Positions 1-64,000 of a stretch of DNA of 64,000 nt are shown in pieces. Both the position numbers and the translations under genes were made by a program. Each line of letters opens with the position of its first letter. The first letter of the stretch is position 1. Origin of the DNA: Marsupella aquatica (taxonomy: Eukaryota > Plantae > Marchantiophyta); contig OZ316897.1 of assembly GCA_973895155.1 (NCBI GenBank), positions 5,655,327 to 5,719,326 of the forward strand, given 5' to 3'. The notes under the pieces are model-generated. The model did no database searches. It was not told the origin of the DNA and was given only the letters and a program-made list of their open reading frames with translations.

Positions 1-901
1 TTATGAAGGAGGCCAAGAGAATTGGCCGAAATAAAGATTGAAGAAAGAAAAAACAAAAACAGAACAACAAAGAATTGTTTTGGACGATAAATCGGCTGAG
101 TGAATTAGCCAAAACAGAGATCAAAGGAAAATAGAGCCCAAGCATTTGGATTGGGCATACAATTGCTTTCAATAAGGAGAGATCAATTTGGCAAGGGCAC
201 AATCTGATTGGAAAATCCAATTTGAAGGAGAAGAGGACTCATTGTTTGAGGGAATCTGATCAATTCCCCTCGAGTAATTGACCTTGTGAGTATGGAGGAC
301 TCACCACAGTTTGGCTCACCCTTGACATTTACGGTTATTCATTTCTCAATCAATAATGCCCCCTCTGCCTTAGTCAGATCAATGAGAGAAAAGATGGAAA
401 GGGAGATGGAGAAGCAAGAAATTGAGAGGAAGACCAATGTACCAGTTGGTCCAGTCTGTTGGTCAAGTCAATTAAGAGTATTCGATGGCGGATGAACTGG
501 ACTATATTTTAATGTTAGAATAAGAATAGTTAGAAATTTTTGAATTTTTTTTTGAGTTCACCAATGTAGGCTCAGTAGGTCTAGAATATGAAAAGCTCAA
601 ATTATTTAAGAGGAAAGGAACTCTCTCAAAAAGAGGGAAAACGATTTAAGAGGCTTAAGGGCCAGAATTCAAACTGAGGACGGATTGCTGAGGTGGCAAA
701 TTGTTCACTCATTGAAGATCAACCTTCTGGTGATGAATCAATGGATATAGAGGATGAAGAACCAATTGAGATGATGAAGCTACGAATCGGGAGACTAACA
801 ACTCTGCTTGTTTTATGGAAAGAAAGTTGCATGGAGTGGTGGACAATTTTTGTAGAGCTAATGCTTTAAACACTAGCCTGATTGAGGAGCTCATGTAGAA
901 T

Positions 902-1321
902 TTGTATTGTTCAAAAGAAGACCTCCTCAATGAGATAGAATCAATGAAGACTAAACAAGTTGATGCAGAGCAAGTCAAGATGAACACGGAGACGGAAAAG
1001 AAAAAGCTTGAGAAAAAGCTCAGAGAAGCGATTCAGAGCTCGGTGCTGCCTACCATTCAACAATCGCTTGAGACTTTGACTCAAACAGTGGATCAAATTT
1101 CGCTTTCAGCAGAAGATCGTCTTCAACTAGCTGCCTTGACCTTTGAAGGATGGGCCAGTGAGGAGAAAAGTTTGAGTCGGATTGCTATTGCCATCACAAA
1201 TCAGAAAGCGCTCCCATCTAGACACCCTGAGCCAGCACCGGTTTCTCTCAAGAAGCTTAAACGCTCATTTCACTTGCTCCAATTCCGAAAGCTCAAGAAG
1301 GGATTCCCTCAGCCTTTGTAG
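902..1321 (+). other. Short coiled-coil-like ORF of unknown origin, probably a degenerate TE remnant
   Basis: 139-aa E/K-rich ORF (non-ATG start) with no recognisable domain; surrounding 1-2290 could not be assigned. Confidence 0.2.
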
Positions 1322-2327
1322 GAAGTCTATGCTCACACTTGACTTTCTTTTGCTCCTCTTTGTATTGTTTCTTCTATGAGTGGCACTACTCTATTTTGGG
1401 CTCCTACATACTCAAGAAACCTTTTGGGGGTTTGTTTTTAGTAAAATTTTCTTTCCGGATTCCCTTCAGCCTTACTTTATCAATTTCTATCTCACCTGAA
1501 TCTTTTAACCTTTTACCTTGTTAAAGTTTACTTTTGCAACAGATCAACTTTATTTTCTTCTTTGTTCCAAGTTCTTACTGAACATTTACCTTGCAAAGTT
1601 TTTATTTTCAGAAGAGACAAAGAATCAGTTCATTCAAAATTACCGAAAAGCGATTCTTTCATCCAAAATATCAAGTATTATATTAATCGTTTTTCCTGTC
1701 CCCCTACTTTTTGTTCAATGTGATCCAATTTGCTTTGAGATTATCCTTTGGAAGTAATCCCTTTTCTGTTCCCAACCACAAACATCAATTGCTTTACTGA
1801 CACCAGTTTAAAAGCAATTTATTTTCTTTTTGCAAGCTTCACTTCATCTTAACCATTTCTCCTTCCAGCCCATACCTCCAGTGAACTTCCATTTTTCCCT
1901 TCACATCTTTTCCAGTGGATCCCCAAACGTTCTTATACTTTGAAATGTTTTTCTTCCCTTCTGTCGGTTTCATTCGTACTTTTAAAAGCAAAAAGTTGAT
2001 ATCCAGCCTAACTTTATTTTGATTCCTTTCTTGGGTGAAGTCCTTTTACCTCCAAACCTTCCTTCTACTTGTCTCCATGTCTGGCCATAGAACTCCTGGT
2101 TCTATAAGGATTGCTGCTTTGAGAAGAGCTTTTCTTCAAGCTCAGACCTTGAGTTTGAGAGGAAGGAATGGCTTGCATTGGATTGCCATTACTTGGTGGG
2201 AAGATGTTACCCTGCATATTATCCATTTTTCTCTCAATAGGACCATCAATAACATTGAGCATTTGGTACTGGACATTTATGCTTTGGCCAATCCTCCAAC
2301 AAGAAGAAGACGCCACCCTAGAAGATC

Positions 2328-5021
2328 ATGATGCTGGAGGAGACCATGACCCGGTACATCCGAAGAAGAGAATTTTCCACGACTCAAGTGTTCGCGAGGT
2401 CAGTTTCAAAAACAACAAAAGCCGCAATTGATGAGATCAAAAGAGTAAATTGCTGCAAGCATAAATGTTGTCTCATTATGCCAAGGGAAGATATAGAAGA
2501 TGTTAGGATGGAATTTCACGGGATGTCTAGCGAGTCGAAAACATCACACATTTTCAACCTCTTCCACTACAGAGAGGATGATGTTCGTGATAAAGGACAC
2601 CATGTTCTCAAAGGTATGGTCATCTGTAAAGATGCATTTGCAACCATCCATGGTTTTAGTCACACCAAGTATTATGATTACAAGAGAAGATACATGGAGG
2701 GTTGCAAAATTGGGTTCCATGGGAACACAGGCTTGAAGAAAACAAGGTCAAATACCTTGCATGCGCAAGCTCTTCTAGAGGCATTTTTGACTCAAAATGC
2801 AGAGCCAATGCCTCATATGCCTTATGGAGGGGCTCATGGGACAGACAACATTGAGTATTGACTTCTAGCGTGTTACAAAAAGTTAGAGATTTTGGAAGAT
2901 GTGAGAACAAAGATGAAGGAAGAAGGGCTTCCTCCTGTTACAAATAACACTCTCTACAAGATATGGAGCACATCATTTGCAAACTTCAGTTTTCACAAGG
3001 ATGGCGCATTTGCCAAGTGTACGCTTTGTTATGAATACAAAGACAGTTTGATGCAAGAGAGAAGGAAAAAAGAATGTGCTGAAATTGAAGAAAAAAGAGC
3101 TCAACATCTTCTTGAGCAAATGTCACGTAGATATGTTTATTACACTCGTCAAGTGATGGCCAAGCAACATCCAGGAGAATATCTTTGCATTATTCACGAC
3201 AAGATGGATCAAGCAAAGACATGGATTCCAAAAATGGTTAGTACTCCTAAATCACTTTCGGGTCATGGAATGCCGCTACCTATTGCTCTCACGGGGATGT
3301 TGACCCACGGGAGAGATCCAGGAGTATATGCACACTTTAATGTCACTGGCCTTTGGCCAGGAGATGCAGATTTCACGGTGACATCCTTGGCTAAGTGTCT
3401 TCGAGATCTTGAAGAGTACAATGGAGACAAGACAGGTGACATGCTTGATGGCTTGCATTGGGAACCTCACAGACCTTTCTTTCAAGCCTTACTTGACTTT
3501 GATGCATTTTTGTTAGGATATTTGGAACCAAAGAATATTCAAGTAAATAGGTATATTGGTTCTGAAGATGGAGCTGCCGACAGTCAGACTGAGACCATCC
3601 CAACCCGACAGGATGAGGATGATGGAGGGGACGTGGGTGGCAAGAAGGGCAGTCCGTTGTTCATGCCCTTGCCAAGGCACCTAACATTGCAAATGGATAA
3701 TTCAGCAAAGGACAACAAAAACCAAACGGTCATGGCATTTTGCTCGGAGCTTGTGAGTAGAGGAGTATTTGAAACTGTTCAAATGTCCTTTCTAATGGTT
3801 GGTCATACGCACGAAGATGTTGATGCACTGTTTTCCAAGGTATCATATCAAGTTCAGCACAAGGAAGTTGCAACCCTTCTTGCACTAATGGCAGAGGTTT
3901 GGGAATGTGAGAGCATTCATCCAGTTCCAAGATTGATACAAGAAGTTGCATCTTACAAAGAATATCTTCAAAGTTTTAAGGTCAAAGATATTCAAGGTCA
4001 CTCAAAACCGATATCATTTCTTTTCTCTATGAGAGATAATGTACCAATATTTCAGTATAAGTCCCATGTTAAGCAAGCTTGGGCTCCCGTTGGCAGAAGG
4101 TGCATTTGGGCAACTGATCCAATAACAAATTCTCTTCTTTTACCCAGTGGACAACCCTTAGCTAAATCCATAGGAGAGATACACAAAAAATCAGAAGAAA
4201 TAATCCCATTTCTTAACAAGTACCTTGATTTTTTGAGAAGGAGTTGCATTCATGAGATGTCAATAGCATACAAGGAAAGATTTCCTCTTGTTAAATATTG
4301 GGAAAGAATTGTGGAGCTGTTGTCAAATGGGCTTGCAATGGAAGGGGAGGGAAATAATCAATTTCCATTGGAAAATGGATTTTGGCCTAAGACTAACCAC
4401 GGCACTGGTTACAAGGTCAACCAATCGGCATGCGAACAGAGTGGTCCTCTAAGTGAAGATGAGGAGAATGCAGAGATGACAGCTCTTCAAAATGAAGTCT
4501 TGGAAGAGATGGAAGATCAAGCGGCACCATTTGTTGGATCTCGAGCTAAGAGAGAACAAGGACAGTGGATTCCCCTCCAGGATATTTGTGAAGGAAACTT
4601 TGTGTTTCTTCGACCCGAGGATGATTGGGAGAAGAAAAATGGTGGAGGTCATTTCTGGTTGGTGAGAGCTTTGGGTCAGGTGGACCCTAAGCATGAAGTC
4701 CCAATTGCATCTTCAAGAGACCCTCCTTTGACTCAACAATATGCTCCAATGTTTCCCATGGAATGGTGGAGGCCTAAACACTCTAAACTTGATGTGAGTG
4801 AGAGTGCTAGGTATCTCAATTGTTTCATGTCCACCAAGACATGGGAACGAGATCCAGGATTTGGTGAGAACACTCAACATTGGCAATATGCAAATTCTGC
4901 AATGTATGGTTTTAAATCTGGAATGAAGGAAGAAAACATGGTTGGCAGAGGTTTGAAGATTCCTCGAAATGTTCTACAAACTGTCCAAAGTTATCTCCAA
5001 AGGATGGACAAGTACACTTAG
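2328..5021 (+). pseudogene. Sola1-like DDD transposase with one in-frame premature stop
   Basis: ORFs 2328-2861 and 2892-5021 share a frame, split by TGA at 2859-2861. Motifs CCKHKC, FAKCTLC, HDKMDQ, LQMDNSAKDNKN, FLMVGHTHEDVDALFS. Confidence 0.7.
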
Positions 5022-5244
5022 TTGTCACTAGCTAAGGTATATTAATTAGATAGTTACTAGTTTTTATGTAAGAGTTATATATATTGTGAGACCATGCCAT
5101 TGAGTGTTTAGTTACTTAGTAGACTATCTACTCATTTTCTAAACTTTTGATTATTATGAATATGAATGTTTATTTTTTCTGCATAATTAAAAATATTTTT
5201 TATTAATTTCTTTATTTTAAATGATTACAATAAAAGTTTTCAAG

Positions 5245-5570
5245 AAAATGTACACTTTTTAGGCCAAATATACTCTTTGTTGCACTCAAAGCTACACTTT
5301 CTAGACTAAATGCACTGAAATGTACACTTTTTAAGCCAAATGTATCCATTTTCACTCAAATGTACACTTTCTAGGCCAAATGTACTAAAATGTACACTTT
5401 TTAAGCTAAATGTACATATTTTGATGTTCAAATGTACACTTTTCATTGCCCAAATATACACTCTTTAGACCAATTGTACACTTTTTTATCCCCAAATGTA
5501 CACTTTTCCAAGCCCAAAAGTACACTTTTCATTGCCCAAATATACATAAATCAAATAATAATACACTTTT
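5245..5570 (+). repeat. Subterminal array of ~20-bp degenerate units with core AAATGTACACTTT
   Basis: About 15 copies, e.g. at 5247, 5318, 5358, 5388, 5430, 5494. Confidence 0.85.
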
Positions 5571-5579
5571 AATGAATAG

Positions 5580-5835
5580 GCTGATGGTTGAGGAAGGGAG
5601 AGGAACCCTCTTGGTTCTACTTTGCAACAGTGAAGGCAAAGCGTGAATGCGAGGCGATGAAGAGCTTGCTACTGGATGGGGGGAGGGATTGATAATGAAA
5701 GAGAATCGGGATTGATAATGAAAGAGGTCGAACAAACTTGCCTAGAACTGTACGCCCCGATAGCTCCCACAAATCAAGAGAGGAGGGACATTCTAAAGGA
5801 ACAAAGCAAACTGCTAGAGCATACTCGGGCTACCG
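5580..5835 (+). mobile_element. L1-clade LINE ORF2 fragment (EN-RT linker)
   Basis: Translates WLRKGEEPSWFYFATVKAKRECEAMKSLLLD, homologous to WLRQGDKPSKFYFAAIKAKRQRQTMSMPLLD of the L1 at ~59450-59550. Confidence 0.7.
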
Positions 5836-6251
5836 CATTGCATCCATGTCCTGGAAAATATCTTGCACCATTTGCTGAACATTGATCCCTTTGTTTGTAG
5901 TTTTTTGAAGGACTTCGGACCCACCCAGTTGAGTCAAAACATTTGCCAACCCATCAATGAAGAACTGGTCCCGCCTTGCACTATTTGCATTCTCAAAGTC
6001 AACCCTCCATTCCTCATCAGAAGAATCAGCCTCATTTGGATCGTTTGTAACACGCCAATGAGGGTGTCTTGTTGTCGGGGTGGAGCACAGGGAAGCAACA
6101 AACCCAAGTCAGGATTACGCATTCGGACCAGTCTTCTCCCTTGATGAGTGTTGTGTTTGGCTCAGGGTGAGCGAATAAACCTTTGTAACTACTTAACAAT
6201 CCTCTTACGAGGGAACCCTCCTATAGCCCTGGGTTACTAGGCTTCGCACCA
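5836..6251 (-). mobile_element. Putative PBS, leader and start of gag of LTR element E (truncated)
   Basis: After removing the LINE at 6256-6658 the minus strand reads ...GTTCAGTTCA-TAT-TGGTGCGAAGCC, i.e. LTR end + 3 nt + TGG-starting PBS, followed by a short open frame. Confidence 0.4.
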
Positions 6252-6255
6252 ATAT

Positions 6256-6658
6256 GGTAATGGTAATGTATTATAAGTTCCGGGACCATGAAAGTCAAAG
6301 GAGCTGCCACAAAAAGTAAAGTACAATGCAATCAAAGAAAAGAGCAACCAAAAGAGATTGCTCAGAAGAGGACAACTATGTCCTCAAAGAAACTATGGAC
6401 CTAGAGAGCCCTATGGACCTAGAGAGCCCTGAAAGATTTTCCAAACCTATTCTCCTTTCCCTATCCACCGCAAAGATATATCTTCCAAGTTGCTGAGGGG
6501 GCAGACCAAACAATGCATACAAATCTTTCACCAAGATTTGAGATGCCATCCTAACCCCCTCATAAAACTTGCAAGCAATGAATACATGATATTCATTCTC
6601 TATACTAGAGCTATCACATAGTTGACAAACCCTCTTTTTCCTGTCAATATCCTTCCAT
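6256..6658 (-). mobile_element. RTEX-like LINE copy 1 (3' ~400 bp) with (CATTAC)n tail
   Basis: Near-identical to the 3' end of the full-length copy; possible 5-bp TSD ATATG (6252-6256 / 6657-6661); private 18-bp in-frame tandem duplication at 6393-6428 (GLSRSI x2). Confidence 0.92.
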
Positions 6659-6659
6659 A

Positions 6660-8569
6660 TGAACTGAACACCACTATTATCTCTTACTACTCTTGTACTA
6701 CTACTACTAGACCCAGCGGCGAGTCCAACGCTGTCGTCGGAGCTCATTCCGCTGTCTCAAGCGTTGTTCCTCCCGTTCCCCCGACGTCTTACCCGCGACT
6801 ACCCACCAATTGTGGTATTCTTTGTAAGTGTTAGGACCCCATTTGTCCTCAAGCTTGATTTTGTCATCCACGGTGTCAGGATTGGGTTGGTATACCATGA
6901 GGTACGCCCGAGTTGGCGCTGGTGGTCCTCCGCATCTAATTATGGGGTCCTCCCCCTTCAAGAACTCGACGCTTATTAACAAATTGTACATCCGCATGGC
7001 TGCTGGCCCCGCCCGGCTAAACAACTTCCACATAATCATCCCTTTACACTTCATCTCGCCATTAAGATCCACGTTGACTTTGCCTGCTTGTCCGGATTGA
7101 TCCACTACCTCAATTAAAGAACGCGCAAAATAGTACCACCAGAAGTAGCGGGGGTCCGCAAGCAAACGCCCGAAAGGATATCGATTCGTAAGGGCATTTA
7201 TCCACCGCTGGAGTTGAGCCAAAAGACTTAATGGTGGGTTGGCCTCGTGCTGGGGCAGTAGCATCCTAACCCGGGGATCATGCTGCCATATTGAATGATA
7301 TACAGCTATAGGGTTGGTCTCGATGTGTAAACCAAACCCATCGTCGTCTACAAGCTCCCGGAAGAATTGGTGTTGTGTCCAGAAGATTGCAGGTCCGAAG
7401 TAATTTTCTAATCTATAATTAAGTATACTTGCTTCTAACCATCTAATTACATTCTCCGTAGGGGTCACCCTTTCCCAAAAGGATGTCTTCTCCCAAACAC
7501 CCAGACTCAAATCAACTGGATTGAAGGGAAGCTTGTCGGTTTGGATAGTGTCTCCCACACAAGCCACTGCAGCTGGATCTCTACCTAATGAATAAAAATG
7601 AGTCATGGCAATATGACTAAATTGGGGTAGGACAGGGAGGTCTACACAGCTCATCCACTCATTGGTTACTATAAGATGGGAGGTGTAGTAAGGATTGAAA
7701 ATCACACTCGTCCCATTTCTCTCTGCATTGTGCCATCCGGCTGTCTGGAGAAAGGTAACTAGGCGGGGCAGAGTATACTTCCCACAATTGGTGTGGATTT
7801 CTCTCGCCACCTAGGACTTCATCACTACTTCTACTAAATCAAAAACTTTCCTATGTACTGCTAAACTATAGAACCAATGGAGTTTCCATGCCAATCAGTT
7901 GGGATGCATAGTGTTTGCATCTGCCATGAGGGCCATATAATGAGGATGGTCAGCGTGCTCTTGCTCCAGTTCAAACAACAAGATTTGCGTGACTCTGCTA
8001 TTGGCCCTTGCTCCCAATCTAAAATATAAGTCTGTGGGTTGGGTGGACCCAATGGCTCCCAACCATTCAAAGAATGGAAGCATAAATCTGATCCGGACCG
8101 GGATGTTGTACCAAATCCGGTCGTAGTCGTCCGAACAAATGGCCCTCTTGTTAATCCCCGCCGCGGCCAAATACACAGAGAGTTTCCAACCCCATAGCTT
8201 CATCAACTTCAATAGCATTTTGAGATGCTATCTTCTGCCCCATGAATAGTTTCCACGAGTTTACACTCACCTTCTTGAGTTGTTCTAGCCTCCTCTTGTG
8301 CACCGAAATCTTTCAATAACTTAGCTGCCGTGGCAGCCTCATGCCGCAGGCTCTGCACTTCTAGGTCCTAGGCTTTGTAACTGTTTGTCAAAATCCAGAC
8401 CACCTTACTGCATTGTTGGACGAGCTCCTTACTTGCTACTTCCTGTAGCCATCTCTTCCTCTCCTTTTCTCTTCTTTCTCCTTCTTCTTTCAACGTAGCA
8501 AGGTATGCCTGCTTCTTCTCTAATTGTCCTTGTAGCTCATGATTGGCTCGCCTTACTTCTTGGAGCCGG
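6660..8569 (-). mobile_element. 3' part of giant gene-bearing LTR E (left of the inversion breakpoint)
   Basis: Continues the E coiled-coil frame from 25748 (EEKF|CRLQEVRRANHELQGQLEKK); ends in CA before a candidate PBS. Confidence 0.6.
6707..7810 (-). CDS. 367-aa uninterrupted ORF of unknown function within LTR E
   Basis: Long open frame with globular, W/F/Y-rich composition; no motif recognised; non-ATG start, probably the C-terminal part of a longer decayed gene. Confidence 0.5.
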   Translation of the reverse strand: MAREIHTNCGKYTLPRLVTFLQTAGWHNAERNGTSVIFNPYYTSHLIVTNEWMSCVDLPVLPQFSHIAMTHFYSLGRDPAAVACVGDTIQTDKLPFNPVDLSLGVWEKTSFWERVTPTENVIRWLEASILNYRLENYFGPAIFWTQHQFFRELVDDDGFGLHIETNPIAVYHSIWQHDPRVRMLLPQHEANPPLSLLAQLQRWINALTNRYPFGRLLADPRYFWWYYFARSLIEVVDQSGQAGKVNVDLNGEMKCKGMIMWKLFSRAGPAAMRMYNLLISVEFLKGEDPIIRCGGPPAPTRAYLMVYQPNPDTVDDKIKLEDKWGPNTYKEYHNWWVVAGKTSGEREEQRLRQRNELRRQRWTRRWV

Positions 8570-9618
8570 CAAGGGAACAGTTTGTTGAGAACCAGGGAGA
8601 AATTAAGTCAACCAACTCGGCTAGTACTGCCGAGATTCCAGTCTATGGAGGTATGAGACTGGAAAGGCTGGAAGCTGAGCTGGACCTGAATTTGAAGAAG
8701 CAGATTAATATGATCCAAGCATGGCAATACCGGAAGCTTGACTTAGGAGAAGGAAGGGAACTGAACTTAGGGAGAGACCTAACACCTGAGCTCGAGAAGG
8801 AGATCAGTGAATTACTAATTGAATTTTAGGATGTGTTCGCATGGAGTCACCAAGATCTGAAGGGAGTAGACCCAAAACTAGGAGAACACCAAATCGATCT
8901 CATGTTAGGGGCCAAATCATTTTGACAACCGATTTGACGGATGAACCCTAAGTATTCCCTGATGGTAAAAACTGAAATCGACAAGCTAGTAGAAGCCGGA
9001 TTTATCACTCCAGTCCTACACTCAGACTGGGTGTCTCCAATTGTGATAGTTCCCAAGAAAGCTGGACCCGATGGTAAACCAAAGATCCGGGTTTGTCAGG
9101 ATTACAAGAAGTTGAATGAGGCTACGTTAAAAGACCATTTTCCTTTACCCTTTACTGATATGGTACTTGACATGGTAGCCAGTCATGAACTATACTCATT
9201 CATGGATGGATACTCTGGTTATAGCCAAATCAGGATTAGGCAGGAGGACCAAATCAAGATGGCCTTCATCACGGAATTGGGGATCTATGTCTTCAATCGT
9301 ATGTTGTTTGGACTCTGTAACGCACCAGCAATGTTCCAAGGATTAATGGTGAACATTTTCCACAACTACTTGAGCAAATTCATGGAAATCTTCATTGATG
9401 ACTTTGCAGTGTTTGGGAAGGCATCAAAACATGCTAAATACCTCAGGAAAACCTTCATGAGATGCAGAGAGGTAGGTCTCAAGTTACACCCCGATAAATG
9501 TTTCTTTGGAGTAACTGAGGGTGTGCTACTAGGTCAACAAGGTATCAAAGAAGGGCATTGAGATTGATAAGGGTAAGCTAGTAGTATGGCTAGATATCAT
9601 GCAACCTAAGAACATAAA

Positions 9619-10503
9619 GGTAATGGTAATGGTAATGGTAATGTATTATAAGCTCTGGGACCATGAAAGTCAAAGGAGCTGCCACAAAAAGTAAAGTACA
9701 ATGCAATCAAAGAAAAGAGCAACCAAAAGAGATTGCTCAGAAGAGGACAACTATGTCCTGAAAGAAACTATGGACCTAGAGAGCCCTGAAAGATTTTCCA
9801 AACCTATTCTCCTTTCCCTATCCACCGCAAAGATATATCTTCCAAGTTGCTGAGGGGGCAGACCAAACAATGCATACAAATCTTTCACCAAGATTTGAGA
9901 TGCCATCCTAACCCCCTCATAAAACTTGCAAGCAATGAATACATGATATTCATTTTCTATACTAGAGCTATCACATAGTTGACAAACCCTCTTTTTCCTG
10001 TCAATATCCTTCCATCTCCCTTGTTCTACTTCAAGGTGGTGTGAGCTTAGTCTATACTGAGCAATAAGTTGTCTAAGTTGTACTGAGATAGTGCTAGATA
10101 AGTATTCTTGTTCTCGATATTTCTTCATGGGGTTCACATCTCTCATGTAGTATTGCTGCCGTGGGCTAGGTTCATGCCAAAGTTTGTGCAAAGCCTTTTG
10201 CTCAAGTTTTGCTCTTAGCTTGGTTGGGTGTGTTGGCCATTCATGTTCAGGAAAATCCCAAGCATGGGCCCACCTGCACACATCTGCATACCACCCTGTA
10301 GCTGAAGATGAGCGCAAGGCATGAAAAGGAAATCTGTTTTCCTCCAACTCTCTTACACGCATGATGTATTTGAGTGTGTGGAAGAGTGCCTCCACCTCCA
10401 AAGGAAACAAGCCTGCCTCTCTGCAAGTGTAAGTGCATATGGGGTTTGTGACTTGATCCCAAGCTCCATCTCAAGAAATAGCTTTTGCAGCCCCTCAATC
10501 TGT
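9619..10503 (-). mobile_element. RTEX-like LINE copy 2 (3' ~880 bp) inserted in Gypsy pol
   Basis: (GGTAAT)n tail at 9619; splits PKNIK|VRSFLG; microhomology at the junctions, no clear TSD. Confidence 0.95.
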
Positions 10504-12422
10504 GAGATCTTTCTTGGGTGAATTGGCTATTATCGCCGGTTCATCAAGGACTTTGTCAAACTAGCTTTACCATTAATCAACATGCTCAAAGCAGGTGTAG
10601 ACTTTGAACCCACACCAGAACGAGTAATAGCAGTAATAGAATTGAAGCAAATGTTAGTAGAGGCCCCAATCATGATAGCACCAGACTGGAACAAGGATTT
10701 TCATGTCTTTGTAGATGTCTCAGGCTTCTGTATCGGCTCAGTACTAAGTCAGTTGGATGAGAAAGGAAGGGACCATCCCATATACTTTGCAAGCCGCCAA
10801 CTTGCCGATGCCGAACGCAATTACTCCACCACCAAAAGAGAAGCATTAGGAGTCATTTATTCCTGTAAAAAGTTTAGGCATTATTTACTGGGGTACAAAG
10901 TAATCTTTCATACCGATCATGAAAGTTTGAAGTACCTAGTGAATAAGTCGGACCTTACAGGCAAGGTAGCAACATGGATTTTGCTATTACAGGAGTTTGA
11001 CTACGAGCTAAAAATCAAGCCAGGAAAGCTACACGCCAATGCCGACTTCTTTTCAAGGATCATAGGTGAACCTGCCACGGATTGCATCGATGATCGATTT
11101 CCCGACGAGGAGCTATTCGTTGTGGAAATAGCTGATACATGGTACCCTGAGATTTTACAATTTCTCAGCACATCCAGATTACAGCCAAGGCTAAACAGAG
11201 AGCAAGCCGCAGTCTTTCTGCGGAAGGTCAGACAGTATCAGTGCATTAAAGGCATCCTACACACGTATGGAATCAGCGGCACGATTCAAAGGTGTTTGGA
11301 AAAAGGAGAGGTAAAACGAGTCCTACGGGCTATGCATGGGGAGGAAGCCGGAGGACATTTTGCTCCAGCAACCACATCTAAAAAGATATTAAATGCAGGT
11401 TACTGGTGGCCCACCTTGCACAAGGATGTCTATCAGTTTATCAAACAATGCAACCCTTGTCAGCGAGCGGGAGGACCAAGGGCGTCCACAAGACATCCAC
11501 TACACCCTATTCTACCTCTGGCACCATTTGAGAAATGGGGTATTGACTACTTGGGACCTCTGAAACCATTGACCCATCCTTGAAAAAACAAGTACATAAT
11601 CCTGGCCACGGATTATGCAACTAAGTGGGTAGAGGCCAGGCCGACAACAAAGGATGATGCAATTACTACGGCTCGATTCATGTATGAGCAGATCTTCACT
11701 AGGTATGGCGCACCCCTAGAATTAGTTAGTGATAGAGGAACCCATTTTCTGAATGATATAATTAATCGTTTAAATGAGCAATATTTAGTTAGACATAGGC
11801 CTCCTACTCCCTACCACCCAAAGGCAAATGGGTTGACAGAACAAGCAAATGGAATTATAGGAAAGATATTGAACAAAACCGTAGCTCAGAACAAACTCGA
11901 TGGGATGATAAATTGTTTGCTGCTGTTTTTGCTTACAATTTAGCCTATAAATCCACTACCGGTCATACACCCTTTTTCTTAACCTTTGGACAGGAAGCCC
12001 TGGTACCCATGCAACTTGAGATTCCTACATTTCAAGTTACAATTGAGGAGAGAACCTCAGAGGAGGAAAGCCTAAAGGAGCGAGAATATAGGTTAGAAGC
12101 TTTAGAGGAGGCGAGAATGATTTCAGCCGAGAGAGTAGAATATAGACAGAATACCATGAAGCAGCAGTATGATAAAGGGTTTAAACTAGTTAGTATTCAC
12201 ACAGGAGATCTTGTATTACTTTATGACAGTAGGTATAGTAGGTTTCCGGGGAAACTTTACACTCGCTGGTTAGGACCTTTCAGGGTATCAATGAAGTTCT
12301 CTAATGGTTCTGTGCAATTGGCCAACATAACTGGAGAGGTGTACCCAGTTCGCATCCATTACGACCGCCTCAAGAAATACTATATGGACGAAGATGAAGT
12401 TGTTCGCGAGGACGCTTCACAA

Positions 12423-12437
12423 TTAAGTGGGGAGCTA
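12423..12437 (+). promoter_or_regulatory. Polypurine tract of element A/B
   Basis: TTAAGTGGGGAGCTA immediately before the LTR TG at 12438. Confidence 0.75.
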
Positions 12438-15400
12438 TGTGATGCCTAGCCAGGAATCACTAGGCCAGTTAAGTGGGGAAAATGGAGGTGTACCCTATAA
12501 ACACATTAGTATAGTAACAAAAACAAGGAAAATATAAACAATTAAGGATGACTATGGAACCCGGGCAGAGGCCAGAGGTAAGGACGTCGGGGGAGAGAAC
12601 ACGATTAAGGTTAGGGTGCGCTAAGCATCGGCGGCTAGGGGTAACCAATGGGAGGAAAGACCAGAGGAGGAGAGGGGTAAGGACCGCTCGCGAGGAATGG
12701 TGGCTCATTTGCAAGCACGAACTGGGCAGACGACTATGGAAGGCCAACTACTATCAGCTGCTTAGGCAAGCACTCTGGGCGGGAGCAAATACCAACGATC
12801 GAGTCAAGGAGGGTATGAGCAACATCAATCAAGTGGCATATTTTTGGGGATGCCTGTTCGAACGGGCAACTAAGTACATTAGGACTTACGAGAACAAAGA
12901 ATCGGAGAGAGAAGCTCGAGAATGGCAGGAGCTCCCTCGACTGTGGGAGCTGCAAAAGTCTGCCTTCTTAGGAGGAGAACTCATCAAGGCCGAGTTCTTG
13001 TGGACTCCTACTGCCAATCAGCTTGATGACCTTCTGTTTTGCGAAGACAGAATCGTCGGCATTCGAGAAGCCATCAACCACTGCAATGATGCGCACTAGG
13101 AGTTGAAGGGTAGCACGGAGGGGTGGACAAAGGCAACTGTGCTAGGAGAAACATCCATGGCAGCCAAGATGAAGAGGAAAGGAAACAACAACGAAGAGGC
13201 CACCCCGGCAAAAAGAACGAGGTCGGCGGCACCAAGGAAGCCAGTAGAGCAGCAGAACAGGAGGTAGGGAGAAGCCGAAGAGGAGGAGGTCGATCCCATC
13301 AATGCCATTCCAACAAAGGATGACACCTGGAAAGGCTGGGTGGTGACCCTACCAGAGGAAGTGCAATTACATTTTGCACGGGAGGAGGATGCATGCTTTA
13401 CGGCCATGCAGACCAAGAAGTACCAGGGCTTCATGGCTGGATCCGGCTTGGAAGCCTTCATAAGATTACCATGGCTGAAGCCGGAGGTGCCGGACTCAAA
13501 CTTATTAGAATTCGTGGGATCATGGGAACCCGAGACCAATTCCACGAGGGTGTATGGGAAGGATTTCTATCTCACTCCCCGGGTGATTGTCGAGGTGTTT
13601 GGCTTGCCGATGGGTAATAAGACAAAGGTTGATACCAGGAAGACCTTACCTGACAAGGAGTCCCGGTCGTTCCCAGGACCATCAACAAAGAATGGCTTCT
13701 TCCGGAACACCTGCACCAACCCGCACATCGGAGAGATGATCGATTTCTTGCGGGTGACCATGCATTGTAACTTGCCGAGGGTAGAGATCGGCAAGGCTCA
13801 GGTCTACTTGGCAGAAAGGTCAGACCCAAGCCAGGATTACAACGGGTACCTCCTCAACCAACTGAAGAAGATCTTGAAGGAGGAACAGCAGGTGATCGGC
13901 GTGGGAAGCGTGTCCCGGCTTGGCTATCACATGCCGCTGTTGTGCCGGTATGCCAGAAGTCAAATATTTTCCCCAGTACTTCCCCTATCGGCAAGGGCAC
14001 CGGAGGAGGTTCCGGAGTAGAGGCCGGCAATAGAAGAGCCCAACCAGCCTGCCAGTCCTACGATCGAGCAGGTGTTTCGGCCAAGGAAAGAAGACTTGCC
14101 GATGCAACAATCAGGCATGCAGAATCTGCTAAAATTGCTGGAGAAGGAGAGAACGGCACCGGCAACGGCACCGGTACAAGCACTGCCCCAGAGGCCAGCC
14201 TAAGCCGACTCAAGAGGGAAAACCCCTTTACCGGAGCCAACGAGAGAAGGAGGCCGAAACACAAGCCGGGAGTGCGAATGTATGTGGGAGCCTCAAGCCC
14301 CGAATCGGAGGCAGAGCAGCCTAAGGCTCCTTCCTGCGGAAAGCAGAGGGAGAGGACAACCTGGAAACCAGAGGAGGAACCAGAGCCCGTGATCTGTGAG
14401 GCCGTTTTCACGGCAGGACCAGGGGAACGAAAGGGGAAGCCAGGAGTCCAAGCAATGGAGGAGGCGGTGGAGGACTACAACAATGATAACTCCGGCTATG
14501 GGTCGGATCATCATGTTCCAGGAGTAAGGACCTGTGGCCGGTTTATCCCCACGCTTCCAAGAGTAGTTCGAGGGGACCCCACCCAGCAGAGTAGCCCTGA
14601 GTCTCCCCCACCAGAGGTTGCTCCCCCGAGCTTTGACGGTATAAAGCAGACGGCACAAGATTTTCAGGAGCGACTTAGGGAGGAAGAGAAAGCAGCCCTG
14701 GCTAGGGAGAAAGATTTACCAGGAGGAGATTGGCCGGAGGACATCAGGCGGCTTGCCGAAAAAAGAAGCAACCCTCTTGCCACCGTAGAAGAAATCCGCA
14801 AGGCGGCTTGGGAACAGAGGCCGAGGTGGTTGATGCCGATGACTTCTACTTACTCTACCTATGCTAAAGATAGAGCCATGGAGTACGGGGAGATGTGTGG
14901 GGACCTGGCGCTCAACATCTTTGGGGAGGAGTTGGAGCAGGGACCTTTTTTCCAGAGGGAGATGTTGGAGAAGCACCGATTAGAAGAAGCGGTGGCTTTG
15001 GAGAGAAGCAAGAAGGACGAGGTCATCCGGCGGCTTAGGGAGATGGAAGCCAAGGTGGAAGACCTGCAGGCGGCCAAGAAAGCCCAAGATGAGCTACGGA
15101 TTAAGCGACATGAGCTAAACATCATGCAAGGACAATTGGATGCCGCTCAGTCTGGCAATCAGATTATCAAAGATAAACTGACTTGGACCCAAGGAGAGTT
15201 GGCCGGTGCGGTCAAGGACAGGGAAAAGTGGAAGCACGAGCTGAGGGACGCAGAGGAGGCCCACATAACCGCCAACAACCGGGCCATGGTGGAGACTCAG
15301 AGAAGGGAGAGGGCGTTGAAAGGAGAGCTCGAAGATATCCGCGGAGCCCTTGAGCAGAAGGAGGCCGAGTTAGGGAAATCCTATCAAGGGATTATTGCGC

Positions 15401-17141
15401 TGCAGCAGGAGCTTGCATCCCTGACAGCCAGCTTCAAGGCCGACCTGCGTGAGAAGGACAACCAGCTCGACCAGACTTATGCCAAGATGAATAAGATGGA
15501 GTCTGAGGTCGTAACGGAACTCGACAAGGAGCTAAGAGCAACCCAGGAGGAGAGGGCTACCTTAAAATTGGAATTGGAGGAAGCCAGAAAGGAGCTGCAG
15601 GAGGGACGGAAGGACCTGGAGGAAGCCCAGGAGGAGTTGGAGGAAACCACCAGGAAGATGGAGAACTTACAGCGGTGGGCCAACAACCAAACGGAGCGGC
15701 TGAAGAAACAGGCCGCAGTATTTAAGTGCTTAGCTTCATCTGGTCCAATTCCAATTGTGGGAACTCCGTTACCAGGAGGGGTACTGGCCAAAGGACAAGC
15801 CGAGACACACGCCCCGGTGCGGAGGTAGGTAGCAAGGGGAAGGGACCAGCTACCAAAATAGGGAAGAAGAAGAAGCGGAAACCTTCTGGGTCGGGGAGTT
15901 ATACGGCTTACCAAGCCGTTGTGACCCAGGAGGTCAACCCGACACCAACCTCCGGCATGGTCACGGTAGTAGATCCACCTGTTGAAGAAGGTGGGGATGG
16001 CAAGGCCGAGGCCGGGATAGCTATTGATGAAGCCAAGGTACCAGATCCTCCACTAGAACATGTCGGGGAGGCCGAAGCCGTATCAAAGGCCGTGACCGAT
16101 GCTGAGGCCAAAGCCGAGGGTGGACCCAGTCAAGCCGATGAAGAGTTGACTCGGTCCGGGGCAAGTAATCTATCAGGGGATGGACCGACGGCAGTGGCTG
16201 CGGGGGAAGCGTTGGGGGCGTCCATTGAGGATCTGCCACCGGTGTCGTGACGGTGCAAGGGCGCCGTTCCTTTTAGGAAGGGCGGACGTGGAGGTAGGAG
16301 GCGTGAGTGGGCAGGGCGGGCTCAGATCTCCAAGTTTAGGATTAGGATCAAGACCAGGAGACGGCCCTAACACTTAGATTAGTGGGATGGCGGATCCACT
16401 GGTAGGAGCAACACTTGTGCTCCTGCCTCGTTGTACAGTTAGGTAGATTATAGGTAGGATAGATTAAGCTTACGCAGCAAAGTTCTGGACAGATCCGCTG
16501 CCAGGATAAATATCTGGGCAGCGGGGAGTCTAGGGTCTTTTCTTTAGCAAGTTTTTAGTTGCACCAGCAGGGCTGGGATCAAGTAGTAAGAGAAGCTCTC
16601 GGTTAGTTATACAATGACCCTTGTGTATATTCATGTTTCCTCATGCCTAAGAACTGAATAGAGTTGGCCTCACGGCTTAGTTCGTAGAGCTTGTGTATGA
16701 GATGTACTGTTTGTATGGCAAGTGCATGGTATAACTCAGTCAGAAGAAGTCATTTTGCTATTTGTGTGTCGCATTAACTTGTGCGAAGAGTGCCCACATC
16801 AATGAAGGGAAGTAGCAAGGGAGTGAGAGTTGGATGTGTCGAGCTGAGAGAGGTCTTAGCGGCATTGGGGATCATTCGGGCGGCGGAATCCAAACATACC
16901 TAATGGAAGACCAGGAGAGGAATACAAGGGAAGGCCTAGAATAGGCCGACTAAGTATCTCATGACCCGATGAAGGATCTGTCCAGTATATGTGTGTAAAA
17001 TGTTAATAGTAGTAGAAGGAGAGTTAAGCAGCGTCCCATGCCGCTAAGCCACGGAAACGGCCTCGCCGAGGATGAAACCTGCGGGAATCGGCTTGAGCAA
17101 GGGGGTTTTCTTGGGTTTGGGGAGCAATGGAACGCACCACA
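12438..17141 (+). mobile_element. 3' LTR (4.7 kb, gene-bearing) of Gypsy element A/B
   Basis: TGTGATG...CACCACA; follows integrase and PPT; colinear with 28381-40090; followed by TSD TAGGT (17142-17146). Confidence 0.92.
12548..16250 (+). pseudogene. LTR-encoded long accessory protein (~1,230 codons): conserved domain + low complexity + coiled coil + basic KKKKRK patch
   Basis: ORFs 12548-13099, 13340-14020, 13942-15828 and 15726-16250 join into one frame when stops and 1-nt deletions are corrected using the other LTR copy; one TAG (14018-14020) is shared by both LTRs. Confidence 0.75.
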
Positions 17142-17912
17142 TAGGTTGATGGAACCTGGAATTTGGAAGACCTCGTCGGGGAGGCGGAGGATGGCTTCCC
17201 CAAAGCCGATGTACTTATCTTTGTCGAAGAAGATCTCAAAGATCTCTTCCTCCTTATAGTACTTGCTTTCAAAGTTGAGTCCAAAATCACAGATATATCC
17301 AGTGGGAACGGCCTAGCAAACGGACTCGGCGTTCAAAATGCTTCTCAACGGCATACCTCCGTGGATTGATATCAGCGAGCAAAGCGGCAAGATGGCTTCC
17401 TATCGCAAGGAATTGATACCAAAACCGGATAGCTGAGCTGGACAGGATAGGGCCGGTCATATGGCAAGGTATGCTTGGTTGCTAAGATAGACAGAGGAGC
17501 TGCTAGCAAAGCTGGCGTGAGGAGTGAACTGATAATTCAGAGGCGGGGAAGGGCTTGCCTTTTATACCCTTGCGGGGCATCAACCGATCGGCCCCTCTTG
17601 CTTTTGATAGTCAAGTCCCTCACGCTTAAAGTGTACCGGCCACTCCTCAGGTCCGGGTCAGGGCATGTCAGAGAGCCGCCTCCCGGATCAGTTATACAGA
17701 TCCAAGGTAGACGGCCATAACGCACTTGTAATCTGGTGATGCGCCACCAGCCTGAGCATGAATGCTCTTTATTGACTAAATTTGTCCTAATCATCATGAC
17801 TAACTAATTTTGTGTCGCTATGCTAATACTATGGACTACTAAGTCCACTTTGCATGTGCTTAGCACGAGTTAAGCCAGATTACTTATTACCAGCCGTGCT
17901 GGCGGTGTCACA
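17142..17912 (-). mobile_element. Element C part 1: 5' end of a gene-bearing LTR (family of D)
   Basis: Starts TGTGACA at 17912 (minus); TATAAAAG at ~17560; ORF start MTGPILSSSAIRFW homologous to D (MSHTILSSSAIRFW); joins 40096 across the TAGGT TSD. Confidence 0.8.
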
Positions 17913-18046
17913 ATTACACTGTATTATGTCATATGTTTTGGCAGATAGTGTGAAGATCAGAACATGTACAGCTAAACAAGAAATGTATTTTCCACTTTCA
18001 TAATGAAATGAAAATTAAATCTGAGTGCATGTGTTCTGAACTTTAA

Positions 18047-18310
18047 GATGGAGTCTAGAAGAGTGTCCATAGGTCACCTTGCCCCTTGGTCCCATCCAAC
18101 ATTTGCCAGGTTGCCTCTACATCACCCAATGAGGGTTTCCCAACACGATCAGAAGCTCTAGAATTGGGAACAAGCCAGAGTGGCACGGTCAGGTCTAAGT
18201 TTACAAATGAGATGTCCTTGCACTCAATGCAATGGCTCCCACACCAGAGTCTTGAGGCAGATTCATGGGCACTTCGTGATTCATGGGAGACATGTGCGGA
18301 CCCCATCTTT
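18047..18310 (+). mobile_element. Possible CACTA transposase-associated domain fragment
   Basis: MRCPCTQCNGSH...IHGHFVIHG resembles the CPCxxC...HLxxxG motif; very short. Confidence 0.35.
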
Positions 18311-19542
18311 TTTATCTCTTTCAGTAAAGCACCATTATTACCCTAATACAGTTAGGATAGCCATAATATGTACTTAAGATACCACCACCAAACAAAGGAA
18401 GGGGAAGTTGCGTACACAGTCACGATAGGTACCGTACCTTTACCAAGTCATGAGTAAAGAGGCAATCATGAACGCCCCCAGAATAACGTCGTAACTAGGA
18501 TCATCAGAATTGGGCCGCTTGACCAAGGCATTTCACGATTACTACAAGACAACGACCGTCCCATTCGTCCGGACGTTTGCAAACCAAAGAGGCACCACAT
18601 TTTGAGCTTAAGGCAGAGGGGCGGACTAGTTCTCATCTCACAACGCATCAAAACGCTTGACAAACCACTCCCCCCCTTACATGAACACTCGGCAATCACA
18701 AGCACCGCCATCCACACACTCCTCACTTACATCGAGCAAAAATGGAAGCGGCAAGAGCACAAAGAGTAGAGGTTCCCCCGACCAAGAACAAGAAGGGAGC
18801 CCTGTTGGCCGAAGAGAAGATCCGCAACTCCATTTGGGAGGTCCAACATATCGAGGAAAGCCGACCGGTACTTGGCAGAGCTAGGATTTATGGCTTGGTC
18901 CGAATGGACCGCTATCTATCAACATCTCAAGCAGGAGAAATCTGCTCACAAATCATTAAGGTAACAATGTCACCGGAGGGGATGTTTATTACGTACCGGG
19001 GAAAGACTTATACTTTCTCCAACCAAAAGTTGTGTGCAATGTTCAATCTTCCTAGGGTATGAGGGCTGTCTCTCATGTACCAAGTAGACCCCCTCGAGCA
19101 AGCAGGCGTACCAAACTTCTTGCAACAGGTGGAGGTCCAGATAAGTTGGGGAAATATACAGTATGGTGCCATCCAGCAGAAGGAGTATCATAAATTCATT
19201 GAGTTTTGCACCAAGTGGGTGATGGTTAAGAGCGGGTACCATCATGCCACAATACCAAGAATTGCCATTACGAGGGCCCTATTCGTGGGATCCCTCCATC
19301 CGCTTCAATTATGGAAGGCAAGTGTATCCACTATGATTGATGCAAAAGGTTGTCCAAAGTTCCCGTCACTATTAGCGTATCAACTAGGAGTTGTAGTACA
19401 CAATGTTTTTGGTAATGGTAATGGTAATGGTAATGTATTATAAGCTCCGGGACCATGAAAGTCAAAGGAGCTGCCACAAAAAGTAAAGTACAATGCAATC
19501 AAAGAAAAGAGCAACCAAAAGAGATTGCTCAGAAGAGGACAA

Positions 19543-22500
19543 CTATGTCCTCAAAGAAACTATGGACCTAGAGAGCCCTGAAAGATTTTCCAAACCTATT
19601 CTCCTTTCCCTATCCACCGCAAAGATATATCTTCCAAGTTGCTGAGGGGGCAGACCAAACAATGCATACAAATCTTTCACCAAGATTTGAGATGCCATCC
19701 TAACCCCCTCATAAAACTTGCAAGCAATGAATACATGATATTCATTCTCTATACTAGAGCTATCACATAGTTGACAAACCCTCTTTTTCCTGTCAATATC
19801 CTTCCATCTCCCTTGTTCTACTTCAAGGTGGTGTGAGCTTAGTCTATACTGAGCAATAAGTTGTCTAAGTTGTACTGAGATAGTACTAGATAAGTATTCT
19901 TGTTCTCGATATTTCTTCATGGGGTTCACATCTCTCATGTAGTATTGCTGCCGTGGGCTAGGTTCATGCCAAAGTTTGTGCAAAGCCTTTTGCTCAAGTT
20001 TTGCTCTTAGCTTGGTTGGGTGTGTTGGCCATTCATGTTCAGGAAAATCCCAAGCATGGGCCCATCTGCACACATCTGCATACCACCCTGTAGCTGAAGA
20101 TGAGCGCAAGGCATGAAAAGGAAATCTGTTTTCCTCCAACTCTCTTACACGCATGATGTATTTGAGTGTGTGGAAGAGTGCCTCCACCTCCAAAGGAAAC
20201 AAGCCTGCCTCTGCAAGTGTAAGTGCATATGGGGTTTGTGACTTGATCCCAAGCTCCATCTCAAGATATAGCTTTTGCAGCCCCTCAATCTGTTGCCACC
20301 CAGATTTAGACACACCTGCTCCCCAAATTGGTGCTCCATAAAGAATGACTGGTTTCACCAAAGCTCCAAAGAGATGTTTCCTTAACCTCCAAGTGTGTAG
20401 ACCAGCTCTTTTGCATTTGTTCATGAATGCATAAAAAGCTCTGTACCCATTGGCAGCCCTAGATTTTACACATGAGGCCCAACTCAAGTTTTGAGAGAAC
20501 TCCACCCCAAGGTATTTGTAGGTCCTCACAAATTCCACCAGATTCCCTTGGAAGTAGAGCTCTGGATTTTGTCGTGTGCCAATGCCCAAACACTTGGTCT
20601 TCTTGAGGTTGACTACCATCCCTGTTGCTTGACAAAACTCCTCCAAGGCATTGAGATGTCTTTGCAAAGCTTCTTGAGCATGAGCAAGTAGGACCACATC
20701 ATCTGCAAATATAAGAAGTTGGAGGACAAACCTACCCAATTGAGTGCCAACTCCACCATGCTCCTCCAAAATGTTGTGTAGCTGATCAATGAAGATGCCA
20801 AATAGAGTTGGTGAGAGAGGACAACCTTGGATCACCCCAAGAGTGCTCCAGATTTCTTCAGAGGTTTCCTTTGAAAGTTTGATGCGCACTTCTTGGTACA
20901 ATTTAGAAACAGCCAACCTGAGCTCTTCAGGCACTTCCAACTCCACCATCCTATCCCAAAGCTTGGATCGGGAAACTTTGTCAAAGGCCTTGGAGAAGTC
21001 CACAAACAAGCAAAATAATGGTTTATGTGGAGATTTGGCCTTTTCACACAACACCCTCAAGCAGAGAATGTGATCCATAGTGCTGAATTCTCTCCTAAAA
21101 CCTGCTTGTGAAGGTGCCCTTTTCATCTCACTCTCCAACCAAGAGCTTAATCTGGCTTCAAGTAGTCCTCCCAAAACTTTAGCAAAAGTATTGCCTACCA
21201 TGATGGTTCTGTAGTTGTGCACATCGTCCTTGTTGCCTGCCTTGAAGATAGGCACCACTCTTCTGGTCATCCAAGCTTTAGGTAAACCTAAAGCCATTGC
21301 TTGATTCAGCTCATGCACCAAGTTTGTTAATAAAGAGGGTCCTCCCCACAAAAGAAGCTCCAAGTTCAGGCCCAACAGATCTTTAGCTTTCCCATGTTGC
21401 ATGTGGGAAAGATGCACCTTCACCTCCCTCTCTGTAAACTGAATGGTGTCCCCAAGGGGCAAAGGCATGCCACTAGCATCTGGAAAGAAATACAAGGATG
21501 TGACATAGGTTACCAGGTCCTGGTGATCCAAGGGGGGAGTAGTCTTGCCTGATTGCATTCTCTCCCAAAAACGTTTTGGATGTTTGATGAACTCCTCACA
21601 TAGTGATTGTTGATGACTCTTCAAGAAGCACCTCTTCTTGTGTTTGATGAAGTTCTTGTACATAGTGAATGCCAAAAATCTCTTTTCCCCTGAATGTGAT
21701 CTTGCTTGCATCCTTGCTCTAGCACAATCCTCGTCAAACCAAGCCTTCATGTTTTGCTTTCTAGGGGGTTTGGTGGAGAAAGTAGAGGTTGCTGCTTGTA
21801 CTATGACTTCTGAGAGCTCAATCTGATCATCCAGGGTATGGAGAAGATGTTCAAAGTTGGCTTTGAAGATGACTTCTCTATCAGGGTCTAGAAACAGAGG
21901 TTTGGGTACTGGCTTTCTATGCACTTTGTTTGGGATTGTGGTCAGGTCAAGATGGAACAACAAAGGCAAGTTTGAAGACTCTGGTTGTTGATCAAGTATT
22001 TGAAAGTCAACCACTCTAGTGGCAGAGGTAGGTGAGGCAAGAAGGTAATCAATGGTACTACATCCTTGTTTAGATCTAAAAGTGTAACCAGATGATTGGG
22101 GAAATCTCTCAAGCCCATTCAATATTCTTAGATTACAAGAAGCTCCCAAATGCAAAAAGTGACGTGTCATGTCATTTGTTCTGGTGTCAAGAGCCTCCTC
22201 TCTCACCCAAGGTAGCTCTTCACTACATGATGACCAAGGTAAAGTTCCTAAGTCCTCACTTTCAGTAAATTGTTCATTAGATACCCTGGCATTAAAGTCC
22301 CCCACTATCCATGTCTCCCCTAGTGGTGATATATCATGAATGACTTGGATTAACCTATGAAATGGATAATGTGCATCAGCAATTCCCATCTTATAGACAT
22401 TCATATTAAGGGGAGCAAAGTAGGTGACAATCAGAAATGATGGAGTACCTCTGGTATGAAGTCTCACCACCATGAACTGCTTGCTGGGATCTTCATGCTC

Positions 22501-22749
22501 AATAGAGGTGATGTGTTGAAGTTGATTCTTGGTGTAGACAGCAATGCCTCCAAACCCTCTTCCCCGTGTGGTCTTCTTCTCATTGAAGATGGATTGTATG
22601 CAAGTAAAGCCTTTAATGCTAGGTAGAGCATTTCCCTCATATTCCCAAGTCTCCGTGAAAAGCAAGATGTCAAAATTCTCAAACAAAGGTTCCCCTCCAA
22701 TTGCTGTTTCTATGGAAAGTCCTGAAACATTCCATGCCATGACTCTCAA
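19543..22749 (-). CDS. LINE ORF2: APE endonuclease + reverse transcriptase + C-terminal Zn finger
   Basis: 1068-aa open frame; WNVSG, FTETW, VGDFNAR, TIDY; QAGFR, VDFSKAFD, QGCPLSP, FADD, YKYLG; RLSSHHLEVEQGRW..CQLC..EYH..C (RTEX-type). Confidence 0.95.
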   Translation of the reverse strand: MRVMAWNVSGLSIETAIGGEPLFENFDILLFTETWEYEGNALPSIKGFTCIQSIFNEKKTTRGRGFGGIAVYTKNQLQHITSIEHEDPSKQFMVVRLHTRGTPSFLIVTYFAPLNMNVYKMGIADAHYPFHRLIQVIHDISPLGETWIVGDFNARVSNEQFTESEDLGTLPWSSCSEELPWVREEALDTRTNDMTRHFLHLGASCNLRILNGLERFPQSSGYTFRSKQGCSTIDYLLASPTSATRVVDFQILDQQPESSNLPLLFHLDLTTIPNKVHRKPVPKPLFLDPDREVIFKANFEHLLHTLDDQIELSEVIVQAATSTFSTKPPRKQNMKAWFDEDCARARMQARSHSGEKRFLAFTMYKNFIKHKKRCFLKSHQQSLCEEFIKHPKRFWERMQSGKTTPPLDHQDLVTYVTSLYFFPDASGMPLPLGDTIQFTEREVKVHLSHMQHGKAKDLLGLNLELLLWGGPSLLTNLVHELNQAMALGLPKAWMTRRVVPIFKAGNKDDVHNYRTIMVGNTFAKVLGGLLEARLSSWLESEMKRAPSQAGFRREFSTMDHILCLRVLCEKAKSPHKPLFCLFVDFSKAFDKVSRSKLWDRMVELEVPEELRLAVSKLYQEVRIKLSKETSEEIWSTLGVIQGCPLSPTLFGIFIDQLHNILEEHGGVGTQLGRFVLQLLIFADDVVLLAHAQEALQRHLNALEEFCQATGMVVNLKKTKCLGIGTRQNPELYFQGNLVEFVRTYKYLGVEFSQNLSWASCVKSRAANGYRAFYAFMNKCKRAGLHTWRLRKHLFGALVKPVILYGAPIWGAGVSKSGWQQIEGLQKLYLEMELGIKSQTPYALTLAEAGLFPLEVEALFHTLKYIMRVRELEENRFPFHALRSSSATGWYADVCRWAHAWDFPEHEWPTHPTKLRAKLEQKALHKLWHEPSPRQQYYMRDVNPMKKYREQEYLSSTISVQLRQLIAQYRLSSHHLEVEQGRWKDIDRKKRVCQLCDSSSIENEYHVFIACKFYEGVRMASQILVKDLYALFGLPPQQLGRYIFAVDRERRIGLENLSGLSRSIVSLRT

Positions 22750-22761
22750 GGTCCCGATCCA

Positions 22762-23535
22762 TCATTTAGAAACAACTCTCTTCTTATTGGTAACAACAGC
22801 TTGTCCATTGCGCAAGTAGGCTACCAATCCTTGGTCTTTGGCTACCCTCACCTTCTCAAGCTCAATTTTCCTTGCTTGGACTTGTGTGGGAGTCAGATCA
22901 TCATCCAACCAAATCCTTAGCCCTTTAAGCATGCTCCTGTTAGCCATCACTCTAGCTTTCTCGGATTCAGCTGCAAACTTCACCAAGATTGGACGTGGAA
23001 GGTCCCCCTTCTTTTGCCCAATCCTATATGCTTGCAAAATGATAGGGTCATGCACTTTCATCTGAGATTGGAAGAATGAAATTGCTACCTTCTTGGTGTC
23101 TTCCTTCTCCTCCTCAACAAGGCCTGATATTTTGCAGTTGCTGACTCTTGCATGCTGGTTCTTGTGTTCTTCCTCTAGTGCTCTCCTCTCCTCCTCCTTG
23201 GCTTGGACAAATTTCATATGTGATTGTTTTGCAGCCTGTGCAAAGGTTTTGAGCTTTTCCTCAATCTCCCCTACAGCCTCATGTATCACTGATTTCTCTG
23301 GGCACATACTTTTCTCCATGTCTCCAAAACACGATGCAAGCAATGAGAGTTGCTTACCATTCTCCTGAGTTTGAGATCGAAGATCACTAATCAACCTCTT
23401 TTGCTTGACATTCTCATTCTTTAGCTCCGTCACCTCCTTGTTGAGTGTGGTAATCTCAATTGCGGAGTTTTCAACCACAACTAAGATTTTCTCAAGCAAA
23501 GCCTTGAGATGGGCAATCTCCTCCGTTGCCATCAC
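22762..23535 (-). CDS. LINE ORF1 (coiled coil + RRM-like/CTD-like region)
   Basis: 257 aa; N-terminal heptads; ISGL.E, AYRIG, PRPILVKF, IWLDDDLT. Confidence 0.9.
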   Translation of the reverse strand: MMATEEIAHLKALLEKILVVVENSAIEITTLNKEVTELKNENVKQKRLISDLRSQTQENGKQLSLLASCFGDMEKSMCPEKSVIHEAVGEIEEKLKTFAQAAKQSHMKFVQAKEEERRALEEEHKNQHARVSNCKISGLVEEEKEDTKKVAISFFQSQMKVHDPIILQAYRIGQKKGDLPRPILVKFAAESEKARVMANRSMLKGLRIWLDDDLTPTQVQARKIELEKVRVAKDQGLVAYLRNGQAVVTNKKRVVSK

Positions 23536-23597
23536 AAAGCTGAAACTGTTGTTAGAATGTACTCTTAGACGACAAATAGAAATTGGGAGCAGTAGAG

Positions 23598-24640
23598 GAT
23601 GTCAGTTGCAGCTCTACCTTTGCCAGTGATACACTCTCGCTGTTTGCAACACTCTGGCAAAGTCTGAGCTCAAACCGCAGCCGATTGCCCTTCCAACTCG
23701 AAGTGAAATTTTGCCCAAGCTAAGAATTGCGAAACTGGAGACATAACAGATCGTGCATGCTAAAGTGCATATCAAACGATGTCGGTTGCAGCTCTAACTT
23801 TGCCAGTGATACATTCTCGCTATTTCCAATGCTCTGGCAAAGTATGAGCTTAAACCGCAGCCGATTTCCCTTCCAACTCGAAGTGAAATTTTGCCCCAAG
23901 CTCATAATTGCAAAACTGGAGATGTAACAGATCGTGCATGCTAAAGTGCATATCAAACGATGTCGGTTACAGCTCTAACTTTGCCAGTGATACATTCTCG
24001 CTGTTTCCAATGCTCTGGCAAAGTCTGAGCTTAAACCGCAGCCGATTTCCCTTCCAACTCGAAGTGAAATTTCGCCCCAAGCTCATAATTGCAAAACTGG
24101 AGACGTAATAGATCGTGCATGCTAAAGTGCATATCAAACGATGTCGGTTGCAGCTCTAACTTTGCCAGTGATACATTCTTGCTGTTTCCAATGCTCTGGC
24201 AAAATCTGAGCTCAAACCGCAGCCGATTGCCCTTCCAACTCGAAGTGAAATTTTGCCCCGAGCTTAGAATCGCGAAACTGGAGACGTAGCAGATCGCGCA
24301 TGCTAAAGTGCATACCAAACGATGTCGGTTGCAGCTCTAACTTTGCCAGTGATACATTCTTGCTGTTTCCAATGCTCTGACAAAATCTGAGCTCAAACCG
24401 CAGCCGATTGCCCTTCCAACTCGAAGTGAAATTTTGCCCCGAGCTCATAATCGCGAAACTGGAGACGTAGCAGATCGCGCATGCTAAAGTGCATACCAAA
24501 CAATGTCGGTTGCAGCTCTAACTTTGCCAGTGATACATTCTTGCTATTTCCAATGCTCTGGCAAAATCTGAGCTTAAACCGCAGCCGATTGCCCTTCTAA
24601 CTCGAAGTGAAATTTCGCCCCAAGCTCAGAATCCCGAAAC
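23598..24640 (-). repeat. 5'UTR tandem array of 180-181-bp monomers (~5.8 units)
   Basis: Unit starts at 23598, 23778, 23959, 24140, 24321, 24502. Confidence 0.95.
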
Positions 24641-25748
24641 TGTGTTTGATGAATAGTTCTTGTACATGTTTGAGATCCAGGAGACAGTCAGTAGAGCTCC
24701 GCCGGAAAATTCGGACTCAGGAGAGTCAAAGTCAGAAGATCAAGAAGAAGCCCAGGAGATAGTACCAGTAAGGGCAGAGTTGGGATCCACGGCTAATGTT
24801 AATGTGGATCCACCATAATACAATGAAGAGGATTTTGAGATTGACAAAGATGAAGAGGAGGGCAAAGCACCTCAAAATTTGGATGTAGAGAGCAAAGGAG
24901 GGGCAGAAGCCTTACAAAACCTGAGTGAGCAGGCGAGCAATGTCGCAAGAGCCTCAAGAGGAAATGGAGGGCAATAACCCTCCCGGAGGAAGATGAAGAT
25001 GAAGATGAAGAAGAAGAAGAGGGGAGGAATGCCACCTTCCAACAACCCATGCTGTCCGAACTTCCGGATACCACCAATCTGGCAGAGTTAAGGACTTCCA
25101 CCCAACATCTGGCGTTCATAGGGAAGCCAATCCCCAACACCAGGGATCTACGTTACTGGTTGAGAGATTTGAAGGGGGCCAAGGCAATGGCGAGGATAGC
25201 AATCATGGAATCTGAGGGCAAGATTTGGGACATGGAGAAGCTAAGGGTAGCAAAAGAGAAGGTTGAGCGACTCCTCGTAAAGGTACATAAAAAGTCTGAA
25301 TCTAACAAGCTCATATTGAAATAGCTGGAGGACTCGAAGGGATTGCTAGACAAGGCGAGGGAGAAAAATGAGGAAGTAACCACAGCTCTGCAACAGGCCC
25401 AAGAGGCGGTCCGGATAGAGAAGGTTGGGACACAGGCCCTAAAGGTCAAGTTAGGGAAGGCCCAGAAGGAGAGAAAGAAGCTACATGAGCTGCTGGCTGA
25501 CAAGGAGGAAGAATGGAGCCACCTATTGTCGACCGCCAAAGAAGAGTTAAAGGCGGTTTTGTATCCCAGCAGAAGGCCGATGAGCTGCAAAGGGTAATTG
25601 AAGAGTTGGAGCAGAAAGTAGGAGAAGGAGAACAATTGGCACTCTGACTGTCCGACCAGATGGCTGCGCATGGGAGAAGGGCGGAAGAACTTGCGGAGAA
25701 AGAGGCGTCAGCCAGACTGGGGGCTTTGGAGAGTGAGGAGAAGTTTTG

Positions 25749-28257
25749 ATTTAGTTGTTGGCTTCCCTTCCTGACTCGGTTTTGGATTCTTCCCGTGCAT
25801 GTCATCTATTCTTGCTTCTTGAGGGTCAGGCCGTCGTGCTCTTCCAGCTTCTAGTAGGGCCTCAATTTGCTCTGCCCTTGAGATCGGCTTGTAAGACGAT
25901 CCCCTTGCATTTAATTTGTTGTCGGAGATAGACGGCGTTGTGGATCCTGTCGGCTCTGCCACAACGCCTGAGGAAAATCCACGGTCCCTGCTGTAGCTCC
26001 CCACTTAACCGTTTCACCCAACTGGTCCACCTTTGGTGCTTCCTCCGGGATTGAAGCTAAAAAGGTGGATTCTATGGTAAAGCAGTCCTCGACCTCTTCT
26101 TCACCTTCCTCCAAGTCACCTTCCATAGGTTCTTGCCATAATCCGCTGGGGGGTACCTCTGGTCCAAAGACACTTTCTTCGGTTAGGTCAGTGAGGCATT
26201 CTAGCCAACGTACCTCATCGGCGGATTCCAGTCCACTGTCGTACCCATCTATCTCCCTGATGCATTTCCTGCGGTCATCCTTAGTGTCCAAGGATACCGT
26301 GATAGATGGGGCCCCAAAGGTGAACTCCTTCTTACCCCAATCCTCTATTACCTTGGCTAGGTACAGCCATGGCCTGCCAATTAATAGCCGAAATGACGTA
26401 GGGTTTACCGGTTTCATTACTACATAGTTAATGCTAAAGAAGATACCTCCTATCTCCATTTTGATGCCGGTTAACACTCCCATGGGAATGACTTGATACC
26501 CATTGGCCATGTTTAACACTCTTCCAGTCATCTCCGGCGTTAGACCCCATCCTTTTGCTGTTGAATCAATCATAATACATACCCCTATCCTCCATCAATG
26601 GGTACTCGCAATAATATTTCTCCTTGAATCATTAATGGTAATGCTGGGGCTCCTTGATCTTCTTCTATCATCAGCACATCGGATTTGGTTGCTACCTTGG
26701 GTAATCTCGGCTTGCCGAGAATCGCCTTCCTTAACTGCTTTCGGAAGTACGGGCTATTTTTCAATAGTTGACCTACGGTTGCCGAGACTCTAGATTCTAG
26801 CACATCTTTAGCCAGGTCATAGGGAACTATCGGCTTCTCTTCTAGCGGTGTCTTCATCTTGGCTTGGTAAAGGTACGGTACCATACATAGCTGAGCTGGT
26901 TGTCCAACACCTTGTTTGCGTGCATTCGGGCATTCTCTAGCAAAATGACCAGGGTGACCACAATTATAGCATGCCGCAAATCTTTGCACATTCAGCCTAG
27001 GAGGTACGGATTTTGAATAATCCGAGGATACATTTATCCCGGATTGTTCCTTAATCCTGACCAGAGAGATGCAGGTCTGTTGGATAGGTGTCGTGCTCCA
27101 GTCTCACTGATGCCGAAAACACTATCAGCAGCATCCCCTAAAAAGTACTCTACTTCTCCCTGACATGGTCTGACCTCAGCCACATGCCAAACATGACTAG
27201 TATTAAGTTTAGGACACGCATCTTTATGGTGTCCGGTTTTATAACATAAGGCACACCATACAGAGCTATCCTCCTGTACTACCTTCTTCTTCGGTTTTAC
27301 CTCTGCTATTATAGCCTTAAGCTGCTCGGTAAGGGCTACGATGTTATCTGGTGTTTTAGCCTCTAGCTTGACTTTCATCTTTCCTCTCCTTCTGCCCTTC
27401 CTTTTCCTAGTTTTTTCTTCTTCAGAACTAGAAGATGACTCACTCTTGCTACCTCCACTATCCGAGCTTGAGTTATCACTTCTTGACTTCTTAGAATGTT
27501 TCTTTTTCTTATCGTTTTTCTTATGGGTTGATCCTTCCTCCGATGAGGAACTCTCAGACTTAAGCAATTTCTTTCGGCTTGTGATATCTGCATTAATGTA
27601 TAATTGAATATCTCTAATTGCCTTGGCTAAAGTCTCTGGATTCTCCTTCCTAATTGCAAAACTCATCTTCTGTGGCAAAGCATTCACTAACCATTGAAGT
27701 TGCATACCTTCAGATGCATTGGTCTTTGTACGTCTTACCAGCTTTTGGAAGCGTTGCAGGAACTTCCTGAAGGATTTGTTCTCCTTGAACCAAAGTCGTC
27801 CCAACTTCAGCACTGCTAATTCTAAAGTTCCAATGGGTCGAAACTCCTTGACAAATAGTGATCTGAAAGTATTCCAGATGGCTTGATCTTCCACGTCCAA
27901 TGCTCTGTACCAAAGCCTAGCCTCACCCTTGAACAGGCCGGGAAGAATTTGCATCTTGATGGCTGATTCTCCATTTGCTGCAGCGGTTCCTTCGAAGTCA
28001 TCCAACCATTCGTCCGGATCCTCATCTCCTCTTCCATGAAAGGCCTTGTAATGAATACGTGACCGTTGGCTTAGTCTGGTCCCTGGCCTCTCGTCTGGCC
28101 GTGCCTTTGGTTCCCCCATGTCGGTTGGAGACTCACTTCTCCTTACCGACCCTTCTTCTGGTATGTCTTCTTCGATGCCACTTTCAGTTACGGAGCTACT
28201 AGCTCTTTCTGCCCCTCTCAGTCGCTGTGTATCATGCCACCCGGTGAGCTGCTGCAA
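25749..28257 (-). pseudogene. Gypsy gag-protease of element A/B
   Basis: Gag F.G..DEDPDEWL..F; CCHC knuckles CALCYKTGHHKDAC and CYNCGHPGHFAREC; protease PIDGG and LLIGRPWL; continues in frame into 8570 after undoing the inversion. Confidence 0.9.
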
Positions 28258-28357
28258 ACGAGCTCTCTCCCGTTGAATCGCTCTTCCTCTCTCGACGTAG
28301 GTTCAGTCATTACCCACGCTTCCTTCCTAACTTCATATCTCACGGGCTTAAGAAATG

Positions 28358-28376
28358 CCCCCTCCATCTAGCGCCA
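28358..28376 (-). promoter_or_regulatory. Primer-binding site of element A/B
   Basis: TGGCGCTAGATGGAGGGGG 4 nt after the LTR-terminal CA; cognate tRNA not determined. Confidence 0.8.
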
Positions 28377-30703
28377 AAAATGTGGTGCGTTCCATTGCTC
28401 CCCAAACCCAAGAAACCCCCCTTGCTCAAGCCGATTCCCGCAGGTTTCGTCCTTGGCGAGGCCGTTTCCGCGGCTTAGCGGCATGGGACGCTGCTTAACT
28501 CTCCTACTACTACTAACATTTTACACACATATACTGGACAGATCCTTCATCGGGTCATGAGATACTTAGCCGGCCTATTCTAGGCCTTCCCTTGTATTCC
28601 TCTCCTGGTCTTCCATTAGGTATGTTTGGATTTCGCCGCCGGAATGATCCCCAATTGGCTTGGTTAAGCTGCTAAGACCTCTCTCAGCTCGACACATCCA
28701 ACTCTCACTCCCTTGCTACTTCCCTTCATTGATGTGGGCACTCTTCACACAAGTTAATGCGACACACAAATAGCAAAATGACTCCTTCTGACTAAGTTAT
28801 ACCATGCACTTGCCATACAAATAGTACTTCTCATACACAAGCTCTGCGAACTAAGCCGTGAGACCAACTCTATTCAGTTCTTAGGCATGAGGAAACATGA
28901 ATATATACAAGGGTCACTGTATAACTAACCGAGAGCTTCTCTTACTACTTGATCCCAGCCCTGCTGGTGCAACTAAAAACTTGCTAAAGAAGAGGCCCTA
29001 GACTCCCCGCTACCCAGGTATTTATCCTGGCAGTGGATCTGTCCAGAACTTCGCTGCATAAGCTTAATCTATCCTACCTATAATCTACCTAACTGTACAG
29101 CGAGGCAGGAGCACAAGTGTTGCTCCTACCAGTGGATCCGCCATCCCACTAATCTAAGTGTCAGGGCCGTCTCCTGGTCTTGATCCTAATCCTAAACTTG
29201 GAGATCTGAGCCCGTCCTGCCCACTCACGCCTCCTACCTCCATGTCCGCCCTTCCTAAAAGGAACGGCGCCCTTGCACCATCACGACACCGGTGGCGGAT
29301 CCTCAATGGACGCCCCCAATGCTTCCCCCATAGCCACTACCGTCAGTCCGTCCCCTGATAGATTACCTGCCCCGGACCGAGTCAACTCTTCATCGGCTTG
29401 ATTGGGTCCACCTCGGCTTCGGCCTCAGCATCGGTCACGGCCTTCGATACGGCTTCGGCCTCCCCGACATGTTCTAGTGGAGGATCCGGTACCTCGGCTT
29501 CATCAATAGCTGTCCCAGCCTCAGCCTTGCCATCCCCACCTTCTTCAACAGGTGGATCTACTGCCGTGACCATGCCGGAGGTTGGTGCCGGGTTGACCTC
29601 CTGGGTCACAACGGCTTGGTAAGCCGTATAACTCCCCGACCCAGAAGGTTTCCGCTTCTTCTTCTTCCCTATTTTGGTAGCTGGTCCCTTCCCCTTGCTA
29701 CCTACCTCCGGCACCGGGGCGTGTGTCTCGGCTTGTCCTTCGGCCAGTACCCCTCCTAGTAACGGAGTTCCCACAATTGGAATTGGACCAGATGAAGCTT
29801 AGCACTGAAATATTGCGGCCTGTTTCTTCAGCCGCTCCGTTTGGTTGTCGGCCCGCCACTGTAAGTTCTCCATCTTCCTGGTGGTTTCCTCCAACTCCTC
29901 CTGGGCTTCCTCCAGGTCCTTCCGTCCCTCCTGCAGCTCCTTTCTGGCTTCCTCCAATTCCAATTTTAAGGTAGCCCTCTCCTCCTGGGTTGCTCTTAGC
30001 TCCTTGTCGAGCTCCGTTACGACCTCAGACTCCATCTTATTCATCTTGGCATAAGTCTGGTCGAGCTGGTTGTCCTTCTCACGCAGGTCGGCCTTGAAGC
30101 TGGCCGTCAGGGATGCAAGCTCTTGCTGCAGCGCAATAATCCCTTGATAGGATTTCCCTAACTCGGCCTCCTTCTACTCAAAGGCTCCGTGGATATCCTC
30201 GAGCTCTCCTTTCAACGCCCTCTCCCTTCTCTAAGTCTCCGCCATGGCCCGGTTGTTGGAGGTTATGTGGGCCTCCTCTGCGTCCCTCAGCTCGTGCTTC
30301 CACTTTTCCCTGTCCTTGACCGCACCGGCCAACTCTCCTTGGGTCCAAGTCAGTTTATCTTTGATAATCTGATTGCCAGACTGAGCGGCATCCAATTGTC
30401 CTTGCATGATGTTTAGCTCATGTCGCTTAATCCATAGCTCATCTTAGCTTGGGCTTTCTTGGCCGCCTGTAGGTCAGATTCCACCTTGGCTTCCATCTCC
30501 CTAAGCTGCCGGATGACCTCGTCCTTCTTGCTTCTCTCCAAAGCCACCGCTTCTTCTAATTGGTGCTTCTCCAACATCTCCCTCTGGAAAAAAGGTCCCT
30601 GCTCCAACTCCTCCCCAAAGATACTGAGGGCCAGGTCCCCACACATCTCCCCATACTCCATGGCTCTATCTTTAGCATAGGTGGAGTAAGTAGAAGTCAT
30701 CGG

Positions 30704-33154
30704 TGTCACGCGATTGACATGGGTCTTAACACCAAAGACGTCACTATGGGTGCCAAAACCATCTCCTTGTACCTGAGGATCACGAAGGGATGTTGTGAAG
30801 GCCGGTAAACACCAATTTATGCCCTTAACACCAGACTATCATAGCAAAGCTCTATCACACATTACCCAAGCTCAATCCCAAGGAACCAAGGTTGGGGATC
30901 AGATCTGCGCTCATGATAGGTCTGGTGAGAAGGGGTCTTCATATCGGGCCCGTACACACAGGGCCTAGCGCTACGGTGCGCATAGGTCTATACGTATGCT
31001 TACTGTCATAGGTATGTTTCTATTCCGCCGCCGGAATGTACCCATAAACCAGTGACTCCTGACTGATTCCCAGCTTAGGGACTTCTAAGCCATTGCCCCA
31101 CCACTCTGCCATTCCACTCTCAGCAATCAGAGCTGTGATAGCCCTCACCCAACCCACTTCAATGCACCCGGTACACCTCTCAGTGGCGCTGCTAGTCTCA
31201 TCATACACTCAGATTGCCTCACACACACACACATCCATGAGAGAAATGAGGCCTGAAAGGAAAACTCAATTGGATTCAAAGATGTGCACAATAGTTCACT
31301 GAGAACACTTGATCCGAACACTAGGCCCGAAGGCTGTCTCCTCCAGATTGCGACGTGCTTGCCCCGCAAGCCCCGTGCTTGCCATGCAAGCTCAATCCTG
31401 AACCTGAGCCCGGCTCACTCCAGATTGCGACGGCAGATTGGACTCGAACCAATCCCGTACTTGCCTTGCAAACTCAATCCTGAACTCAACCTCCTTCACT
31501 GCACTTCATTCTTGGGGGCACGTACAGATCTCACACCTCCATTTCAGAATGTCAAGTACGCATGCACAGTTGACTCGACTTCAAAGCTGGTACCAGGCCT
31601 AACGGCGATCTACCCCAGACTACAATGAGGCCCGGCCTCATGCTTGCCCTGCAAGCTCAGCTCTGGCCATAGATCCCTTAGTGCTCTCCACCAGACAAAG
31701 GCCGGGACTCCCCATGGATCACGTAGCCTTGCCAGACTGAACTGTAAATGCTCCTCCTGCTGCCCCTAAATCAGTACCTCAGCCTCCCTAATGTGCCCAC
31801 CGCAAATCGCATTGAAATCCTCCCCACAGTTTACAATCACCAACACATCACCTTCACCAAGGCTCTGTATCGGGGGAAAAGAACCCAGTTGTGTTGCCCA
31901 CTAGAAAGAGCCACAATCCAGCTCGCAAACCTAGCAACCCGTTGCTGTGAAGCTTGGCTGATTACTCCCTGAGTAATAGCACAACCAAGCTCTCCCCAAC
32001 ACGCAGCGTCCAAGTCCAGCCTTGCTTGCACAGAGCTCCTCCCTGCTGCTCAGTCTAAGTGAGATCACACAACTGAAGTTCCCCCCCTGCCTCTACCGGA
32101 GGGCTGCTCTATATACTCTCTCATTGAGCCCAAATGGGTGGATGCTACGCTGCTGGAGCCCCATCCCAGCCCTAACAGAGCCGCCACTATCTCTAACTAC
32201 TGAACCCTAACTCGCAACTTTATTTCTATCTCGAATTGGCTATGTACTTCGGATTCGGCCCTCCTCCATGGTTTTCGCGAGCTTACGCCTCCTCTCCCGA
32301 TTTCTGTATTCAACCATTTGCTGCGTGGATAACAGCGTTGGAAGCGGCTTGAGCTCCTCTTTCCAACGAGGTCAATTATAGCTGATTTGGTCAAATACAC
32401 AGAGAGTTATGCCCCCGTAACCGAGAGGGGGTACTCACTGTTGCGCTAACCCGAGTTACATAGCTAACCCGAGTTCGGCTAACCTAGCTATCCTATCTAA
32501 CCCGAGTAGAGCTAACCCGTGGTCTCGGGTTAGGCCGCTACCCGCTATCCGCTATCGGCTATCCTAGCCTAAGCTGAGCCCGAACCCGAGCTTACCTATG
32601 CTAACCTGAGCCCGAGTTTAGGCTAACCCGAGTTAAGTCTAACCCGGGATCAATCTAATCCGAACCCGGGTTAAGCCTAAGCTGAAGCCGTGCTTACCTG
32701 AGCTAAGCTGAAGCCGTGCTGACCTAAGCTAAGCTGAAGCCGTGCTGACCTGAGCTAAGCTGAAGCCGTGCTCACATAAGCTAAGCCGTGGTCGAGCTTG
32801 GGTTAACCCGAAACTGAAACTGAATCCACTAATTCCGGCCACAAGTTAACCCGTCACACTAATCAGGCCGTATCTTTCTTAATACACCTTCGTTTCTCGA
32901 GTGTTTTATATCGATTTTACTCGCCTTGACCAGATCTTTCCAATGCTCTTTACAGATCCGCATTTGGTGAGATATTGAAAGAGATATGGTCGCCGACCAC
33001 CTGCGACATAGCTTTTATTTCCGTACTCTTAACGCCATGATTGCCCTTATTCTTGCCATCTTGTTAATTGTTATGCAATATCAATAGCTACTCCTTGCAT
33101 ACAGCAACCTACTTAATCAGATTACAAAATAAGGACCATGTCATTGGCGTCACA
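30704..33154 (-). mobile_element. Solo LTR F (2.45 kb, no long ORF)
   Basis: TGTCACG...CGTCACA ends; TSD ATCGG (30699-30703 / 33155-33159); TATA-like at ~32110; shares 3'-end motifs with D. Confidence 0.9.
32445..32815. repeat. Tandem/degenerate repeats in U3 of solo LTR F
   Basis: GCTAACCCGAG variants and a 26-bp unit CTAAGCTGAAGCCGTGCTGACCTGAG x4 (32677, 32703, 32729, 32755). Confidence 0.85.
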
Positions 33155-34424
33155 ATCGGCATCAACCACCTCGGCCTCTATTCCCAAGCCGCCTTGCGGA
33201 TTTCTTCTACGGTGGCAAGAGGGTTGCTTCTTTTTTCGGCAAGCCGCCTGATGTCCTTTGGCCAATCTCCTCCTGGTAAATCTTTCTCCCTAGCCAGGGC
33301 TGCTTTCTCTTCCTCCCTAAGTCGCTCCTGAAAATCTTGTGCCGTCTGCTTTATACCGTCAAAGCTCGGGGGAGCAACCTCTGGTGGGGGAGACTCAGGG
33401 CTACTTTGCTGGGTGGGGTCCCCTCAAACTACTCTTGGAAGCGTGGGGATAAAATGGCCACAGGTCCTTACTCCTGGAACATGATGATCCGACCCATAGC
33501 CGGAGTTATCATTGCTGTAGTCCTCCATTGCCTCCTCCACTGCTTGGACTCATGGCTTCCCCTTCCGTTCCCCTGGTCCTGCCGTGAAAACGGTCTCATA
33601 GATCACAGGCTCTGGTTCCTCCTCTGCTTTCCAGGCTGTCCTCTCCCTCTGCTTTCCGCGGGAAGGAGCCTTAGGCTGCTCTGCCTCCGATTTGGGGCTT
33701 GAGGCTCCCACATACATTCGCACTCCCGGCTTGTGTTCCAGCCTCCTTCTCTCGTTGGCTCCGGTAAAGGGGTTTTCCCTCCTGAGTCGGCTTAGGCCGG
33801 CCTCTGGGGTAGTGTCCTGTACCGGTGCCATTGCCATTGCCGGTGCCGTTCTCTCCTTCTCCAGCAATTTCAGTAGATTCTGCATGCCTGATTGCTGCAT
33901 CGGCAAGTCTTCTTTCCTTGGCCGAAACACCTGCTTGATCGTAGGACTGGCAGGCTGGTTGGGCTCTTCTATTGCTAGCCTCTACTCCGAAACCTCCTCC
34001 GGTGCCCTTGCCGATAGGGGAAGTACTGGGGCAAATATTTTACTTTTGGCATACCGGCACAACAGCGGCATGTGATAGCCAAGCCGGGACACGCTTCCCA
34101 CGCCGATCACCTACTGTTCCTCCTTCAAGATCTTCTTCAGTTGGTTGAGGAGATACCCGTTTTAATCCCGGCTTGGGTCTGGCTGTAATAGCTGTCTAAA
34201 TTAGAAACTTAGAAATAATGAAAAATTTTAAATTTTTTGTAGTTAGAAATAGATTAAACATAGCCAATTAATCTACTTTTAGATATAAGTAAGGTTAAGA
34301 CTTAAGTTAGGCAGATTAATGGATAATACCCTGAGTAATTAGGTAGGGGTGAGACAAGCCAGAAGAAACTACTATTGATGTTCTCAAAGCGCAAAAGGAA
34401 GATTGGTGCTGCCAAGTTTGATTG

Positions 34425-34575
34425 TGGGCGCAAAGAGCGTTTTGGCGTAAAAGCGCAACGGCGCTTTGGAGCGAAAGCGCAATGGCGCTTTGGAGCAAAA
34501 GCGCAACGGCGTATCGGCGGAAAAGCGCAACAGTGCAATGGAGCAAAGGCGCAACAGAGCAAGAGCGCAATGGCG
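34425..34575 (+). repeat. ~24-bp tandem repeat with core AAAGCGCAACGGCG in LTR G
   Basis: About 6 degenerate units directly upstream of the LTR ORF; a further copy at ~37445. Confidence 0.8.
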
Positions 34576-34637
34576 GATCACTTGCCATTGATCTCTTCGG
34601 ATCGATAGTTGGCGACAATGCCTTGTTTCTTGTTACT

Positions 34638-37254
34638 ATGGCAGACGAAGGGGGAGAGATGACTGCGAGAGGAGTTCCTTTACCTAAGGCCGTCCTTGTG
34701 ACATACCCTACGGTGAAAAGAAGCTTGCACGTTTTGAAGGAAGCACTGGCGGTCATGCACTTGAGTAAATTGCTCACTCTGCCTTTGTCCGTAACTTCAT
34801 TGAGTTTTTTGAAGGATTTCAGTGATGGGGCACGAATCAAAGTCGGTATGGTGGGAACTGCTCAGGCGAATCCAGAATTCTGGACTCTGCAATTTGTTGC
34901 TGATGCTTTCGACTGTCCCGCCGAAGGCAACAGCTTACACTCACGACAAGGGGAGACTGCGAGGCCTTATTTTTCTGGAACTCGAAACGTTCACCATGGG
35001 TGGAAAATGGACCAGTGCACCGATTATACTCTTAAAATCATTTTAGAGTTTTTGATTCCAATTCTCCATCCCATTCGACCACATATGATACTTGTGTCAC
35101 TTGCCAATACTATTGTGGCAAGTTGGAAGGGAGTTGCTCAGATAAATTGGGCCTTGTTGCTAAGACAGGTTATTTTATCTCAAGTAAAGAAGGTGAAAAT
35201 GGACGAGTTCACTACTCTCCCTTCTTATCTTTGCCAATTGTACTTTCATGGGAATTGCTTACTTCCAGGCGAACAAGAGGAGCGGATCAGACTGCTTGAT
35301 GAATTTGATCTTAGTGAATCAGGAAACGAGGATACTGAAAGAGAAGATGCTGATGAAGTCCAACCGGAGGTTCCCCCACCTATCTGTTCAGAGGTCCCCT
35401 CTTACCCATAGAGAACCACTTGTGGAACCCAGAAGAACCTCTTCACCAATTCCTGATAACCCACTATCCCCTTTCGAAGATCTCAATCAGGATAGAAGAC
35501 TTTACACCCCCCTCAATTCCAATCTCGATGAGTATACATCCGAGCCAGAACCAGTAGGAACGTCCCCACCTTCTGTACCTGTAGTTGACATATCTATCCC
35601 TAATACTCTTCGATCACCCACAGTCCCAACTCAGAATTTATCTATAGACACCTTGACCCCTTCTATGAGATCCCGTAAAAGACCCTTCATGTTCAGCAAA
35701 CCAACGGCTGATGAACTGAGAGTAGAATCTAATCAGCAAATTATTGATAAGTTAAGCAACTTATTGATCTGTGAACCTGAGGAGATAGTTGACTCTGTTG
35801 AGAGGTTAAGAGCAGCCTCTGTAACTCTGCCTGAACCTAGTAGTCCCGACTCTCCATACTCTCCAACCCAAGGTCCGACTCAGTTCTATCCCAAAATGAT
35901 GGAGCTATTTCGACCCACCTCCAATATTAGGGTTACAAATATTACTGAAGCTGAACCAATGGAGGAAAATGATGCATCACCCAGGTTAGAGCTTCAACAG
36001 ACACTATCTGCTTCCCCAGGTCACTCTGCTGAACACTATTCTACTCTTGTTAATAAAATGACTGACATGCTGGAGTGATGAGAGACTTAATTGATGTCTT
36101 GGATGATCTTCTGCATAAGACATCAGCTTTACTTACCTGAGATCATCATCGAGAATATTGTGAGGATTTAGTCCACAGGCTTACACAGATTTTTGGATGC
36201 AACCCGAAGCAAGTCTATTATGCCGTCCCGTTATCATACCTCAGCCTCTGGCTCTCCCATTTACTATTCTTTCCCTTCTTCTAGTCATTCACCCACCTCT
36301 CCTTACAGTCCTTTGAATCAACCAGACCAGCTCTACCCTAGTTTTCCAGAACCTGAGATCACACCTACAGGTGAAAATCTTGCCATTTCCTATCCTGACA
36401 TCCTTCCACCAGGTCAAGATAAATCCTGCCAAGTCCATTTCATTCCTACACTCCATATTGACCCTAAAACCCCTCAGGAGAATATTACACAATTTGCTGA
36501 GTTTGTCAGAGTTTCAGACCTTAGAACTCCTCCTATTTTAGAGTTTTGGCAGTACTATCATAAGAAGAGAGTTGAATGTCTCTATATCCTGAAGCTTCAT
36601 CTGAAGGATGTCACCCGCCTAGAGATAGCAGAGATGGATGAGATCTGGACAGAGGCTAAATATTTTTGCCCTGTTCTTGTTGTCATAATCCTGGTTGGAC
36701 ACATTGTATTGGAGAATGGAGATTTGGCTTTGGCATATTTCGGGAACTTACCTGCCTATGTCTTGGAATTCATCATCAACTTTTTGAGACAAACCAACAA
36801 ACGATATCAGGTCAACCATGGTGTCCTACCAGAGGAACCTTTTGTTGTTCAACAATTCATCTCACCAGTTGCTGAGAGTCAAAGAATCTGGAACAACATC
36901 ACTTCCCAACGGTTGGCTGACTACACACTAAAGTGGCGGGAACTGTTACCTCGTGTCACCCCACTTCTATCACTTGCCAAGGACTCTGACACCTTCATCA
37001 ACAAGTTTCCACGCAACTACCATACTACTTGTTGTAGTTATGATTTGGTCGACATCTATATGCAAGCTAGCAAGGTGAACACTATGTTTCACAGGAGACT
37101 ACTTCCCATTCTAAATGCTGAACGACAAATCAGGTCTCTTCCATTTGCTCGACATGATACGCAGGTTATGGATTTCCTTCAAGAGGTGATTCGAACTGAG
37201 ACATTCAGGAGTGTTCAACAACCGGACCAGTCAGCATTACTTCAGGAGGATTGA
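34638..37254 (+). pseudogene. LTR G-encoded accessory protein (~870 codons)
   Basis: ORFs 34422-35411, 35248-36078 and 36193-37254; N-terminal domain AFDCP.EG...HGWKMDQC...ILEFL, Pro/Ser-rich middle, globular C terminus. Confidence 0.65.
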
Positions 37255-40095
37255 CCTACTCCATCCTTCGAGTCAGGATTAGTCAATCTCCATTATTTTT
37301 GTTAAATAGTTATCATAGTTAGAAAAGTCTCATACTTTTTCAGGAGATAGCTCTTATGTAGCAGACCCTCCCCTGAAAATATCAGCCAAAACCGACATGT
37401 CATTTAGAAGTTATAGCATTTTTAGTTTTGCAGTAACGTGAGTGCGCAAAGGCGCAACAGCGCTTCCGACACTTGGAAAATTTTCTGGAACAGTGTATTT
37501 TTTTATCCGACAGCACTTTTCACCGATTTTATTAAGACACTTAGACACCTCAGAAAAAGTCTAAAATTTTTCCATCATGTAACATGTATATAAATCTTCC
37601 ACCTAGGAAAATTTCACCCCATTTTGAATTTTATGTTAGAAATTAAAATTCCGATAAACTCACTATTTATTATTTTTACCATAAAAGTGCAAAAAACACT
37701 TTTACTCCAGTTTACACTAGGGATAACTTTTGGTTAGTTTTTCATTCCTGTAACATTCTAGTGAACCTTGAGTACTCTCGTAGCATATTTTCATACTTTT
37801 TACTTTAGTTTATGACCCTTAAGATATGAAAGGGCATGTCCTTTCATTATCTCTTTTCCCTTTAGTTCCTGCCACCCTATATGTAGTTGAATTTATGTCA
37901 CTTTTAGTGTGAAGAAATTTCATGAGCGCTCAGTTGCAAGATTATAACTTTGTTACCTCCATTTGTAGCAAGTACTCCATTGCATATGAGTACTTAATAC
38001 AAAGGAATTCTTCCCCCTTCAAGTCTAAATGAATGAGAAGTTTGGACCCTTGAAGTAAAATTATTGTGATTGTTAAATCTTTTGAGTATGTGAAAATAGA
38101 TTCCTTGTTGGTGATGTTTCACATATTCCTTAGTTCTTGATGCATAGTTTTTGGCGTGACATTGCTTGTGCACGGGATGCAAAGATTGTTACTCATCAAT
38201 TACTTATGGCTTCAAATTTGATTATGATGGTGTCTCTTATTTGTGACACAAAGTACCGATTGGATACAGAAGTGATTGATTACTAGTCTCCACTCAGTAC
38301 CTTGGAAGGAAAAGTTGAGACATGTTGACGGCATTTTAGTAATCATCCTAGTATCGTAATCCTTTCCAGAAATATTCTTGCGGATATACCACCTAAATCA
38401 TATCAAATGAAGTTATGTTGAGGAGTCACCTTGGTTGTTTCCTAACTCCCTCACCATACCTCAAGGTTTTCATTGTGTTTTATTAATTGTTTCCATTTGT
38501 TAATTTTATTTTTAATGTCAAGCAGACATTTAAAACTATGCCTTGCTGAGCAACCATAGTAAAAGGCTCAACTTTGTGTTTTTGTTACCTTATTCATTCA
38601 TAAGTGCTAAATCATAGAAAATCATTCCTTACATATTCTTCCATGGGAACGAATACCGAGTTTTGGATCTTAAATGTTTATTTATGTCCCTAGTATGATA
38701 CTACACTGGCCTTTCTGCCAGGTAGACCTGAGCCTTGCCGATCTCTGCCCTCGGCAAGTTACAATGCATGGTCACCCACAAGAAATCGATCATCTCTCCG
38801 ATGTGCGGGTTGGTGCAGGTATTCCGGAAGAAGCCATTCTTCATTGATGGTCCTGGGAACGACCGGAACTCCTTGTCAAGTAAGGTCTTCCTCGTATCAA
38901 CCTTGGTCTTATTACCCATCGGCAAGCCAAACACCTCGACAATCACTTGGGGAGTGAGATAGAAATCCTTCCCATACACCCTCGTGGAATTGGTCTCGGG
39001 TTCCCATGATCCCACAAATTCTAATAAGTTTGACTCCGGCACCTCCGGCTTCAGCCATGGTAATCTTACGAAGGCTTCCAAGCCGGATCCAGCCATGAAG
39101 CCCTGGTACTTCTTGGTCTACATGGCCGTAAAGCATGCATCCTCCTCCCGTGCAAAATGTAATTGCACTTCCTCTGGTAGGGTCGCCACCCAGCCTTTCC
39201 AGGTGTCATCCTTTGTTGGAATGGCATTGATGGGATCGACCTCCTCCTCTTCGGCTTCTCCCTGCCTCCTGTTCTGCTGCTCTGTTGGCTTCCTTGGTAC
39301 CGCCGACCTTGTTTTTTTGCCGGGGTGGCCTCTTTGTTGTTGTTTCCGTTCCTCTTCATCTCGGCTGCCGTGGATGTTTCTCCTAGCACAGTTGCCTTTG
39401 TCCATCCTTCCGTGCTACCCTTCAACTCCCAGTGCGCGTCGTTGCAACGGTTGATGGCTTCCCAAATGCCGACAATTCTGTCTTCGCAAAATAGAAGGTC
39501 ATCGAGCTGATTGGCAGTAGGAGTCCACAAGAACTTGGCCTTGATGAGTTCTCCTCCTAAGAAGGCAGACTTCTGCAGCTCCCACAGTCGAGCGAGCTCC
39601 TGCCGTTCTCGAGCTGCTCTCTCCAATTCTTCGTTCTCATAAGTCCTAATGTACTCAGTTGCCCATTTGAATAGGCATCCCCAAAAATGTGCCGCTTGAT
39701 TGACGTTGCTCATACCCTCCTTGACTCGATCGTTGGTATCTGCTCCCGCCCAGAGTGCTTGCCTAAGCAGTTGACAATAGTTGGCCTTCCGTAGTCGTCT
39801 GCCTAGTTCGTGCTTGCAAATGAGCCACCATTCCTCGCGAGCGGTCCTTACCCCTCTCCTCCTCTGGTCTTTCCTCCCGTTGGTTACCCCTAGCCGCCGA
39901 TGCTTAGTGCACCCTAACCCTAATTGTGTTCTCTCCCCCGGCGTCCTTACCTCCGGCCTCGGCCCGGGTTCCATAGTCACCCTTAATTGTTTATATTTTC
40001 CTTGTTTTTGTTACTATACTAATGTGTTTATGGGGTACACCTCCGTTTTCCCCACTTAACTGGCCTAGTGATTCCTGGCTAGGCAGCACAACCTA

Positions 40096-40921
40096 CAATG
40101 GCACCACTTCAATGAGATTTTTGCCGAAGCCCAGACACTCGCCCAACCGAGACATACCACGACCTAGGTGTAGGCTTCAACCTTGGCTTCTATGACACCC
40201 ATCATCCCTGGGAACAGCCAAACACTGCCTCGGCCTCACTCAAGCCGCTCCCCACCACCGGCCGCACCGCCTGCTCGGGTACGATCCATGGTAAGGTGGT
40301 GAACATAAGCTTGGAGGACGAGGAGGTTCATCCACCCCTTGTCCGGAGACCACCAGGGATGCACCAACACGGGGCGGGTAACACATCATTGTCCTTGCAA
40401 GCCCGAACCCGAGAGGCAGCTTCGGTGGACAATATGATGACGGTTGCGGCACCAACACCAATTCTAATGGTGGTGGCACTACCCCTCCTGGATAGGGAAG
40501 ATGGGGAGATGTCCCCTTCTATGAGCCTCCCCGGGAACCAATCTAGGGGTAGGAAGAGGAAGGAGCCGGCTGCAATATCCAGCTTACCCGTGGCCAAGTT
40601 GACCATGCATCTCATGGGGGAGAATGTCCACAAGAACATCCTCCACCCGAAGCATGCAGCCTACTTGAAGACCGAAGGGTTTGAACATCTTGCCGCCCTC
40701 CCTTGGAACACTTGCAGGTACTATGGGCAAGATATGACGGAGTTCATCCAAAACTTTGACGAGGCCCGCCAACAAACCCGCGCGTACAGACGGGTAATGT
40801 CCCTGAACGAAGAGCAACTAAAGATCATCTTTGGCCTACCCAAGGGACCAAACCGGGTGGAATCACGAGCCCCAAGGGGCAAAGGAGCAAAGTACCAATC
40901 ATCTAGCTTCTCGGCCGAGGG
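40096..40921 (+). mobile_element. Element C part 2 (ORF continuation)
   Basis: ORF 40296-40921 is highly similar to the D protein (LHPKHAAYLKTEGFEHLAALPWNTCRYYG). Confidence 0.85.
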
Positions 40922-41821
40922 TGTCACGTCGTAGGCTTCGGCCTTAACTCAGACTTCAGCTTAGACGGGCACATCCCTCGTAAATCTGAGGGTTCGGGCA
41001 GGAAGGGAAGCACATAATGCACCTTATTCTCGTAAACTAGCGCTAAGTGCGCATACTGCTAAATACGGACACCTCCTAGGTATGGTTTGTGTTCCGCCGC
41101 CGGAACGTACCTTAGTCGATAGCAGGATCGACCCCGGCTTAAGGGCTTCTAAGCCTTCGTGCTGTCCGCCTTCGATCCGGATTCGATGATACAGGTCCTC
41201 AACCCGTGCTCGCAACCACTTACCCGCAGGCTGCACCCTGTGCACGTCTCGGGTAGTGCGTTCGGCCCGGCGCTGCCACCCATATACGAGAAACCCACAC
41301 ACATATGCGCACACATGCATACAATCTCGATTTACACGAAGGAAAAATGATGGGAAAGGATTTTACTACAAAGGGAACATATGCGTACACTTAGTTGACA
41401 CGACAGCCCTGGAATGCACAGGTTCAAGGCCAAGGGTGCACACTACAACGGAGCCCGGCTCCGCACTCGCCCGGCGAGCTTAGTCCTACCCCCTCCCCTT
41501 GGTACTCTGTCATTCCCAGAGGTCGGGACTCCCCGCATGTCCCGCGGATGTCCGACTCTGAAACTAAAAACCCCCCCCTTGCCTCTACCGAGGGGTGCAC
41601 TAAATACTAAGAGCCGAGGAACGGGGCGTCCTCCCGCCGAAGATCCGCTGACCAAGGTCCTAACTAAGCTGACAGTCAGGCCGGAAAACGGCTGTGTCTT
41701 ATTAGAAGATCCTAATCTACGCAGGCTGGACAGCAGGGCAGCGCTGCTGTACCTAAGGCAGGTGCCTGTCCCAAGAGCCTGACTAAGCCAATCCTAATCC
41801 TAATCTATTCCTACTCCACCG

Positions 41822-44464
41822 CTAATGCCTGGCACGCTTGCCAGAGCCGCCCGAATGGGAACGGCCATCTCGCTGCCTTCGAAGCCTGTCATTGTCCGCT
41901 TTGAGGAGCTGGACCTGGTCCAACAAAGATTCGTTCTCTCGCCTCGCCGCGTCCGTCTCCTCTGCTGCCTCCTGACATGCCTCCTCCAGCTGTTGGGCGT
42001 CGCTCGTCAGTTTACTCGCCAGCTGGTCCTGCTTCTCAGCCTCGGTTTGGAGCCGCGCCATCTCGGCCTGCAGCGTGGCTATCTCCGCCGCGTCCCGCTG
42101 GGCTCGCTCCTCGGCCTCCTCCAGGTCTTTCTACCAGGTGACAGCTTGTTTCTTCAAACTGTCAATCTGGTTCCGGAGTCGTGTAATCTCGGCCTCGTTC
42201 CCAGCTTTGGCCTGTTCGGCTAGGGCGGTAAGAGCGTACGCCTTTGCTAACAACTCATCGGCGGCTGCAACCTTGGGTCGTAGTTGCAGAAGCTCAGCCT
42301 CTTGAGCCGCCACTTCGTTCTTTAGGTACACGGACTCCACCCGGTACCGCTCTATCCTCTGAAGGGCCTCCGACTGGGCCCGACCTGCCTTTACGGCGGC
42401 AACCAACTCCTGATTGAAGAAACAGGCTACCTTCCGGGCCATGAACTCCCCGGTATCCCGGGCAATTTGATGAGAGAAATCTCCCAGAAGCCCGTTCAGA
42501 AACGTACCCTGTACGAAGAGTTCCGGGTGGTCCAAGTTGTGCCTGTCCGGATTTGGGCACGGGCAGACATCAACACGCGCAGGGGCCGGGGCAGTGACGT
42601 CCAGCCCTGGGGACATAACGTTGGAAGGGGCTGGAGTGTCCTCCTGCAGCGATGTCCGGTTCTCCGGAATTGCCACCGGCGGGTCCTTGGGAGACCCGGG
42701 TTCGGGTAAGACCTCTGCCGTACCAACTTCTGTACTTAGCCCGGCTAGTTGGGTCGCATCAACGGTTGCAACGACCGACCCCTCCGGCGCCTCCTCGGTT
42801 ACGATTACAGCTATTTGTGGAGGTGGGGTGGGTGAAGCTGGCGTGTCCACTGGACTTCGGGCCTCGGGTTGGGGCCGTCTCTCCAATGCCGGAAAAACCC
42901 ACCTAGCTGGGACCAGCTTTGTAACGTTGATGCGGGGAAGGGTTCGTCGATCAAACCGGGCGTACCACTCAAGAATGATTTCGATGTGGCTAGCGAAATA
43001 CGCTTTCCCACCAATGTACAGCGTCTTCCTTCACCGCTCCATCTCTTCATGGAATTTCTTAGCGAAGTACGACGCCCATTTCCTAGGTCGATAGTTCTCG
43101 ACCTGGATGACCTGGGCGGCGGAGATCTCCCCCCGGGGTTCCATCATGTGGAGAGCGTACCTCTGGAACTCCAGCCGCTCAGCTATCTCGGGCATGAGGC
43201 AGGTCCTCATCACGAACCCGTTGTCCACTGATCCCTCTGAGGGACAACTTGAAGATTGGTACTTGGCCCCCTTGCCCCCGGGAGCCCGTGATTCGACTCG
43301 ATGGTCACCTTCGGGTAACCCGAAGATCATCTTGAGCCGTTCTTCTGTGAGGGACATATTCCTTCCCCGCAGCCAAGTCTGTTGACATACGTCGTCATAA
43401 TTCTTGACGAATTCTGTCATGTCCTCCCCGTAGTACCTGCAAGTGTTCCAGGGGAGAGAGGCGAGGTGCTCAAATCCCTGAGTCTTCAGGTACACCGCAT
43501 GCTTGGGATGGAGGATGTTGCTGTGAACGTTTTCCCCCATGCGATGCATCGTTACCTTGGCTACGGCTACCGTGGCCAACGGTAACCCGGATGCACTGGC
43601 GGATTCCTTCCTCTTCTTTCCCCGTGACTGACTCGGGGAAGGTGATACTTCCCCATCCTCCCGATCGGGCCTGGGGAGTGCCACTGCGGTTGGTAACGGG
43701 CCCGGGGCGGCCACGGTCACCATGTTGTCTGCTGGGGCCGCTCCTGGGGTCAGAGCAGGGGGTGGGGACGATATAGTGTCGGCCCCCCAAGCGCTTGTTC
43801 CTCTGGGCCGCCTGGTCAAGGGTGGGGTAGCCTCGTCGTCATCGCTAAGATCCACAGCGTTGATGACGGAGCGTACCTGTGCTGGCTGGGTGATAGGTGG
43901 TGGGGTTTGGCTAGGCCGCGGCTGAGGCTGAAGCTGAAGCTGAGGTTGCATGGGCACGGGTACGGGTACGGGTACGGGTCCGGCTGAGTTGGTCATGTTG
44001 GTTGATGGCCGAGTTCCCATGAAGCTCTGTAGGTGCTGGTAGAAGTTCTCCGAAGCGAGTGCGGACGCCCTTGTCGAACGGTTGGTACTGGACTCGCCGT
44101 TAATGACAGCCCGAACCTGGGCAGGGATGTGGTCGAAGTGATGTCGCTGCAGGTCAATTGTACCCGGGATATTGAAGACCTCGTCCGGAAGCCGAAGCAA
44201 TGCTTCCCAGAACCCGATATATTTGTCTCCATTGAAGAAGTACCCAGATACCTCAGCTGGTCGGTAAAGCTCGCTCTAAGACGGGTAGTCAAAGTTAAGG
44301 ACGTAGTGGTGTCGTCCTGCTAGGCGGATGGCTCTCTCGTATTCGCGTTCGATCTCGTATCGGCGCGGGTTGGCGTGTTTCAATGAATCGGCCAAGTGCC
44401 TTCCGATAGATAGGAACTGCGTCCAGAATCGAATGGCCGAGCTGGAGAGGATCGTGTGCGACAT
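41822..44464 (-). pseudogene. LTR D-encoded protein (~880 codons, single frame, 3 internal stops)
   Basis: ORFs 44276-44464, 43031-44200, 42131-42886 and 41822-42061 are all in one frame; ATG at 44464; conserved domain, Pro-rich linkers, C-terminal coiled coil. Confidence 0.8.
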
Positions 44465-44565
44465 TCAGAGGAGATAGTAGTGGCGACCTAGAGAGAACGA
44501 GAGAGCTGGGGTCGAAGCTGGCGCGCGGACTGATGGACTGGTGCACTACAAAGGGTTGGCTCCCC

Positions 44566-44573
44566 TTTTATAC
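44566..44573 (-). promoter_or_regulatory. Candidate TATA box ~100 bp upstream of the LTR D ORF
   Basis: TATAAAAG on the minus strand; same motif at the same relative position in element C (~17560). Confidence 0.6.
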
Positions 44574-44935
44574 TTTGAGGGCTTGTCGATCCCCGACGTC
44601 TCCTCGACGCCCATAGGTTGAACCGCTCACGCTTGTGGTGTACCGGCCACTCCGCCGGTCTGAGTCAGCGTGCGTCAGTGGCCGCTTCCTTAAGTTTGTT
44701 ATACGGACCCGAGGGAGGGGCCCCTCCACGCTCGTAACCCGGGTGTGCGAATAGCGACCCGCCGCCAGCCCGAACCTGAAGTCCCCCTTATTGCCTAATG
44801 ATGTCCTACCCCTAATGATTACCTAAATACTGTCGTTATGCTAATAATAGCGGCCTAAGACCCACCTAATGCGCGTGCCGAGCGCAGTTAGACTGAATCA
44901 CTCATTAACCGCCGTACCGGCGGCGTCACAGAGGG

Positions 44936-45589
44936 TTCGATGGACAACAACTTCCTGATGAGGACATGCCTCATCCCCAAGATTGCAGAGCGGCTAGAGT
45001 TTTAAAGGTACGCCGTCCACATGATGGAGCCGGGGGGCAAGATATTTGTCGCCCAGGTGATCCAGGTCAAGAACTACCGGCCTAGGAAGTGGACTTCTTT
45101 CTTTGTCAAGAAGTTCCACAAGGAGATGGAACGACGAAAGAAGACCTTGTACCTCAAGGGGAAGGCGTACCTTGCAAGCCACATTGAGATCATCATTGAG
45201 TGGTACGCCTGTTTTGATTGATGAACCCTCCTAAGATGCAACGAGCCCAAACTCACCCCAGTCAGGTGGGTCTTCTTGGCTCAAGAGAGGCGGCCACAAC
45301 CCAAGAGCCGCAGTCTAGCACCAGTGGTGTCCACCCCGGCCCCACAAATAGCTATTGAGGCACCTTCTTCTATGCCAGACTCGACGGTTATTGCAATCTT
45401 GGATGCCCAAAACCAGGCCCATGCAGTCACAACCAATCGGGTTGAAGCTGGCTCCAAACCCGAGGCCATAATTTTGGAGAAAGCCGCCGTACCCTCCGTG
45501 CCTATGCAAATGGATCCCTTGTCGGACGCCCCTCCCTTTCTACCCTTACTACCCCGAGGCTGGATGTAACAACCCTGGCCTGTGCCCGG
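44936..45589 (+). mobile_element. Element C part 3
   Basis: Resumes after the D TSD (EGSMDNNFLMRTCLIPKIAERLEF; AYLASHIEIIIEWYA). Confidence 0.85.
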
Positions 45590-46893
45590 TGTCCTGGGAT
45601 TAGTAAGCTCTCAAGAACACGTCGGGTGTTTGGCTGCATATGCTAATTAGACTATTTATCACTTGTAAGAGACCTCATGCTTAGAACCAATTCCCTTGAG
45701 AGCTTTGTCCCCTCTCGGCCATTTCTCACACTAGAAGAAACCCACGCATTTTGAGACCCTCCCCTACATGACTTGTGCGAGTTCCCTTGGGTCTCTTGCG
45801 GTTTTCTCCAGATAAGCTGGATGGGAAGGGCGTACCCTTTTCCACAAGGACTCCTAAACACTTTTGGTACCAAGAGATATATGTGATCTACTCCAGATGT
45901 TGGCAATAACATCAGAGTAGTCGGGGCCAGACCCACACTTCACAAATCTCTCCTCCAAGTGATAATCTCCTGTATGTGCTTCTTTCAACTCTTGACTATG
46001 TTCTCTCATCTATTACACTTATGAACACACTCACATCCCCATATGTGCATCTATGTAGTATTAATGGATTCGACGACGCAATATTAATTGTAGTGTATCC
46101 TTCTTTCCCAGACTTCTATATAAGAACCTGCCTAATATCTACCTTCCTCTTTACTATCAACTTAATATTTACCGTAGAAAGCAAATTCAAAATTTGCGGA
46201 CTCTCATTCAAATCAACATTGATATTCATACTTCCTATATGCTTACTAACTAAGAGAGGTTCAGCGGCAGAGCCATCCCTACTTGATCACAGGTTTATGG
46301 ACATTATATCTATGGTATTGGTGGCATAGCCAACTTTGCCAGATTCAAAGCTCCATCTTCAAGGTACTCGAGTGGTGGCAATGCCTTCCATGACCAAGAA
46401 TCAAGAAACTTAGAATCCTTCCACCATAGAAACCGACGGCATAGCCATTCCGTTTAGTCCTAGAACCGATGTTCAAGCATTCCTCCAATGTAAATGCACA
46501 CAATATGCACTCTATGCACTCTCTATCCTCACACTCATATGTTTAAAATGCTGAAATATAGACTCCCTTAGGAGGGCGAGCCTCCCTCTTATTTATAACT
46601 GGAGCCAGGCCATGCTGGTCCGTTTACAAGAGTATCCTAGAAGATACTAGAATTTATTAGAGCTTACTAGAACTTACTAGATTTTACTTTTTATCCACGG
46701 TAAATTCTAGAACTTACTTTTTTACCATGGCAAATTCTAGAAGTTACCGGAATTTATCTTTTTACTATGGTAAATACTAGAAATTACTATTTACTATGGT
46801 ATATTCTAGAAGTTACCAAAATTTACCTTTTTACTATGGTAAATTCTAAACATTACTATTTACTATGGTAAATTCTAGAAGTTATTGGAATTT
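45590..46893 (-). mobile_element. LTR-like element H, left part (right part 63355-63441)
   Basis: TGTCCTGGGA ... TCCTTACGACA imperfect inverted ends; CCGG duplicated at 45586-45589 / 63442-63445; TATAAATA (minus) at ~46590; shared TTTACTATGGTA repeats. Confidence 0.6.
46640..46893. repeat. AT-rich degenerate tandem repeats (TTTACTATGGTAAATTCTAGAA) in H
   Basis: Several copies at ~27-45-bp spacing; one more at ~63360. Confidence 0.75.
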
Positions 46894-47096
46894 GTTGTAA
46901 TATGGAGTTAACACTAACCCAAGTCATGGTAGTAGGGTTAGTTAGTCCTAACTATTTAACCGAAGCTTAGGTTGTTACTAACAACCTAACCGCATGTAAT
47001 AGATCGAGTCCTTAGGGACTCTATAAGGTAATGGAAGTTGGAGGGAACCTCTAGTTGTTGGCGTATGTTCTACTTTCATCTTCTTGTCTCTGAATA

Positions 47097-47110
47097 CGTT
47101 ATTAGCACGA
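47097..47110 (+). promoter_or_regulatory. PBS complementary to the anticodon arm of tRNA-Ile(AAU) (half-tRNA primer)
   Basis: CGTTATTAGCACGA is the reverse complement of TCGTGCTAATAACG, recalled from plant tRNA-Ile. Confidence 0.7.
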
Positions 47111-47519
47111 GCTGCCAAAGCTGAGCATAGATTTTTTTTCTCATACACTGGCGCATGAATTGACTGTCCACGAATCAAACAGCTAGATCACAAGCCATCA
47201 ATGCCATACTGCGCACTACCCAAAAAGCGATTGTATCCACGACTCATCTTCATGATTTTCTTCCGAACTCTGTGAAGCGTCACCCAACACTTGAGATTAA
47301 TTGACCCCCACCAGAGATCAACAATCATTCCTGCAGCGAGACTTCGCATTCCATCAAATCGCCCACATTCACTTTTACGAAGGAAGAGCGCCACAGTCAT
47401 CCATCCACGAAATCCACACAAAAATGCTCAAGGCATCTAAATCCGACATTTATAGCATTTTGAACATTCGACATTGATTTCCAACAGTTCACATTCATAG
47501 ACTACCCCGGATAGACACA

Positions 47520-50507
47520 ATGACCACCGTAGAGAAACTTTTATTTGAGGCACTATCAATCGATGGGGCCAACTACTTATCGTGGTCCCTGGATATTGAA
47601 GCACATCTCAGCTCCAAATCTCTCCAAGATACGATCACCACAGACGCTGGATGCACTCTTCAAGAGAAGGCAAAGGCCCTCATCCTCATCTGTCATCACT
47701 TGGCAGCCCCATTGAAGCGACAGTACTTGAATCAATATAACCCATGCTTACTCTAGGAGGACCTACAATCTTGCTTCGATCACATGAAAACTATATCACT
47801 CCCTGCAGCACGCCATGATTGGATCAATTTACGAGTTCAAGACCATGCTACAATTGCCAACTACAACAGCAATTTATTTCGTATCACCTCACAGCTAGCA
47901 GTGTGCGATCACCCTATAACAGACGAAGAACAAATCGAGAAGACGCTATCGACATTTCATGCTACAAACCTGGTACTCTCGGCACAATACCGTAACATGA
48001 ACTTTACCAGATATTCTGAACTAATTGCTTACATGCTATTAGCAGAAAAGCACCAGATCTTGCTCCTTGAAAATGCCAAAACTCGACCACCCGGCAGTGC
48101 TGCACCACCAACCAAGACCGAGACCCACTTCAACAGAGGAGAAGGCAGCACCAGAGGCAAAGGCAGAAGTTTCTATGGCGGCAGAGGACGTTCGACAGGA
48201 AGAGGACAAGGCCGCTTCAACCGGGACATGGGCAGGAGCAACGACTGGCAAACATCACCGGGACAAACCTGGAACCAGATAGGCAACAGAGGACGAGGCC
48301 ACAGCTTCGGCCGCGGCAGAGGTCGAGGCTACCTCACCTACAACAAAGATAAGTCTGACACTCCCACCTGTTTTAGATGTGGAACTAAAGGTCACACACA
48401 AAAAGATTGTCGTGCCCCTACCCACTTAGTGAAGCTATATCAAGATAATTTGCATCAACTAGGCCCTGGACGTCACGGCAATTTCCTAGAGGCACCCAAT
48501 GAAATTGACCAGTACGTAGTCTCTTCACCTTTACCTGAGGTTCATACTGTTAGTTTACAAAGCGACCTCCCTGCCGATCCTCAACATGAATCCAACCCAC
48601 TCGACTAGCTACCGAAGCCCCCCCTAAGGCAAAAAGGGGCAGACCACTAGGCTCGAAAGATAGCCAACCCAGGCAACGCCGGACCACAGCTATTGTACCT
48701 ACAGCCCTAAGACCCACACCTGCACCCCCTGGACCCCAACCAACTTTAGTTAACGACAATGACTAAATAGCCATCCAATATATGCATTCAGGCAAAGTCT
48801 GGAAACAAGAAACCACTACCATAGATGATGCATTTGCATATCTGATATCAGAAGAGATAACCAATGATACTCCAGATCCATTGACAGTAACAGAATATCA
48901 ATCTTGTCCAGACTGGCCCCAATGGGAAGCGGCTATTAACTCTGCACTTGACTCTTTGATCAAACGCCAGGTTTTCGGACCAATCACTCCAGCTCCCACC
49001 CACAGCCATCTGACCGGCTACAGATTCATCTTCGTCCGAAAGAGAAATGCCAAGGGCAAAGTAGTTAGATATAAGGCCAGACTAGTGGCGAAGGGCTACA
49101 CCCAAATCCCAGGTCAAGACTATGACCTGACACATTCCCCAGTGATGGACTCAATTACATACCGCTACATGATAGCGTTTGCTTTACTACACAAGCTAGT
49201 CATGCACATCCTGGATGTAATAACAGCTTACCTGTATGGCATGCTAGATACCAAAATTTACATGAAAGCTCCTCCAGAGCTTCTCAATAGATTGTCTTTC
49301 CACATTCAGGGGGAGAAGTCAGGCATATCAGTCCAATCACTACGATCTGGCATGATCCAGATGGCTCCTACTGAGCCCTTAATTGCGCAAATTACAAATT
49401 CAGGACCTACTGTCCGCTCTGGTGGGCTATACCCACCACATACTACTCAGCAAGTGCCTACTGCACGTAGCAAGAGACCTCAAATGGAATATGCCGTACA
49501 AATCTTGCGTTCAATGTACGGCCTAAAGCAGAGTGGCCGGATGTGGAAAAAGCGATTCCAAGCTGAAATGTTAGCTTTGGGATTTATAAATGATGAGCTA
49601 GCACCCTGTCTATTTCTAAAATCTCAGGCAGAGGAATTCGTCATAATAGCTATCTATGTAGATGACCTGAATATATTCGGGACACCACAACTCATAGCCC
49701 ATACACTCAGTATTCTGAAGGGCACATTCAAAATGAGGGACCTTGGTCCACCTAACTTCTGCCTCGGCATTCAGTTTGACTACCTGCACAATTAGTCAAT
49801 CTACCTACACAGAGAAGATTTTACGATAGTTCAATATGCAAGCAGCTCACCTTGTCAACACACCAATGGAGCTTCGCTCCTTAGACACTAACAAAGATAT
49901 GTTCAGAAGGCGCGGCGAAATAGAACCTCTTCTTGGATCAGACAAACCCTACCTATCTGCCATTGGCGCCCTTATGTATTTGGCTAATCAGACTCGTCCC
50001 AACATTTCTTTTGCTGTCAACTTATTGGCCAGACATAGTTCTCAGCCAACCATCCGCCATTGGAATGGGCTGAAAAGGATTTTTCGATACCTGAAGGGCA
50101 CAGTCGACGTTGGTCTATTTTTTTCGAAAGATGCTCAAGACAAATTGATTGGATTTGCAGATGCCGGCTACCTCTCTGACCCTAGAGATGCCAAATCACA
50201 AACAGGGTACGTTTTTCTTCAAGGTGGCACTGCAATTTCGTGGCCCACTACTATTTACGAAGACAACTGCCCCTGTGTGGATCAAATTGCTCATGGCTTC
50301 ATAAAAGGTGACAGAATTAAACACATCTCACCAAAATTCTTTTATACACATGAACAGCACGGTGATCAAATTCAGGTCGAATGGATACCTAACCGAGACA
50401 ACCAAGCAGACTTATTCACAAAGCCATTACCACCAATTTTGCATAAGGAACATTCATACGGCATCGGCATGAGAAGCCTATCCACACTGCACATAGAGCA
50501 GACATGA
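47520..50507 (+). pseudogene. Copia gag / RT / RNase H; protease and integrase absent
   Basis: Gag with CFRCGTKGHTQKDC runs directly into the post-integrase linker KKGRPLGSKD; RNase H jumps GGTAISW|PTTIYEDN; several stops. Confidence 0.85.
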
Positions 50508-50568
50508 CCATTGCGATCCACCTCCATCTTCTGCACGATTATAGAAGACACAGCAGCCATTTACCTTC

Positions 50569-50689
50569 TGTGGTGCGTCCCATGGCTCCCTAAACCCCAG
50601 AAACCCCCCTTCACAAGCCGATTCCCGCAGGTTTTGCGCTTGGCGAGGCCGTTTTCGTGGCTTAGTGGCATGGGACGCTGCTAACCTCC
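50569..50689 (-). mobile_element. 3'-terminal ~120 bp of a third A/B-family LTR
   Basis: TGTGGTGCGTCCCATGGCTCCC... matches 28381-28500. Confidence 0.85.
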
Positions 50690-52326
50690 TTGGTGAAGTT
50701 TGCAGCTGAATCCGAGAAAGCTAGAGTGATGGCTAACAGGAGCATGCTTAAAGGGCTAAGGATTTGGTTGGATGATGATCTGACTCCCACACAAGTCCAA
50801 GCAAGGAAAATTGAGCTTGAGAAGGTGAGGGTAGCCAAAGACCAAGGATTGGTAGCCTACTTGTGCAATGGACAAGCTGTTGTTACCAATAAGAAGAGAG
50901 TTGTTTCTAAATGATGGAATGGGACCTTGAGAGTCATGGCATGGAATGTTTCAGGACTTTCCATAGAAACAGCAATTGGAGGGGAACCTTTGTTTGAGAA
51001 TTTTGACATCTTGCTTTTCACGGAGACTTGGGAATATGAGGGAAATGCTCTACCTAGCATTAAAGGCTTTACTTGCATACAATCCATCTTCAATGAGAAG
51101 AAGACCACACGGGGAAGAGGGTTTGGAGGCATTGCTGTCTACACCAAGAATCAACTTCAACACATCACCTCTATTGAGCATGAAGATCCCAGCAAGCAGT
51201 TCATGGTGGTGAGACTTCATACCAGAGGTACTCCATCATTTCTGATTGTCACCTACTTTGCTCCCCTTAATATGAATGTCTATGGTAATGGTAATGGTAA
51301 TGTATTATAAGCTCCGGGACCATGAAAGTCAAAGGAGCTGCCACAAAAAGTAAAGTACAATGCAATCAAAGAAAAGAGCAACCAAAAGAGATTGCTCAGA
51401 AGAGGACAACTATGTCCTCAAAGAAACTATGGACCTAGAGAGCCCTGAAAGATTTTCCAAACCTATTCTCCTTTCCCTATCCACCGCAAAGATATATCTT
51501 CCAAGTTGTTGAGGGGGCAGACCAAACAATGCATACAAATCTTTCACCAAGATTTGAGATGCCATCCTAACCCCCTCATAAAACTTGCAAGCAATGAATA
51601 CATGATATTCATTCTCTATACTAGAGCTATCACATAGTTGACAAACCCTCTTTTTCCTGTCAATATCCTTCCATCTCCCTTGTTCTACTTCAAGGTGGTG
51701 TGAGCTTAGTCTATACTGAGCAATAAGTTGTCTAAGTTGTACTGAGATAGTGCTAGATAAGTATTCTTGTTCTCGATATTTCTTCATGGGGTTCACATCT
51801 CTCATGTAGTATTGTTGCCGTGGGCTAGGTTCATGCCAAAGTTTGTGCAAAGCCTTTTGCTCAAGTTTTGCTCTTAGCTTGGTTGGGTGTGTTGGCCATT
51901 CATGTTCAGGAAAATCCCAAGCATGGGCCCACCTGCACACATCTGCATACCACCCTTTAGCTGAAGATGAGCGCAAGGCATGAAAAGGAAATCTGTTTTC
52001 CTCCAACTCTCTTACACGCATGATGTATTTGAGTGTGTGGAAGAGTGCCTCCACCTCCAAAGGAAACAAGCCTGCCTCTGCAAGTGTAAGTGCATATGGG
52101 GTTTGTGACTTGATCCCAAGCTCCATCTCAAGAAATAGCTTTTGCAGCCCCCTAAGATGGGAATTGCTGATGCACATTATCCCTTTCATAGGTTAATCCA
52201 AGTCATTCATGATATATCACCACTAGGGGAGACATGGATAGTGGGGGACTTTAATGCCAGGGTATCTAATGAACAATTTACTGAAAGTGAGGACTTAGGA
52301 ACTTTACCTTGGTCATCATGTAGTGA
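50689..52326 (+). mobile_element. RTEX-like LINE fragment (end of ORF1, start of ORF2), split by an antisense copy
   Basis: 50689-51283 and 52153-52326 are contiguous in the consensus (LNMNVY|KMGIAD). Confidence 0.92.
51284..52152 (-). mobile_element. RTEX-like LINE 3' fragment (~870 bp) inserted into its own family
   Basis: (GGTAAT)n tail at 51284; ORF2 C terminus. Confidence 0.93.
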
Positions 52327-52330
52327 GTAC

Positions 52331-54140
52331 AAGGAGCTGCCACAAAAAGTAAAGTACAATGCAATCAAAGAAAAGAGCAACCAAAAGAGATTGCTCAGAA
52401 GAGGACAACTATGTCCTCAAAGAAACTATGGACCTAGAGAGCCTTGAAAGATTTTCCAAACCTATTCTCCTTTCCCTATCCACCGCAAAGATATATCTTC
52501 CAAGTTGCTGAGGGGGCAGACCAAACAATGCATACAAATCTTTCACCAAGATTTGAGATGCCATCCTAACCCCCTCATAAAACTTGCAAGCAATGAATAC
52601 ATGATATTCATTCTCTATACTAGAGCTATCACATAGTTGACAAACCCTCTTTTTCCTGTCAATATCCTTCCATCTCCCTTGTTCTACTTCAAGGTGGTGT
52701 GAGCTTAGTCTATACTGAGCAATAAGTTGTCTAAGTTGTACTGAGATAGTGCTAGATAAGTATTCTTGTTCTCGATATTTCTTCATGGGGTTCACGTCTC
52801 TCATGTAGTATTGTTGCCGTGGGCTAGGTTCATGCCAAAGTTTGTGCAAAGCCTTTTGCTCAAGTTTTGCTCTTAGCTTGGTTGGGTGTGTTGGCCATTC
52901 ATGTTCAGGAAAATCCCAAGCATGGGCCCATCTGCACACATCTGCATACCACCCTGTAGCTGAAGATGAGCGCAAGGCATGAAAAGGAAATCTGTTTTCC
53001 TCCAACTCTCTTACACGCATGATGTATTTGAGTGTGTGGAAGAGTGCCTCCACCTCCAAAGGAAACAAGCCTGCCTCTGCAAGTGTAAGTGCATATGGGG
53101 TTTGTGACTTGATCCCAAGCTCCATCTCAAGAAATAGCTTTTGCAGCCCCTCAATCTGTTGCCACCCAGATTTAGACACACCTGCTCCCCAAATTGGTGC
53201 TCCATAAAGAATGACTGGTTTCACCAAAGCTCCAAAGAGATGTTTCCTTAACCTCCAAGTGTGTAGACCAGCTCTTTTGCATTTGTTCATGAATGCATAA
53301 AAAGCTCTGTATCCATTGGCAGCCCTAGATTTTACACATGAGGCCCAACTCAAGTTTTGAGAGAACTCCACCCCAAGGTATTTGTAGGTCCTCACAAATT
53401 CCACCAGATTCCCTTGGAAGTAGAGCTCTGGATTTTGTCGTGTGCCAATGCCCAAACACTTGGTCTTCTTGAGGTTGACTACCATCCCTGTTGCTTGACA
53501 AAACTCCTCCAAGGCATTGAGATGTCTTTGCAAAGCTTCTTGAGCATGAGCAAGTAGGACCACATCATCTGCAAATATAAGAAGTTGGAGGACAAACCTA
53601 CCCAATTGAGTGCCAACTCCACCATGCTCCTTCAAAATGTTGTGTAGCTGATCAATGAAGATGCCAGAGTTGGTGAGAGAGGACAACCTTGGATCACCCC
53701 AAGAGTGCTCCAGATTTCTTCAGAGGTTTCCTTTGAAAGTTTGATGCGCACTTCTTGGTACAATTTAGAAACAGCCAACCTGAGCTCTTCAGGCACTTCC
53801 AACTCCACCATCCTATCCCAAAGCTTGGATCGGGAAACTTTGTCAAAGGCCTTGGAGAAGTCCACAAACAAGCAAAATAATGGTTTATGTGGAGATTTGG
53901 CATTTTCACACAACACCCTCAAGCAGAGAATGTGATCCATAGTGCTGAATTCTCTCCTAAAACCTGCTTGTGAAGGTGCCCTTTTCATCTCACTCTCCAA
54001 CCAAGAGCTTAATCTGGCTTCAAGTAGTCCTCCCAAAACTTTAGCAAAAGTATTGCCTACCATGATGGTTCTGTAGTTGTGCACATCGTCCTTGTTGCCT
54101 GCCTTGAAGATAGGCACCACTCTTCTGGTCATCCAAGCTT
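52331..54140 (-). mobile_element. RTEX-like LINE, 5'-truncated and lacking the tail
   Basis: RT to 3'UTR; 4-bp deletion at ~53665 causes a frameshift; last ~40 bp and tail missing. Confidence 0.92.
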
Positions 54141-54667
54141 GATAATGTCGCAAATTATGGTGTTGTCCAGGTGTTGAAAGTTATCTAAGCAGCGTAGAAC
54201 ATCTTCAATGCTCCACCAGCATGCCACAGCAATATTTCCAGGGGAGAAAATAAGGTGGGAGCGAAGCAAATCCCATGCTTTCCACAGACTTCCAGTGTAG
54301 GGATGACAGCCAAAAGAAAGTGGGTAGCAAAGTAACAAGCGATCTGAGAGTGAGTATCTGTTCCTCCTGATGTGCTTAGTATTCCTCCATTTGGCTAGTT
54401 AATTTGAGATTCTCCTCAAAAAGAGACAACCACTCGGAACTCCATAGATTAAGTGCCCTGTTGAACCATTGGCATAGTAAAGCATCTGAGTGGCTTTGAA
54501 AATCTTTGAAGCCTAAACCGCCGTCAATTAGGGGACGAACCAATGTGTTCTAGGCTACCAAGGGTATTTTCCTGCCACCTTTCTCATTATATCCCCACAA
54601 GAAATCTCTGCAAATTGCCACCATCATCTTAGCCAGTGATTTGGAGCTACGTAGAAACATCATGTGA

Positions 54668-54682
54668 TAATGGTAATGGTAT
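54668..54682 (-). repeat. Tail-only (CATTAC) micro-insertion in L1 ORF2
   Basis: About 10 extra nt CCATTACCAT shift the frame between LQAIPI and YHMMFL. Confidence 0.6.
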
Positions 54683-55414
54683 TGGGATGGCCTGTAAGAC
54701 GTGTTTAACAAGAATTGTACGTCCTGTGAATGATAGAAATCTTGCAGCCCAAATAGAGAGTCTTGCACTGAGTTTGTCGAGGCAGAAGGTATGCAGCTGG
54801 GAGAGATTCAGTCCCCAGCCCAAGGGGGCCCCAAGGTAGCGCTGGATTTCCCCTTTGAGGCTAATTTTGCATCCAGTGTTGGTGAGCCAATCTGGGATCT
54901 CTTCCATCGTGAGAGGAATCACAGTCAACTTCTTCAGATTTAGCTTGGCACCGGAAGCCAATTCATAACAGGCAAGAGCATCAGTCGCCCCTTTGAAGTC
55001 ATCTTTGGTTGCAGGTATTACCATGCCCAAGTCGTCGGCAAACATACGATAGGAGATCGTCAATGCGTCTGATATTTGTATGCCTCTGAAGTCTCCTCGT
55101 CGTATCTCATTGTCCAGATGATCCATAAGAGGTTGAGTAGCAATCACAAAGAGCAAGGGGGAGAGAGGGCATCCTTGCCGAACCCCCGGAGCATGCTAAT
55201 GTCCCTTGAAAACATGCCATTCAAGTGAACCTTGGAGCACGCCCCAGTGAGAAGCGAGCAAACTAGATAAATGAAGTGGCTGCCTAGTCCAAGCGGGTGC
55301 ATAGATTCCCAGATATAGGAGTGGCTGACTCGATCAAAGGCTTTTTCAAAGTCTAATAGAAGAAAAAGTGCACTATATAAGAAGAGAGTTGTTTCTAAAT
55401 GATGGATTGGGACC

Positions 55415-58400
55415 TTGAGAGTCATGGCATGGAATGTTTCAGGACTTTCCATAGAAACAGCAATTGGAGGGGAACCTTTGTTTGAGAATTTTGACATCTT
55501 GCTTTTCACGGAGACTTGGGAATATGAGGGAAATGCTCTACCTAGCATTAAAGGCTTTACTTGCATACAATCCATCTTCAATGAGAAGAAGACCACACGG
55601 GGAAGAGGGTTTGGAGGCATTGCTGTCTACACCAAGAATCAACTTCAACACATCACCTCTATTGAACATGAAGATCCCAGCAAGCAGTTCATGGTGGTGA
55701 GACTTCATACCAGAGGTACTCCATCATTTCTGATTGTTACCTACTTTGCTCCCCTTAATATGAATGTCTATAAGATGGGAATTGCTGATGCACATTATCC
55801 ATTTCATAGGTTAATCCAAGTCATTCATGATATATCACCACTAGGGGAGACATGGATAGTGGGGGACTTTAATGCCAGGGTATCTAATGAACAATTTACT
55901 GAAAGTGAGGACTTAGGAACTTTACCTTGGTCATCATGTAGTGAAGAGATACCTTGGGTGAGAGAGGCTCTTGACACCAGAACAAATGACATGACACGTC
56001 ACTTTTTGCATTTGGGAGCTTCTTGTAATCTAAGAATATTGAATGGGCTTGAGAGATTTCCCCAATCATCTGGTTACACTTTTAGATCTAAACAAGGATG
56101 TAGTACCATTGATTACCTTCTTGCCTCACCTACCTCTGCCACTAGAGTGGTTGACTTTCAAATACTTGATCAACAACCAGAGTCTTCACACTTGCCTTTG
56201 TTGTTCCATCTTGACCTGACCACAATCCCAAACAAAGTGCATAGAAAGCCAGTACCCAAACCTCTGTTTCTAGACCCTGATAGAGAAGTCATCTTCAAAG
56301 CCAACTTTGAACATCTTCTCCATACCCTGGATGATCAGATTGAGCTCTCAGAAGTCATAGCACAAGCAGCAGCCTCTACTTTCTCCACCAAACCCCCTAG
56401 AAAGCAAAACATGAAGGCTTGGTTTGACGAGGATTGTGCTAGAGCAAGGATGCAAGCAAGATCACATTCAGGGGAAAAGAGACTTTTGGCATTCACTATG
56501 TACAAGAACTTCATCAAACACAAGAAGAGGTGCTTCTTGAAGAGTCATCAACAATCACTATGTGAGGAGTTCATCAAACATCCAAAACGTTTTTGGGAGA
56601 GAATGCAATCAGGCAAGACTACTCCCCCCTTGGATCACCAGGACCTGGTAACCTATGTCACATCCTTGTATTTCTTTCCAGATGCTAGTGGCATGCCTTT
56701 GCCCCTTGGGGACACCATTCAGTTTACAGAGAGGGAGGTGAAGGTGCATCTTTCCCACATGCAACATGGGAAAGCTAAAGATCTGTTGGGCCTGAACTTG
56801 GAGCTTCTTTTGTGGGGAGGACCCTCTTTACTAACAAACTTGGTGCATGAGCTGAATCAAGCAATGGCTTTAGGTTTACCTAAAGCTTGGATGACCAGAA
56901 GAGTGGTGCCTATCTTCAAGGCAGGCAACAAGGACGATGTGCACAACTACAGAACCATCATGGTATGCAATACTTTTGCTAAAGTTTTGGGAGGACTACT
57001 TGAAGCCAGATTAAGCTCTTGGTTGGAGAGTGAGATGAACCATTACCATTACCATTACCATGAAAAGGGCACCTTCACAAGCAGGTTTTAGGAGAGAATT
57101 CAGCACTATGGATCACATTCTCTGCTTGAGGGTGTTGTGTGAAAAGGCCAAATCTCCACATAAACCATTATTTTGCTTGTTTGTGGACTTCTCCAAGGCC
57201 TTTGACAAAGTTTCCCGATCCAAGCTTTGGGATAGGATGGTGGAGTTGGAAGTGCCTGAAGAGCTCAGGTTGGCTGTTTCTAAATTGTACCAAGAAGTGC
57301 GCATCAAACTTTCAAAGGAAACCTCTGAAGAAATCTGGAGCACTCTTGGGGTGATCCAAGGTTGTCCTCTCTCACCAACTCTCTTTGGCATCTTCATTGA
57401 TCAGCTACACAACATTTTGGAGGAGCATGGTGGAGTGGGCACTCAATTGGGTAGGTTTGTCCTCCAACTTCTTATATTTGCAGATGATGTGGTCCTACTT
57501 GCTCATGCTCAAGAAGCTTTGCAAAGACATCTCAATGCCTTGGAGGAGTTTTGTCAAGCAACAGGGATGGTAGTCAACCTCAAGAAGACCAAGTGTTTGG
57601 GCATTGGCACACGACAAAATCCAGAGCTCTACTTCCAAGGGAATCTGGTGGAATTTGTGAGGACCTACGAATACCTTGGGGTGGAGTTCTCTCAAAACTT
57701 GAGTTGGGCCTCATGTGTAAAATCTAGGGCTGCCAATGGGTACAGAGCTTTTTATGCATTCATGAACAAATGCAAAAGAGCTGGTCTACACACTTGGAGG
57801 TTAAGGAAACATCTCTTTGGAGCTTTGGTGAAACCAGTCATTCTTTATGGAGCACCAATTTGGGGAGCAGGTGTGTCTAAATCTGGGTGGCAACAGATTG
57901 AGGGGCTGCAAAAGCTATTTCTTGAGATGGAGCTTGGGATCAAGTCACAAACCCCATATGCACTTACACTTGCAGAGGCAGGCTTGTTTCCTTTGGAGGT
58001 GGAGGCACTCTTCCACACACTCAAATACATCATGCGTGTAAGAGAGTTGGAGGAAAACAGATTTCCTTTTCATGCCTTGCGCTCATCTTCAGCTAAAGGG
58101 TGGTATGCAGATGTGTGCAGGTGGGCCCATGCTTGGGATTTTCCTGAACATGAATGGCCAACACACCCAACCAAGCTAAGAGCAAAACTTGAGCAAAAGG
58201 CTTTGCACAAACTTTGGCATGAACCTAGCCCACGGCAGCAATACTACATGAGAGATGTGAACCCCATGAAGAAATATCGAGAACAAGAATACTTATCTAG
58301 TACTATCTCAGTACAACTTAGACAACTTATTGCTCAGTATAGACTAAGCTCACACCACCTTGAAGTAGAACAAGGGAGATGGAAGGATATTGACAGGAAA

Positions 58401-58643
58401 AAGAGGGTTTGTCAACTATGTGATAGCTCTAGTATAGAGAATGAATATCATGTATTCATTGCTTGCAAGTTTTATGAGGGGGTTAGGATGGCATCTCAAA
58501 TCTTGGTGAAAGATTTGTATGCATTGTTTGGTCTGCCCCCTCAGCAACTTGGAAGATATATCTTTGCGGTGGATAGGGAAAGGAGAATAGGTTTGGAAAA
58601 TCTTTCAGGGCTCTCTAGGTCCATAGTTTCTTTGAGGACATAG
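55415..58643 (+). pseudogene. RTEX ORF2 frameshifted by a 25-bp insertion
   Basis: ORFs 55415-57091 and 57060-58643; the only frame-breaking lesion is the insertion at 57040. Confidence 0.92.
57040..57059 (+). repeat. Tail-only insertion CCATTACCATTACCATTACC with 5-bp TSD ATGAA
   Basis: Absent from the other copies (GAGATGAAAAGGGC); ATGAA at 57035-57039 and 57060-57064. Confidence 0.9.
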
Positions 58644-59122
58644 TTGTCCTCTTCTGAGCAATCTCTTTTGGTTGCTCTTTTCTTTGATTGCATTGTACTT
58701 TACTTTTTGTGGCAGCTCCTTTGACTTTCATGGTCCCGGAGCTTATAATACATTACCATTACCATTACCATGGCCGACCCAGTCGGTGGTCAGCCAAGCA
58801 ATAGAAATATTTTCTAAAATGTGACGGCCCGATATAAAGCCAGTTTGCTGAGGATTGATAATTTTATGTAAGAGAGGTTTGAGCCTAAGCACCAAGAGTT
58901 TTGCCACAATTTTGTAGACGGTGTTGGGCATGGTCAGTGGGCGCCAATCTTTCAGTCGTCTTTTGTCTGGTTTCTTTGGGATCAACTTGATTACTCCTTC
59001 TTTCATGCTGGCCGATAAGTTACCTATTCTCCAAAAATCAAGGATCATTGTGAGCAAGTCTTCCTTCAGGAAGTTCCAACATGGTTTGAAAACCTCTGCA
59101 GTGAGCCCATCGAGGCCAGGAG

Positions 59123-59189
59123 TTTTTTTTCCCCTTTTTCAACTTAATACCCGCAAAACCCTATGGGAAAGGGGGCCAGAAGGCAACAA
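59123..59189 (-). mobile_element. 67-bp A-tailed retroposed fragment with 21-bp TSD
   Basis: T-run at 59123; TSD TGAGCCCATCG(A/G)GGCCAGGAG at 59102-59122 and 59190-59210. Confidence 0.8.
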
Positions 59190-60065
59190 TGAGCCCATCG
59201 GGGCCAGGAGCTTTATCAACTGGAAGTAACCATAGGGTGCTGCGAATTTCTTCCATCATCGATGGTGCTTCGAGTTTAAAAATCTCAGCAGCTGTGAGAG
59301 CCTTGCCTGTGTTTGCAAACAGTATGCATTGCGCTTCCCTAACCTCCAGAGATTCACTACGGATTAGATCCTCGGGTGCTTTGTAGAGAAGAGAGCATTG
59401 CTTCTCAACCTCAGATAGAATCAGGTCTTCCCTAGAAATTGAGTCTCCGTTATCAAGCAAGGGCATGGACATGGTTTGTCTTTGTCTTTTGGCCTTGATG
59501 GCGGCAAAGTAGAATTTAGAAGGTTTGTCCCCCTGCCTGAGCCATTTGATCCATGAGAGTCGCCTTCCTAGTTGTGCTTCTTAATGTTTGGCAACATGAA
59601 CTTGGTCCTCAATAGTAGTGTAATCAATGAGATCTAAGTCCGTAAAAGTGTTAATAAGGGCAGATTTCAGCATATGAAGTTTCCCCCTAAGAATGTTAAC
59701 CTCAACCTCTCGGTCGACGGGAGATCGCTGAATTTCCTTATATTTACTTCTCAGACGAATGCTTGCTAAATGAAAGCAAAGATGCGGATCATTGACAATG
59801 GTATCACTGTCACTCCAAGCTATAGACAGTTTGTCGATGAATCCACCAACTTTGAGGAGCCCAGCAGTTGCTTTGAAATAAGAGGCTTTCCTAGAAACTT
59901 CTCGGGCAGGTATCGGGGGTGCAAGTTGAAACTGCAGTAAGATTGGATCATGATCAGAGAGGGCCGAACCTCCATCATGAAGAAGGTCTTCGACAGCTCC
60001 CATCCACCAGCTTCGTCCGCTGATGTAAAACCTGTCAAGTCGTGATTGAACTAAATTCCCATTTA

Positions 60066-60656
60066 TTATCCGTCTCCAAGTGAATTTGGCTCCCTCTGCT
60101 CCTGTGTGATTGTTGCCGCATCTTCTAAGTCAAATCTCATTTTCAAGAATCTCCAGAATTCAGCTTTGCGTCCTTTGATCAGTGGTGAAGGTCCGGAAGA
60201 ATCAGTTCCGCTTTCTGTCATATTGAAGTCTCCACAGATTATCCAGTTGTCATGTGGAAGAATGGTCTTTAGATCATGCCATAGGATAGCTCTTTCTCTA
60301 GGGGAGTTAGGAGCATAAAGGCTGACAAGCCCAAAATTGCCTTCCGAGTGAGAGATTCTGACCCAGACTGCCCGCCCTTTGTCAATAATTCCTGATTGAA
60401 TGATAGTGAAGGAAGAGTGAATCAAGAGAGAAGTGCCACCCCTTCCTTCATCAGAGTCGGCCAAAAAGTATTGGAAACTTGGGAGGATTGTTCGTAGAGC
60501 AATGTCCATGCGGAACCTGTCAACTTTGACTTCTTGTAGTGCTAAGGTTGTCAGCGGAATTTTGAGCAAAGCGATCCAATTCTTAACGATGTGTTTCCTA
60601 TTGGCGTCGCATAAGCCACAAACATTCCAGGAACCGATGTGTATTTTTGTGCTCAT
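60066..60656 (-). pseudogene. L1 ORF2 APE endonuclease N-terminal part
   Basis: SWNVCGL, ALQEVK, GRGG, SLYAPN, CGDFNM. Confidence 0.9.
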
Positions 60657-60792
60657 CTTCAGCTACCTATCTTCCGCAAAAAAAGAAAAATTCAGAAGCT
60701 TTCAAAATGAGGTGCTAGGTACCTCAAAAAGAGGGAGGAGAAGCATGAGGCCCTAAGATACTCAGACCAGTCATATTCCCCTCATATTCCCC

Positions 60793-63069
60793 TCAATTGA
60801 GCAAGGGGCATTTACTGGAGATGAGAGTTCGAGCGCGTGCAAACGTGTGCACCAGGTTGCGGCACACCCTGAGAAGGGAATTGAATTGATCTTCCTTTCT
60901 TTGTGTCAGCCTTCTTGTCTTTTTTCTTCTTCTGATCTGACGGGGGTGTTCGCAGCTCCAGCTTCCTGGCACGCTCTTTCTTGAGTTGGATCTTGGAGAT
61001 GTATTCTTCATATTCTGACATTTCTACATCAGAACCTCCAAGATTTGATATATTCTCATCATCGCTTGCCGCCCGGGTAAATTGGTGATCATTTGTGTGC
61101 ATCTCAAAATCTTGGAAAAGCAGGTTTGAATTAGCAATCAGGGGAAGATCAGTCGACTGCAGCTCCAACACCGGGTGTGGACCTGGCGGCACAACTTCAA
61201 GTGTCTCTTGATTTGGTCTAAGCTCGGGGTCTGCATATTCTGCCGGAGTTGGTTGTTCCTGGAAGAGAATATTGTCTCCAAGCGGTGGGAGGCCGTGGTC
61301 TTCAACAAGCTTAGTGGAATTCAACGGCGCACTGGTGAGGGGAGGAGATGCGATGTCTTCCACATTATGAGTATCAAGGCTGGGGGACTCACTTCTCAAA
61401 GATACCGCTGGTGAGGAAATAGCATGTGTCTGCGGGGTCAAGTGTCTAGCGTCGTTAGCTTCCTGACGCGGATTCAATTCATGCAATCTAGAGTTGTGGT
61501 AGCAGCCTCTGCGGTTGCAGGAGTAGAAAGGACCAGATTAGTCCCAAGTGCAGTGTTTGCAGCCATAGATTGGTGTAACATGTCAACCTCCGGGTGAATT
61601 TGTCCTTGTGGATCTGTAGAGCCTTCTGTGCGCGGGTTTGGAGATTCGAGTGCAACATCAGGACCAGTGGGAATTGGTGCCTCCTCCTCCTTGTTGGTTT
61701 TGATTGATTCTGTATCTTTCTTCTCTTCTTCTTTGAAAGCTCTGCAATTTCTAGCTAGATGACCCTTTTTGTTGCATCGGAAGCAATGATAGGGGATATT
61801 TTTGAACACGATTGGCTGCCAGATAGTGATGTCATCCGTAATCTAAATTCCAACGCTGCGAGGGACTTCCCGACTGGTATCCCAAAGAATGCAGGCACGG
61901 TCGTGTGGGAAAGAGCTGCCAACATCACCTTGAATGTAAAATAGAAGCTTGCCAAAGGATTTCGCGATCATTTTCCAACATCCTTCGAGAACCAGAGCAC
62001 GAAAGGGGAGTTCAATCCACACAGGCAACTTGGTGTAAGAATCGCTTCGCACATCAACAGATGGTTCCCAAGGGAATGTATGAACAAATTTTTGGTCCAT
62101 AAAAAGTGGAGCGAGTTCCAAGGCCGCGTCTCTGTGTTCTGGGTGCTCAAAGGAAATCATGTAGAAATTTTTCCCAACAAATTTGATTTGAGTGACTGGC
62201 CAACTCATATCCCTGATAAAGACCCCTTCTACCCAGTCACAAAAAGCAGGAAGAAGAGGACCGCGGTCAGTGAAGAAACACATCATTGTATAGTTAAAAA
62301 GCTCTTTAACCGAGAGTGCTGCTTCCTCGAATGACCACTGGATGGCGGTGTGGAGTTTGTTAGGCCAATCTTTTGTGGAGTTGTTTGCGATAGTCTTGAG
62401 GATATCATGGCAAGTCTCATGGGAACCTTCAGAGTGATTGTCACCTCTGCGTGCCTCTGCATTTGTTTGCCATTGCATCGGTAGGTGATCATGTTGGGAT
62501 CCCAAATCTTCTCGTTGATCTCTTCCAAACAACTTGTTTGAATGATTGTAATTGCGGATGAGGGGATCGGGATGATTCAAGTCTCCAGCATAGTCAGAGG
62601 TCCTCATGCCACAAGGAGAAGAGGCCAGTGTTCGTCCTGCCTATGCCATTGTTTCTTCTTCCATTTGTTCCGTCCACGATGGGCCGTTGCGCAGGATGTA
62701 ACGTGAATACTTCTTTGACTGTTCCGGTGGTGCTTTTTCAGCTTGAGCTCTAGAGTTGTCAAATAGATCGTAAGGGGCAGCCTTTGGTCCTCCACGTGCA
62801 TCCCGCATAGAGAAGCGATTGGGTTCCTTTTCGAGCCCAGGCCGGGTTAAATCATCTCCATTTCTAACCCAATGTCCAATATCATTCCTCCATGACTCGT
62901 TGTGTGAGTCTCGTTCGGATCCGCGACCGGAGGAGGAATTGTAGAATCTACCTGGTCCGCGACCAGCAAAAGAGCAATTCTGCATACCAGAACCGTAGCA
63001 AGAAGAGTTGTCCATTATGCAATGCTTTGCTGGAAAGAATAGAGCCACCGTAAAGTCAAGTGTGCTCAC
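60793..63069 (-). pseudogene. L1 ORF1 (DUF4283-like region + CCHC knuckle), frameshifted
   Basis: Fragments 62641-63069, 61843-62607, 61474-61809 and 60812-61486. Confidence 0.75.
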
Positions 63070-63354
63070 AGGGATATTACAAATTGGTAGTGTCCAGGTC
63101 GAGTAGATCCTAACAATGCTTCAAGATCAAAACTTAGTCATCGCCAACTCAAACAGCACTTATAAAGATTCAAAATAAAGCTGTGAGCCAGAGCAATTCC
63201 ATCTTCCCATCGATGAACATTGCAAAATTCTTAAGTGTATCGTAATTTGTGACGAACGATGGAAGCCTTGGTTGAAAGTGAAGAGAAAAGGTTTTGTCCG
63301 CTCTCTCCGCTCTTCCTAGCTCTCTCAGTTCCACCTTTGGTTTTTTCAGATACC

Positions 63355-63441
63355 TGGAATTTACTACTATGGTAGATCTTGAAAATTACCAAGACTTACA
63401 AAACCAAGTTATTCTTCATATACTCTAATTTCCTTACGACA
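63355..63441 (-). mobile_element. Right part of LTR-like element H
   Basis: Shares TTTACTACTATGGTA repeat; ends ACGACA before CCGG. Confidence 0.55.
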
Positions 63442-64000
63442 CCGGGTAGAGGTTTGTCCCTGCCCTAACCCGACTAGGCACAACGTGGTGAACCCGAAAC
63501 TCTTTGCACCGGGCACATATTTGAATAGGTTGCTGGGCGACTTCTCCCAACAAATTAGTCGGGAAATGGGGGAGTTCATCGCCCACAAGGTGGCTTACTT
63601 CTTCAACCAAGAGCTGGTGGCGGTAGTAAAGGCAGGGCAGGCTCAAGTGGAAGCCACAACCAAGATTGAGTGATATCACGAGGAGGCAACCCAACTATTA
63701 GATAAAGCCTCAACTCAAGAGACCGAGCTGCAACTTCTTTGGCCTCAACTTACGACCGCTCTGGCTCAGGTCACCGATGCCAAAGCCAAGTTAGCCTTGG
63801 CCATACAAGCCGGAGCTAGAAAGGATGTCGAAATCTCACGGCTCCGGGCCCAGATTGACAGCTTGAAAGGACAAGCCGTAATCTGGCAAAAGAACGTAGA
63901 GGAGGCCAACGCTTGGGCCCAAAAGGATACAGCTGAGGTGGACACCTTGAAAGCAAAAGTGGCACGGTTTCTACAAGAAGCCGCTAAATAGGACCAACTG
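63442..64000 (+). mobile_element. Element C part 4 (ORF continuing out of the window)
   Basis: RVEVCPCPNP..LFAPGTYLNRLLGDFSQQISREMGEF..FFNQELVA matches the D protein. Confidence 0.85.

Follow-up and report, generated by a model that had tools for sequence, protein, structure and literature searches.

In retroviruses, genes are found in U3, as with MMTV sag and the overlap of HIV nef, and these ORFs span 200-320 codons. In plants, surveys of extra ORFs in LTR retrotransposons place them in the internal region, upstream or downstream of gag-pol (PMC7264820; PMC6317226, in part). Proteins of the TRP28/PMD type combine a plant transposon-type domain with, often, an SMC-like coiled coil and have been proposed to be nuclear regulators (PMC7264820; PMC11963269 and PMC6317226, both in part). 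According to parts of PMC3485330, PMC1142308, and PMC6317226, the LTRs of Ogre, Retrosat2, and Diaspora contain regulatory motifs and repeats, and the extra ORFs lie outside the LTR. Phygy and Selgy are short and have no extra ORFs as described in part of PMC6317226, which gives NCGN as the target preference of Phygy. Our literature search found no description of an LTR-borne gene of the kind reported here in plants.

The window, a 64,000-nucleotide stretch of the Marsupella aquatica genome, contains one Ty3/gypsy retrotransposon of ~15 kb that was confirmed to own both 4.7-kb LTRs, copies A and B (Table 1). The TG start of copy A abuts the purine tract at the integrase end, and its CA terminus is followed by TAGGT. 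In copy B, TAGGT precedes the TG start, and the CA terminus is followed by a T run, a primer site starting with TGG, and gag. The primer-binding site may be of the tRNA-Arg type; the non-chromovirus branch uses non-Met tRNA primers (Ala, Arg, Asp, Lys, Trp). The two copies aligned end to end in three blocks around the nested inserts F and G at 96% identity; transitions made up 165 of the 187 mismatches across 4,707 columns. Pfam matches (PF03732, PF00098, PF00078, PF17917, and PF17921) gave the domain order gag, RT, RNase H, integrase, with no match for the protease. No chromodomain was detected at E≤0.5 in 11799-12446, and no archaeal RNase H was present between protease and RT, between RNase H and integrase, or 3' of integrase. 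The internal region, ~5.6 kb, holds gag-pol alone. A and B face in opposite directions because a 17-kb inversion split pol; across its junctions the pol frame stays in phase, as does a second, unrelated coiled-coil frame. The sequence-only reading had recognized a true LTR pair from the TG..CA ends, PPT, PBS, and common 5-bp TSD, and this was upheld, with the correction that the copies are mutually inverted.

Table 1. Features of the retrotransposon and neighboring units, in window coordinates.
Feature	Position	Strand	Remarks
Pol remainder: RT, RNase H, integrase	8568..12449	+	LINE fragment insert at 9619-10503
Inversion, 17.2 kb	8564..25763		4-bp microhomology at each end; breakpoints ~8568 and ~25759
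Conserved motif and PPT, overlapping pol end	12402..12437	+
3' LTR, copy A	12438..17141	+	4,704 bp, TG..CA
Accessory frame, copy A	12548..16250	+	1,237 codons; stops 13097, 13265, 14018; frameshifts near 14180 and 15820
Conserved globular domain	13340..13990	+	18 homologs; transitive, sub-threshold link to Transposase_32/PMD
Predicted long coiled coil	14932..15720	+	E/K/R/L-rich, 1 proline in 263 residues; weak Pfam coiled-coil matches below cut-off
TSD TAGGT, 3' of copy A	17142..17146	+
Host unit, 5' part	17147..17912	-	target of element insertion; LTR-like start 67% alike to H
Gag (PF03732), zinc knuckle, protease region	25760..28302	-	runs to inversion breakpoint
T run and PBS, after 5' LTR	28360..28380	-
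5' LTR, copy B	28381..40090	-	read 40090 to 28381; split by inserts F and G
Unit G, solo-LTR-like	30704..33154		2,451 bp, TG..CA, TSD ATCGG; nested in copy B, without long frame
Unit F, solo-LTR-like	34184..38705	+	4,522 bp, TG..CA, TSD CTGGC, no gag-pol; nested in copy B
TSD TAGGT, 5' of copy B	40091..40095	-
Unit H, solo-LTR-like	40922..44930	-	4,009 bp, TG..CA, TSD GAGGG, no gag-pol

A long sense frame lies inside both LTRs. In the two-copy alignment, from 12548 to the stop ending at 16250, its phase contains one common stop compared with 51, 40, 32, 42, and 27 in the other five, so the frame is far beyond chance. The sequence-only reading had described this frame, with its end at 16250, as ~1,230 codons covering ~80% of the LTR and starting 110 bp inside it. 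We obtained 79% of LTR length for the full frame, whereas a start at 12815 would leave ~1,150 codons, or 73%. The start given earlier applies to copy A, the only one with the ATG at 12548. The true start is likely 12554 or, by an N-terminal motif common to the relatives, 12815; the latter is only suggested, because the N-terminal profile, run against the window, hit the B copy at E 0.003 and the A copy at E 1.3. Most lesions had been noted as private to one LTR, and 16 of 17 frame breaks were indeed so, the exception being the stop at 14018 in A (33984 in B). B is much more decayed than A, with 9 versus 2 private stops and 3 versus 2 frameshifts. Both copies of the gene are dead; at insertion, the frame was open or nearly open across 1,237 codons. 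The stop found in both LTRs may mean that the gene was broken before insertion, in the parent copy.

We discarded dN/dS between A and B as a selection test because the divergence of an LTR pair arises wholly after insertion; the observed pN/pS of 0.81 is expected for post-insertion decay and gives no support for selection in the copy A/B family. Rows with letters other than those of A (40 of ~730, mostly A-private) were left out of the selection tests. Contigs spanned the full LTR length in all four runs, indicating that the family amplified with the gene already in the LTR.

The frame encodes a real protein family, of which 18 homologs reached E≤0.001; the best gave 39% over 225 residues (E 3e-48). 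When pieces of A and 20 alignment members were searched against Pfam, the conserved domain had no match, and the A domain gave none at E≤1. A weak link runs through the relative L005, whose ORF aligned with Transposase_32 (PF20167) over 160 of 177 positions (E 2.5e-4; 21.4 bits, below the cut-off of 45) and whose domain matched that of A at E 3e-5. Atlas scores for the PMD, DUF1985, and Transposase_32 clusters were 0.81-0.84 and serve as leads only. Basic patches (KRK, PAKRTR, and KKKKRK) were present. No transmembrane helix was found in three pieces covering the frame, the top 19-residue Kyte-Doolittle mean being 1.16. With its conserved globular domain, its long coiled coil, and basic patches but no membrane helix, the product most likely acts in the nucleus as a regulator of chromatin or transcription that favors the element, like the Retand TRP28 and Ogre PMD proteins, and not as an envelope protein. 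The longer proteins searched included no full-length homolog, which is weak evidence. The structure models had mean pLDDT of 50 and 61. A PDB sequence search gave no match at E<0.27, Foldseek against PDB and BFVD gave none at E≤0.001, and VIA-align gave none (best Z 4.0); none of these blanks informs on the fold. Locus searches confirmed relatives of the extra ORF in 0 of 34 viral and 0 of 48 metagenome contigs, and the RNase H-integrase search returned 0 of 23 viral contigs.

Five related loci, L001-L005, were compared with the element. The homologous gene lies inside the LTR in two (L003, and L004 as judged by motif), in the space separating pol from the PPT in L002 and L005, and is unplaced in one. 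A motif preceding the LTR start is common to A, L002, L003, L004, and L005; together with the PPT and TG, it is directly 3' of pol in A, L003, and L004 and 3' of the extra ORF in L002 and L005. L003 has, ahead of its PBS, an LTR end that forms a 9-nt inverted repeat of this LTR start; the 1.37 kb that follow lack this end and contain 299 ORF codons. The L004 frame is open across 632 codons, and in L002 PPT-like tracts flank the ORF on both sides. The sequence-only reading missed that the gene, rather than being new cargo, is a homolog of the extra ORF that L002 and L005, both close relatives, have in Athila style 3' of pol and 5' of the PPT; its position is therefore the novelty. Among named elements, those closest in RNase H-integrase are from liverworts. 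In a tree of 50 RNase H-integrase rows, which included no REXdb-labelled references, the element joined Calypogeia and further bryophyte-type rows, with the seed-plant rows placed elsewhere. L005 branched outside the clade of A and L001-L004 (100/97, midpoint root), and branching among the A, L001/L002, and L003/L004 clades was left open by the tree (84/51, midpoint root).

The window also holds solo-LTR-like units with homologous genes. Unit H carries an ~880-codon frame that has three internal stops and lies ~105 bp downstream of a TATA-like box, and the frames of unit F at 34422-37254 are homologous to the extra ORF of L001/L002, L002 being closest (37%). The host unit has a TATA-like box, and an H-type frame begins in it and resumes at 40096-40921 and 44931-45350. 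Comparison of the H and host frames (pN 0.15-0.25, pS 0.64-0.78; dN/dS 0.12 on an unsaturated block) shows purifying selection on this gene pair. TATA-like boxes lie 5' of the frame in A, H, and the host unit, although such words are common by chance. At the DNA level, one match only, at chance level, was found among A, F, G, H, and L001-L005. H and F, both TG..CA units that have 5-bp TSDs but lack gag-pol, are what survival of the gene in solo LTRs would predict; together with the homolog inside the LTR of L003, they lend independent support to the earlier view of the LTR-borne gene as a design and not an accident.

We propose, with a probability of roughly 0.68, that in this Ty3/gypsy element a ~1,200-codon gene moved from the interior and now lies in U3 under its own promoter, the U3 position being a prediction. 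The ancestor would have carried an extra gene of Athila type with a polypurine tract on either side; Athila4 and Calypso are reported to have one extra PPT (PMC2829016, in part). Plus-strand priming at the upstream tract, or an equivalent rearrangement, would turn everything downstream into U3, and reverse transcription would then copy the gene into both LTRs. The gene promoter would be near the LTR start, where TATA-like words occur at 12496 and 12533, and the LTR's own poly(A) site would terminate the gene transcript. Transcription of gag-pol would begin 3' of the gene, within the final ~0.9 kb of the LTR, and more TATA-like words and poly(A)-like words occur there at 16657-16801. Solo LTRs would then be complete transcription units. 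No relic second PPT scored above the shuffled range inside A, F, G, or H, which leaves the PPT switch without a direct trace. PPT-like stretches seen by eye ~100 bp after the F frame and 20 bp after the A frame scored within that range and were not counted. Because the motif is upstream of the gene in A and downstream in L002/L005, a PPT switch would require it at both tracts.

That A and B are two separate insertions, or their pairing an assembly artefact, is hardly credible. The copies are inverted, 11 kb apart, and separated by other elements, but the identical TSD sits on their outer sides, the gag-pol halves are complementary with reciprocal in-frame junctions and 4-bp microhomology, and the host frame resumes across the TSD. 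Two insertions would still leave a 3' LTR (A) and a 5' LTR (B), each with the gene inside. The gene itself could be a passenger that entered the LTR by rearrangement, was useful only when internal, or is now supplied by other families, and is decaying in this family. Both copies are broken, one stop is common, and pN/pS is 0.81, as this would predict. However, the frame was open or nearly so at insertion, and a double hit explains the common stop with a chance of ~0.2-0.25 (a rough figure; 7 events on ~41 sites estimated by eye give 0.26, whereas the alignment has 6 events). The LTR-borne homologs H/host are under purifying selection, the L004 frame is open, and the family multiplied with the gene already inside its LTR, so we consider a passenger unlikely.

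We give similarly low odds to an LTR-borne position being ancestral in the bryophyte lineage, with the internal genes of L002 and L005 arising through LTR shortening or separate events and no PPT switch. Several subfamilies (A, H/host, F, and L003/L004) have the gene in the LTR and no relic PPT was found, whereas the internal-type L005 branches outside the other relatives, the related ORF is internal in seed-plant Athila (PMC7264820; PMC11728184, in part), and the F frame is closest to L002, where the gene is internal, suggesting more than one change of position. It is more improbable still that the gene lies in R/U5, with a promoter at the LTR start producing a long RNA in which an Ogre-like 5' ORF, absorbed into the repeat, precedes gag-pol, itself expressed by splicing or reinitiation. 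The TATA-like words close to the LTR start would suit this arrangement, as would the 3.3-kb LTR of Retrosat2 with its short U3 and 2-kb R (PMC3485330, in part). From the standard replication cycle, however, it would need ~4.6 kb of minus-strand strong-stop DNA, and the gag start would sit behind a 3.7-kb upstream frame; moreover, the homology is to a 3' extra ORF, not a 5' one, and TATA-like and poly(A)-like words also occur 3' of the gene.

LTRs are usually taken as non-coding, and a three-quarters-coding LTR changes what a solo LTR is. Recombination that removes the element body, the host's main purge, would leave the accessory gene intact, and each lone repeat would carry its own copy of a gene whose product is likely a nuclear regulator. 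In bryophyte annotations, LTR sequence may account for many "hypothetical proteins". Sister families with internal and LTR-borne copies offer a natural comparison for the function of Athila-type extra ORFs. A wider proposal, which we regard as possible but doubtful, is that a bryophyte non-chromovirus Ty3/gypsy lineage repeatedly moved a large Athila-type gene into U3, making solo LTRs self-contained genes (promoter, 600-1,200-codon ORF, and terminator) that go on supplying, in trans, a factor for chromatin or anti-silencing once the body is lost.

Compared with known systems, the element resembles MMTV sag and HIV nef in that reverse transcription places an LTR-encoded protein gene at both ends, but those belong to vertebrate retroviruses and have no homology to its gene. 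Phygy (moss) and Selgy (Selaginella), REXdb non-chromoviruses of non-seed plants, likewise have an internal region that is nearly all polyprotein; unlike Phygy, the element is ~15 kb long with a 1,237-codon extra frame and the 5-bp TSD TAGGT. Ogre, Retrosat2, and Diaspora share LTRs of 3-5 kb (very long, up to ~5 kb). Retand TRP28 (PF04195) and Ogre PMD (PF10536) are large accessory proteins, as here, but their ORFs occupy the internal region (antisense and 3' in Retand, 5' in Ogre), and Tat elements (TatI-III, Ogre, Retand) have an additional archaeal RNase H that this element lacks. The Athila clade (Athila4, Calypso, Bagy-2; Athila ORF1 PF03078/Transposase_32 PF20167), whose sense extra ORF separates pol from the 3' LTR, is also non-chromoviral, without archaeal RNase H, and with its sense ORF 3' of pol. 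L002 and L005 have the exact Athila layout, the L005 ORF a weak PF20167 match, and L002 an additional PPT as in Athila4 and Calypso (PMC2829016, in part). In contrast to Athila, the element has no membrane helix in its accessory protein, its RNase H-integrase belongs to a bryophyte clade that excludes the seed-plant rows, and its ORF lies 3' of the working PPT, inside both LTRs.

The repeat closing the element (copy A, the 3' LTR) was compared with its opposite-strand partner (copy B, the 5' LTR). Self-BLAST of the window paired 12438-17142 with opposite-strand blocks at 40090-38706, 34181-33155, and 30703-28380 (95-96%). In copy A, a purine tract at the integrase end is followed by the TG start, and the CA end is followed by TAGGT; in copy B, TAGGT precedes the TG start, while a T run, a primer site beginning with TGG, and gag come after the CA end. 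The sequence-only reading had taken the repeats for true paired LTRs with TG..CA ends, a shared target-site duplication (TSD) TAGGT, and a primer site (PBS) and gag after copy B, and both self-BLAST and the junctions bear this out. It had also suggested aligning the LTRs without F and G, the two units nested in copy B; this global alignment gave 187 mismatches in 4,707 columns, including 165 transitions (K2P 0.041). Changes clustered at CG and CHG positions (9.5% and 6.2% of sites, versus 0.9% at CHH), as in methylated plant repeats. The last 125 bp of the LTR recur in a third copy, 87% alike, with the same CA end and a different flank. In each copy, the polypurine tract (PPT) core is found a second time, about 30 bp into the LTR.

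The coding parts of the element lie on opposite strands, split between protease and RT by an inversion with 4-bp microhomology at both breakpoints, across which the pol phase is preserved. A second coiled-coil frame is cut by the same inversion, and its phase also matches across it. Because the breakpoints and the phases in both cut frames match, the sequence is best read as one element split by inversion, which would explain its opposite-facing LTRs. Minus the nested inserts, the element measures about 15.0 kb, with 4.7 kb in each LTR and 5.6 kb in gag-pol.

Features located in the window
Feature	Position	Strand	Remark
DUF7869 (PF25273) frame	2322-5021	+	probably a DNA transposon
367-codon frame	6707-7810	-	no Pfam match; downstream of the cut coiled-coil frame
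Inversion	8564-25763		17.2 kb
RT, RNase H, integrase	8568 to 12449	+	
Copy A	12438-17141	+	
Second PPT core	12466-12484		
LINE, young	19411-23601 (-), 9619-10503, 51282-58771		endonuclease and RT, 1,072 codons; one near-complete copy, a second on the other strand, several truncated or rearranged pieces; copies 98-99% alike
Tandem array	23598-24642		about six units of 181 bp; immediately upstream of LINE ORF1
Cut coiled-coil frame	24660-25759 (+), 8567 downward (-)		
Gag, protease	28302 to 25760	-	
Copy B	40090 to 28381	-	
G	30704-33154		
F	34184-38705		
H	40922-44930		
Nested units	17147-17912, 40096-45563		
Ty1/copia element, decayed	47757-50507	+	gag, zinc knuckle, RVT_2
Third copy of LTR end	50691-50569		

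A long sense frame within both LTRs, ending at 16250, had been proposed from the sequence alone, and it held. In the two-copy alignment, this accessory frame runs from 12548 to the stop ending at 16250 (1,237 codons) with one stop common to both copies, versus 51, 40, 32, 42, and 27 in the other five phases. Copy A carries two private stops and two frameshifts, and copy B carries nine private stops, three frameshifts, and two nested inserts; copy B contains a 5-nt insertion. The lesions are thus mostly private to one LTR, as had been claimed; since 16 of the 17 breaks are each confined to one of the two copies, those 16 arose after insertion. The sole common break, the stop at 14018, may either have been inherited from a broken parent or reflect a double hit, the chance of which is roughly 0.2-0.25 (0.26 from 7 events on about 41 sites; 6 events are listed in the alignment). 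Between the copies, pN/pS was 0.81, which fits decay, as expected, and says nothing on earlier selection. Both copies of the gene are dead. Only copy A has the ATG at 12548, and the first common ATG is at 12554; an N-terminal motif of H and of two relatives (P0128 and P0143) aligns with the ATG at 12815, with weak statistics.

For the 250 residues encoded by 13268-14017, a search of 1.84 billion representatives found 18 homologs at E<=0.001; the best match had 39% identity over 225 residues. Ten homologs were looked up: two were Calypogeia fissa proteins, one was a cluster with 'hypothetical protein' names only, and seven were unnamed. The accessory pieces of copy A matched no Pfam family above cut-off. 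The domain is followed by a linker of low complexity, 263 coiled-coil-like residues, and an acidic tail; basic patches are present, and no hydrophobic helix was found in the protein. Protein-cluster similarity leads pointed to DUF1985, PMD, and Transposase_32 clusters at 0.81-0.84, all below the bar of 0.9, and the predicted models (pLDDT 50 and 61) gave no structural match. Judging from architecture and analogues, the protein is likely to be a nuclear regulator. Among the analogues, Retand TRP28 proteins that carry SMC-like coils have been proposed to act as regulators (PMC11963269), a nuclear signal is predicted for a sunflower Athila ORF bearing Transposase_32 (PMC11728184), and host PMD proteins have a silencing role and common ancestry with Gypsy PMDs (PMC5418596).

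Related elements were then compared for the position of the gene. Eighty loci were fetched with the RNase H-integrase region, and ORFs were catalogued for 10. A domain profile matched 3 of the 80 loci at E<0.001 (L001, L002, and L005). In the five best of the 10 loci (L001-L005), a sense ORF follows pol in every case, and BLASTP linked these ORFs to one another and to F or A; the remaining five had no sense ORF after pol within the available contig DNA. The LTR start is marked by a motif of about 35 bp ending in PPT and TG. In A, L003, and L004, it stands directly after pol, ahead of the ORF. In L002, a circular contig, it comes after the ORF and opens an LTR of about 1 kb that ends at the PBS, and a second PPT-like tract, lacking the motif, lies right after pol. 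The motif likewise comes after the ORF in L005 (score 17.1 versus a shuffled maximum of 9.7); as the motif profile was built from A, L002, L003, and L004, L005 is its only independent match. For L003, whose contig includes the LTR end, this end is a 9-nt inverted repeat of the LTR start and does not recur in the 1.37 kb containing the ORF. Placement among L001-L005 is therefore LTR-borne in two and internal in two, with L001 unplaced: both LTRs of our element carry the gene, at least one distant relative likewise has it in its LTR, and others have it internally.

The two PPT-like tracts of L002 (3754-3769 and 6542-6577) flank an intact 745-codon extra ORF in a complete, bryophyte-type element, a candidate ancestral layout. 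The ancestral gene would have been internal, between two PPTs; if the upstream PPT took over priming, the gene would become part of U3. Athila4 and Calypso are reported to have an extra PPT (PMC2829016), as does L002. The downstream PPT left no relic above noise, so another rearrangement is possible. Placement in U3 is preferred over R/U5 because of replication logic; in A, H, and the host unit (the H-type unit interrupted by the element), TATA-like words occur upstream of the frame.

H and F have TG..CA ends and 5-bp TSDs, neither gag-pol nor an internal repeat was found in them, and the interrupted sequences define their limits independently. H contains a frame of about 880 codons whose domain matches that of copy A at E 1e-14, and the F frame shows 37-38% identity to the L001 and L002 frames. 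We infer that both are solo LTRs. The start of the host unit is 67% alike to that of H; differences between the two frames at third versus other positions numbered 140 versus 65 and 56, and 60 versus 29 and 18, with dN/dS of 0.12 in the unsaturated block. The third insert, G, has no long frame and is possibly a gene-less short-LTR relative. Near the end, 79 bp of its terminal sequence match H at 76%, and it contains short tandem repeats. Four units that carry an ORF or resemble an LTR sit within one another's accessory genes: the element and H interrupt the host unit, and F and G interrupt copy B. This nesting could point to insertion targeted at these GC-rich LTR genes, or just to a dense repeat nest.

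Contigs from four runs of two studies, one run possibly the window's own source, were aligned to 11900-17600. Between 7,898 and 27,336 contigs per run aligned, covering 30 of 30 bins; summed contig depth, which is not a copy number, dropped steeply in the two bins beyond the LTR end. Position 12438 is the exact entry point of one contig joint. The LTR family thus appears abundant.

The best named RNase H-integrase matches were from Calypogeia fissa (57-65% identity), followed by Marchantia, Riccia, and Physcomitrium. In a 50-row tree (the window, 29 of the 80 loci, and 20 of 120 listed proteins, picked as top or named matches), the element grouped with four rows, three of them Calypogeia and one unnamed (support 100/99), in a clade that also contains L001-L004 (99/96), apart from seed-plant rows. 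Neither an archaeal RNase H nor a chromodomain was found in the element, which reads as a bryophyte non-chromovirus, Athila-like in make-up, a description that stops short of a REXdb clade.

Genes carried in LTRs are familiar from retroviruses, as in MMTV sag and HIV nef. Plant extra ORFs are described as interior, 5' or 3' of gag-pol, with LTRs up to about 5 kb (PMC7264820), and the available part of PMC6317226 agrees. The accessible portions of PMC3485330, PMC1142308, PMC7466625, and PMC12885004 describe no LTR-borne gene. By title and abstract beginning, no plant case was found in literature searches aimed at ORFs in LTRs; prior mention in repeat databases or supplements is possible. The LTR-borne accessory gene is real: its type is familiar from other elements, and its position and size are not.
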